Shown here in pieces: positions 1-64,000 of a stretch of DNA of 64,000 nt. A program made the position numbers and the translations under genes. The stretch is taken from contig NC_043010.1 in the NCBI RefSeq assembly GCF_006345805.1, positions 37,510,001 to 37,574,000 on the forward strand, in the 5' to 3' direction. The notes under the pieces were generated by a model, which was not told the origin of the DNA, searched no databases, and saw only the letters and a list, made by a program, of their open reading frames with translations. Position 1 is the stretch's first letter; the number at the start of each line of letters is the position of its first letter. The DNA comes from Octopus sinensis (lineage: Eukaryota).

Positions 1-171
1 TGCCAGCATGGAAAATGGATGCTAAACAATGATGATGATGATATATATATATATATATATATAATATATATATATATATGTATGAATAATTAAAAAAAGA
101 GACAAAAACAAAAGAAGGATGCAACACAAGCAAAGTATTAATATGACACTTGGAGAAGGAAAAGAGTAGTT

Positions 172-206
172 GCTTTACGTTTCGAGCATAGCTCTTTTTC
201 ACAAAC
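172..206 (-). ncRNA. Degenerate hammerhead-like remnant
   Basis: Minus: GTTT-GTGAAAA-A-GAGC-TAT-GCTC-GAAA-CGTA-AAGC; same repeat family as 23400-23580. Confidence 0.35.
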
Positions 207-383
207 AGGAAGAACAGGAATTCCAAAAGGAAGAAGGACGAAAGAGGAAAGTAAAATCGCCAATAATCCATGTGCAGTTACACACACAAGTATATATGTA
301 TGTGTGTACATATGTATTTAGGTAGGTAGATAGATGGATAAGAATGAAATATATGTGTGTGAGTGTTTTTTTTTGTAACATAC

Positions 384-514
384 CTCGAGCTTTGCCTTGT
401 TACCATCACCTAAACTGGGATGGTTGCACTTCACTATCCGCTCGATGATGGTAATTTGGTCATTTGCAGAATGACCATCTAGTTCCGTCTTGAGTGCTTC
501 ATATGATTTTGGTA
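384..514 (-). CDS. NOP14: NOP14 coding exon 12
   Basis: (V)PKSYEALKTELDGHSANDQITIIERIVKCNHPSLGDGNKAKLE; tttcag acceptor, gtatgt donor. Confidence 0.95.
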
Positions 515-3500
515 CTGAAATTGAGAACAACACATAGTCAAGCAAAACAATTAATAATATGCACCATAGAGAGCCACACTTTATAAGCTCCTAACAGAAA
601 GAACATCTATCATTAGTTAGACTAGAATTAGCTACACATTTCACACAAGTATACATCTACAGATACATATATACATATACACAAACACACACACACACTG
701 AGCTTCCATACAGTTTCTGCCTACCAAATTTCACTCACAAGGCATGAGTGAATCTAAGGCTATATATTATGCAACCTCATATAGGTTTCAAATTGTTGCA
801 CAAGGCCAGCAATTTCAGGGGAGAGAGTAAGTCGACTAGATCGACCCATGTTCATATTCTTAGATTTTCAAAATTGTCTGTCAGTTTGTCATTCATCCAT
901 CCATTCATTCATTTATGCAGTCATGTATATTCATATATATATATTGGAAGGACACAATGGCCTAGTGGTTAGGGTTTTGCACTCCTGATCAAGAGATTGT
1001 GATTTCAATTCTTTGACTGAGTGGTACATGGTATTCTTGAGTAAAACACTTCATCTCATTTGCTCTGCAATCACTTCAACACCTGATGTGTGCCACACCG
1101 TGCCCCTGTTCAGGTAATGTCAATCACTATAAACAAATCATTATTTACATTTGACGGATATTTGTCCTCATCTTGTTTGTTGTTAACACAACGTTTCAGC
1201 TAATATACCCTCCAGCCTTCATCAGGCTTCGAGTAAAACCAACAACAGAAGAGAATATGACCAAAGACTGCGTGTACTCCATCCCATGCAGCTGAGGTAG
1301 GTTACACAAAGGCAAAACATGCTGCCCCCTCAAAATAAGGGTAGACGAATATCGCAAAGCTGTGACACGAGATATTGATAAATCAGGTTTAGCTGAACAT
1401 GTATGGAAAAATGGATACCACCTCCCCCTGTGGGATGAAGTTAAAATAATAGACAGAGATAACTACTGGAAAATACAAAAACTAAAAGAAGCAGCACGTA
1501 TGTTAGGACACAGCAACCTCCTAAGCAGACCAAGCGCAAAAGAGACCGATAGAATAAGTACCAGGATAAAAAAAAAAAATTTAAAAAACCACAATTAAAA
1601 ATTCTCCGAAGTGGTGCCCCAGCATGGCCACAATCTAATGACTGAAATATAATGGTTAATATCTTAGTGAATTTACCTTTGAATACAAATGGTAGTTCTT
1701 TCTTGGCTTTTTCTGATATTTCTAACATTTTCTGAAAATGAATAAATCAGAAGATCAATAGTTATTGCAACAACAGGATAGAACATGGTATCTGAAAATT
1801 CTAAAACCTAGGACCAAGTACCCCAGCCCCTTACACAAATACACCGGCAAATAATCTACTTCATAAACAGATGTTGTGAATATATGTATTCCATGTAATA
1901 TTCACATCTGAGTAAGGTGGCAAGCTGGCAGAAACATGCCGGGCGAAATGCTTAGTGGTATTTCACCTGTCTTTACGTTCTGAGTTCAAATTCTGCCAAG
2001 GTCGACTTTGCTTTTCATCCTTTTGGGATCGATAAATTAAGTACCAGTTACACACTGGGGTCGATCTAATCAACTGTCCCCACCTCCCCAAAATATCAGG
2101 CCCCGTGCCTCGAGTAGGAAAGAATATTCATATTTCAGTACCATCCCACTTCAAAGCAGATCCTCTTGGCAAAACTAAATATCGACTCTGTGTGTCTCAC
2201 TCATCTCAAAAGCAGTATTGTTCTTGGAGGACATCCAAACTGTATTTTGATTTTTTTTTAAACTTCAGCTACCATCTTGAAGCACTGCTCCTTCACAAAC
2301 CCAGACTACACCTACTCCAATAACTGAAAGTCACTCACTCAGCAAATCCTCTGCAATGGTTGATAATCGACGGCAAGATTAACTGCCATGGATCAAACTC
2401 TTCCAAAGTGTGTATGCATGTGACTGGGGACCACAGGGGAACATGTGCTCCCACTGAAACTCCAAGCATGAACTCTGCACTTCAGCAGCGAATGGTCAAC
2501 TGTCAGATGTTGTCAGCATTCATGAAGAACGTGGTGAACTTTATACACTGTCCTATATGCTGCTCAGTTGAAGAGTCCTATCTTGTGGGTACTTGACGAT
2601 CTCACTAGTGCTAGAGCCTTGTAAAAAAAAAGTACCCAGAACACAGTATTAGGTGGCTGGTGTTAGGAAGGGCATCCAACTGTATAAACCATGTTAAAGC
2701 ACATGCACAACCATGTAGAGCCCTCTGGTTTACCTGTTCTTGTCAAATTGTCCAACCCATGCCAGCATGGAAAAAGAGATGTTAAATGATGATAATAAAA
2801 ATGTAAAGTTACCTTCTTGAGTCATACCGACTCATAAGGACCGGTTTCCCAGTTTCCGTGGCGTATATATTCCTCACCTGGATGGGACACCAGTCCATTG
2901 CAGGATTACTCATTTTGCTAGTGTTTTGTTCAAGAACACAATGGATCATCTGGTTCAAGAATTGAAACCACAATCTTACAATCAGGAGTCCAACACCCTA
3001 ACCACTAAGCCACACACTTCCACAAATGATGATGATCATTCATTTTTAGAATGACATTGCAAGGTAGGTGTGAGAGGTTGGATCTCAGGCCATTTACAAC
3101 ATAAAACAGGTAGGTTATTTGGGCAGTATATGGCTAGTTTAAATGCTATAAGGTTAAGAATGAGAGGGAGAAATTCTTCCCAGGAACGTGATGTATTTTC
3201 AGGTTTTCTATGAGAACCTTTTAGTAAACATCGCAACTGATTCCAATGAAGTGAGAGAAATGATAAATTGCTGGACAAATGGTGTTTGTTTCATAGATGG
3301 CTTCATTGAGCATTTTGTCCAGCATGCTAATGACCCTACTAGCTCACCACCTTTATTATTATTATTATAATATTTGCAACTAAAGGCACAAGGCCTGAAA
3401 TTTGGGGGGAGGGGATAAGTTGATTACATCGAGCCCAATGTCTCACTGGTGCTTAATTTATCGACCCTGAAAGGATGAAAGTCAATGTCGACCTCAGTAG

Positions 3501-6500
3501 AATTTGAACTCAGAACACGAAGACAGATGAAATGCCATTAAGCATCTTACCCAGCATGCTACTGATTCTCCCAGCTCGCCACCTTAACAAAAACAACAAC
3601 AAAACAACAATAATAATAATAAATGCCCTCATGCAGTATCAGAAAGTGGATCTCGTGGCTTCTGATCTTAACTGATTGGATGTGTTATCATGTACGTTGT
3701 TTTGTCTTGGTATAAAAGATGGGCTACAGCAAATATTCTGCTCAATACCACAGATTTTGCTTGTCAGTTGTTAGACCATAACCAGTTGAGCATGTGCCTT
3801 AGTGGCTGGCAATATGTGCATCTCTGATCACAAGCAGAAGTAGTGGGGGAGCATCATAGTCATGTGTTGAGAGAGATTCTTTGGGGTTTGAATAATTCAC
3901 CTTTGGAAACATGGGTGGTTCGTTCAACATCCTTAAACAACCCTTATTCAGGGACCTTTTGAGGGGGATGAGCTACTCGACCTGAAGAAATTTCTAACTG
4001 GGCTCCACCTGCAAGGTCATGTGCTGTTTATCTTGATATGAGATCACCATGTCACGCACATATGGTTGTGATCATGTGCCAGGTGTACCCTTATCAGACG
4101 GGTAGTCATGGTGGGTATATTGGGCTTTGTATATTTGTATCCCAATGACACTTCGATGGCATGCGCTTCTCTCACTGAATAATAATAATAATAATAATAA
4201 TGATGATGATAATGATAAATCAGTGAATTCTGTGTAGGTGCTACAAAGAAGGAATGATCAAATCTACCAGTTTCACATCAGTTTTGTCAGTGTTAATTCT
4301 TACCTTGGCTTCAGCTTCTTCATCATCTTCATCTTTTTTATCAGTCGTACAATCCTCATTCTTCTCACTGTTTTCGGCTACCCCCTTTGATTTGTCTGTT
4401 TTAGCATTATCATCACCATCCTTCTTGTCATCATCATCATCATCTATAAATTTGAACAGAAAAATCAAACAAGATATTTATTATTAAATAAATTTATTTA
4501 TTTGTACATGACATATTAATTATACGACATGATCTGTCCTTACATTTTCGAACAAGGGAATGTAAGGACACAGATCATGCCGTATAGCCAGCTGGAGGCA
4601 ATGCCTCCTGGGGTTAAATTACAGCAACATTAGTCCTAAACCAGGACTGCCATGTTACGTTGGCAAACAATCTTTACTACAAAGTACTGTTGCTGAATAT
4701 CTCACGTTGTGAAATTAAAAAGATAGTATTTTTGTAAGATGATAAATTTGTTATAATTAAACAGAAACATTATAAAAGTTCCAATCAAATACTAAGGTTG
4801 ACGTCTTTGATTATATCCTGACCTGAGGTACCTCAATTTTGCCAGAATGATACCAAACTACAGATTTCAAATCTTGCCCCAGCATGGCTACAGTTCAATG
4901 ACTTAAAACTGGTACAAGAATAGAACATGTGCAATAGAAAGTGAAAAAAAGTCTCATTAAAGTGAAACTCACCGGAATATTGTTTAATACTATCTTTTTC
5001 ATCATCATCTTCATCATCACTTTCATCATCATCATTACTTTCGTCGTCATCATCATCCTCTTCCTCATCGTTATCTTCACCATCTCCTTCCTCCTCTTCT
5101 TCATCATCTTTAAAATCGATGTCATCACTAAATTTTACAGACTTTTTGCCTTCTTTCTTTGATTTATCTTTCAGGATAGGTTGTAGAAACCTAAATCATG
5201 AAAAAAAAAAAAAAAAAAAGATACCTGACAGGTTTTGAACTCATCATCATTATCCTTTTAATGCCTACTTTTCCATACTCATACAGGCTGCACAGAATTT
5301 GTCGAAGCAGATATTCTATGGCTGGATGCCCATTCTATTGACAAACCTCACCTGTTTACAAACACGATAATATTCCTCCAGGATGGACAGGTTTTCTCAG
5401 AAAATTAGCAATGAAGGACACTGCTTGTATAATGGTGACACTTGTTTACAACTATCATGCAATGTCAAGACAGTAACATCCTATCTCTTCCACCATCATA
5501 TCATCATCATCGTTTAACGTCCGTTTTCCGTGCTAGCACGGGTTGGACAGTTCGACCGGGGCCTGGGAAACCAGGAGGCTGCACCAGGCTCCAATCTGAT
5601 CTGGCAGTGTTTCTACAGCTGGATGCCCTTCCTAACGCCAACCACTCCGTGAGTGTAGTGGGTGCTTTTTATGTGCCACCGGCACAGGTGCCAGGGGAGG
5701 CTATATGCAATGGGCTTCCTTCAGTTTCCATCTACCAAATCTACTTACAAGGCTTTGGTTGGCCTGGCACCATAGCAGAAGACACTTGATCAAGGTGCTA
5801 CACAATGGGACTAAACCTGGAACCAAGTTTTTGGGAAGCAAATTTCTTATCTACACAGATGGACCTGTGTGTGTGTGTGTGTGTATGCACACACACACAG
5901 AATGCAGCAGAAAACTCTGATACTTTCAATCATTGAAGTGAAATGTAGGTTTTATTGCCACACTTTGTATATGTAAGCAATATTGATTTTTGGATACTAG
6001 AAATGGTTACTGAACAAATACACTGTGGAAATTCCAATTTTTTATTTTCTTCCTTTGATGATTTGGTCCAGAGCATTTGGGATCATTGGCAAGAAGGTAG
6101 AAAACTACAGGTGTTATTATCAGCAACAAAGTGTCTTAGTTCTCTCTAGGATGTCCTTTAACCCTTTCGCTACTGTATTTATTTTGAGATGTTCAGTGTT
6201 TCTTTCAATTACTTTAAATTATAACAAAGAATTTAGTAAAATAACTTAGTTATAATTCAGCTAGTGTTAGGAACACAAATTGTAACTAAGGTTTGGTGGA
6301 AGATTTTAATTCAAAATTTATGAAAACAAGACATTTGTACTTAGAGCCAGAGCCAGTTTCAGCCAGGTTGGTTAGGTTTGGTGGAAGATTTTAATTCGAA
6401 ATTTATGAAAAAAAGACATTTGTACTTAGAGCCAGAGCCAGTTTCAGCCAGGTTGGTTACGAAAAGGTTAACTGCAGTTATTCATCAACATATAACATTA

Positions 6501-9500
6501 TAAATTCTCATTTCTGACAGAATCATTAGAGGATCTTAAAAGCAAATGAGAGCTGCCCAGCATTGCAAGCAAAACAACCAAAGAAGAATTTCCAAGAGAA
6601 AGAATAAGTAAATACAGGAAACCCATTTCTACTCACTGTTCATCTCCAAGAGCATCAGCTGATATAAATTGACGTTTCTTTTGTTTTTCAATTTCCCATG
6701 GTGCTTTCATCCTCAGTAAACGGTCTTTCTGCAAATATTCATGGTATGAGAATGAAAAGGACTTGTTCAAAACACAAATTATTAATTAAATGCTGTAAAT
6801 AAGAACACAGTTTTGTTTTACATGGCTGGATCCTTTTCATAATATTTAAATCTACACTAATTTTTCTGATCAGATGTACAAGTGTCAGTGACCAAATGAC
6901 TGTATAGACAATATTAAACATAGCTTAAAAAAAAAAAGGGAGGATCTTTGTACAAATTCAGTCAGGTATTGTATGCACACATTTCTTTGAACAAGATACC
7001 TGATGACAACTGCAAATCATAGTGATCAAAACATAAATTAATATCAATTACACATAAATATTTTGAAGACATTATTTATCTTTCAAGATGATGCTAATAA
7101 TCAGGAAAATTATTCTTATAATTCTTAATTTACCAATTAACTGATTATTGGAGTTCTAGCCAAGTAGATGGGACTTAAGGCATTTATTACTAGACTAGCA
7201 GTATCGCCCGGCGTTGCTCAGGTTTGTAAGGGAAATAACTATAAAGCATTTTTAGAGAGTTATAGCCAAAAAATGGAAAAAAATTATGGTAAATTTTTTT
7301 TTTAGTTAAAAAAGGTGGAGTTGCGTCCCCTAGACAGTTTGCGGTTTGTGTTTCTAATTCTCGACCCTATGTCAAATTTATCGATTTTTTTCAGAACTGG
7401 GGGAACTTTTCAAAATTTTCGCTGCGTTAGTTTTGAATTATGACATTGGGCTATGTGTGTGTCAAGTTTCATCAGAATCGGTTGAAAGCCGTGGTCAGGG
7501 TGAGGGTACAAGCAAACAGACACACAGAAACACGCACAGACAAACTGCCGTTTATATAGAGAGAGATTAATAGAGTTTAGAAGGAAGGACCTGTAATAGC
7601 ACAGACTGTTGTCATACAAGCTTAGTGGGTGGGGCTTATAATGGCATAAATTTTTGGTTTACAAGCTCAATGGGAAGGACATGTAAAGGCACAGACTATT
7701 GTTTTACAAGCTTACTGGGTGGGACTTGTAAGGGCATAGCCTGCTAGTTTACAAACTAAGTGGGTAGGGCTTATAATGAGACAAATTATCAGTTTACTAG
7801 CTAAGTGGGTAGCAATCGTTATGGCACAAGCTATTGGTTAAGTGGGTAGGACTAACATCATTATCATCATCTTGTAGATCAAACATAAACACACCAACAT
7901 CGGCTGTCAAGCAATAGTGGGGGGACAAACACAGACATATATGATGGGCTTCTTCCAGTTTCTGTCTACCAAATCCACTCACAAGGCTTTGGTTGGCCCG
8001 AGGCTATAGTAGAAGATACTTGCCCAAGGTGCCACGTAGTGGGACTGAACCCGGAACTATGTGGTTGGGGAAGCAAGCTTCTTACCACACAGCCACGCTC
8101 TGCCTATTGCAGAAAATACATTAACTTCACAGAGATGATAGACTTACCTCAAGTTTCTCAAGTCTTTCCATTTCTTCTTGGGCAAGTTCCTTCTCAGATT
8201 TCATTTTGTTACTTGCCTATAATAATAATAATAATAATATAATAAATAATAATAACAACAACAATAATAATAATAAATAATAATTATTATTATTATAATC
8301 CTTTCTACCGAAGGCACAAAGCCTAAAATTTGAGGTGAGGAGGCAAGTCAGTTAGATTGACCCCAATGAGCTCAACTGGTACTTGTTTATTAACCCTGAA
8401 AGGATGACAGACACAGTTGACCTCAGCACAATTTGAACTCAGAACATTAAGATGGACAAAATGCTGCTAAGCATTTTGCCCAGCATGCTAACAATTCTGC
8501 CAGCTCGCTTTCGTAACAATTACAGACCCCAGTGTTTCTCTGGTACTTAATTTATCGACCCCAAAAGGATGAAAGGCAAAGTCAATCTTAGGAGAATTTG
8601 AACTTAAGAATGCAGTGACGGGTAAACAAGGCCAGCAATTTTGAGGGAAGGAGGAGCAAGTCAATTACGTTGAACCCCAGTACATAACTGGTACTTTATT
8701 TTATCAATCCCAAAAGGATGAAAGGCACAATTGACCTTAGCAGATTGAATTCAGAATGTAGAGTCAAAAGAAATGCCTCTAAACATTTTGTTTGATGTGC
8801 AAATGACTCTGACAATGACTTCTTATTTTTGGCACAAGGTCAGTAGTTTCAGTGGGAGTGGATTGGTCAATTATCATCATCATCGTTTAACGTCCGTTTT
8901 CCATGCTAGCATGGGTTGGACGGTTCAACTGGCGTCTGGGAAGCCAGAAGGCTGTGCCAGGCCCAGTCTGATCTGGCAGTGTTTCCACAGCTGGATGCCC
9001 TTCCTAACGCCAACCACTCCGTGAGTGTAGTGGGTGCTTTTTACGTGCCACCTGCACAATTATAACAACACCAATACATGACTGGTATTTTATTTTATTG
9101 ACCCCACAAAGGATGACAGGCAGAGTCAACCTTGGCAGGATTTGAACTTAGAATGTAATGGGTTTTGAAAGAAATAATGCAATGCATTTTTCCAACACTC
9201 CAACAATTACATCAGCTCACTGCCTTATTACTGATGGCGGAGGTATTGTTTTCAGTCATGTTTGTCCATGGACAAGATATCTCAAGAACCGCTGAATGGA
9301 TTCGGATGAAATGTTCAGGGACATTTGGCCTTGTGACTAGCACGAACTGATAAGATTTTGGGATCAATCTGATACTGGACAAGGATTCTAGATGATTTTT
9401 CCTCTTTTTTAGTTAATTTTTGAGAGCGGCCAGGTTCATTTTTAGTATTCTCATTTATGAGAGCAGTCGAGTTTATTTCAGACACTCTCATATTAAAAAT

Positions 9501-12500
9501 CATCCCTGGCAAACCGTTGAGAAGATGTTGGTGTTACCTTGGCAGAGGTTTACACTCTCTGAGTGCTCATTTAACAATCATTTCTACCTGAGGTATAAGG
9601 CCAGCAGTTTCAAAGGTAAGGACTTAGCCAATACCTGTGACCCAAGTAGTAGACCGGTACTTAACTTTATCAACCCCAGAGGAATGAAAGGCAAAGATAG
9701 CCTTAGTGGGATTTGAACTTAGAATGTAAAAGAAGTGGAACAAATACTACAAGGTATTTTGGCTAATGTTCTAATAATTCTGTTAAAACACCACCATCCT
9801 CTTTTGGTTCAAATAATGGTTTCTTTATTTTTATTTTTATTTTTTTGCATGATATATTCTTCCTGAGGTTGTCTTTAGGAATGTCAGTTTATCAAGGGCT
9901 ATAGCAATAGCCACATCAGGCCATCATCATCGTTTAACATCCGCTTTCCATGCTGGCATGGGTTGGACAGTTTGACATGGAACTGGCTAGCAGGGACCTG
10001 TCCAGATACCAACTGTCTGCTGTGGCATCATTTCCTAACGCCAAGCACTTTACAGAGTGTGCTGGGTGCATTTTATGTGTCACCGGCAAGGGTCCAATTG
10101 CACTATTGTAATTTTAGATTTCACACATTAAACATTAAAAAAATACACATCACCAATAGAGTGACAGAGGTGATATTGCAGAGGTTATACACTTACCATT
10201 GCTCGAGCTTCAAAGACCAAAGATCTTACATTCATGTCGTAATCATCGACTTTTCGTTTCGGTTCATCAAAGGATCCCTAACAAAAAAAGTTTTAAAAAG
10301 TGTAAAAATATCATAGGACAAAAACAAAAGATATAGAAGTAAAAAGTTACATATAAAATATAGAAGCAAGGAGGCCCAAACCTGGCCAACCCCCAAATTC
10401 TATTTTAACTAAGTCTATACAATAATGAATAAGACTTTAACCCTTTAGAATTCAAACCAGCCAAACTTGGTCCAAATATTTTACTTGTTTTATGTTCAAA
10501 CAGGCCAGATCCAACCTCTCACACCTACCCAACAATGTCATTCTAAAAACAAAACTATCACACTATCAAAATCCTGAAGCTAAGAGATAACACATAATTC
10601 ATTCAAAACAATTTGACCAAATAAATTTGACAGAGTAATCTGAATGCTAAAGGGTCAAACTGCATCTTGTAGTGGGGCCTTAATATGGGAGTTCCAAAGT
10701 TTTGAGGAGTATGGAACCACCTCTTAGCCACTATTGTTCCTAGGTTACTCTGACCCGGAGTAGTGGCACCTGTCGGGGTCCCAGCTATGGGTTAACTAGC
10801 ATGGACACAACCCATTTCAAACCCAAGTTATGTCTGCTCTGAGAATCAACAAATCCTCTACAATGGTTGACAATGTCAATATGAGCTGCAATGGATCATA
10901 CTATCCCAAAGTGTGTATGTATGTGACTGGGGACCTCATGGGCACATGTGTTTCCACTGAAATTCTGAACCCGAACTCTACACCTCAACAACGAATGACG
11001 ACTACAGCTATGGCATCTATGCTATATGACATATTTGCTTTTCCAGTGAGGCATTTGCCAAATTTACAAGCTAGAATTTCTGCCACTAGTGGAAGCATTA
11101 CTTTGTTTGCTGGAACATCAGGGCCAACCGCTGGATGTGGTCAGATTTAGTAAGGGACGTAGTGAACTCGTTGCTCGAAGCTGGCTCAACCCACACCGAG
11201 TGGACGCGACTGCATATATAAATACAAGTAATAATAGAAAAATCAAACCCACAAACCCAGGCAACTTATGCTACTCAGTTTAGCATCAATTGCTTGGTCC
11301 TTGGTTGTGTTTGTAGGCAACTCTTTCGCAAGCATTTGGAGAAGACTACTTTCCCTTGCAAATGCTCAATCTAGTCAGCAATCACATCAGTCTCCCCAGT
11401 TTAAGGGTATCTTCAGAGGTCATGAGCACTTCTCTTGCCATAATTAATTTGTAACAAGCAAAAATGCCAGTTTACCCAAACAACGAGCAAGTCTCTAGAA
11501 TCAGAGTCCCAGGAAACCCCAAAAGCAGACAATGGAGCTTTGTGCAGTCTTCTGACTTTTTGGCTCTTGCCAAACCATCCAACCCATGCCAGCATGGAAA
11601 ACAGATGTTAACTGATGACAATTTCCTCACCACATTTATTTTTAGTTAGCATTTTACTTATATACATCAACGTCTTTAATGTCCGTTGTCCATGCTGCCA
11701 TGGGAAGTTTACCCAACTCATACATAAAGCATTCTGTCCGTTATGACAATGAGGGTTCCAGTTGATCTGATCAACAGAACAGCCTGCTTGTGAAATTAAC
11801 GTGTGAGCAGCTGAGCACTCCACAAACACACGTACTCCTTAATGTAGTTCTCAGAGAGATTCAGTGTGACAAGGCTGAGCCTTTGAAATACATGTACAAC
11901 TCATTTCTGCCAGCTGAGTGGACTGGAGCAACGTGAAATGAAGTGTCTTGCTCAAAGACACAATGTGTCGTCAGGAATCAAACTCACAACCTTACAAGTG
12001 TAAGCTAAACACCTTAACCAATAAGAGCCATGCTCATTCGCCCAGCTTTACTTAATGAAAAAAGCTCAACAGAAGACCTACACCGTTCCATTATTTTGTC
12101 TCTATCTTGTCCATTAGCCCACCTGACCCTCAAGCAAGAATCTTTGATCCACATTCAGTTTACCAAAACTTTATATAAAGTGAAGAGGCAACCTTACCTT
12201 ACTGTTTGAGTCAGACATGAGAAAACGGAGAGTCTTCCATTCGGAGTTGACCTGTTCAGTCATTCTAATGGTTTCCTCTCGAACTTGCTGCTGTTCCATC
12301 TGTGGTAGAAAGGATAAACCATGGAGTTATAACACTGATATGCAAATGGTGAGATAAACACAATGAATGTATAAAAATGGGGAGATAAACCTTGGAGTGA
12401 TAGCATGGATATATAAATAGTGGAGTAAACAATAGATTTAAAATATAGGTACGAAGATCTGAGAAATCAGAGTCTTAACATGGCCATGCAGATGGTGAGA

Positions 12501-13265
12501 TAAACAACAAAATGGAGTGATAACAATTGAAGATAAAGCATAATGATAACATATATATATAGATGCAGAGATTGCATATGGAGTGATAATATGGGTATAA
12601 AGATGGTGAGATAAAGTAGAGTGATAACATGGATAGATGAATGGTGAGATAAACCATGGAGTGGTAATATGGATTTATAGATGGTGATATAAACCATGGT
12701 GTGATAATCTGGATGTAATTAAATGGTAGGATAAATCATATCATAATTATGAAGACAAGGTAGTAGTGATGAGGTCAGGTCAAATTGCCCTAAAACTGAC
12801 AGCAGAAAAGTTGTCCAAATTATTATTGTAATTACAATCCATTAATAAACTATTGACCATACCATTAGAGACAAAAATAACTCGTATTGTCATCAGATAT
12901 CTTTTCCCAGGAGGTGTATCACCATCATCAGCATCTGTCTATGTTATAAGAAGATAGAAATTTTTTCTCCTCTCTTCCTACGTCCTGAAGGCCTATTTAA
13001 GAGTTTGTACTTATTGTACTTGACACATATAAAAATCATGTTGTCATGTAGAGTGGTTGCCTATTAAGTGCCAGAATCTGATTCAGATCCTTCCACATAG
13101 GCGCAGGAGTGGCTGTGTGGTAAGTAGCTTGCTAACCAAACACATGGTTCCAGGTTCAGTCCCACTGCGTGGCATCTTGGGCAAGTGTCTTCTGCTATAG
13201 CCTTGGGCTGACCAAAGCCTTGTGAGTGGATTTGGCAGATGGAAACTGAAAGAAGCCTGTCATAA

Positions 13266-13346
<81 letters not shown>

Positions 13347-16300
13347 TTGTCCCTCTAGCATTGCTTGACAACCGATGCTGGTGTGTTTACGTCCCCGTCA
13401 CTTAGCGGTTCAGCAAAAGAGATAGAATAAGTACTGGGCTTACAAAGAATAAGTCCCGGGGTCGATTTGCTCGACTAAAGGCGGTTCTCCAGCATGGCCG
13501 CAGTCAAATGACTGAAACAAGTAAAAGAGTAAAGAGTACCTCTTTTACTAAAATGCTATCTACTCTTGTAGGCAATGCCTATAACTTTTGTATGTCCTCC
13601 AAGACCAACCATAAATGGAAATACTACACACACATGAACACACCTGTAATTATAAAGATAAACGAGCTGCTACCAAGACGTAGTAATTACCTTTTCTTTA
13701 CGAGACTGGGTGATCAATTCTTCCATTCGCTCTTTCCAAGGTTTCCTCTTACTCTCATCATCAGTGCCGTTAGCCTGAGTCAAGAAACCACCACCAAAAT
13801 GTTCTTCAGCAATCATTTTACCTTGAAAAGAGAAAGAAACCAAATGAATGGTATGACATTCTTTCGTGTGAATCAAACAATGACGTAAGGGGTCATCTAA
13901 TTTTAACTTTTCCCTACAGAGTTCAGCAAATAACATACACCTGCTGTCTGTAATGGATAAAGGATCAGTATATTTCAGGTATCTCTCCCAGGTAAAAGAA
14001 AAACATAACTACCCATTTCAAACCCACGACCACCCACAGCAGTGTAAAAGTAAAACAATTTTTTTATTCATTTCAGCCATGCAGCTGCAGTCATGTTGGA
14101 GCATTATCATGGGAAAGGGTTTTTGTAGTTCAAGAAATCAACAACTTCAAGACTCATTCTTTGTAAGCTTAGTACTTATTCTATTGGTCTCTTTTGCCAA
14201 ACTACTAAGTTACGGGGATGCAAACACATGACCAAACCCTGGGGATTTTCAAGAGTCGACAGAAGAAGGGACAGAAAGAGCGTCATCAACACACTCAAGA
14301 ACAGTGCAATCTGATATGAAGCTATTGATCCAAGAGATGAGAAACTAATGAAGCCCACAAGCAAGAAATTTCAGTAGAAGATACACGATACATATGGCTG
14401 ACACGCATCTTCTATTTGCTTCCACAAAATTATCCTAAAGCTACCACTCACTGATGGTGATAGAGGGTTACCAGCAGATTTGCCTTTATAGAAACCCTAC
14501 TTAAGGTCATTGGTGTCTCAACCACTGACCCCAATACAACAGAGACCATTTGCAGATTGAATTAGTACCTTGTTAATACATGCGAGACCATAAATCTACG
14601 CTCCGAAAGATTCTCTAGAAGGCATAGACCTGGGCAAATTAGATATATATAATTAACCTACTTAACCCTAGCAGCATCGAGAACCAGATGTTACCATTCA
14701 TACAACAGATAGCACCAGATTTCTGATCCCAATAACCAAGGGAAGCAACTCTAAAAAAACAGGGGAGTTATCTACCCTTGCATGACGAGAAGTTACACTG
14801 GAATTGAATTTTTCAGGTGTACTTCAAAATAATCATTTCTCACACAAAGGCAAAAACAGAAATATTGGGGAGGACATAATCCATATCGCCGACTGTCGTT
14901 CTTATTTTACTGACTGAGTGAAGATGGATAGAAAGCAAAGTTGAACAATTTAATTCAGAATGTACAGACACATAACTAAATACCAGAAGGCATTTTGTTT
15001 GATGCTCTACCAATTTTAACATTCACATTGCTTGCATTATATGTGTAATAAGATGTACTTTACTTGCCATTATATTTTCAAAATATAACTAGCTTTAAAA
15101 AATTATAAAATGAAGAAATGAATAAAAGAATTCTGTGGGTGGTCGTGGGTTTGAAATGGGTCGTTATGGGTTTTGTCTTTTTTTTTTTTCTACCTGGGAG
15201 AGATACCTGAAATATACTGATACCAATTTTAACATTCACATTGCTTGCATTATGTGTAATAAGATGTACTTTACTTGCCATTATATATTCAAAATATAAC
15301 TTACTTTAAAAAAATTATAAAAACTTTGGATAAAACACTAGAAATGTTAATAATAATTCCTAATACAGATACAAGGTATGATTAAGAAGTCTGCTGCCCA
15401 ACCACATGGTTTCGGGTTCAGTCCCACTGCATGGTAACTTAGCCAAGTGTCTTCTACTACAGCACTGGGCTAACTAAAGTCTTGGATTTGGATGGTGAAA
15501 ACTGAAAGAAGCATGTTATGTGTGTGTGCTTCTGCCTCCTTGTTTTGACATGTGATAGTTGTAAACTACTATCAGTGTCATACTTCCCTACAAAGTGAAA
15601 TATTACCTCACTTGGAGATAAGTGAGAATTGGTGACAGGAAGGGTATCCAGCTGTAAGAAGTCTGTCCCAACAAATTCCATGGAAGCATGGATAAGAGAA
15701 TGTTAAAGGATGATGATAGCGATGACGCTACATCATCATCATCATCATCATCATCGTTTAGCGTCCGTTTTCCATGCTAGCATGGGTTGGTCTGCAGAAT
15801 TTGGGTGCTGGCATAGCCCATAAGTATCGACTCAAATACTTGGCTGCAATTTTATTGAAACCACTCTCAGAATAATAAAAGACAAAGTCAACCAGAACAA
15901 GAGCTGATACTTCATTCTAGTGATCCTGGAAGGATGAAAATAAAAGTTGACCCCAGTGGGATTTGAACACAAAACATGAGGAGCTGCAATAAATACTGCA
16001 AAGCCTTTTGTCTAACGCTCTGGTGATTCTGCCACTCCACTGTCATTATAAGAGTTTGGGTTGTTTTTGTTCTTTTTGTACAAGGCAAAGTGCCCTTATT
16101 TGTTTCAGTCATTTGACTGCAGCCATGCTGGAGCACCACCTTTAGTTGAATATTATCAACCCCAAGACTTATTCTTTGTAAGCTTAGTACTTATTTTACC
16201 GGTCACTTTTGCCAAAGTGCTAAGTTACGGGGATCTAAATACACCAACATCAGTTGTCAAGCGATGGTGGGGGGACAAACACAGACACACAACCATATAC

Positions 16301-19300
16301 ATGTATATATACGACAGGCTTCCTTCAGTTTCTGTCTACCAAATCCACTCACAAGGCTTTGGTTGGCCCAAGGCTAAAGTAGAAGACACTTGCCCAAGGT
16401 GCCACACAGTGGGACTGAACCAGAACCATGTTGGTAAGCAAGCTACTTACCACACAGCCACTCCTGCGTCTATACATGACAGGATTCTTCCAGTTTCCAA
16501 ATGCACACACAAGAATTTGGTCGGGTCAAGGCTATAGTAGAAGACACTTGCCTAAGGTACCATGCACAGGGATTGAACTTGGAATCATATGTGGTTACGA
16601 AGCAAACTTCCTACCACACAGCCACGCCCGCACCAACATCATTCATAATTTTTCAAGTGAGAAGTTAAATGCTGAAATGAACAGTGAATAAAGAGTAATG
16701 TACTGACCAGTGATACGTCCATCATAATCTTCATCATCACTATTTATGGGGTCTTCAAATGTCTCAATTTCGGAAAGGGATTGGCCATAATGAGTGAGAT
16801 CCTCTTCATCGTTTAAACTGAAAATATTTCTTTTATCGAGATATTTCTAGAAAAGAAAAATATATCAGACATATAGATAGATGTACTTATGTGATCATGT
16901 ATGTGTGTGTGTGTGTATCTGTGCATGTATGTTTATATAATGTACTGTTGTTTGCATTTGTATCTGTGTACCATTTCTCTTGTTTTTTTGCATCCTTGTT
17001 TTCGTATACATTCGCTGCTTTCTTCCAAGGAATCTAGTGCTCTTAGCTTAGATTTTCCTTGGGGCTGGCCAGATTGGAGCCGTCTCGAGTATAACGAGCC
17101 GAAACTGCAAAGATAATTTGGAATTCGACTGACGAAAGAAAACTCTGAATGACCCATCCTTGGTTTTTCTTGTCCCTTTTTGTATCATCTAACTGTCTGG
17201 ATGTCTTGTTGTCACCTGTTGCCCGTGGGCATATGGCGCAGTGGTTAAGAGCACAGGCTACTAACCCCAAGATTCCGAGTTCGATTCCAAGCAGTGACCT
17301 AAACACTAATAATAATAATAACAACAACATAGAAAAATACCTTAGGAATGAGAACCCAGGTTTGAAATTTCCCCAAGACACCTGATGAAGGCTGTGGGGG
17401 GTATCAGCCGAAACATTGTGTTAACAACAAAAAAGATGAGGACAAATATCCATCTAATGTAAATAATGTATTTTCTTTTGTAGTCTTATACCATCTTACA
17501 AATATTTATTTTGCAATAAAATACTTACTGCGGAGAGATTTTTTGAACACCCTGTATATTCCTCACCTGGACAGGACACCAGTCCATCACAAGATTACTC
17601 AATTTTGCCAGCTGAGTGGACTGGAAAAGTGTAAAATGAAGTGTTTTGCTCAAGAACACAATGAGTTACCCAGCCCAGGAATCGAAACCATAATCTTATG
17701 AATAGAAGTCCAACACCTTAACCATTACGCCATGTGCTCTCCATGGGTTGGAAAGAATGTAGAGGTAGATTTTCTGTAGCTGATGTCCTTCCTGTTGCCA
17801 ACCATCACCTGTCTCCAGGTAAGGGAAATAGTTCCCATGGCCAAACATGTTTCCACAGAAGACTGGAAATGAAGGACACTGTCTGTCTGCTGGTGACACT
17901 TGTTTACGACTATTACACAATGTCAGGGCAAAGAGATAGTAACACACATGACAGGCTTCTTTCAGTTTCCATCTACTAAATCTATTCACAAGGCTTTGCT
18001 CAGACCAGAGTTATTGTACCAGACACTTGCTCAAGGAGCCATGCAGTGGGACTGAACACAGAATCATGTGGTTGGAAAGCAAACTTCCTACTACATAGCC
18101 ACACCAACCATACCCACCCCACCCCCACGTATCTAATAAAAAAGGTAAGATGAACTGTATGGTAAGAAGCTTACTTCCCAATCACATGATTCTGGGTTCA
18201 GTCCCACTGCATGGCACCTTGGGAGAGTGTATTCCATTTTAGCCTTGGGGCTGACCAAAGCTTTGTGAGTGGATATGATAGTTGGAAACTGAAAGAAGCC
18301 TATCATATAAAAAATATGTGTGTATTTGTTCCCCACCCCATAACCATTTGACAATTGGTGTTGGTGTGTTTAAATCCTTGTAACTTAGCAGTTCAGCAAG
18401 AGAGACCGATATAATAAGTACTAGACTCTGAAAGATAACTCTTGGGGTTGATTTGTTCAAGTGAAATCCACCAAGGCAGTGCTCCAGCATGGCTACAATC
18501 AAATGACTGAAACTAGTAAAAGAATAAAAGAATGGCCATAGCCGGAAAACTTTTGATCATAATTCCCTTCTGCTTAATCGGGACTCATAATTAGAATTAA
18601 ACAATGGTGCTAATATCACAACACCAAATTACAGAATACACTCACCTGCTTCTCAGCCACAAACCTCTTCGCCATCTTCTCTTCGTAGCTAAGGTTAGCA
18701 TCATTCTCTCCAATACGTTTGTCAACAACTTGATTGTCTTTAAACCTCTGTAAATATTCTTGGAGTAATGTGTCCTTCCGCTGCAATACACAGAAAATTG
18801 GAACATCAGTGACAAAGAATAGAGGACAAACAAGAACATAATTTATCTGGCAAGAAATACATATATATGAAGGATGCACATTTTATCATTATATATTTGG
18901 TAACAAATGATGTAAATGTTGGTTGATTTCTCAAGTCGTGCTTTACATTGTATAGAGGGTAGGGACAGAGAGTTAAAAGGTACCGGATGAGTGCACATAC
19001 TAGGCTTGGTGGTAGACAATGAGTAAAGGGATGCTATGCATGCACATACAAACAGAATGCAAAGTGACATCCGTTTTAGCATGGATGTTTTAGTTAAATG
19101 ATGATGGTAGTCAAGCATGATCTTTGAACATTGGGCCTTATGGGGGTGATAACAAGTGACCGAGACCTTTAGCGATATGCTGTGCTTGAGAAGACCCATC
19201 AAGCCAAGTGAAATTGTCGTCATGGCTGCTGGTACATAGAAAAACACTCCTTACACTCTTGGAGTGGTTGGTGTTAGGAAGGGCATCAAGCTGTAGAAAT

Positions 19301-20458
19301 CAGGGCAAATCAAACTGGAACCTGGTGCAGTTCGCTGGCTTACCACTTCCAGTCAAACTGTCTAACCCATGCCAGCATGGAAAGCAGATACTAAATGATG
19401 ATGATGATAATGGTGATGATTCCATGGGTTGGATGGTTTGACAGGAGCTGACAAGGCAGAGGACATTGCCAACTTTCAATGTTTGCATCAGTACGGTTTC
19501 TACATCTCGATGCCTTTCCCAATGCTAACCATGTTACAGAAGATACCTGGTGCTTTTTACATCATGGTACCAGCACTAGTGAGGTCACCAAGTAACTTGC
19601 AAGACAAATAATCTTTTAACTGAGGTGGGAGGGTGTGTAGTATTGATGGGGTGGCTTTATGCCAGGTAACGAGAGAATAAAGTGTGGGGGGGGGGGTGCA
19701 GAAACAAATGCCTTGCAGTAGAAGGGATACATGTGAAGAGGTGTCATACAGGAAGGTGAATGTAAGTGAAGTGTTCCAGAGGATTGTGCAAGATGAATGA
19801 GAAGGTAAGATCACAAGAATGTGAGGGCAACAGATGTATAGAGATGGACACTGCTGTGAATGGTGAACACAGGAAGAGGGGGCATGGTCAGAGGTGAATA
19901 TCAGTTTCAGGCTAAAGATACATATTTGATTCAAGCTAACCCAAGCCTCATGAGTGAATACGCATAGTAGGAAGCTGCATAGAAGCCCATCTTATGGACA
20001 GTTCATGTAATCAAAGGTCCGGCCTTTTCACAATGTGTCATGTTTGTTCAACTTGAGAATTACATGAAGGGTACATGAATCAAAGCAATACTCAACCACT
20101 TTGTATGCTATTTCAACAAATAGAGCAACTGACTGCACATATGTTATAATTGCCATAAACTTCTGTCCAAGCCATGTCAGCATGGAAAAACAAACAAACA
20201 CATGATTGGAGAAATGTGTGCATAACCAAAGATAAAACAAACATAAATAAAACAAGTTAAAAAACAGAAATAAGAGATTACCTTTTTGTTTGCTTTTGAC
20301 CGTGACACTCCAGGGATTCCTGCCTCATGTTTTGGTAATTTACGTCCAAGAATGTGATGTTTCTGCTTGTTTACCTTAATCTCAAATGGATTTAGTTTCT
20401 TAACTTCAGACTTTTTCACCTTCTTCTGAAACTTATCAAGCTTCTTCTTCTTGCCCAT
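384..20458 (-). CDS. NOP14: Nucleolar protein 14 (SSU processome), 5' part: 12 coding exons, about 490 aa; gene continues beyond window start
   Basis: Join (minus): 20458-20282, 18780-18646, 16846-16708, 13821-13691, 12299-12198, 10277-10197, 8216-8148, 6728-6637, 5190-4973, 4443-4304, 1731-1677, 514-384. All introns GT-AG with matching phases. Hallmark NOP14 motifs: NPFEIKVNKQKHHILGR, RKDTLLQEY, LTHYGQSLSEIE, EEHFGGG, KSEKELAQEE, acidic tract, ELPFVF, ERIVKCNHPSLGDGNKAKLE. Confidence 0.95.
1140..1226 (-). ncRNA. Hammerhead-ribozyme-like motif with element tail (5' arm of stem I truncated)
   Basis: Minus strand CTGATGA-A-GGCTG..TAGCT-GAAA-CGTT-GTGTT; tail about 90% identical to 17382-17470. 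Confidence 0.6.
1257..1540 (+). mobile_element. Penelope-like element GIY-YIG endonuclease remnant (in-frame stop)
   Basis: MTKDCVYSIPCS*GRLHKGKTCCPLKIRVDEYRK...KSGLAEHVWKNGYHLPLWDEVKIID...KLKEA matches the PLE GIY-YIG pattern VYxIPCxCGxxYxGxTxRxLxxRxxEH...SxLAEH...KEA. Confidence 0.8.
1677..1731 (-). CDS. NOP14: NOP14 coding exon 11
   Basis: KMLEISEKAKKELPFVFK; ttttcag / gtaaat. Confidence 0.9.
3620..4200 (+). mobile_element. About 570-bp interspersed retroposon-like repeat with (AAT)n tail, copy 1
   Basis: Highly similar to 41715-42275. Confidence 0.7.
4304..4443 (-). CDS. NOP14: NOP14 coding exon 10 (acidic)
   Basis: (D)DDDDDKKDGDDNAK...DEEAEAK; ttatag / gtaaga; phase 1 in, phase 0 out. 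Confidence 0.8.
4973..5190 (-). CDS. NOP14: NOP14 coding exon 9 (acidic tract)
   Basis: (Q)FLQPILKDKSKKEGKKSVKFSDDIDFKDDEEEEEGDGEDND...KDSIKQYS; atttag / gtgagt; phase 2 in, phase 1 out. Confidence 0.85.
5494..5700 (-). mobile_element. SINE family with ggaagggcatccagctgtagaaac core and (GAT)n tail (V-SINE-like)
   Basis: Other copies at about 8873-9057(-), 19170-19420(+), 39150-39640(-), 45225-45460(+), 47270-47550(+), 48790-49145(+), 51175-51605(+), 54450-54830(-), 58365-58770(-), 59535-59825(+). Confidence 0.8.
6290..6459. repeat. Two near-identical 85-bp tandem units
   Basis: ggtttggtggaagattttaattc...gccaggttggtta at 6290 and 6375. Confidence 0.9.
6637..6728 (-). CDS. NOP14: NOP14 coding exon 8
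   Basis: KDRLLRMKAPWEIEKQKKRQFISADALGDE; ttgcag / gtgagt. Confidence 0.9.
7195..7566 (-). mobile_element. Non-autonomous Helitron-like element
   Basis: Minus strand 5' TC, 3' CTAG preceded by the hairpin cc(t)gagcaacgccggg, inserted between A and T, no TSD. Confidence 0.6.
8148..8216 (-). CDS. NOP14: NOP14 coding exon 7
   Basis: ASNKMKSEKELAQEEMERLEKLE; ttatag / gtaagt. Confidence 0.92.
10197..10277 (-). CDS. NOP14: NOP14 coding exon 6
   Basis: GSFDEPKRKVDDYDMNVRSLVFEARAM; ttgttag / gtaagt. Confidence 0.92.
10441..10654. mobile_element. piggyBac-like MITE (TTAA-CCCTTTAG...CTAAAGGG-T(T)AA)
   Basis: TIRs read directly; further copies near 30550-30745, 35158-35330, 39008-39150, 53528-54135, 59841-60344. 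Confidence 0.65.
12198..12299 (-). CDS. NOP14: NOP14 coding exon 5
   Basis: MEQQQVREETIRMTEQVNSEWKTLRFLMSDSNSK; ccacag / gtaagg. Confidence 0.9.
12315..12740. repeat. Degenerate minisatellite (ggtgagataaac / ggagtgataacatggatata units)
   Basis: About 10 diverged units visible by eye. Confidence 0.7.
13100..13535 (+). mobile_element. Full-length tRNA-derived SINE (CORE-like, ccttgggcaagtgtctt), most abundant family
   Basis: tRNA-like head, internal (TA)n(TG)n, gtaaaagag tail. Other copies at about 7870-8105(-), 16090-16470(-), 18160-18530(+), 21770-22135(-), 27440-27760(+), 30950-31260(+), 36855-37240(-), 37290-37665(-), 37930-38260(-), 51965-52320(-), 53581-53966(-). Confidence 0.85.
13691..13821 (-). 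CDS. NOP14: NOP14 coding exon 4
   Basis: (G)KMIAEEHFGGGFLTQANGTDDESKRKPWKERMEELITQSRKEK; ttcaag / gtaatt. Confidence 0.95.
13964..15322. repeat. Compound inverted plus direct repeat structure
   Basis: Perfect inverted arms 13964-13994/15191-15221 (31 bp) and 14011-14039/15133-15161 (29 bp); about 100-bp direct repeats 15008-15110/15221-15322. Confidence 0.9.
14235..14400 (+). mobile_element. Decayed RTE-type LINE ORF2 3' fragment
   Basis: R.KGQKER..TLKNS....IDP.D resembles the RTE C-terminal GQKKRYKDTLKxSL..IDP..WE; frameshifted. Confidence 0.4.
16708..16846 (-). CDS. NOP14: NOP14 coding exon 3
   Basis: KYLDKRNIFSLNDEEDLTHYGQSLSEIETFEDPINSDDEDYDGRIT; ttctag / gtcagt. Confidence 0.95.
17220..17470 (+). 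mobile_element. tRNA-headed SINE with a hammerhead-like 3' module
   Basis: A box TGGCGCAGTGG 17234-17244; B box GTTCGATTCC 17279-17288; (AAT)n linker; GACAC-CTGATGA-A-GGCTG..CAGCC-GAAA-CATT-GTGTT at 17377-17422. Confidence 0.7.
18646..18780 (-). CDS. NOP14: NOP14 coding exon 2
   Basis: RKDTLLQEYLQRFKDNQVVDKRIGENDANLSYEEKMAKRFVAEKQ; ttgcag / gtgagt. Confidence 0.95.
20282..20458 (-). CDS. NOP14: NOP14 coding exon 1 (ATG at 20458; 12 nt of 5'UTR after an acceptor at 20471-20472)
   Basis: MGKKKKLDKFQKKVKKSEVKKLNPFEIKVNKQKHHILGRKLPKHEAGIPGVSRSKANKK; gtaatc donor. Confidence 0.95.
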
Positions 20459-20812
20459 CTCTGTGTATTTCTAAAGAAAATGATCATAAAATCACATATA
20501 TATATACATATAGATTGAGGATAGTTAAACCTCTCATAGGGACAGTTATATTGTTAATATATTATATTTTGAAGAGACATTTCTTCAATAAATATATTAT
20601 AAAACATCAAATATAAGTTTGAAAATGGAGAGATTCAATGGATATAAATTGATTGCCTACAATTGTTTCACTTTGCACCTAATTCAAATTACAAAACATA
20701 TATAAGTTTGCATTTTGAGTATCCATGGTGGAATATCTTCAGAGCAAAATGGATATTACAGAGTTTATATTTTGATCAATTGAAATATTCCAACAGATGA
20801 AAGCGTGTTTAT

Positions 20813-20843
<31 letters not shown>

Positions 20844-20879
20844 GTATGTATGTGTATATATTATATATATACCTAAAGA

Positions 20880-21290
20880 GATCTAAGGAAGAATGTTACA
20901 ATCGAGATGGTGAACCACAATGAACTTTTTTTGTGTACAGTTTGTGACAGACCAAGCCTTTTTTTGCTGGGCTCAAATCTCATTTGTGAACCCATGGAAA
21001 ACGAACCTCCACCAACTATTCTGCCTATATGACTGTACACATCATTGAATGCAGTGTATGCCAGAAGGTTTGTAAATCTAACAGAGGCCTCAAAAGGCCT
21101 TTTTAAGATCCACAAAGATCAGAACTTAACTGCAGCTCTTGGTGGTCCAAATTGGATGTGCAATCTATGTGAGTGTCTTTTCAGAACATTGGTTTAAAAA
21201 GCGACATCAGATACCATGATGGTGCTAAGGTGTAGGTACGGCAGGTGGTCAAACCCTGCATAAGGAGTAGACAATATATATAATGAATAT
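20880..21290 (+). mobile_element. Decayed LINE 3' end carrying three C2H2 zinc fingers
   Basis: FLCTVCDRP..(A)GLKSHL*TH; ECSVCQKVCKSNRGLKR..KIH; WMCNLCECLFQNIGLKSDIRYH; frameshifts and a stop; (TA)n tail. Confidence 0.55.
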
Positions 21291-22221
21291 AATAAAAGTT
21301 GACTATTTTTTTAATCTTTTATTTATTTTGTAAATAAATAATACAATAATGAATAAGCATTTTATAATGTTTCTTTCTTTTCTGGAAGCTCACCGTGTAC
21401 TAGCAGCTGATGGCTCACAGGCTGGCATCGGTCCATGGACAACCACTTTGAGTAGCACTGGTCTCTAGGACTATGGCATGTATATCAGAGTCTCAGATAG
21501 AGGGAGGAGAGTATTAAGGCATTAACAAACTTAATGTTGACGGTCAACATTTTCATAGTTCTTTAACCATCCCCATTACTGTCTTGCCATTTCGTTTATT
21601 TATCAGGAACCATCTCAACAATCCAGAAAAGATGGGTTAATCAGACACTAGGCAGATGGTAACTGCCAAGTCTCAACTCTGCATAAAACTATACAATACA
21701 TGAACCTTTCGTCATCTACATTTGCTGATAACACTCCGTAATGGTTACTACTACTACTATTCATTACATTCTTTTTTACTTTTACTTCTTTCAGACAATA
21801 GACTACGGTCATGCTGGAGCACTGCTTTGAAGAATTTTAGTCGAACGACTCGATCCCAGAACAATTTTAAAGTCTGGTACCTATTCCATCGATCTTTTAG
21901 TTACAGGGATATAAACACACCAACACCAGTTGTCAAGTGGTGATGAGGGAACAAACAAAAGATATCTATATATACGACGGCTTCTTTCAGTTTCCGTCTG
22001 CCAAATTCGCTCACAAGGCTTTAGTCGGTCCGAGGCTAGTCGAAAGCACTTGCCCTAAGGTGCCACGCAGTGAGACTGAACCCGAGACCATGTGGTTGGA
22101 ATGCAAGCTTCTTACCACATAATCACGCCTGCGCTTTTTCTTTCTTTTCCTTTTTTCAATTATTTCATTTATATTGAACAACCGGCTGTTGGCTAAAAGT
22201 ATCCAACTAACTAATGGTTAC

Positions 22222-22340
22222 TTGTTCACTAGATTTAGGCGGTGAGAACAAACTTTTTATTCGGAAGCACGGTGGGATTTAGATCCAGTTAGGAAATAGA
22301 CGTGACCGAATCCTGGAAAGTACTTCGTCCGATGATGTAT
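22222..22340 (-). other. NOP14: Putative non-coding first exon of NOP14 (5' boundary uncertain)
   Basis: The ATG exon starts at a splice acceptor, so an upstream exon is required. This repeat-free, relatively CpG-containing segment ends in a minus-strand donor gaacaa|gtaacc at 22221. Confidence 0.4.
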
Positions 22341-22900
22341 TGCGTATCTTATATTTCATGTTCAATGCAATTAATATCACGAATCCGTGACAACACTGTC
22401 ATGAACAACCACTGCAAACGAATTAAAAAGAATACTACCATCCTGGAGAATTAAATAACAACCAAAATGAAAATCTACGTAATAAATCTTAAAAAGAGAA
22501 AGAAAATCAAGTTTGTTTTTAGTGAGAGATATTTTGTCGAAGGCAGGTTCTAGTCTGTTTCTGCGTAAATTAAAGGTAACGTGAGGGGGGAAGCGCAGGT
22601 TAACAATTTTTAACCAGAGAATATATTCTAAATAAAATTTTTAAAATTCTTACCCGTTGAATTCGAGAAAATGAAAGATCAATTAATGAGAAAACCCATT
22701 CACGAATTGCACGTGGATAAATGCAGTGAAAACCGGAAGTTTAGATTGTTAGCGGTGATATGACGAAAATAGTGCTGTTTTGAATAAATGCCCGCTTTAC
22801 GAAAGTTTGTCGGCCATATTATCATTTACGTATATATAATTTGCAATTTTGGGAGATGTGGTGTATTGACAACTCAGAACCAACAATAAAAGTGTAATTT
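22340..22900. promoter_or_regulatory. Putative housekeeping, possibly bidirectional, promoter: E-box CACGTG 22710-22715 and ETS/GABP-type ACCGGAAGT 22732-22740
   Basis: Repeat-free, locally CpG-enriched, directly upstream of NOP14; motifs read from the sequence. Confidence 0.5.
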
Positions 22901-23359
22901 TGTAATTATTCTCACTCCGGCTTTTGTAAAACTTTAAATGTAATGTGATAGTGTCGCGTTATTTTGTTAAATTGTAGATTATACTAAATAACATGAGAAA
23001 TTAATATTCATTTATTGTCTTAATATATGTCAGCACAACGTTATGGCATAGGCATCTGATGTTGAGAGACGATTTCAGTTTTGCTTCAAGAATTATTACT
23101 GGTTGATGATTTATCTAATATCAGTATGTTGTCCAAACCTCACAGCCATATCACATTATAAAGAAAGAGTACAACTCGAAACGCGAAAACTTTTGTTTCC
23201 AGTGTCACGTTACGTTCGTAAAACAAATATGTGAGAGGTGTCCAAAGACTTTGTCAGCTGCCTAGTGTCGGATGAGGACATCGTCTTCGGAAAAGCGGGA
23301 AGTGGACGTAATAATGTGGAGAGAGGTGAAAGATTAAATTTCTTCGTCTAATTTATCTT

Positions 23360-23403
<44 letters not shown>

Positions 23404-23494
23404 AGAGTTTACGAAAAAAAACAAGAAAAGACGAAGACAGGTGGTGTACAAAACAAACAGATGTATTAATATAACGCTCAGGAATAGAAAAAGT

Positions 23495-23530
23495 CTTTTA
23501 CGTTTCGAGCCTACGCTCTTCTACAGAAAG
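23495..23530 (-). ncRNA. Hammerhead-like motif with an A6U core change
   Basis: Minus: CTTT-CTGTAGA-A-GAGC-GTAG-GCTC-GAAA-CGTA-AAAG. Confidence 0.5.
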
Positions 23531-23652
23531 GGACACAGAAAAAAAGGAGAGAAAAATGTGTGTAATGGCTAACGATCTATCATGGCTGCGTATGTACCGT
23601 TGGCGATTTTTTTCCCTCTGTCTTCCCATCTCTGGATCTTTCCTTCTCCTAT

Positions 23653-23687
23653 GTTTCCGACGAAGAGCTCCGCTCGAAACGTTAAAC
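23653..23687 (+). ncRNA. Minimal type-I hammerhead ribozyme motif (PLE type), intact fold
   Basis: GTTT-CCGACGA-A-GAGC-TCC-GCTC-GAAA-CGTT-AAAC: stem I GTTT/AAAC, stem II GAGC/GCTC, palindromic ACGT stem III, GUU cleavage triplet, U4C core variant. Confidence 0.65.
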
Positions 23688-23938
23688 CCGCCTTCTTTCC
23701 TGAGCGTCCAATAATACTATATTTGTTCCACGTCCTCGCGTTGTGTTTTTTTGTGCTTTCATGTTTGGATACGGGATACGAGTAAACATCCTTGTTTAAG
23801 ACTGATATTAATGTTGAAGAAGATAGTTTATTTTAGTATAATACACGACTTTTTATATTACTATGAAGTAGGTGATTGAACCGGGTCTTTTCTGTTTGCT
23901 GCACTTTTTAAAATTTTTAAATTAAATGAAAAATGTTC

Positions 23939-24490
23939 AAATTTGGTGTATTGATGTAAATTTTCACGCTGAATCTCAGGACCTAATTTCACTTGTTTCA
24001 GAAAAAGTTACAGAGGTTTAAAATTCGATCATTTTTATTCAGTCAAAGAAACAGGATTTGGAAGCTGTCATTTTGTACGTAGCTGTAATCATAAGACGAG
24101 AAAACAATACCGTCAACATTGCGACAATAGCACGTGTTTTAATTGTTTAATAAGAAAAAAATTATCAAAAACGTGTAAATAACACATATTTTGTAATTTT
24201 AAGCATCCATTAAGTGGGTATTGAAACGTAAAATATATATAAAAAAACACAGCAATAGATGGGTACAAGCAGGAAAACAGCATAAACTAGCAGTTTTGTA
24301 AACAAGATTTCCAACGCTTGGCTTGTGACTATGGAAACAGGCACCTGTGTGTCTATGGCTTTCGATTGACTAAAATTACCCAAAGTTTGCAAACTTTAAA
24401 GGCTATTAACTGTTTATTTATCGATTAATGGCGAAAATGAATTTTCATGTCAATAATTATCATACAAAACTACATCAATACACCAAATTT
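23939..24490. repeat. Perfect 20-bp inverted repeat (aaatttggtgtattgatgta), probably DNA-transposon subterminal sequence
   Basis: 23939-23958 and 24471-24490. Confidence 0.75.
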
Positions 24491-24529
24491 AGCTGTCAGA
24501 CAGAAAAGATCCATTGAGCTATTTAGTTG

Positions 24530-24790
24530 AAACAGTTTCAGAATCTAAATATTCTGGGAACTTTCTGTAAGACGGGGTATAATACAATGTCAAAGGCTTC
24601 GATAGCAACAAGATGTGGAATAGGTGACAGAAATTTCTTCGTCGTGTCATGGAAGTGGGGAGATGTCAAAATTATGTCAAAACATGTTCGAAGCTGTTTC
24701 CCATCTTGTTCGAGATTGAATGAGGTGGGGGTTGGTGAAAATGATATATCTAATATAAGCACAAGTCCTCAAATATAGCGGGCGGAGGCG
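24530..24790 (+). pseudogene. Possible hAT transposase remnant
   Basis: IATR(W)NR*QKFLRRVMEV across a 1-nt frameshift resembles the hAT motif DVxTRWNSTYxMLxRxLEL. Confidence 0.35.
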
Positions 24791-25981
24791 ATAGGCTATT
24801 GAACTGACATCAAAATTTGGCTGCTTACCTTAGTTTATTAAACCCACCAGAGTTAACACCAACATTCCCATGTACAGTAGAGATGCCCCCACCCCTATAT
24901 CTCATACCACAATGTGGTGACACGACATTTGTTAAGAGAAATATCTTGTGCTTTAAAGAACAACACAGCATGGAATATAAACCCTAACAAACATCCACTC
25001 CACTTCCCACACCTCTATAAATTAGACCAATTTTTCTTCAATACATCTAACATTTATTCTATTTAATATTCTCATTAAATAATTTCACCTGTTCAAGGAA
25101 ATTTCAAAAACTTTTTATCAAAAACAGGTAATCTAAGAAAGCATAGTTGAAGAAAAACGTCGAAAAATAAAACGAAATACTATTCTAGTTGTTAAGGTAA
25201 AGGGCACAGAAAAAAAAAATCCAAGACCGTTGTTTAACTCCAGGTCAATCTTGGTCGAGCAGATCTATGGCCAAAGAACATACCGCTTTTGAATTTTCAT
25301 CTATCTAGGATACATTATACGTATCTATCTATCTTTCTATCTATCTATATTACTACTGCCTAACAATTCTTTCCCTCTTCTCACCATGGTGTGCCACTTA
25401 ACCATTCTTTCTGATAATAGATTTACCTAAAAAAAGACCCGATCTATTTGGATTTAATTGGACTCTCCCATTCTCTTGGACATAATGAACCACAACAAAT
25501 ATTGATGAGGAACATTCTTCCACTGTCTAACCTATATTTCTCCAATGACGGGATACCAAACTTACTGAATCTTCGCTCGATACGACGCTCCAATAGGTTC
25601 TTTTCACATAGCCACGCACTATCTTTACCATTTGTAATGTAGCAAAATTTTAAAATTCAATCAAATGAAATTATATCTCCTTGTCCTGTGTTGCCTAATT
25701 GTTTGCCTTTCCTCAGTACTTTAACTTATCCCTACTGACTCAACATAATCACTCAACCACAAGTTCTATTGTTGTTCTAACTGGAATTTTGGTGGCACAT
25801 CTGTTTGCGCATTCAGAACAGCATATCTATTAGTTTGAGTCATCCTGACGAAAACTTTTCATGTCCTCTATATACATTACTACAAAATCCAATGTGTCTT
25901 TTTTTTTTTTTGTTGAAGTCAATGGCATTTATTTAGTTGGAGATTTCGTTGCTGTTCCCCTTGTGAAAAACGAGTATGTGC

Positions 25982-26137
25982 GAAGTCCTAAATAGAGAAA
26001 ACGGTGGTAGTGATGGCGGAAGTCCTAAATAGAGAAAACGGTGGTAGTGATGGCGGTAACACATAATCGGATTATTTATAGACGGGTTACATCACTAACA
26101 ATTACACCGCCAGGACGCGTCTTTACAGTCATAACTG
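25982..26137 (+). promoter_or_regulatory. Second promoter-like region / first exon, with a perfect 37-bp tandem duplication (25982-26018, 26019-26055) and a strong donor ctg|gtgagt at 26138
   Basis: Local CpG enrichment; GCGGAAGT ETS motif at the duplication junction; consensus donor. Confidence 0.45.
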
Positions 26138-26881
26138 GTGAGTTATCTCGAAAGTATTTCATTGGAAAAAAGTAATTAATTTACATCCGTTTGTTGAATT
26201 TGTCAGCATTTTATTTCGTCGTAATCAAAACTACAGAGAACTTTTGGTTCTATACTTCACGTTAACTCCAATTCGTGCTGCTCCAAAGAAAATTCTCATT
26301 TACCACGTGTTTAGGTACCCTCACGCTGTACAAACTTAAAAATTGAATATTTCACCTTCAAAATTATTTTATCTTGTATATTCCTTGTTTTTTTTTTGTT
26401 GAATTGGTACTAAACGACATTGTCTATGTTTTGTTAGTTCAAGCATTCATGTAGTTTTAAGTTTGGGTAATTTAAAAATATATTTTGGTCATTAATTTAC
26501 AGGTTTTTTTTTTTTTTGTAAGAAAGAAAAAAAAGAAAAGAAAATGAAATTTCATTTTCAAAATTAGTTTTTTTTTTGCTAATTTGATTAAGAAAACGTC
26601 TCCTAACGTTAAGTACGTGTACTTAATTCTCTGCGTTTATTCACGAAAAGCGTTTAAACTGCCGACATTTACCGATATTTGGCTGTGCTAAGTTCTCGGG
26701 GGGAAAAACTAACACTAACATATACCAAAGGAAACAATTTATTCTACAACTTCAGTGTCAGTTTTGTTTTTATTATACTGTTCAACTTATGGAATTGTTT
26801 TCAATATCTGCTTATCCGTATGTTTCATTATACGACTTGCATTAGACATGGAAAAACCGGTTATTAAAACGTGTGTGTGTG

Positions 26882-26936
<55 letters not shown>

Positions 26937-27014
26937 AATAAAAGGATGGCAGTGTTCTTAAGTCTTATATATATGTATTATTCAAATGATAAACTTTATT
27001 CGATTTATTTTCAG

Positions 27015-27055
27015 GTGTTTAAAATTCAGAAGAATATTGAAGTTACCTCCTACAG
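27015..27055 (+). other. Candidate 41-nt non-coding exon
   Basis: tttattttcag| acceptor and tacag|gtact donor; no ATG. Confidence 0.4.
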
Positions 27056-30000
27056 GTACTGTAAAAATACATCTATCATTTCCCCCACCTTCTAACTTTT
27101 AACGCTTGTGTGTGAATGCATTTCATAATTCCATAATTTAGGTAGAATATGTTGATAGTAAAATAGTAACAGACCAAATTGCTACACACTGCTTCGTTTT
27201 GTTTTTCATAAGTTGCCGAAACATTACTGGATGGGTGCGTGGGTAAATTGTTTTTCTTCTCACTGTTCCTTAAATTGTGTAAAGAAAAACAAACAAAAAA
27301 AGTAAGGACTATGAAGCATGAATGTGGGTAATCTTCATAGTGATGCTACTCATGGTAGGGAGACCCATGGAGGCTGGAGTGAATTGCACGAAAATGAGAA
27401 AATATTGCATTAGAAGCAGAAGCTGATATATCCTGAAAGGTGCAGGAGTGGCTATGTGGTAAGTAGCTTGTTTACCAACCACATGGTTCTGGGTTCAGTC
27501 CCACTGCGTGGCACCTTGGGCAGGTGTCTTCTACTGTAGCCTCAGGCCAACCAAAGCCTTGTGAGTGGATTTGGTAGATGGAAACTGAAAGAAGCCCGTC
27601 GTATATATATATATATGTATGTTTGGTGTGTTTACGTCCCCGTAACTTAGCAGTTCGGCAAAAGATACTGATAGAATAAATACTAGGCTTACAAAGAATA
27701 AGTCCTGGGGTCGATTTTCTCGACTAAAGGTGGTGTTCCAGCATGACTGAAACAAGTAAAATAACTGTACTGGAGAGATAGGTAGTGATCCTTTGTGAAA
27801 GTCTGGCATCTATTATGCTGGTTGTAAAATACAATTTAGATAATGTTATGGGACCAGATATAAATCTTCTGTTGAATAGGTTTGTCACATCTAGCATTTT
27901 CTTTGGGTATATTTGAATCCTGCAACTACAAGTTTAATGAATTTCTCTCAAATGAGACATTGCATTAATTATTACTGCCATTGCTTCAGTAACTAACCAC
28001 ACTATTAGCTATTTCCAACTAGGTGGACCCTCTTATTACAATTGAGAGATCAACGTATTGGTTGAACTGGTGGTGTGATGCTGTCTCTTAATTTCTTGGT
28101 TGGATATGTAGTACCTCATTGATGTACCTAGACTGAGCAATGAGTCTGAGTCCTTGCCATTAGGTTCTGTCATCCATTTACTTCACTAGGTATTGCTATT
28201 GTATCTAAATGCAGATTTCATGTGATGGCACCCCGAAATATATAAAGGGTTTTCAACTTCCATCTCTGCCTTGTTAGAAGCTTTCTTCATTTGAGTAATT
28301 TTTAAAATTTTGTACTATGATGCTTCAAGCGAACTACAATGCTCAACAATTTAAAAGTTGTTCTAAGCTAATGACTGTAACACCTGTGGTTCCATAAGCT
28401 GAGATACACCATATCTAAATTCAATACCTATAATGTTTTTGCATCACCATCCTACTTCAGCCTATTAAATTAAGGTACTGTTAAGTGTGTATGTAAGATA
28501 CAGTCAGGTGTGTACCCCTTCTTTCTTATAGCTTTTAGTTATATGCTGTTCTTTTTACTGTCAATGTAATCCTTTTGTGACCTATACTAATGAGGCTGGT
28601 CACTTGAAATGCTACAAATAGTAGCTAAATGTCCCTTCCATCTTAAAGAAATATCTTTTAACCAGTGTAGTCTTCGATATACAGGAGAGGAGTTTCGTTA
28701 CCATTGGAGTTTGTCATCAGAGTAGCTGTTCTGGAGTTAAACAGTAGTGGTAACTCATTTGTGACTATATTTCTATGAAGTTGAAAGAAATGTCTTAGTA
28801 TTCGAGCAAGGATTTTAGAAGAGTTTAGTAATTTCATACATTGGTATGTATTGCGTTGGGGTTTACTAACCCAAAATGCATGCTGTTGTATATGTTATGA
28901 GATTTTGATCAATGTTTGATTTGAATATAAATGCCGTATCCCTGATAGGTATGTATTGAAAAAGTTAAACTAATGAAATACATCCTTTTTATATAAAACA
29001 GCAACATATTCCACAGTGTTTCAGTGCGTATTAACCACCATCTCATAATTGCTTAGTTTCTTCCTTTTGCTTCTCCCTCTTAATGAAATAATGACCTCTC
29101 AGCTAGCTAATTGCATCATGCCTCCCATCTGGCTTGCTTGTCTCTCCTCCTCCCATTATCTTTATTGTGCTTTGCATCCTAAGCGCTGTACCTAAACATT
29201 TCTTCCATTCAGTCCTTCTTAACCAAGAAATGGAATGTTCTGGAGTTTTGTTTCTGTCTCAAGGTGACATCAACCTATATGACTCCAAGATGAAAAATAA
29301 AGGCATTAATTTAGTTCTGAGAGGGAACCTACTTATGTAATGAGTGAGCATTGCTTCTCTACTTATCTCTAACATACAACTACATCACACACACACACAC
29401 ACACACACAAAACTCCAACAACAACAAACCTTAGAACTGTGGTTCTTAACCATTTTTTTGCCTATGAACCCTTTTGATTCTGTTTTACCTTATTGGACTC
29501 CCATAGCCATTTGAAGTTTTAAAAAGATCTCGTTATATTTTTATAATGAAATGGTATTAGGAATTATATAGAAAAAATTTTTTAAATACTTTTTGTATTG
29601 TAAAAACATAACCAATTTGTGGAGATTCATTGGACACCATTTTTGCTGAGTGAGAGTCAAAGTTGGTTTCCGAGTCTAATGTTGAATATGGGGTGGTTGG
29701 TTTTGTGTTATTATTTATGGCTTAGTATGAAAATATTTTGTTCGTAAATAGATTTTAACAACAAACTCTCACATGGACCCCAATTGTGAACCACTGCCCC
29801 AGGTTACATGTAATACACTGGGAGAGCTTGTGATTCAAAATATCTTAATTTGAGCACATTATTTTGTTTGTAAACTACAATATGCATGCCTTGTACCTGG
29901 GTATATATTGTGTGTTTTATGTACTTTAGGCCCAATTGTCCTGTTACTTCAGTTGGTGTTGTATCTGAATACACTTTCTGTTTACAGACTGTGTGATGGT

Positions 30001-31796
30001 AATCAACAGCACATCCTCTTTACAAATGCATCTCACCATCACTGAGTTGAAATTTTATAGCCCATAAATTATGAATTTTCATATGAAATCCCTTCCATGT
30101 TTACTTTACTAATTGGTTATATTTTCACAGCCTGAGCATTATTGAAAATATTAAAGGTTTTTATTGTTATTTACAGTTTCACTCATTACTTGAGGTAATA
30201 CTGAATGCATTTTGGTTGTTTCCCATTAACATCTAAAGCACTCTGTTATAAGATATTGGCAGGTAACTGATAGGATCTTTGATTATGCATACATAACAAC
30301 AGGTAACCTCATTACTGCTGGAGTGTTCAGATTAATTGTTAAAATGTATTGGATTATTGATCACACAGTTAAGCATTCAAACTTTTAATATTGTAGCCAT
30401 TTTACTGCATCCTTGATAAACTCATCCAGTAGAAAATTTAGCTATAAAACTGATTATTTTTCTGACAAAATATCTTTCAGCCATTCTAGCATGTGAGATT
30501 GGTTGTAAAATAGTGCTGAATAATTTAAAATATCTGGGGTTTTCCTTAACCCTTTAGCATTCAGATTTCTTTGTCAAATGTAATGTTTATTTATTCACAT
30601 TGTTTTAAATTGACCATGCATTGTCTTGTAGCTTCAAGATTTTGATGATTCGATAGTTTATTTTTAGAATGACATTGTAGGGTAGGTGTGAGAGGCTGGA
30701 CTTGGCCAGTTTGAACATAAATCAATATTAGATGTGAAAGGGTTATAAAAAAAAATGACAAATAGTCTTTATATATGGGTGAATGAGTTGTAAAGTGATG
30801 AGGATTCACTTGTTTGATCAACTTAATTACCTGCTCATTTAAATTAATGCGTAGTGAGTGAGTATTTCTGAGACAAGTGTATTCATAAAGATGTAATTCT
30901 TAGTCAAAATGAATATGGCACTTTGTAACATATATACATATATCTCGAGGTGCAGGCATGGCTGTGTGGTAAGAAGCTTGCTTCCTAACGACATGGTTCC
31001 GGGTTCAGTCCCACTGTGTGGTACCTTGGGCAAGTGTCTTCTACCATAGCCTCAGGCTGACCAAAGCCTTGTGAGTGGGTTTGGTTGACGGAAACTGAAA
31101 AAAGCCCATTGTGTGTGTCTGTCTCCCCCACCATCGCTTGGGAACTGATGGTGTGTTTACGTGCCTGAAACTTAGTGGTTCAGCGAAAGAGAACAATAGA
31201 ATAAGTACTAGGGTTACAAAGAATAAATTCTGGGGTCTTTTTCTTCGACTAAAAGAATAAAATAATCTGTATATATTTGAATTACAAGTTCTGTCCCATC
31301 AGATGGCTGTCTATAGTTTTAATCTACTCAGTTTCTCTCAAAGTGTATAGGTCGATCCAGAGCTAATCAAATGATGCTTATGATGCTGGCACTTTGTAAA
31401 AAAAAAAAAAAAAAAAGACACAATACACACTGTAAAGTGGTTGGTGTCAGGAAGGACATCCAGCTATAGAAATCATGTCAAAATAGAGCTTGGTGCAATC
31501 CTCTGGTTTGCCAGCTCCTCTCAAACTATCCAACCTATACCAGAATGGAAAATGGATGTTAAATGATGATTTCCTGCACTGGGATTGAACCTAGGCCCTC
31601 ATGGTTGTGAAGTGAACTTAACCAATCTGCCGTATTGTACTTACATTTGGACATATATCTTTATATAAGCATGTTATTTATATATTCTAGAAGAACTTTA
31701 GGTCCTTCTTCAAAACCGTTTGTTTTTTCTCTCTTCCTTTTCATTGGATTCATGGAATAACTGGCTGTCTTGTTTCTTAGCAGAACATAGCAGCAA

Positions 31797-32009
31797 ATGG
31801 ACACGCCTGACTTTGAGAATTTGTCCGAAGATGAAATCAGGGCTCTGGTCCTGAAAGCAACACAGTCAGTTGAGAAATGTCCCAGTGTTAAACGGAAGCG
31901 TGCAACTAGGAAATGTAAAATTAATTTTGTCGAAGTAATCACTGAAATATCTCGAAGAGTAGATGGAATTTGCCAGAAAGATATTCTTGTTGCTCCGAAA
32001 GCCTGTTAA
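31797..32009 (+). CDS. Candidate 70-aa microprotein of unknown function
   Basis: MDTPDFENLSEDEIRALVLKATQSVEKCPSVKRKRATRKCKINFVEVITEISRRVDGICQKDILVAPKAC. Non-repeat, relatively GC-rich island. Acceptor tgtcttgtttcttag at 31780, in-frame TAG 9 nt before the ATG, AT-rich UTR-like sequence after the stop. Confidence 0.5.
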   Translation: MDTPDFENLSEDEIRALVLKATQSVEKCPSVKRKRATRKCKINFVEVITEISRRVDGICQKDILVAPKAC

Positions 32010-35000
32010 TATTTTATTTATTAATTTTTTTTTTTTTTACAATTTCTATTTTTCATTTCTTTTCGTTTCTGTGTTAATTACTGGTTGGCACACTGGCAGA
32101 ACCGGTAGAGCAACAGGTTAAATGCCTGGCTGTATTTATTTATTTAAATACATTCTTTTATGTTTGAGTTTTAATGCTGTTGAGGTTGACTTTGCCTTTC
32201 AGTCTTTCACCAGTTGATAAAATAAGTACCAGTCATGTACTGGAGACATGTATTGATTATCACCAGCCTAAGTTACAGATGCTTTTTCGTTATTATTTAA
32301 AATGTTCTCAATACTGTTCTTGATTTTATGTAATATATAAATATAAATATTTGAGAGGAATTAACCAAAACTGGTTGAAAATAATTCCTGGATTGAAATT
32401 TCTAAATTTCTGAGATTATTTATTGCTGTAAATAAGATTATTTTTTAAAATTAATTAACCACCTCTTTAAAGTGTATATATTTTTTTGTATGTTTTTTAA
32501 GAAAAAATTTTTCATGTTTAGCAATATTTAATTTATTTAAAACAAAACATTTCTTTTAATTTAAACACAAGATAAAAACAAACTAGCATGGTTGGGATTG
32601 TTAGAACCCAACTCATTTGTTGTGTTCTTCATATCTGCTGTTGGCATTTGGTAGAACATCTAATTAATTCTATGTTGCCTTAGTTCAGCTACTTGTGATG
32701 GTATGGTGGTGGGAGATAGATACCAGATTTTTTTTTTCTCTGGGAGTGTTTATCTGTGATAAATTTGTGACATGTCTACAAAGAGATATGTTCAGCCACC
32801 ATTTGTTTGTTTTTTTTTTTAAACTTTTATATGTTATGATGATGCTTTCTTGTAAGGACGAAGAAAGTCCTACACACAAATGAAAGTGACTTTTACTGTG
32901 ATTTGGCTGCAAGGTTTTCCTAGCAAAAGTATTGCCACTAAAAGCCAGCTATAGGTACACTAGCTTTATTATGCTCATATTTAGTCAGCTTGAATGCCTC
33001 AGGGATCAGGGCTACAATTAGTTAAATGGAGTTTTGTAGCTTAATTTTATTCCAATGAGCCCTTCTTGAGGTGGGAGTGAGAGACATATTCACGTTTGCG
33101 CTTCTCTAGGTTGCATGGCTCATTCGCAGTTATCTCCCTTCTTCACCAAACTCAAATATACTTCCGTAGAAACTACCCAGTTATGACGTGTTATCACAAA
33201 ATAAACTTTTTATCGCCCATCCTTATTAAGCCTTACACGTTTGCTTGTTTTGTTTTTCTCCTTACCTTTTCCTAATTTTTTCTGTCTCTACGTTTCTTTT
33301 ATTTTTAAACTTCTTCAGCCTTGCTATAAACAGCTTTAAGTAGATATTTTAAAAATGCTTTGAGGGTAAGATAAATTTAACAAATAGATTAATCTTAATA
33401 TTCTTATTCACTTATAAATACAACTCTCGTCAGGTTTCTTGCTTTAGAAAGATTGGAATTTTGATCCAAAGTTTTTTTTACAGCTTTTCCTGCTTGGTTT
33501 ATTATAGCAAAGTTCTTAAATTTGGAACTAACAGTGGAAGAAAAGTAAAATTGAAATTCATTAAAAAGAATTATTTTTGTTCTTTTGTTGGCAAAAGATT
33601 TACTTCCAGGCTTTGATATGTTAAAATACAGAATTAAAGAATTAATGGTAATTTTGAACAAGTAAAACACACATACTGTACTTTAAGTCCTTTGTAGTAT
33701 TGTATATTATGTTTTTGTTCATTTACAATGTAGTCCTGGACATACCATTCTAGTATGGAGTGCCAACGACCAGCTCCATAGGTTTATAACAAACAATTTT
33801 GGTACATAACTCTAAGCAGTTTTAATTTATATATTCAAATTTTAGTTGAAGATAGTTTTTATTTCAATTTTACAAACCTTTGTTGGTTTACAAAAATGTT
33901 TCCGTATTTTTAGTCGGAAATTTTGCACCATACCAAAATTAGAAAAACATCAAAGTGAATCAGAATTCTGGTTTTTGTCAAATAGTGATTCATTTTGTTC
34001 TTAAAGTTGGATTCAGGAGATGTGATGGTTATGTATTATAACTACCTTAAGAAAGGACCTAATTTACTCTTCTGATACTCCCTTTCTGTCCTGATATGAG
34101 TTACTTTGAACCACTGGTCTTTCTGTTTACTTCTGGGAGCCAGACTCTCTTAGTTGTCATAGTCCCTCCAGTTGTAAAGACAAAGATCTAATTTGTTCTT
34201 TGTCAGCAGGAGTCAGTTAAATGGCATTGATGACAGATGTTTTTGTTAGCTTGTAGTGCTGAGTTCAAATCCTCTCATTGGAGGAAAGCAACAAAGTGGA
34301 AGCTTGGGGGTCTCCAAACTTGGAATTCTACATTCCTCTTTGAGGTCAGGCATGTAAAAGGACCAAAAAGAAACATAATTCTGAGAAAATATTTTACTAA
34401 TACGAGTAATATAAGATCTTTTGAAATAACGTATCTTTATATTGAATTAGTTAATACTAGTCAAAGAAGGAATGTGTTTGATGTGCATTAGTCAGGCCTT
34501 TGATATTTGGTTAGAGAATAGTGAGTTTTATTTGTTAGTCACCTAGCTCCTCTTCTCTGCTTTGTGTGGCTAAAACCAGCTTCAATTTTGTACAAACTAT
34601 GGAATGGAAGTAAAAACGGCTCAACTGCTGCTGATGTAAACTTGTGCTTTTTGATAGCATTTTCTTTAAATTTCTTTAAAATGTTTCAGCTTCAAAGCTG
34701 TGGTGATGCTGGGACATGTTTACATTTATTCTAAAGCAGTGTCTTAGCAGCCTCATTAGAGTGTTGGATAAAATATCATACTGTAATTTTTCCAGCTCTT
34801 TACATTCCCATTTCAAATTGCACCAAAGTCATCTTTGCTTTTTGTCTCCTTGGGTTTTTTTTTATAAAATAAAGTACCATTTGAGAACAGGATTGGTGGT
34901 ATTGACTAATCTCTTTCCCCACCAAAATTGTTGTCCTTGTGCCTAAATCAGAGACAGTTATTTCGTTTCTGCAGGCTTTGTTTTCTAATCAAATGGTAAC

Positions 35001-36854
35001 AATCCCAATGAGAACATCCAGTTTTTCTCTAGATCCCCAGAACACATTTTAAGTCTTTCCTCAACTTTTCAGGGTATTGTAAATACATTTCCATGTCACA
35101 ATGTTTTTAGCTTCTTCCAATTACCTTAAGTTTGAAAAATATTTCATTCCTGTGCTAACCCTTTAGTATTCATATCATTCTGTCAAATGTGGTGCTTATT
35201 TATTTACTCTTATAGCTTTGAAGTTTTTGGAAGGACATAGTAGGGTAGGTGAGAGAGGCTGGATCTGGCTAGTTTGAACATGGAACAATATTTGGGCTGG
35301 ATATAGTCAGTTAAACTATTAAAGGGTCAAATAAGCTGATTTTGACTTGATCCTCTTTTAGGCTGACTCTGGCTTCAATATCTGTAACACTTACTTTGCA
35401 GATGCTTTTGTATTTCATTAAATTTTGAAAATAGACCTGCCTCTTGCATTGTTTCAATTGTTCACACAGCGATGCTTACATCAGCAACATACTTCACACT
35501 CAAGTCATAGAAGTCAACTAGTTTTTACAGGTGGCATCCTTGACAACCACTTTATATCCATGTGCTGGAGTAACTGGTTAAAAGTTTTATAATTTTGTTT
35601 ACATTAGTCTTGAATGTAGACGTGTTTTAATTTAGTGATTTATTAGATAGATATTTTAAAGGCCTCCTGCAATTCACCACTGAATTCTTTGGTACCAAAG
35701 AACAGTATACACATTGAAATCCTTTTTCTTGAGTATGGTGGCAAATCCCTAGTTATGTCCAGCCATTGTGGCTGTCCCATTATTAGCCACTGCTCTAATA
35801 TTCCTGACAGAATAATCTTTGACTTATTTTTCATAACACATCAACTTTGAGCTACTAGGTAAGCAGATAATCACCATTAATATACTTTAGGCTTGGTCTA
35901 TCACACTTCCCAGAAGCCGTAAGACTATTTTCAATTCCAAAAGTTGGATTCATTGAGTTGACTGCTTTGTCAGCTTTCAGTTACAAAATTTCAATTGATC
36001 CCTAGGAATTTGTTTTAACCCCTTTGGGGGCCTTGGTGGACATAATCATCCCAGTTTTGATGAGTTGTCTGTGGTGCTACAATGAATCTGTGGCAGGAGT
36101 TATGGATCACATCTCTTGCTGTTACTCATGTTTTTTAATGTTAAAGAAAAAGATCCTATTTTTTTTTTAAGGTAAGCATTTACTTCCAGGATTGGATGTA
36201 AAACAGACCCCTATATCTAAACTGTTCAAATTAAACTCTTTTTTTTAATAAAGACAGATTGCTTTTGAACATTTTTTTTTTTTTTTTTAAACAAAGTTTA
36301 GTTAAACAGTTCAACTAAATAATTTTATAAATAAAATCCAGCACTGTCATCTCATGAAGTATATTTTGTGATAAAACAAGAACAAGCAAAAAGATATTTT
36401 TATTTATGCATGATATATAACTATTTGGGCGGCAGACATATATATATATATATACACATATAAAGGCCTTTGTTAAATATTTTTTTAATGTTATATATTT
36501 CTTCCTTCATATTTGTTAATTATATTTTTGATAAAAAAAAACAAAACAAAGTGAAATAAATAATTCCATCACAACATTGGAGTTGTCTATAATTTTCGTT
36601 GTTTTTGCATTCTCTTAATTTCTGAGGTAAAATCCTGCCAAATGCTGACTTGGCTGTTTGTCTTTGCAATAAAATTCCGGGGTGTGATAAAATGAGTACC
36701 AGTAATATACTGGTTTGGGTTAATAGGCTATCATTACCTATACTTCAAATTTATGGTTTGGTGCTGTGGTGGATTGGATAAATCACAAGAGCAGTGGAGA
36801 AAATGATTTGCAGCATTTTTTTTCCTGGCTCATTTTATATATATATTTTTTTTC

Positions 36855-37240
36855 TTTTACTTGTTTCAGTCATTTGACTGCGGCCATGCTGGAGCACCGC
36901 CTTTAGTCGAGCAACTCGACCCCGGGACTTATTCTTTTGTAAGCCCAGTACTTATTCTATCAGTCTCTTTTGCCGAACCGCTAAGTTACGGGGGCGTAAA
37001 CACACCAGCATCGGTTGTCAAGCAATGCTAGAGGGACAAACACAGACAGACACAAACATATACACACACATACATATATATACATATATACGACAGGCTT
37101 CTTTCAGTTTCCGTCTACCAAATCCACTCACAAGGCATTGGTCGGCCCGGGGCTATAGCAGAAGACACTTGCCCAAGATGCCATGCAGTGGGACTGAACC
37201 GGAACCATGTGGTTGGTAAACAAGCTACTTACCACACAGC
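36855..37240 (-). mobile_element. Young, near-consensus copy of the CORE-like SINE
   Basis: CpG-rich, near reverse complement of 13100-13535. Confidence 0.85.
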
Positions 37241-38260
37241 CTATACCTGAAAATGAAGTGAAAATGATTTCTTGCAGACACGAGACTGCTGTTTATATAT
37301 ATATATTTTGTTTCAGTCATTTGACTGCGGCCATGCTGGACCACCACCTTTAGTCGAACATTCAACCCCAGGACTTATACTTTGTAAGCCTAGTACTTAT
37401 TCTATCAGTCTCTTTTGCCGAACTACTAAGTTACGAGGATGTAAATACCCCAACAGTTGTGGAGCGATGGTGGGGGGGATGACAAACATATATATATATA
37501 TGTGTGCGATGGGCTTCTTTAAGTTTTCATTTACCAAATTCACTTACATGGCTTTGGACGGCCCGAGGCTATAATAGAAGACACTTGCCCAAGGTACCAT
37601 ACAGTGAGACTGGACCTGGAACCATGTGGTTTGTAAGCAAGTAACTTAGCACAGCCACTCCTGCACACATGCACACACACATTGTTACCATTATGTTAAA
37701 TAGTTATGGCCAAATGCGGTTTTTTTTTTCTTTTTTCTTCAATATTTATTTTCTGCTTGCAATAGCTGGTTCTTTTGGTCAAACTATCATATCTCCAGCT
37801 GCTTCAGATGCCGAGATATCAAAAATTGTCAAAGTGTAGTACAATGGTTTTGTTATGGAATGGTGAAACTATTTTTTACATTTTCTGAAAAAGCAACGTC
37901 TTGGACTTACGACACTTTTGCTTTATAGCAACAATATACTCTTTTACTTGTTTCTGTCATTTGACTATGGCCATACTGGAGCACCGCCTTCAAGGATTTT
38001 AGTAAAACAAATTAATCCCGGAACTTGCCTCTTTTGCGAAACTGCTAAATCATGGTGTTATAAATACACCAACACTAGTTGTCAAGTAGTGATAGGGACG
38101 GACACACACACACTGAGCTTTCAGCATTCATGTTTACGAAATCCACTCGCAAAGCTTTGGTTGGCCCAAGGGTATTATAGAAGACACTTGCTCAAGGTGC
38201 CACACGGTGAAACTGAACCTGGAACCCTGTGATTGGGAAGTGAGCTTCTTACCACATAAC

Positions 38261-38297
<37 letters not shown>

Positions 38298-40790
38298 CAC
38301 GTGTGCACACAGTTTACTGTTCCGTAACGGTAAGATCAATAAAAGAAAAAGTAGTCCATCCAATGACATACAGGATTTAATGTATACAGTATAAAGATGT
38401 AAGCTTCTAATAGTTACTTGCACTGGTGATGAAGGTCTAGACAGATTTTTATAGCATTCCTTGTGTTTCAGCAATCTACAGGCTCTGAGCACATGGTCTA
38501 TTCGATTAGCAAAACTGGATGCTGCTGGTGCAAGAGAAATCACAAGAAAAAAAACGAGAAGGTAGATGCAATAAGTGGTAGGGTGAATAAAAACAGTGAA
38601 AGAAAGTTAGTGTTATGTTCCCTTTGACTGTAAAGCAGTAATTAAGCCAGTTGAATAATTCTATGCAGTGTGGTCTAGAATCTTTAAGACAGCTGCTCAA
38701 TTTGGAGTGGATTATGTCCTCCAGTTGACCAAAAGAAGTTTGTCCACATGTTTGCATTTGCTGAAAATTTCAGATCTGGAATTTTTAGATCTAAAAAGAA
38801 TATGCGACTTTTCAGCTATGCTTAATTTGCACTTCTTAGAGCCATTAACATATAACCTGAATTTTTCGAGTAGCCAGTGTAATTGATTAGTCACCCCTCC
38901 CCCAAAATTTCAGGCCTTGTGAAAGGATTACTATAGTGGTGAGCTGGCAGAATGGTTAGCACATCGGACAAAATGCTCTGTAGCATTTCTTCGGGCTTTT
39001 TGTGTTCAACCCTTTAGCATTTAATCTGACCATATCTGGTTCAAATATTCTGTTTTATGTTAAAATAGACCATATCAAACTTCACACACCTACCCTACAA
39101 TGTCATTTTAAAAATAGACAAAACACACCTTTGAAATATTGAAGTTACTAGGTAATCATCATCATCTAATGTCCATTTGTCCATGCTATCATGGGTTGGA
39201 TGGTTTGACCAGGGCTGGTAAGCTGGAAGGCTACACCAGTCTGATTTGGCATAGTTTCTATGGCTGGATCCCCTTCTTAATGCCAACCACTCTGAGAGTG
39301 TAATGGGTGCTTTTACTTGCCATTTGCACAAAACCAATATCTGCCATAATAACAGTTTTGCTCAGCTTGATGCTGTCTTCTCAAGTACTGCATAATACCA
39401 AAGGTCTTGGTCATTGCCTCCGTGAGGCCCAACACTCAAAAGCTGCTTTTCATGTGCCACCAGCATCAGCCACCTTGCCTCAGTGAGGCTCAACGCTTAG
39501 AAGATGATTTTTATCTAACACCAGCATCGACTACGACCATGATTTCACTTGGCTTGATAGGTCTTCTCCAGCACAGCATATCACTGAAGGTCTTGGTCCT
39601 TAGTTACTGCCTCTGTGAGACCCAATGTTTGAAGTTCATGCTTCACTTCCTTGTCCTATATCTTCTTGGGTCTATCTCTACCACAGGTTCCCTCCCCTGT
39701 TAGAGATCAACTCTTCTTTACACAGCTGTCCTTGTCCATATGCATCACATGACCTTACCAGCGCAGTCATTTCTTTTGCACACCACACCTGATGCCTAAT
39801 AATACATAATTAATTCAAATCAAAGTGATTAAATAAACATTATTATTATAAAGGTGGTGAGCTGGTAGAATTGTTAGCATGCTGGACAAAATACTTAGAG
39901 GTCTTTTGCCTGTTGCAATGTTCTGAGTTCAAGTTCCGCCGAGGTCGACTTTGCCTTTCATCCTTTATAGGGGTTAATAAAATAAGTACCAGTTGAACAC
40001 TTGGGTTGATGTAATAGACTCAGCCCCATCTCCCGCAAGCTGCCCTTGTGGCAAAAATTTGAAATTATTATTATGAAGGTGGCAAGCTGGCCAAATTTTC
40101 AAATTCTGCTGAGGTTGACTTAGCCTTTCATACTTTTGGGATTGATAAATTAAGTACCAGTGAAACACTGAGGTCAATGTAATCAACACTCCCCCCCCCC
40201 CAAATGGATGCCCATGTGGCAAAATTTGAAACTATTATCATTAAGGCATTGAGCTGGCAGAATCATTAGCATACTGTATGAAATGCTTAATGGTAATGTG
40301 CCTGTTGCTACATTCCGAGTTTAAGTTCCACCAAGATCCACTTTGCCTTTTATCCTTTTGGAGTTGATAAATTAAGTACCAGTGAAACCCTGGGGTTGAT
40401 GTAATTGACTAGTCCCCTGCCTCCAAATTTCGGGTCTTGTGCATTTAGAAGAAAGGATTATTATTATTATTATTTGGTTAGAATTAGTCCAGTGGTAGAA
40501 CATGTGAGTTTGCATCCCATGAACAGCCTTATACTTTTTAAGATGGTGAGCTGGCAGAATCATTAGCATGCTACGCAAAATGGCTACGCAAAATCTCCTC
40601 TTCAGCACCAGACACTGGAAGTGGGAGGTGTAATGGACTGATGTGAGAAAGATCTCTTTTGATATGTTACTGCCAGCATGCTGTGATTTGTTGTATTAAT
40701 TGACAGATTAGTTGTTACTCCAAAATGCATCAGTCTGGCTAGGGGCACTTTAAACTGATTTGGAGTGTTTACTCCTTGTTTTGTCTACAG

Positions 40791-40914
40791 CGAGAAATTT
40801 TCTCCATGACAAAATACAGTGAATGGCTTTCTCACAGGTTTAAATATATTCCTTGAGTACATTTGAACCTTTAACAAGTTTATATCTATTTTATCAAGCT
40901 CAAAAGAACGAGAG
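40791..40914 (+). other. Candidate PUS1 5'UTR exon containing a 16-codon uORF
   Basis: ccttgttttgtctacag| acceptor and gag|gtaaag donor; unique sequence; the PUS1 ATG exon begins at an acceptor (43016). Confidence 0.3.
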
Positions 40915-41714
40915 GTAAAGTTAATTTTGGTAGGATTTAAGCTCAAAGTGTAAAGAGCTGGAAGAAATGTGGCAACATATTGTTTTTCTGACACGCTAAT
41001 GATTCTGCCTGCTTGCTACCCTAAATAGTTGTTTCAAATTTAGGAGAAGGTGGTGGGGGTTAGTTGATTACACTAACCCCACTACTCGACAAGTACTGGG
41101 GTTGGTGTAATTCATTAAAGGAATTTTTAACAGAGTTACTCGCCATACACTGTAGAAACTCAATGCTTTGTAAATATTGAATTAATTACTTTACTCTTGG
41201 AGTACAGATGGAGCACTTCAATGTGATGGATGTAATGCTAAATATTTATATATCCTGAAGTTGATGGTGGTATTTGAACTCAGAAGAAATGCTAAGTATT
41301 TTGTTCAACACACCAATGATTCTGTCAGCTCATTGTCTTAGTGACAACAAGAGCACTCAGAGAGCACAAACTTCCACCAAGGCAACACCAACGTCCTCTC
41401 AATGATTAGACAGATGATTTTTAAAATGAGAATATCTAAATTAAACTCGACTGCTCTCACAAACGAGAATACTAGAAATGAACCTGGCTGCTCTCAAAAA
41501 TTAAGTAAATAAAACAAGAGAAATAATCCAGAATCCTTGTCTGGTACTGGATCAATCCCAAAATTTAATCAGTTTGTGCCTGTCACGAGACCAAACATCC
41601 CTGAAAGTTTGATCCGAATCCATCCAGCGGTTCTTGAGATATTTTGTCCACAGACAAACACAACTGAAAACAATACCCCCCAACTTTGCTTAGGCAGAGG
41701 TAATAATGATAATA

Positions 41715-42275
41715 AATACCCTGATGCAGTACTCGGCAGTGGCTCTCATGGCTTCTCATCATAACTGATTGGATGTGTTATCATGTACATCGTTTTTTGT
41801 CTTGGTATAAAAGATGGGCTACAGCAAATATTCTGCTCAATACCACAGATTTGCTTGTCAGTAGAGCATGTCCTTTGGTGGCTGATGATATGTGCATCTA
41901 AGATCACAAGCAGAAGTAGTAGGAGAGCATTATAGGAATGTGTTGAAATAAATTCTTTGGAGTTTGAATAATTCACCTCTAGAAACATGGGTGTTTCGTT
42001 CAACATCCTTAAACAACCCTTATTCAAGGACCTTTTGAGCGGGATGGGCTACTCAACCTGAAGAAAATTCTAACTGGGCCCCACCTGCAAGCTCATGCGC
42101 TGTTTATCTTTATATGAGATCATCATGTTGTGCACATATAGCTGTGGTGCATGTGCCTGGTGCACCCTTATCAGACGGGTAGTCATGATGGGTATACTGG
42201 GTTTTGGATATTTTACCCCAGTGTCACTTTGATGACATGCACTGCTCTCTCACTCAATAATAATAATAATAATGT
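41715..42275 (+). mobile_element. Same 570-bp repeat, copy 2
   Basis: Shares ctgattggatgtgttatcatgtac...gggctacagcaaatattctgctcaataccacag...ctctcactcaataataat with 3620-4200. Confidence 0.7.
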
Positions 42276-43042
42276 TAGTTTCAAATTTTGGCACAAGGCC
42301 AGCAATTTTGTGGAAGGGTTTTGATGCTTTTATGAGTTAGAAATATTCCTTTCTGTTATAGGTGCAAGACCTGAAATTTTAAGGAGAAAGGACTGGTTAA
42401 TCACATTGACCCCTGTACTCAAGTGGTACTTATTTTATTGACCCTGAAAGGATGAAAGACAAAGTTGCTCTTGGTGGCGTTTGAACTCAGAACATAGAGA
42501 GGAACAAAATGTTGCTAAGCATTTTGTAATAATAATAATGGTTTCAAATTTTGGCACAAGGCCAGCAAGTTCAGGAGAAGAGTAAATTGATTACATTGAC
42601 CCCAGTACTCAACTGGTACTTATTTTATCAACCTTGAAATGATGAAAAGTAAAGTTGACCTCAAGAGAATTTGAACTCAGAACAAGCATTTTGTCCAGTG
42701 TACCCACAATCCTGCCAGCTCACCCCCTTAATAATAATAATAATAATAATTCTTTCTACCGTAGGCACAAGGGCTAGTTGATTACATTAACCTCAGAGCT
42801 TGACCGGTACTAGGAGGGTAACAAATTGGCTGAGTCGAGATCATCAGATAGACTACTCTTGCAGTATGTGTTGGGGTTTGCTGTAGTCTGAGTTCAGATA
42901 TTGCCGAGGTCAACGTTGCTTACCAATTTGGGTAGGTCTGCAAATGTTACAAACACTGCTTTGTCTCGATACTAACAATGTCATTCAAATGCTAAATTTT
43001 GTTTTATTTTTTTCAGGGACTCTCCTGGGAAGCATTTGATGT

Positions 43043-43120
43043 ATGCTGAAAAGAATTGTGTCCAAATTAGTGCTTAGGTTGAGGCCAAGGAAAATGCTGG
43101 AAGTGTTAACAACCAGTGAG
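43043..43120 (+). CDS. PUS1: PUS1 coding exon 1 (exon starts at 43017)
   Basis: MLKRIVSKLVLRLRPRKMLEVLTTSE; tttcag acceptor at 43016, gtaaac donor; phase 0. Confidence 0.7.
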
Positions 43121-45053
43121 GTAAACAGAAATATAATTTATTATGTCATAGTATGTCGGCCCATCTTGACTGAACAACATTACTTGTTTTAGTTTCATAT
43201 CTAACTAGTCACTATGTACATGACTGCTTGAGCTGCTAGCTAGAAATAACAGCCAAATCTACCTCAAATTACATAACTCAGGTTCTACCATCTAATAAGA
43301 AAATAAAGTTAGGATATTTTGGATACTATGTCTGAAAGTAAGATGGGAGGGTCACAAATGAGCTATCCTTGATTATAAATCTACTGGTATAGGATTGGTC
43401 TTGAGTTAAGCAACAACAGCAAGAAAAAAGGACACAAGATAATGAAGTTTTATATACACTATCTGAATAAATGAATGAAGGTACTTAGTTCAAATCTTTC
43501 CTTGAGTGTTTATAAGAGAAGAATATATGAGGGGTTGCTGAAAAGTTCCTAGCTTTGGGTAAAAGAAAATACAGGAGGATCAGTTAATTATGATTTTATT
43601 CAACACTTATATTCCCCTCTCAGATTCACATACTTATTGTAGTTTTTTTAAGCCTTGTAGAAGAACTCGGAAGGTTGGGCCTTAAACTGGGCCTTTTGCG
43701 AAACCCTTAAAACTAGGAACTTTTCAGATGCACCTCCTCATATGTATAAATTATCTCCTATTCCCTTTGATTTACTGGCGTAAATCAAAGTTAGCTCCAG
43801 AAACAAGGCTCTTATGCATATTGGAAAAATATTCATAGTAACTTTTTTGTTATGTTTTATTTTTCATTGCAAATGTCTGAAATGTGTTTGTTGTAACTGT
43901 AGGCTGCTGCCGTGAAACAAGAAACTGATGACAAAACAGCAATGAAGAGACAGCATGATGACGACGATAATGATGACAGCAAAACTCCTTCGAAGCTTCT
44001 TAAAGTGAGTTTATTTCAAGATTATAATTTTTTCAAGCTATTAATTTTGTCTTTGAGAGAAGAAACCTTTCTTATTCCTCTCTCTCTCTCTTTTTCACAA
44101 TATTACAAGCATACTTATCTGTGTTGTGTGTGTGTGTGTGCATACACACGTATGGTGGCGAGGTGGCAGAAACGTTAGCACACCGGGCGAAATGCTTAGC
44201 AGTATTTCGTCTGTCTTTATGTTCTGAGTTCAAATTCCACCAAGGTCGACTTTGCCTTTCATCCTTTCGGGGTCGATAAATTAAGTACCAGTTACTCACT
44301 GGGGTCGATCTAATCGACTTAATCCCTTTGTCTGTCCTTGTTTGTCTCCTCTATTGTGGGCAATAAAGAAATAAGAAATGTTAGCACACCGGGCGAAATG
44401 CTTAGCAGTATTTCGTCTGTCTTTATGTTCTGTGTTCAAATTCCACCAAGGTTGACTTTGCCTTTCATCCTTTCTGGGTCGATAAATTAAGTACCAGTTG
44501 CATACTGGGGTCAATCCAATTGACTGGTCCCTTCCCCCAAATTTTGGGCCTTGTGCCTAGTGTAGAAAAATATTACAAGCTTGGCTGTGGGGTTAAGGAG
44601 ATTGCTTTCCAATAATGTGGTTTCAAGTTCAGTCGCACTGCAAGGCACCTTGGACAAGTGCCCTCTATTATAAGCCCAGGTTGACCATAGCCTTGTGTGT
44701 GGATTTGGTTGACAGAAAATGAAAGAGGACCATCTTGTCTGTGTGTGTGTGTGTGTGTTGTTTTGATATTGCACTACAGTTGTGAAACAAGCACAACCTT
44801 CTTACAATGTTGTTCATTTCTTGTGTTCCATGAAAACATGTTTGCCCATGGTGATATAATAAATATAATGCTTGGAAACAGGAGGGTTGATGACAGGAAG
44901 GGCATCTGCTGCAATGAATTCTGCTGATCCATGCAAAAGGGAAAATGAATGTTAAAAGTATGAAGATGATAACTAAGACAATAACATTGTTTTTTTACAT
45001 GTCTGTTCTGCCATTCTAGCATGGGTTAGATGAATATTTTATTGAGGCATATA

Positions 45054-45119
<66 letters not shown>

Positions 45120-45548
45120 TATGTATGTATGTATGTATGTATGTATGTATGTTGAGTTGAAGCATTGGTGTAACCATGATGTTCTGGTGATCTGATGAGC
45201 TAGATTTCTGTATCTGCATGTGTAAAAGATTCGAGCGAGGTCGTTGCCAGTGCCGCCTGACTGGCCCCGTGCCGGTGGCATGTAAAAGCATCCACTACAC
45301 TCTCGGAGTGGTTGGCGTTAGGAAGGGCATCAAGCTGTAGAAACTCTGCCAGATCAAGATTGGAGCCTGGTGCAGCCGTCTGGTTCGCCAGCCCTCAGTC
45401 ATTCGTCCAACCCATGCTAGCATGGAAAGTGGATGTTAAACGATGATGATGATGATGAAATTATTATTACATGTAAAAGGCTGTGAAATGGCTGTAATCC
45501 TAAGGATGACATGTGGTTAAATAAACATATTCATCTCTCATACCTCCT

Positions 45549-45601
<53 letters not shown>

Positions 45602-48600
45602 TACACACTCATACCTATGCACACATACTTTTGAATGTCTTATTCATGCGTTCATGTCCACATGTAAGAATAATGTGTTGTTATTTCTCTTTATAACCAG
45701 AAATCCGAAGCAAACATTCCTATCCGAACTGATCGGAAACGTAAAGTAGCATTGTTGATGGCATACTCCGGAGAGGGTTACTATGGCATCCAAGTGTGAG
45801 TAGACAAAACGTTTCATCTATGTCTGTAATGTTGTTGTTCTTGTTGTTTTAGCCCCAGGTCTCTCCTTAGTTGACAGACCAAGTGTGTTTGAACTGTGAT
45901 AATAGTGATTTTTTTTCAGACCTCATTATTTCTAGGAATACAGTATAAAAATCCTTCATTTTATAAGACATTAGTATGTGAATCAAAGGAGATTTAGCTG
46001 CTATTTCTATTGAGTAACCACAGAGGCATCTTCATTGGTGTGTCAAATTCAATCAGATTTGGCCTATAGTGAGTTACACTAACTTCAGATATGCCCGTGT
46101 GAAATCCTGTATGGGTAATTGCCGACATTTGTATAGGTCAGTGGTTCTTTACCAGGGTCCAAATGATCCTTAGGGGGCCATATGATATTTTGTTGTTAAA
46201 ATTCATGTTCAATAAACAGGTTATACCTCTTACAATACTCATAATATTTTAGCAATTTTTTTAATACAATTCTAAATAGTATTTAACTATAAAAAACATA
46301 ATAGGATTTTTTAAGCATTGAATGACTCTGAGGATTCAGTTGAGTAAAAGAGGAACCAAAGGGGCCCACAAGCAGAAGATAGTTGAGAACCACTTGTATA
46401 AATTATTTGCAGTTTGACCAGAGAATGTATAGTCTTCACTTGCATTGAGATTGAATGGGACATGACTTCCTTGAATTTTGGGGGTATTTTTTTGTAATCA
46501 GGTCCACAAAGTCAGCATTGTGAGTTTTAACCATCTTACAGCAATGCTCTCTGCCCTCTTCTCTCTCGATCTTTCTCATGTTTTTCACTATCTTACTCTC
46601 TACCTTGTTCTTCCCTCTCTATCTATCTTACCTTCTTCCTCACTTTCTTCTCTCTGCCTCTCTTACACTTTTCGTCACTCTCCCCTTATTGCATATATCA
46701 CTCTTTTCCTCACACTTTCCTATCTGCCTTTCTATCTCCCTACTTCACTTCCTCTCTCTCTCTCTCTGTCTTACTGACTGCCTCTCTATCCACTCTTATT
46801 TCTCTCTGCCTCTGCTTTCCTTTCTCTCTACCAACCTCATTCTCTGTTCCTCTGTCTCATTTCTCCCCCTCTACCAACTTTCTCTATTTCCATGCAGGTC
46901 ACTCCTCCCCATCACATGGACACTCAAAAAAAGCATTCTAAAACTTTACTATGTTTTCATTTTACATTTGATTTTACTTCCATTTTAATTTTTCTCTCTT
47001 TCATTAACAATTTCTAGTAATTCCGCTTTCCCAACAATTGAGAGTGAACTGTTCAAGGCACTGGTTGCTGTTGGACTTGTGCCACAAGACCATGTGGACA
47101 ACCCATATAAGGTAAGTGTGTGTGTGTTGTTAACCTACACCAGTGGTTCTCAGCCGGGGTTCATATAGCCCCTGTGGGTCCATATAAGATTTTTGGGAGT
47201 CCACACAAGAAAATAGTGAATTGGGGACCCACAATAGAATTTGAAGGTACCCTGAAAAAATTTTGCTGGTGCTATGTAAAAAGCATCCAGCCCACACCGT
47301 GAAGTGCTTGGCATTCGGAAAGGGCATCCAATTGTAAAAACCTTGCCAGAACTGACTTTGCTTGTGCTGGTGCCCTGTAAAAAACACTCAGTCTACTCTG
47401 CAGGGTGGTTGGTGTTAGGAAGGGCATCCAGCCATAAAAACCATGCCAAAACAAACACAGAAGCCTGGTGTAGTCTTCTACCTGGCCAACTCCTGTCAAA
47501 CTGTCTGACGCATGCCAGCATGGAAGGTGGATGTTAAACGATGATGATGATATGTATTACAAGAAGCACCTAGGTTTCTTTCTCTAACATTTTACGTACT
47601 TCATCCTACACATGTTATCATCATCATCATCATCATACATCCGTTGTACTTGACTGGGAGTGTATTTTATTGACTCAGAGGAATGAAAGGCAAAGCTGAC
47701 TTTGGCACAATTTGAACTCAGAACATAAAGAGCTGACAGAAATATTGGTATCAAATTTTGGCACAAGGCCAGCAAGCTTAAGGGAGTGGGTAAGTTGATT
47801 ATATTGAACCCAATGCTCAACTGGTTCTTATTTTATCAACACTGATAGGATGAAAGACAAAGTTGATGTCAGTGGAGTTTGAACTCAGAACTTAAAGACA
47901 TACGAAAATGTCACTGAATATTTTGCCTGGTGTGCTAACGATTCTGCCAGTTCACTGCCTTCAGAACTGAAAGAAATATTGCAAAGCATTTTGTCAAATA
48001 CTCTAATGATTCCAGCACCCTAAGCTGAGCTCAAACTTAAAAAAAAATTTTCATGATAGGTGATGTTAATAGTGATGTTCTATCTGTTACTTATTTCTTT
48101 ATTGCCCACAAGGGGCTAAACATAGAGGGGACAAACAATGACAAACAAAGGGATTAAGTTGATTACATCGACCCCGGTGTGTAACTGGTACCTAATTTAT
48201 CGACCCCGAAAGGATGAAAGGCAAAGTTGACCACAGCGGAATTTGAACTTAGAACGTAACGGCAGATGAAATACCTATTTCTTTACTACCCACAAGGGGC
48301 TAAACACAGAGAGGACAAACAAGGACAGACAAATGGATAAGGTCGATTATATCGACCCCTGTGCGTAACTGGTACTCATTTAATCGACCACGAAAGGATG
48401 AAAGGCAAAGTCGACCTCGGTGGAATTTGAACTTAGAATGTAATGGCAGACAAAATACCGCTAAGCATTTCGCCCGGTGTACTAATGTTTCTGCCAGCTC
48501 ACCTTTTTTTTGCTTTTCTTTTTTTTTATAGTATTAGCATGACCAATAATTCATCATTAACAGATGTTCCCTCTGTTACTGCTAGCCAACTGACCTTGTC

Positions 48601-51600
48601 CTAGTAAACATTGAAGTCATACATTTTTATCCTTTTTTTTTTCAGATGTCTTTCCAAAGAGCTGCTCGTACAGATAAAGGTGTATCTGCTATTGGACAAG
48701 TTGTTTCACTGAAGATAAGTATCTGAACTGTTTTATTGTGTTATTTAAATTTTATACCTCATAACACCTCTAATTAGTCAAGCCAGCTCCATGTGAAGGA
48801 TACCAATGTTAGCAGCACATAAAAAGCACCTGTGTTGCTGCCATGTGAAGAGCATCTGTGCTTGTACCACAGAAAAAGCATTCATGCTGGCACCACATTA
48901 AAAACACCCATGTCAGCACCTTGTAAAAAGTATCCTTGCTGACATCATGTAATCAGTACCCATGTTGCTGTCACATATAAAGTACCTGTGCTGGCACCGT
49001 GTAAAAGCAACCAGTACACTCTGCAAAGTGGTTGGCATTAGAAAGGGTATCCAGCCATAGAAACCATTCCAAAACAGACAATTGGGGCCAAATGCAGCTC
49101 TCCAGCTTGTCAGCTCCTGCTGAACCATCCAACCCATGCCATCATGAGACAGACATAACACAGGCTATGCTTTCAGGTTTTTTGGATAAAGTTTTCAGAA
49201 ATAATCCAATGACTTTACCATTAATTCTGTGAAATATTCTCGGGTCCTGTTAGTACCTATTAATTTCAGTCACAAGGCATTTGACAGCCCATGGCTATCA
49301 TAGACGTTTTCAGATATTTGTGTCTGCAATAGAATTGCAGAATGCATTCAAATGGTGAGAGATATTTCCTTTTAGCTCACATTTGCTGCCTTTGTTTAAG
49401 TCAAATATTCCAGTTAAGAAAATGGCAGTTTGTATGTTGGAAGATATTAAGCGAGCGACTAGAATCCTTCGATCACCTCTGTCTACGCTGCATCCTTCGT
49501 GTCCAATGGCATCACTTTGTCTCCAACAATTTGGTGCGACACCAGTACAAAATCACCTCCCTCCGACAAGTCATCCTAACGAGATGTCTACGTTGGCTAG
49601 GTCATGCACTCCTTTGTCAACTAGGAGAATTCATCTATGAAGCAGTTGCCCCAGCTCCCCTTCGGGGCTGGCGAAAGCGATGTGGTGGACAACGAAAAAC
49701 ATAGCTAATGACAGTCAAAGCTGATCTGGAACCCAACCTAGGCCCCCATATCTACAGCATTCGCCGCTGGAATAAGGAGTGGTTGGAGATCACGTGGTCG
49801 CTAGCCTCAAATCGCCAGGTCTAGTTGGCATTTGTGAGAGATGCAGCACTGAGGATGAATGAAGCCAGCTCAACCCACCCCTGGTGAATGCTGTCTCAAG
49901 ACAAGACAAGACAGTTTGTATGTTGGGGTACAAGAAAATGGCAGTTGGGGTACACATCATACTTAGAGGCTTTGCTTTATTGCTTAATGTTTTTTTATAT
50001 TTTTTTTTTTACATGTTGATACATTTTGATAATTTGATTGATCGACTCAATGAGACACTTCCAAAACAGATCAGAATCTTAGGTAAGTCAGTCTTTTAAA
50101 TGATTTTAAATCTCTTGTTTTGTGGGTTTTCTCTTTCTCTTGTTTGTTTTATGGTTTTATTATTTATTGTTTGGTATGGGGGGAAAAAAAAGAGCCTTCT
50201 GATGAGAAATGAATGAAATTTATTTATTTATTCATCATCATCTTCATCATTTTTTAAACATTCACTTTTCCATGCTTACATGGGCCAGACAGTGGTGCAT
50301 TGAGCATAGTTTCTATGACCAGGTACCCTTCTTGTTGCTAGTCCCTGCTTATTTCCAAGCATGGTAATAATCTCTCAGTCTATGGAACAACAAACGGCCT
50401 GGACATGCTTGTATGGTAGACTGTCAGTAAACAACACCAGAAGACCATCCAGAAGCCATTGCTCACAAACCAGCAAACACACACAAGGGATATAAGAACT
50501 TACTCACACAACTTACAGACACACATGCACACACACACGCGTGCGTGCGACAGGCTTCTTTCAATTTCCGTCTTGCAAACCCACAGACAAAACTTTGGTA
50601 GGCTGGGAACTATAGTAGAAGATACTTGCCCAAAATGCCATGCATTGGGATTGAAACTGTGTGGCTGGGAAGCAAACTTCCTTACTACACTGCCTTGCTT
50701 GCACCTATCTTGCTTTCTACAATTTGCTTTCTACACAGAATTTTTAAATCAAAATGAAAAGAGATAACATTTGAGCTGGTAGTGAGTCAACTGGTTTATT
50801 GTATATCAATTCTAATTTTCTCTCGTGCTTTTCATTTTTGTAGGCATGCTGCGTACTACAAATTCTTTCAACAGTAAGAACCATTGTTCACATCGTACAT
50901 ACATTTATGTTATGCCAACGTTTGCACTGACTCCTGTAGAAGAGGTATGTATGTTGAAAATTGCATCTACAATGACAAATATTTTTTTTTTTTTGCAATA
51001 TTTGTTATTTAACCCTTTCGATACCAACCCGTCTAAAACTGCCTCTGGCTCTGTTGTACAAATGTCTTGTTTTCATTAGTTTTGAATTAAAATCTTTCAT
51101 CAAACCTAGTCACAATTTATGTTCCTAACACTAGCTTAATGACTGGACACTAAACTCTGCTTGCGAAGACCTGTTGAGTCAAGTGAAATCGAAATTGAAA
51201 TCAAATTCATGACTGGCATCCATGCTAGTGGAGCATGAAGAGCACCATCCGAGCGTGATCATTGCCAGAGCAGCTAACTGACTTCTATGCCGGTGGCACA
51301 TAAAAAGCACCATTGTTGCTAGTGCCGCTGGACTGGCTCCTGTGCAGGTGGTATGTAAAAAACACCATTTCGAGCGTGTCCATTGCCAGTACTGCCTGAC
51401 TGGCCCTCGTGCCGGTGGCACGTAAAAGCACCCACTACACTCTTGGAGTGATTGGCATTAGGAAGGGCATCCAGCTGTAGAAACTTTGCCAGATCAAGAT
51501 TGGAGCCTGGTGCAGCCATCTGGTTCTCCAGCCCTCAGACAAATCGTCCAACCCATGCTAGCATGGAAAGCAGACGTTAAACGATGATGATGATGATGAT

Positions 51601-52662
51601 GATGAAGAAGAAACACAGAACATCTCAAAATAAGTACAGTAACAGAAGGGTTAAAACCTTTAGCGCAACATGTGTTTATATATTTGGGGTGAATTATTTT
51701 GTAAGGATGAATAACAGAAACAATGATTTACTTGTAAAAGAAAATCTATGGTAGGATTCAGTTATGTTCCTTTATATTCAGAGTTTAAAGGGATAGCATG
51801 GCTTATCCCTTATTTGTCAATAGATAAAAAGTTCTAGTAATACACTGCAAGTTGATTCAAGGGCTTAGACACATACACACTCATAGTCACGCGTGTGCAT
51901 GCAGTATCTATATTCGTTTGTTCTTGTTTCACTCATTAGACTGTGGGACTGCTTTGAAGGGCTTAGTTGAATAAATTGATCCTGCTACTTCTGTTACTTC
52001 TTCCATTGGTCCTTTTCGCTGAACTGCTGAGTTTAGGGATCATAAGCAAAGCAACACTGGTTGTCAACTGGTTTTGGGACAAACACAGTGATATGCCCAC
52101 ACATTCATATATGCATGCATACATGATCATATGGTGCATGCGCACACACAAATGTGTGCACATGATGGTCTTCCAAATAGTTTCCTTAAACCAAATTCTG
52201 TCAAGGCATAGGTTGGTCTGGTGCTATAATAGAAGACACTTGCACAAGGTTCTGCACAGTGGAACTGAACCAGAGACCATGTAGTTGCAAAGAGAATGCC
52301 TTAGCTGCCCAGCCATACCTGTGCCAATATGTATATACATATATATATATATTTATATAACAAAAATATGGATAGAGGAAATCAGATCTTTAATTGTAGA
52401 ATTCATTATACAAAGCCGACAGTTGTTTCTGTTGTAGCAACAGATTTAGATATAGAAAATGTTGAAATTAATATATTCGAAAATGCATGTTAACACAATG
52501 TCTTCAAGGTGATCCAAAGTTGGTTAAATTCAAAGTGAACTAAGGAAATATTTCCAGTACACAAGCACATACAAAAAGAACATTAAGATGAAAAATAATC
52601 TAAGAAGACTTAATTTTGTATTCAACTCTTGATGATGTCAGTGGATAACAAAAGAATAAAAA

Positions 52663-52718
<56 letters not shown>

Positions 52719-52990
52719 CAAACTTACTTAGAAATGGATGCATGCGTTCTGTCGTGTAATAACAAATTAATAAATAAAATATATGCATATATGTACGTAT
52801 CTACATCTACATGTACATGCATATATGGTACAGGACACCAAAAAAACGTCGAACACAATGAAAAATGAAAACATAAACACAAAACCAAGGAACTGGACAT
52901 TTTTCTTAAACAACAAAAAAATAGAGTACTGGACAAATAACACAAGGAAAATTCCCCTTCTTCAGTCGCCATGGTTTCATCTACTCCGCG

Positions 52991-53047
<57 letters not shown>

Positions 53048-56000
53048 GTAGTTTACGTTTTCTTTTTTATGTTTTATTTGGTGTTTAAATTCTAAATGTT
53101 TTTTTCTTTCTTTCATTTCAGAATGTTGTTTTAGATTACAGAATAGAAGGTAAGCTTCCTGAAAAATATTTCCTTTCTGTCATTGAACTTTGAATTATGA
53201 AGGAGGTTAGATGACTTGCTGCTGTTTGGATTATGTCCTAACACAACATAACACGACCCTAGTTGATAGTATATCTCATAATAAGATAAAAATTGACAGT
53301 TCATATTCTGTAACTTGGTTCCTTCTCTCTCAGTGGCCATTCCACCTTAATGTATGGAGCTGGCAGCACTATTAAGAAAAGTTTCACAAGTGTTTTGTTG
53401 AACTGCAGTTTTTGAATTTAATGCCTTAAGTAAAGCAACCTAGAGTAGACTAGTTCAATGGCAGATTGAATCTTTTGATATCAACCTGTTTGAGACTATC
53501 CTTGGTCTTGTAATACAAGCTTCCTGTTTAAACCTTTCAGCATTCAAATTACTCAGTCAGATGTAAAGCTTATTCACATTCTCTTTACTCTCTTTTACTT
53601 GTTTCAGTCATTTGACTGTGGCCATGCTGGAGCACCGCCTTTAGTCGAGCAAATCGACCCCGGGACTTATTCTTAGTAAGCCTAGTACTTATTCTATCGG
53701 TCTCTTTTGTCGAACCGCTAAGTTACGGAAACGTAAACACACCAGCATCGGTTGTCAAGCGATGTTGGGGGGACAAACTCAGACACACACACATATATAT
53801 AGATATACATACATATATACGATGGGCTTCTTTCAGTTTCCGTCTACCAAATCCACTCACAAGGCTTTGGTCGGCCCGAGGCTATAGTAGAAGACAGTTG
53901 CCCAAGGTGCCACGCAGTGGGACTGAACCCTGAACCATGTGGTTGGTAAGCAAGCTACTTACCACATGTCTTGAATTAATTATGCATCATCTCATAACTT
54001 TGAGATTTCAATGATGTGATTGTTTATTTGTAGAATGACTTTGTAGGGAAGGTGTGAGAGGCCAGATCTGGTCAGTTTGAACATAAAACAGGTTGAATAT
54101 TTGGGCTGAATAAAGCTAAGTTTAAATGCTAAGGGATAAGTCATCATCATCATCATTATTGTCATCATCATTTAATGTCTGTTTTCTGTGCTAGCATGGT
54201 TTGGATGGTTTGGCAGGAGCTGGTAAGCCAGAGGGCTGTACCGGGCTCCAGTCTGTTTTGGTATGCGTTTCTACAACAGGATGCCTTTCCTAATGCCAAC
54301 AACTTCACAGAGTGTACTGGGTGCATTTTATGTGGTGCCAAAACCTTCCATCAAAACTTTATGCTAATTTATGTTCCAAAATGCCAGTGCAATAACGACA
54401 ACATTATTTTTCTAAATTCTTCATTATTTTCATAATAACCGAGCTAAAACATCATCATCATCATCGTTTAACGTCCGCTTTCCATGCTAGCATGGGTTGG
54501 ACGGTTCAACTGGGGTCTGGGAAGCCAGGAGGCTGCACCGGGCCCAATCTGATTTGGCAGTGTTTCTACAGCTGGATGCCCTTCCTAACGCCAACCACTC
54601 CGTGAGTGTAGGTTGTGCATTTTACATGCCACCAGCACAGGTGCCAGACGAGGCTGGAAACAGCCACGATCGGATGGTGCTTTTTACATGCCACCGGCAC
54701 GGAGGCCAGTCAGGGCGGCGCTGGCAACGGCCATGTTTGGATGGTTCTTTTACGTGCCATCGGCACTGGTATCACAACTACAATTTCCATTGATTTTGAT
54801 TGATTTCGATTTCACTTGCCTCAACAGGTCTTCGCAAGTCCTCAACAGGTCTTGTGCATTTCAATAGAAATTTAGTGACAAACGAGTTAAAGAGGCTCTA
54901 ACTCTCACATCTGCTTACTGCTAGAGAAACTGGGGAGATTATGAGTAGTCCAAGTGAACCCTTTTTTACCCTATTTTCCTCTCCATTGTAAACTGTGAAA
55001 GGATTTATTAAAACTTTTGATCTTCTGAATATTAGCAACAAGCAAATTGTGCAGTGATTGTGCTGATGTCACAAATCTGCTGTGCTGCACCGACCACTCA
55101 TGCATACTCGTGTCCACAACTAGGAACCTCTCTGTTACTGTTTGACTTGCTAGAAATAGCACATAAATCTTTCTCAAATTAAATTCAACTGACTTAACCT
55201 CCTAACATACACGTTATTTTTTCAGTTTCTATGATGGTGGTGGTGGTTGTTGGTGATGATGGTATAGTAGTAACAATAGTGGTTGTATGATGATGGTATA
55301 GCAGTAATAATAGTGGTTGTATGATGGTGATAGTGGTGGTAGTGATGAATATAAAGCTGGTTTTGGCAGTAGTAATGGTGGTATAGTAGCAACAATAGTG
55401 GTTGTATGATGATGATAATCATGGTGGTGGTGGTAGTTGCAGTGATAATCACTTCAATTATAATTGCAGTGATGATGGTTATGTTAAACCTAAAAATCCT
55501 ATTTCTTTATATTTCAGAAAGCAAACTGGAAGAGCTGAACAGCGTTTTAAGTTTGTTTAAGGGCACACATAATTTTCATAATTTCACCTCTGGACGGTAA
55601 GACATCCTCTCTTTCTTTCTTTCCTTTTGCTTATTCTCCTCTCATCCTCTCACTTTTTCCTCTTGTCTCTCTCTTTCTCTTTCTCACATTTCTTGTGATT
55701 TGTAGACAGTGGCATAGCTAGGGTAAACTGTGCCCGGGGCAAACTGCAAAAATGTGCCCCTTCCCTTACAAAATCCATGATATTATATAATACTTATTTG
55801 TTACAAGTAATTAATGTTTTAAAGCAATATTTTTGGAATAATTATTTTACCAGGGTTCATTTACCTGCCAGTTCAGTACAGCCTGTAATTAAAAATATAT
55901 TTTTTGAATGTTTACTTTTACGAAACCTCCTTATTTTAACCGTTTAATAATTGAAGCATTAAAAACATCTAATGTGTGAAATGAGATGTAATAAAAAAAA

Positions 56001-59000
56001 AAAAACAATTGTTTAATGTCTTGTCTTTCTTGCTTTTGATGAGGTGCTCCCCACTTCAATTGGCACCTGGGGCACATGTCCCCTTGACCACCCCACTAGT
56101 TACGCTACTGTTTGTAGAACAGTTCATACTTAGTCTGGGACCTTGTCCTTCATCTTGCTGTCGTGGGTGACTCTGCCAGAAGTTAATGCTTCTGAGACTG
56201 CTGCTCTCAGAATCATGGGTGAGGCATCATGCAAGCTTCTTGATCACAACAAGATTGATGACCCTTAGAAGGAAATTGATACTAGTATGACCAGTAGCAG
56301 CCATTCAAGAATTTGGACCTGAAGATCTCCATTTCCAGCGACTTCGAGGGCCACCTCCCAGTGGTGTCGGGCGTCAACGAAGAGCCCTCGACTACAACAA
56401 GATGACCAAAGTTTTTTTTCTTTCCAAGGTCTGGGGTCTCCCGCCCATAAGCCCTAGACCATCACCTAATCACCCTTACCCATCTTGTTGCTTAACAACA
56501 ACAACAACAGCAGCAGCAACACCACCACCATTACCACCACCACCATCACCACCACCACTGCTGAGGTGCTGCCACTGCCTGCACCACCACCTCCTCCTCC
56601 TGTTCCTATTGTTGTTATTGTTGTATAGCTGTACAATGTTGATAATATTGCTCATTGATATTTATCTTTTCTCCCTCTCTCTCATCTTATTTAGGAAATT
56701 CTCTGACCCAAGTGCCAACCGTTACATTATGGATTTTGAGGTAAGTTTTTCCCTTGTTTTTCAACATCTGTTGTTTCTTCTACTTCATTATTCATTCCAT
56801 TTACACCCAATCCCTCCACAGTCATCCCCTACTCATCCCTACCTTCCCTCCAACGTATACCTATCATCACTCATCTCTTGTTCTTCATTCATTATATTCA
56901 TTTCTTATCACTAACTTTCTCCCACTCTCTCATATACTCTTGCAGCCTCTACTCAGCCACACATCCTGTTCTCCACTCCCCTTGTACCTTGAAGGTCCAC
57001 ACTGTCCCCCTCCTTACTACTATTTTTAGCCCCTTCCAGTTCCACCTCAACCACTCTCATCCTCTCTCCTATAATCCTTTCTACTAGAGGCACAAGGCCT
57101 GAAATTGAAGGGGAAGGAGATAGTCGATTACATTGACCCCAGTACTCAACTGGTATTTAATTTATCAACTCTGAAAGGATGAAAGGCAAACTCGACCTCA
57201 GTGGAATTTGAACTCAGAATGTAGCAGCAGATGAAATACTGCTAAGCATTTCGCCCGGTAATATACAAGGGTTGATTGAATTGGTTCTACATTCTCCCAC
57301 TGCATTCCATGTAGGCGACTGTTTTAGTGCTCAAAAAGAAATCAATAATTTTATCGATTTGATGCTTTATTTCTCCTTCTTCTGCCTCTACTTTACATTA
57401 CATCCATATTTTCAGGCAGGAAAACCAGTGGTCATCGATGGTCTAGAGCTGGTCACTATCAGGATTCAAGGCCAAAGTTTTATGTTGCATCACATTCGTA
57501 AAATGATCGGTACGCTATTTACATATTTACATGTTTCCATGTTTCCATTGTTGATATTGTCTTGTTGTTGTGTTGCTGTTTTTGTTGTTATGTTGGTGGT
57601 ACTGTCTGATCTAGCAGACCTATGGTCAAAAATACATCATCCTTGACCCCACATGTCTTATTTTTCTTGTATAAATATATCAAGGACAAAAGAACGGTGA
57701 ATCAGCAGTCATTGGAGTGTCAGATAGAATGCTGTACCATATTTGTTTTGACTAAGGCTAAGAGCTGGCAGAATTGTTAGCACAAGACAAAATGCCTAGT
57801 GGCATTCTATCTGTCTTTACAGATATATATATAAATTTTAATTTAAAATGAGGGTGAGAAATTGGATATTAATTTAATTAACATCAATTTAACACCAGTG
57901 GTCTAGCATACTAAAATCTGAAGGTTCAGTAAATTGTATTATATACATATGAGAGGGATGACAACTATGTGGACAACCCTTATGCTAGAAGTAGATCTGC
58001 TATGGTCTTACCACTCAAGAAAAAATGGTAAGACCATAATAGATCTACTTCTAGCATAAGCCTTCTTAACCACACACCTATACCCACAACTATATATTGA
58101 TTTCGTTTTGTCTTTTCCAGGTTTATCAATAGCCATTGTTCGAGGATTTTGTGGGAAGGATGTCATTGATCTTGCATGGAAGGCTGAGAAAGTAAGTTGA
58201 GCTTCTTTTACTTGCTGCTATTGTTGTTGTTGTTGTTGTTTTTGTTGTTGTTGCTGTTAAGACTGCAGGTCATCTCAAGTGATAGTGGGGGATATTTTTT
58301 TGAGAGAATTTTGACTGTTATTTCTAGCAAGTCAGACAACCATGTTATAATGTAATAACGATAAGACTGATCTTAGATGTGGCTGTGTGGAAGGCTGCAC
58401 CAGACTCCGCTCTGTTTTGGCATGGTTTCTGTGGCTGGATGCCCTTCCTAATGCCAACCACTCTGGGAGTGCAATGGGTGCTTTTACGTGTGACTGGCAC
58501 GGGTGCCGTATGTGCAACACTGGTATCAGCCATGACTGCAGTTTTACTTGGCTTGATGGGTCTTCTCAAGCACGACATAATGCCAAATGGACTTGAAGCC
58601 CAGCATAATGCCAAATGGTCTTGGCCCTTGCCCCCATGAGGCCCAACACTCAAAAGGTAATTTAATTTATCATGCCACTGACACAAGTCCCATTTGTGTG
58701 ACAGCGGTGTCTGCCATAACTGCGATATTACCTGGCTTGATGGATCTTCTTCTCAAGCACAACATAATGCCAAGTATGTATGTAATTATATCATTGATTT
58801 ATCTCTAGTGTTCTGTTTTGTCTTTGATCAAGTAATGGAGTATGGGACCATTGAATGATGACAATATTTTTTGATAATAAAATTATGTGTTTGAACTGTT
58901 AAAACAATATGTTAATTATTTTCAAAATTTTTTCTTTACAGGTGGATGTTCCCAAAGCACCAGGATTGGGCCTTGTTCTAGAAAGGGTAAAGATTTTCTT

Positions 59001-62000
59001 TTTCTATTTCTATTTTCTTGCTATGGCCTGTGTATGTAGCACTTAAACCTTTTGTAATACATGGTGCTTTGGTTTGTGTAACCAAAAAGACCCAAATTTT
59101 TTTCTGTTGAGATTGAAATTGATGGGTGCATATAGAAAACAATGGATAAAGTGCTTAAAACTATCAGGTCCTTAAGAATGAAATGTCCGATTTTCTTATG
59201 CACCAAGTTTGACAGTTGTTAATGTTTTATTCTGACAATTCTTTGTTTTACAACATTGAAGAGTTACATCATCACTTTTCGAAATGCAATTCATGGCGTC
59301 TGATTATATTGTGAGTTTTCTTGTATACAAGTCAAATTTTTCAGACCAAAATTTACAGCCAAAAATGGTCGATTGATTTATATGCTAAAATGATTTTGGA
59401 AGACTAAAAATTCTATGTAAAATGCAGCAGGATTTGGAAAGATAGAGATGATGTTTGAATGTTTACATTATAAACATAAACTATGTTGACTTGTATGTTT
59501 GAGGAGAATATAGTAATATTTATATTATTCAAAGCACCATCCGATCGTGGCTGTTGCCAGCCTTGCCTGGCCCCCGTGCCGGTGGCATGTAAAAAGCACC
59601 ATCCGATCGTGGGCGTTTGCCAGCCTCGTCTGGCACCTGTGCCGGTGGCACGTAAAAAGACCCCACTACACTCACGGAGTGGTTGGCGTTAGGAAGAGCA
59701 TCCAGCTGTAGAAACATTGCCAGATCAGACTGGGCCTGGTGCAGCCTTCTGGCTTCCCAGACCCCAGTTGAACCGTCCAACCCATGGTAGCATGGAAAGC
59801 GGATGCTAAATGATGATGATGATGATTGAAAATGCCTCAACCCTTTAGGATTCAGATTATACTCTCAAGCGGGATGGTGGTTGTCTCTTGAGCCCCAGAA
59901 CAATGATTCTGCAATTTCTTACTGAACAACCATCACAGATAATTTGCTTATAGTGATCAAACGTTTGTACTTACTCATTAGCTCACTCCCTCCATCATGA
60001 TCGGCATTACCTTGTCAAAGCAATCACAAAAGCAATGTGAGATGCAGTGTTTTGCTGAAGAACACAAGGCACCACCTTGTTCAGGAATTGAACCCAAGAT
60101 CTCACAATTGTGAATGCAACCCTCCTAAGCACTAGGCGATACACCCCACTCTGTCAAATTAAATGTTTATTTAGTTACATTGGTTCAAATTAATCATGCG
60201 TTATCTCAGAGCTTTGAGATTTCAATGTTTAGTTTGAGAATGATATTGTAGGGTAGGTGCAAGAGGCCAGATCTGCTTAGTTTGATCACAAAACAGATTG
60301 CATATTTGAGCTGGACATGGCTGATTTAAGTGCTAAAAGGTTAAAATGTAAAAGATATATTATTGATACCATTCAAAATGTGACCGTGTGTGTACTGTTG
60401 GCGATTTTTTTTTCCTCTGTCTTCCCTTCTTCGGATCTTTCCTTCTCCTATGTTTCCGACGAAGAGCTCCGCTCGAAATGTTAAACCCTCCTTCTTTCCT
60501 GAGTGTCCAATAATACTATATTTGTTCCATGTCCTCGCATTGTTGTGTTTTTTTGTGCTTTCTGGTTTGGATTAACTTTATTATTGATATCATATGTTTT
60601 TAGAATCCCTAACTCAGAAGGAAGCAATTGTACTCCATTTATTGGGGTTGTGGGTTCAGCTCTAGCTTAGGTATTTTTGCTGTTATGAAAATAAGGGTGT
60701 ATAGCTTATCAATATTTGTAAAAGCTTTATCAACATAGCCATACAGTAGAATATTGTTAGATATAGATTATGCCTCTGATTTCATTCCATAGTTAATTTA
60801 GATTATTTAAGCAGTGGTTCCCAAAGTGGGCGGTATTGTTCCCCTGGGAGCGTTGGAAAGTTCCAAGGGGGCATTGAAGAAAAATGGGGTGATAATGGGG
60901 GTAGTGATTCATGTAAAAAGCAGGGCCATAATAAGGTAGCGATTCATGTAAAAACAACAAAATAATGGGTTCATTAGGTTAAGTTTTATTTGTGAAATAC
61001 AGTTGCTTTGAATTTGCTTTAGAAAGAGGTCTATGTTTGTGACGGTTAGTTGGGGTGGGGGCACTAGGGATATGGCTTGGATGTAAAGCGGGTGGCAACC
61101 CGAAAAAGTTTGAGAACCACTGGTTTAAAGCATTAGCTATATACAATGTTCTTTCCATACATTTTCAATCATTTTAATAACATTATCACAATGGAAAGAC
61201 CAAAATAGACTGCAAATCATGATGATGATGATAATGATGATTTAATGTCATCTTCCACACTGGCATAGGTTAGATGGTTTGATAGGATCTGACAAATTGT
61301 AGGGTCCTTTTAGTCCTGTCTTTCTGAGAATTTACCAGATTCTCTAGGGCTGGCGTCAGAAAAATTATTACCCAGTTGACTCCATATATTTACTAAATTC
61401 TTCATCACTTTTACATTTAATTGAAATGAAGTTATTGTATTCATTGCATTTTTCAACAGAAATTTGGTAACAAAAAAGGGGTTAACTAGTGTTTGAGTGG
61501 AATTGACTTCAGATTTGAGTGAAGTGTAAGTTGAGAAAGCCACTTGATAACAAAACATTAATTCATGTATGTTGTATAAAAGTCTTATAACTGAATTTCA
61601 TTGGTGTAAAATTGGTGTGATTTAATATTTGTCTTTTCTGGTTCTTCTGTCTAGTTGCATTATAATGGTTACAATAAACGGTTCGGCAATGATGGCATCC
61701 ATGAACCTTTAGTGTGGGATAAATATGATGTAAGTACGACTTCATGTTTTCACTATTATTATGACATGATCTCTCTCTCTCTATATATATATATTATATA
61801 CATGTGTGTGTGTGGACTGGGTGCTTTAAGTGGTACCTGCACTGACAGGGTCACCAATTACTTGCAAGACAGCACACACACACACACACGCACGCACGCG
61901 ATGGTTTTTCTGCATTCCTGGTCTACAAAATTCTGCCATAAAGCCTCGGGCTACAGTAGAAGGCATTTAGTCAAAGTGCTGCACTGTAAGATTGAACTTG

Positions 62001-63332
62001 AAACCATGTACTTAAGAAGCAAAATACTTAACAACATAACCAAACCTCTGCCAGTTAACTTAGATATTTAAAATTTTTTTCTTAAACATGAAGAAAATCT
62101 GAAAAATTATGATCATATTAGGAATCCTTTGTTTTTCTTCCTTTTAGAACCTTTATTCATGTTATTCTTCTTATTTACTTTCTAGGAGCAAATGGAGAAT
62201 TTTAAAGAAGAATTTATCATGAAAAACATTGTCGAGAAAGAGAAAGAAGAGAAATCGTATCCTTAAATTCTTTACTAACTTTGGTCTCTATGACAACCAA
62301 TACATATGTGTTCTTGTAATTTCATGACGTTGTTGTTGATGATAATGTTGGTGTTGTAAAGAGGGAGTTGATGAAAAAAAAAAAAAGGACCCTGCCTATT
62401 GTTATTATTGAACTCAAGTGGGCCCTTGTCAGAGCAGACTTATGATTTCAAGACATTTCAGCCATCACCTTCTTGTCTTCTTTTCAAATAGGGTATTTCT
62501 AGGGATTCATTATAGCGTTATTCTTTTTTCTTCAAGATGTTAGGGTGTAATTTGAGAGAATTTTGGCTGCTATTTCTAACAGGTTGAATGATTGTACAGA
62601 GGACCCCTCATTGGCTCATTATGTTCAGCAGCAGCTGTTGTTGTTGTTGTTTGGACCATGGTCAGCCCTGAATGGGCTGATCTGATGTCATATGCATTAG
62701 GGTCATGCCGATCCTACTTTTCTTGTTAAGGCAGCCTAGGGTGGTTTTTCTACCTGGCCGGCTCCTGTCAACCGTCCTACCCATGCATGCATGGAAGATG
62801 GACATTAAACGATGATGATGATAGAAATAACATGCTTTACATAACACTTAAGCATCAGTTTGGATTATATAAAGCTTTATTTTATATTTTAAAAAATTCT
62901 ACAGTGCACTTGGATACCCTTTACAATACACCAGTGCTTTGCAGTGCATTGTTGGAAAACCGATGATTCTCTGTCTCGAAAAAACTTGAAGGACGTCTAT
63001 TGGTTGGTCATAATTGTGAATCTTCAAATAAGGGACATAACTCTACGCGTTTCAAGTTGAGTGAATCGTATAAAACCTTTCTCATTGGTTCATGTGTGTG
63101 TGTGTGGTGCACGTGTAGTGATGCAGTGTTTAGTTAGTCTTCGTTTCTTGTTAGTGTAAAATCTTCCTTGACTCTTTAATCTCTCAGTCTCTTCAAATGG
63201 CTGCCTTGCCTCCACCATCACTGCTACAAGGCTCACGTCGGCCCCATTGCCGGGAAGTCGTCACTCCACCATGCGATGCGGAAACTCTATAAGTTAGAGA
63301 AAGCAAAGTTAGACGTTGCGCAACCGGCATAA
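43043..63332 (+). CDS. PUS1: tRNA pseudouridine synthase 1 (TruA family), complete, 16 coding exons, 420 aa
   Basis: Join: 43043-43120, 43903-44004, 45701-45795, 47018-47111, 48646-48714, 50013-50082, 50844-50944, 53122-53149, 55518-55596, 56695-56740, 57416-57509, 58121-58191, 58942-58986, 61655-61729, 62186-62256, 63188-63332 (1263 nt, open frame). Motifs: [32 protein letters not shown] (catalytic Asp), RTYIYVMPTFA, KGTHNFHNFT, GQSFMLHHIRKMIG, PKAPGLGLVL. Confidence 0.95.
43903..44004 (+). CDS. PUS1: PUS1 coding exon 2
   Basis: AAAVKQETDDKTAMKRQHDDDDNDDSKTPSKLLK; ctgtag / gtgagt. Confidence 0.8.
44152..44560 (+). mobile_element. Tandem pair of SINEs with gtcgactttgcctttcatcctttcggggtcgataaattaagtaccag core (MetaSINE-like)
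   Basis: Other copies at about 1912-2125(+), 3385-3585(-), 8295-8800(-), 39850-40460(+), 42280-42800(-), 47640-47960(-), 57085-57260(-). Confidence 0.8.
45050..45150. repeat. Compound (TA)n(TATG)n(TG)n(TATG)n microsatellite; other (TA)n/(CA)n tracts near 41-80, 13275-13345, 23363-23400, 26885-26935, 38265-38295, 45555-45595, 52675-52715, 52995-53040
   Basis: Read directly. Confidence 0.95.
45701..45795 (+). CDS. PUS1: PUS1 coding exon 3
   Basis: [31 protein letters not shown](V); aaccag / gtgagt. Confidence 0.95.
46550..46920. repeat. Pyrimidine-rich (CT) low-complexity tract; similar tracts at 55225-55480 (GAT/GGT) and 56490-57080
   Basis: Strong strand compositional bias, no protein similarity. 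Confidence 0.8.
47018..47111 (+). CDS. PUS1: PUS1 coding exon 4
   Basis: NSAFPTIESELFKALVAVGLVPQDHVDNPYK; ttctag / gtaagt. Confidence 0.95.
48085..48505 (-). mobile_element. Tandem pair of the same SINE in inverted orientation
   Basis: Reverse complement of the 44152-44560 family. Confidence 0.8.
48646..48714 (+). CDS. PUS1: PUS1 coding exon 5 (catalytic RTDKG motif); followed by an AT-AC intron
   Basis: [23 protein letters not shown]; tttcag acceptor; aag|ataagt donor. Confidence 0.9.
48715..50012 (+). other. PUS1: AT-AC intron with a U2-like donor (AAG|ATAAGT ... TTTTAC|ATG)
   Basis: No usable AG precedes exon 6; AT-AC termini give the in-frame junction SLK|MLIH. Confidence 0.8.
49400..49912 (+). 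mobile_element. RTE-clade LINE 3' remnant
   Basis: RLESFDHLCLRCILRVQW..VSN...RCLRWLGHAL...GWRKRCGGQRKT*LMTVKADL; (caaga)n tail. Confidence 0.8.
50013..50082 (+). CDS. PUS1: PUS1 coding exon 6
   Basis: MLIHFDNLIDRLNETLPKQIRIL(G); long T tract then ac| acceptor; gtaagt donor. Confidence 0.85.
50844..50944 (+). CDS. PUS1: PUS1 coding exon 7
   Basis: (G)MLRTTNSFNSKNHCSHRTYIYVMPTFALTPVEE; ttgtag / gtatgt. Confidence 0.95.
53122..53149 (+). CDS. PUS1: PUS1 coding exon 8 (28-nt microexon)
   Basis: NVVLDYRIE; tttcag / gtaagc; needed to bridge phase 0 to phase 1. Confidence 0.85.
55518..55596 (+). CDS. PUS1: PUS1 coding exon 9
   Basis: (E)SKLEELNSVLSLFKGTHNFHNFTSG(R); tttcag / gtaaga. Confidence 0.95.
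55707..56110. mobile_element. hAT-type MITE with a perfect 8-bp TSD (tttgtaga)
   Basis: TIR cagtggcatagc / gttacgctactg; identical tttgtaga at 55699-55706 and 56111-56118. Confidence 0.85.
56695..56740 (+). CDS. PUS1: PUS1 coding exon 10
   Basis: KFSDPSANRYIMDFE; atttag / gtaagt. Confidence 0.92.
57416..57509 (+). CDS. PUS1: PUS1 coding exon 11
   Basis: AGKPVVIDGLELVTIRIQGQSFMLHHIRKMI(G); tttcag / gtacgc. Confidence 0.95.
58121..58191 (+). CDS. PUS1: PUS1 coding exon 12
   Basis: LSIAIVRGFCGKDVIDLAWKAEK; ttccag / gtaagt. Confidence 0.93.
58942..58986 (+). CDS. PUS1: PUS1 coding exon 13
   Basis: VDVPKAPGLGLVLER; ttacag / gtaaag. Confidence 0.95.
60452..60486 (+). ncRNA. Second copy of the 23653 hammerhead motif (CpG decay in stem III), inside a repeat at 60390-60575
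   Basis: GTTT-CCGACGA-A-GAGC-TCC-GCTC-GAAA-TGTT-AAAC; flanks about 90% identical to 23590-23770. Confidence 0.5.
60812..61122. mobile_element. Charlie/MER5-like hAT MITE (CAGTGGTTC...GAACCACTG)
   Basis: TIRs read directly; relatives near 29437-29795 and 46139-46393. Confidence 0.65.
61655..61729 (+). CDS. PUS1: PUS1 coding exon 14
   Basis: LHYNGYNKRFGNDGIHEPLVWDKYD; gtctag / gtaagt. Confidence 0.95.
62186..62256 (+). CDS. PUS1: PUS1 coding exon 15; followed by a U12-type intron
   Basis: EQMENFKEEFIMKNIVEKEKEEK(S); ttctag / gtatccttaa. Confidence 0.93.
62257..63187 (+). other. PUS1: U12-type (minor spliceosome) GT-AG intron
   Basis: Donor GTATCCTT; branch site TTCCTTGAC at 63164-63172, with the branch A 16 nt before the 3' splice site. 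Confidence 0.92.
63188..63332 (+). CDS. PUS1: PUS1 terminal coding exon 16
   Basis: LFKWLPCLHHHCYKAHVGPIAGKSSLHHAMRKLYKLEKAKLDVAQPA*; U12 branch TTCCTTGAC then ctcag; the WL..L matches the PUS1 C-terminal motif. Confidence 0.88.
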
Positions 63333-63520
63333 AAAGGAAACAGAGGTGGGGACGGAGGTGGGGGGCGGGGGTAAGAGAGAGGAAGAGGAAGAGAACAAGA
63401 ATAGGATAAAATAACAAGAAATAACAAACAAACAAATAGAAAAACACGTTTATGTTTTAAATAATTAAGAGGCAATACCAGCATGAAAGAAAAAAAAATT
63501 CAATAATTAGTGTTGATATA

Positions 63521-63754
63521 CTGGGTTGGCCATAAGTCACCCAACAGCAAATCAAAATTCCATAAATACTTTCTGTTATTCCGTATTGACTCGAATGGAA
63601 AAATGTGTCGCTCAAAAAGGACTTCAGCTTGAACAATTTTCATGTTGTTCTATATTTAGATGCTTTTATTTAAATTAATTCAGTTGTTAAACATAAATAA
63701 ATCTTGGAATTAAAAGGTTTTGATTTACTGTCAAGTGACTTTTGGTCAACCCTG
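63521..63754. mobile_element. MITE with about 37-bp TIRs (c.gggttggcc..aagtcac...), TA-flanked, in the PUS1 3' region
   Basis: ctgggttggccataagtcacccaacagcaaatcaaaa / ttttgatttactgtcaagtgacttttggtcaaccctg. Confidence 0.7.
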
Positions 63755-63790
63755 TGTGTATGTGTGTTTGTATATATATATATATATATA

Positions 63791-64000
63791 TAGAGTTGGC
63801 CAAAAGTCCCCTGACAGTAAATTAAAATTCCATAAATACAATCTGTGATTCTGTATATTCAAATGAGAAATGTGTCACTCAAGAAGGACTTCAGTTTGAA
63901 CAATTTCCATAGTTGGACATAAATTTTCATAATTAAACACAAATAAATCTTGGAATGAAATGGTTTTGATTTACTGTCGGGTGACCTTTGGCCAACTCTG
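63791..64000. mobile_element. Second adjacent copy of the same MITE
   Basis: agagttggccaaaagtcccctgacagtaaatt ... gatttactgtcgggtgacctttggccaactctg. Confidence 0.7.

What the first reader, a model, noticed from the sequence alone, without database searches (positions are those of the whole stretch)
48715..50012. Rare AT-AC intron with a major-spliceosome-like donor right after the PUS1 catalytic exon
Exon 5 ends AAG|ATAAGTAT, the U2 consensus GTAAGT with G1>A and not the U12 ATATCCTT. Exon 6 is preceded by a long T tract ending AC, with no AG. AT-AC gives SLK|MLIHFDNLIDRLNETLP, matching the length and residues I recall for yeast Pus1 (SLKMIIEDPDIKQKINEKLP). The nearest GT-AG solution (48718/49968) inserts about 17 hydrophobic residues. 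U2-type AT-AC introns are known but very rare (for example in sodium-channel genes). A U12-like branch sequence TGCTTAAT (49981-49988) suggests a U12-to-U2 conversion intermediate. Annotation pipelines would probably mis-model this junction.
Basis: partly seen in the sequence, partly recalled or inferred. Interest (0 to 1): 0.75.

Follow-up and report, generated by a model that had tools for sequence, protein, structure and literature searches.

The report
Ancient AT-AC intron in octopus PUS1
The octopus PUS1 gene really has an intron that starts with AT and ends with AC but otherwise carries ordinary (major-spliceosome) signals; this is a very rare but known intron type, already modelled correctly in the public octopus annotation, and it sits at the same spot in snails, clams and leech-like worms.

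Summary
Window 48715-50012 is a 1,298-nt phase-0 intron, aag|ATAAGTAT...T-tract-AC|ATG, between PUS1 coding exons 5 and 6.

Sixteen window exons joined with this AT-AC junction translate exactly to RefSeq XP_029645099.1 (Octopus sinensis). The annotation therefore already holds the junction.

The same AT-AC intron at the same codon boundary is read directly in:
- O. bimaculoides
- Haliotis asinina
- Littorina saxatilis
- Mercenaria mercenaria
- five distinct metagenome contigs that group with the leech Helobdella (98/100 bootstraps)

It is absent from Owenia, Tubulanus, amphioxus and a chiton-like contig.

Every copy has G+5/T+6 (ATAAGT, ATGAGT or ATATGT). None has the U12 TCCTT box. Intron 15 of the same gene is a textbook U12-type GT-AG intron (GTATCCTT, plus TCCTTGAC about 13 nt from the 3' end). 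It shows what minor-spliceosome signals look like in this genome.

The best reading is a U2-type "AT-AC II" intron, a new member of a known rare class that is more than 500 My old.

The U12-to-U2 "intermediate" idea is not supported by the cited TGCTTAAT, which lies 25 nt from the 3' end and is Octopus-only. It stays open. Mis-annotation does not occur in RefSeq, but it does occur in Nucella, Sinanodonta and Plakobranchus models.

The parts
43043..63332 (+). PUS1 (pseudouridylate synthase 1) coding region, isoform X2, in 16 coding exons. This is the host gene of the intron.
   Evidence: The 16 exons translate exactly to P0084, which is XP_029645099.1 of Octopus sinensis. Pfam PF01416 is recorded for this protein. 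It matches human PUS1 PDB 9h51 at E=8e-110.
48646..48714 (+). Coding exon 5 (69 nt, phase 0 to 0). It encodes [23 protein letters not shown], which contains the catalytic RTDKG motif.
48712..48722 (+). 5' splice site aag|ATAAGTAT. It matches CAG|GTAAGTAT, the sequence fully complementary to the 5' end of U1, at 9 of 11 positions. The mismatches are at -3 and +1.
   Evidence: No GT donor of the gene scores higher; the best of them also reach 9/11.
48715..50012 (+). Intron 5: 1,298 nt, phase 0, AT-AC termini, with major-spliceosome-type signals.
49441..49913 (+). A 473-bp insertion inside the intron. It is flanked by a 13-bp target-site duplication, GTTTGTATGTTGG, at 49428-49440 and 49914-49926, and it ends in (CAAGA)3.4. 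It is absent from O. bimaculoides. It looks like the 3' end of a 5'-truncated non-LTR retrotransposon.
   Evidence: The retrotransposon identification rests on my memory of LINE ORF2 C-termini and was not tested.
49981..49988 (+). TGCTTAAT, the most likely branch-site region. TTAAT fits yUnAy. The branch A would lie about 25 nt from the 3' splice site, which is a normal U2-type distance.
   Evidence: The branch point itself is inferred.
49990..50012 (+). Polypyrimidine tract ending in the AC 3' terminus. Pyrimidines fill 16 of 18 positions from -20 to -3. There is no AG in the last 44 nt.
50013..50082 (+). Coding exon 6 (70 nt, phase 0 to 1). It encodes MLIHFDNLIDRLNETLPKQIRIL(G) and is followed by a consensus GTAAGT donor.
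62257..63187 (+). Intron 15 of the same gene, a bona fide U12-type GT-AG intron: atc|GTATCCTT ... TCCTTGAC about 13 nt before cag|. It is used here as an internal control and is not part of the AT-AC intron.
   Evidence: The GTATCCTT donor is conserved in Octopus, Haliotis, Littorina, Owenia and amphioxus, and Tubulanus has GTATCTTT.

Best explanation
**What it is.** Window 48715-50012 is a genuine spliceosomal intron with AT-AC termini that carries major-spliceosome (U2-type) signals. This class is called AT-AC II.

**How it most likely works** (inferred from the sequence and from published work on this class):
- U1 snRNA pairs with aag|AUAAGUAU almost as well as with a perfect GU donor.
- U2AF and U2 use the long T-tract and a branch site about 25 nt upstream.
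- At the second catalytic step, the usual non-Watson-Crick contact between the first and last intron G is replaced by the A(+1)/C(-1) pair.
- Neither terminus alone can revert without breaking that pair, so the odd termini are 'trapped'.

**How old it is.** The intron has kept these termini at the same codon boundary (..SLK|M..) in cephalopods, gastropods, bivalves and leech-like annelids. This dates it to before the mollusc-annelid split.

**What is shown and what is inferred.**
- Shown: the termini, the coding junction and the conservation.
- Inferred: use of the major spliceosome, the branch point and the A/C contact.
For: **Junction**
- The 16 exons joined with the AT-AC junction equal RefSeq P0084 exactly.
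- Isoform X1 and the O. bimaculoides protein carry the same SLK|ML junction.
- A 1,732-nt Logan transcript contig from another cephalopod (78% identity) reads ...TTAAAG|ATGCTCCTG with no gap at this point.
- The spliced protein aligns to human PUS1 (PDB 9h51) across the junction with a single one-residue gap.

**Conservation, read directly in DNA**

| Source | Termini |
|---|---|
| O. bimaculoides | ATAAGTATCC..TTTATTTAC |
| Haliotis | ATATGTAGC..TTTTCCAC |
| Littorina | ATAAGTTGC..TTTAATCAC |
| Mercenaria | ATATGTATAC..GTTTATAC |
| Metagenome contigs L011-L017 | ATAAGT or ATGAGT .. TTATAC or TTACAC |

- The metagenome contigs group with Helobdella in 98 of 100 bootstraps.

**U2-type signals**
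- The donor matches the U1-complementary sequence at 9 of 11 positions, and pyrimidines fill 16 of 18 positions before the acceptor.
- Every copy has G+5 and T+6, the feature that PMC2831892 notes for the proven U2-type AT-AC introns of sodium-channel genes.
- The published criterion for the class is AT-AC termini plus a good U2-type 5' splice site (PMC1557818).

**Not U12-type**
- No copy has TCCTT at +4 to +8.
- The best branch-like motif is 25-26 nt from the 3' end. The U12 optimum is 11-13 nt, and U12 introns lack a polypyrimidine tract (PMC3584512).
- Intron 15 of the same gene shows canonical U12 signals in these same genomes.
Against: - No RNA-seq read or cDNA from Octopus itself was available. 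The Octopus junction rests on RefSeq models, whose supporting evidence I could not see, and on homology.
- Which spliceosome removes the intron is inferred from sequence alone.
- The annelid-like copies have weaker pyrimidine tracts (11-12 of 18).
- The taxon of those contigs is inferred from a neighbour-joining tree, not from a name.
Confidence: 0.85

Rival explanations
1. It is a U12-type (minor-spliceosome) AT-AC intron with degenerate signals.
For: - AT-AC termini are far more often U12-type than U2-type: 169 against 15 in human (PMC1557818).
- TGCTTAAT matches TCCTTAAC at 6 of 8 positions.
- The gene does host a real U12-type intron.
Against: - The donor matches ATATCCTT at only 4 of 8 positions, and those four are just A, T, A at +1 to +3 and T at +8. 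None of about 13 copies has TCCTT.
- The branch-like motif lies 25-26 nt from the 3' end and is not conserved outside Octopus.
- A strong polypyrimidine tract is present, which U12 introns lack.
- The internal control, intron 15, scores 8 of 8 on the U12 donor and has TCCTTGAC about 13 nt from the 3' end.
Confidence: 0.06
2. The real splice is the canonical GT-AG pair, with the donor after 48718 and the exon starting at 49969. This would insert 16 hydrophobic residues.
For: It is in frame and open in the window.
Against: - The inserted peptide is simply the T-tract translated.
- In O. bimaculoides the homologous agag| acceptor is out of frame (4+45 nt). The neighbouring ttag| acceptor gives an unrelated peptide.
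- That acceptor has no pyrimidine tract.
- No homologue has an insertion at this point, including a cephalopod cDNA and human PUS1 in the PDB.
- The RefSeq models do not use it.
Confidence: 0.02
3. This rival concerns origin only and is compatible with the best explanation. The intron began as a U12-type AT-AC intron and was converted to U2-type: C to G at +5, then T at +6 and A at +4. It then became trapped.
For: - PMC2831892 proposes exactly this rare pathway for AT-AC U2-type introns.
- The observed donors ATATGT (Haliotis, Mercenaria) and ATAAGT (Octopus, Littorina, annelid-like contigs) fit its steps.
- U2-type AT-AC introns tend to sit in genes that also have U12-type introns (PMC1557818). 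PUS1 has one.
- Mercenaria shows that a U12-to-U2 conversion did happen in this very gene, at intron 15.
Against: - No lineage sampled has a U12-type intron at this site.
- Owenia, Tubulanus, amphioxus and a chiton-like contig have no intron there at all.
- ATATGT is also an ordinary U2-type variant.
- The cited TGCTTAAT is Octopus-specific and too far from the 3' end.
- Insect-like contigs have a GT-AG intron 4 nt downstream. This allows a different origin, by sliding or by a compensated double change from GT-AG.
Confidence: 0.25
4. It is an assembly or sequencing artefact, or the locus is a pseudogene.
For: None found.
Against: - The same termini appear in two independent Octopus assemblies and in seven other genomes or contigs.
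- The whole 420-residue reading frame is intact.
Confidence: 0.01

Closest known systems
[quoted passage not shown]
   Same: - AT-AC termini
- the rest of the 5' splice site follows the U2 consensus, with G at +5
- a pyrimidine tract is present
- the termini are conserved over long times
- the host gene also contains a U12-type intron
   Different: - The host gene is different (PUS1).
- The lineage is different (molluscs and annelid-like worms, not vertebrates).
- Dependence on the major spliceosome has been shown experimentally for SCN4A/5A but not here.
TAF2 AT-AC II intron, conserved between human and Drosophila (PMC1557818)
   Same: It is an AT-AC II intron kept at an orthologous position across phyla, that is, for more than 500 My.
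   Different: - The PUS1 intron is found only in part of Lophotrochozoa. It is absent from amphioxus, Owenia, Tubulanus and a chiton-like contig.
- It is not in the published lists I could search.
U12-type AT-AC introns (/ATATCCTT ... TCCTTAAC 11-13 nt from the 3' end)
   Same: The terminal dinucleotides are the same, and the intron is rare and long-lived.
   Different: The PUS1 intron has no TCCTT box, no branch box at the right distance, and it has a pyrimidine tract. Intron 15 of the same gene shows the real U12 pattern.
Experimental G1-to-A plus last-G-to-C suppressor pairs in yeast and human introns (cited in PMC1557818, refs 52-54)
   Same: The same A/C terminal pair rescues the second step of major-spliceosome splicing. 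This is the mechanistic basis proposed here.
   Different: Those are engineered mutants that splice less efficiently. This one is natural, fixed and conserved.

Membership tests
U2-type AT-AC (AT-AC II) introns | AT at intron positions +1/+2 and AC at the last two positions | tested here: met
   The same holds in 9 other genomes or contigs.
U2-type AT-AC (AT-AC II) introns | The rest of the 5' splice site fits the U2-type consensus (criterion of PMC1557818), including G at +5 (PMC2831892) | tested here: met
   The donor aag|ATAAGTAT matches CAG|GTAAGTAT at 9 of 11 positions. G+5 and T+6 are present in every copy. The SpliceRack position weight matrix score itself was not computed.
U2-type AT-AC (AT-AC II) introns | A polypyrimidine tract before the 3' splice site | tested here: met
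   Pyrimidines fill 16 of 18 positions in the window and 14-15 of 18 in the other molluscs. The tract is weaker, 11-12 of 18, in the annelid-like contigs.
U2-type AT-AC (AT-AC II) introns | The mRNA is actually joined at these termini | tested here: inconclusive
   The RefSeq proteins of two Octopus species carry the junction. A transcript contig from another cephalopod is colinear across it. No Octopus reads could be examined.
U2-type AT-AC (AT-AC II) introns | Removal depends on U1/U2/U4/U6 and not on U11/U12/U4atac/U6atac | not testable with these tools
   This needs snRNA depletion or blocking experiments.
U12-type introns | 5' splice site /RTATCCTT | tested here: not met
   The match is 4 of 8 in Octopus, Haliotis and Littorina and 5 of 8 in Mercenaria. 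No copy has TCCTT. The control intron 15 scores 8 of 8.
U12-type introns | Branch box TCCTTAAC about 11-13 nt from the 3' splice site | tested here: not met
   The best match, TGCTTAAT (6 of 8), lies 25-26 nt away and occurs only in Octopus. The distance rule is from PMC3584512.
U12-type introns | No distinct polypyrimidine tract | tested here: not met
   A long T-tract is present.
PUS1 / TruA pseudouridine synthases (host gene) | TruA-family domain with the catalytic Asp in the RTDKGVSA motif, and full-length similarity to PUS1 | tested here: met
   PF01416 is recorded for P0084. Human PUS1 PDB 9h51 matches at E=8e-110 and 4iqm at E=4e-108. The motif is encoded in exon 5.

The most novel reading that the evidence does not exclude
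The PUS1 intron is a frozen relic of a rare evolutionary route. One version is an ancestral lophotrochozoan U12-type AT-AC intron captured by the major spliceosome, with the ATATGT donors of abalone and clam as surviving early steps and ATAAGT or ATGAGT as later ones. The other version is a GT-AG intron that slid by 4 nt from the position still used in insects. Either way it would be one of the oldest U2-type AT-AC introns known. It would also offer a natural series for testing the 'trapped termini' model.
Probability: 0.2. Interest if true: 0.6.

Novelty: new member of a known kind. Interest (0 to 1): 0.4.

Why it matters
U2-type AT-AC introns make up about 0.003-0.008% of introns in the genomes surveyed, and only a handful of genes carry them (PMC1557818).

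- **A new, old example.** A further case held for more than 500 My in two phyla, with three donor variants, gives comparative material for the idea that such termini persist because they can only change as a pair.
- **A within-gene contrast.** The same gene also carries a conserved U12-type intron, and one lineage (Mercenaria) has converted it to U2-type. PUS1 is therefore a compact natural system for comparing the two spliceosomes.
- **A practical annotation trap.** Pipelines limited to GT-AG truncate the protein (Nucella), delete 10 residues (Sinanodonta) or remove the catalytic aspartate (Plakobranchus). All three errors fall at this junction.

Tried and rejected
- **First protein search.** The 131-aa query returned only proteins of 230 aa or shorter and no octopus hit. 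The tool seems to keep only targets within roughly 0.57-1.75 times the query length. A 313-aa query fixed this.
- **Failed locus look-ups.** Nucella P0024, Liolophura P0090 and Ostrea P0113 (the last two 'isoform X2') were not on record. Heterobranch, chiton, Helobdella and vertebrate loci therefore could not be fetched.
- A 35-aa alignment and a 23-aa and a 38-aa query to the search for related loci were all rejected.
- **Cluster look-up** of the unnamed read-through ORFs gave no names.
- **Literature.** No paper in the held library links PUS1 with AT-AC or with minor introns. PUS1 is absent from the held supplement tables of PMC6717393.
- **Feature scans.** Rfam found nothing in the window. 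TRF found only the (CAAGA) tail of the insert.
- **MAFFT** misaligned the 3' end of the two Octopus introns because of the 473-bp insert. I read that junction by eye.
- **Explanations considered and rejected.**
  - A-to-I editing of A+1 would give GT-AC, which is not a working pair. The termini are also conserved in clams and snails.
Full report
**1. What is in the window**

The + strand of 43043-63332 carries a 16-exon PUS1 gene.
- A tblastn scan with a recalled human PUS1 fragment, used only as a lead, placed the exons. I refined the boundaries by eye and by script.
- The joined exons translate exactly to P0084, 'tRNA pseudouridine synthase A isoform X2 [Octopus sinensis]', XP_029645099.1. 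The match covers all 420 residues and the stop.
- Coding exon 5 (48646-48714) encodes [23 protein letters not shown], the catalytic-aspartate motif. Exon 6 (50013-50082) encodes MLIHFDNLIDRLNETLPKQIRIL(G).
- Between them lie 1,298 nt that begin ATAAGTATCT and end TTTTTTTTTTTAC.

This includes TGCTTAAT at 49981-49988 and the GT-AG alternative at 48718/49968, which adds 16 residues rather than about 17.

**2. The AT-AC junction is the coding one**

- Isoforms X1 and X2 of O. sinensis and the O. bimaculoides protein XP_052828822.1 all read SLK|ML.
- A 1,732-nt Logan contig (SRR8281691) carries an uninterrupted 478-residue ORF that is 78% identical to the octopus protein. I take it to be cDNA from another cephalopod. 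It reads ...TTAAAG|ATGCTCCTG... at this point.
- About 130 orthologues have no insertion here.
- The octopus protein aligns to human PUS1 (PDB 9h51, E=8e-110) across the junction with one single-residue gap.
At the adjacent AG it gives an unrelated peptide.
- I could not inspect Octopus reads. For Octopus itself the junction therefore rests on RefSeq models plus homology.

**3. Other introns of the gene, and an internal control**

Fourteen of the fifteen introns are GT-AG. Intron 5 compares with them as follows.
- Its donor aag|ATAAGTAT matches the U1-complementary CAG|GTAAGTAT at 9 of 11 positions. This equals the best GT donors of the gene.
- Its last 20 nt are 16/18 pyrimidine.
- It has no AG for 44 nt before the acceptor.

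Intron 15 (62257-63187) is a textbook U12-type GT-AG intron: atc|GTATCCTT, with TCCTTGAC about 13 nt before cag|.
- The intron at the same position has GTATCCTT in O. bimaculoides, Haliotis, Littorina, Owenia and amphioxus, and GTATCTTT in Tubulanus.
- In Mercenaria it is GTAAGT, with a pyrimidine tract.
- Canonical minor-spliceosome signals therefore exist in these genomes and in this gene. Intron 5 has none of them.

**4. Conservation of the AT-AC intron**

I fetched orthologous loci through annotated proteins and read the DNA directly.

| Source | Termini or state | Intron length |
|---|---|---|
| O. bimaculoides | ATAAGTATCC...TTTATTTAC | 765 nt |
| Haliotis asinina | ATATGTAGC...TTTTCCAC | 2,070 nt |
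| Littorina saxatilis | ATAAGTTGC...TTTAATCAC | 814 nt |
| Mercenaria mercenaria | ATATGTATAC...GTTTATAC | 1,900 nt |
| Owenia (annelid) | exons 5 and 6 contiguous | none |
| Tubulanus (nemertean) | exons 5 and 6 contiguous | none |
| Branchiostoma | exons 5 and 6 contiguous | none |
| Unnamed eukaryote (L001) | exons 5 and 6 contiguous | none |

A search with an exon-5 profile found short ORFs that read from exon 5 into whatever follows.
- One ORF (P0249) is 94% identical to the chiton Liolophura and has exons 5 and 6 fused.
- Seven others continue with I-S or M-S-S, which means the following DNA starts with AT. None continues with I-S-F or I-S-L, the reading of ATATCCTT.

A scan of metagenome contigs then gave the DNA.
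- Five distinct contig sequences have the whole intron: L011, L012, L013, L015, and L014 (which is the same as L016 and L017). They read ATAAGT or ATGAGT ... TTATAC or TTACAC | ATG.
- Three more contigs show the donor only: L010, L018 and L021.
- L011 is 85% identical, and L016 70% identical, to the Logan transcript P0120.
- In a neighbour-joining tree (387 columns) the group {L016, P0120, P0094, P0101, Helobdella} appears in 98 of 100 bootstraps, apart from all molluscs.
- I infer that these contigs come from clitellate-type annelids. I recall that these JGI sample series are gutless-oligochaete metagenomes, but I did not test that.

The intron is therefore shared by three mollusc classes and leech-like annelids. 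The simplest reading is that it predates their split and was later lost in several lines.

**5. Which spliceosome**

- The published definition of U2-type AT-AC ('AT-AC II') introns is AT-AC termini plus a good U2-type 5' splice site (PMC1557818).
- The proven sodium-channel examples all have G at +5 (PMC2831892).
- All copies found here have G+5 and T+6.
- U12-type introns have /RTATCCTT, a branch box 11-13 nt from the 3' end, and no pyrimidine tract (PMC3584512). Intron 5 fails all three tests.
- I therefore assign it to the major spliceosome. This remains an inference from sequence.
- The mechanistic point also comes from the literature cited. An A(+1)/C(-1) pair can replace G/G at the second step, so the termini can only change together.

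**6.

- The TGCTTAAT argument is weak. The motif is 25 nt from the 3' end, it also fits yUnAy, and it occurs only in Octopus.
- No sampled lineage has a U12-type intron at this site.
- A U12 origin is still not excluded. PMC2831892 proposes ATATCC to ATATG(N) to ATAAGT as a rare route to trapped AT-AC U2-type introns. Abalone and clam do carry ATATGT.
- Another lead comes from insect-like contigs. They have a GT-AG intron 4 nt downstream (AAA TTG C|GTGAGT ... cag|CT GAA), so their GT sits exactly where G5T6 of ATAAGT sits. I cannot decide between these origins.

**7. Annotation**

RefSeq gets the junction right in five species. Other pipelines do not.
- Nucella lapillus P0024 stops after SLK+MSFSSTISL, a read-through that also shows the intron starts with ATG.
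- Sinanodonta P0098 lacks VISLKMLLNQ relative to its relative Potamilus. This is the signature of a forced GT...AG solution.
- Plakobranchus P0129 lacks [18 protein letters not shown], which includes the catalytic Asp.

**8. Verdict**

This is a real and correctly observed intron of a rare but known class, and RefSeq already annotates it.
- its depth of conservation across two phyla
- its donor variants
- its coexistence with a conserved U12-type intron in the same gene
- concrete mis-annotations at the junction

No paper in the searchable library describes it.

Noticed in passing
window 62257-63187; L003 about 13708; L004 about 34426; L005 about 23416; L007 about 35643; L008 about 3948; L009 about 5270: Intron 15 of PUS1 (phase 2, after ..EKEEKS) is a U12-type GT-AG intron: GTATCCTT donor, TCCTTGAC about 13 nt from the 3' end. 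The intron at the same position has GTATCCTT in O. bimaculoides, Haliotis, Littorina, Owenia and amphioxus, and GTATCTTT in Tubulanus. PUS1 was not in the minor-intron gene tables I could search.
   Followed up: partly
L006 about 18262-21722 (Mercenaria mercenaria): In the clam the orthologue of that U12-type intron is caaag|GTAAGTTAC ... tttacattacag|. This looks like a U12-to-U2 conversion within Bivalvia.
   Followed up: no
window 49441-49913 (duplicated target site at 49428-49440 and 49914-49926): A 473-bp insertion with a 13-bp target-site duplication and a (CAAGA)n tail sits inside the AT-AC intron. It is absent from O. bimaculoides, and there is no other copy in the window. Its frame-0 translation, which contains stops, resembles the C-terminus of a non-LTR retrotransposon ORF2 (from memory). 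Next to it is an extra 22-bp local duplication, ggtacaagaaaatggcagttgg.
   Followed up: partly
window 48790-49000: This stretch holds imperfect repeats of about 26 nt (ACCYRTGYTGSCAYCAYRTAAAAAGY-like). One unit (48879-48904) is missing in O. bimaculoides. TRF did not call the array.
   Followed up: no
window 53122-53149: A 28-nt micro-exon (NVVLDYRIE, phase 0 to 1) was found only by a splice-site scan and then confirmed by the exact match to P0084.
   Followed up: yes
window 63188-63332, and beyond 64000: The two RefSeq isoforms share the U12-type donor at 62256 but use alternative last exons with related sequences: X2 has SLFKWLPCLHHHCY.. and X1 has SMLNWLVSLHNHTFGY... This suggests a duplicated terminal exon. 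The X1 exon lies outside the window.
   Followed up: no
proteins P0024 (Nucella), P0098 (Sinanodonta), P0129 (Plakobranchus): Three deposited mollusc gene models are wrong at exactly this junction. One is truncated with read-through, one has a 10-residue deletion, and one has lost the catalytic-Asp segment.
   Followed up: partly
L032, L034, L045, L046, L047, L051, L053: Insect-like metagenome contigs have exons 4 and 5 fused and a GT-AG intron 4 nt downstream of the AT-AC site (phase 1..AAA TTG C|GTGAGT...cag|CT GAA..). Their GT coincides with G5T6 of the lophotrochozoan ATAAGT.
   Followed up: partly
proteins P0097, P0099, P0104, P0106 (heterobranch gastropods): Heterobranch mRNAs and proteins read SLK|A.. 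or SMK|I.. instead of SLK|M... The Plakobranchus mis-model hints that the intron may differ there, either shifted by 1 nt or converted to GT-AG. The DNA could not be fetched.
   Followed up: no
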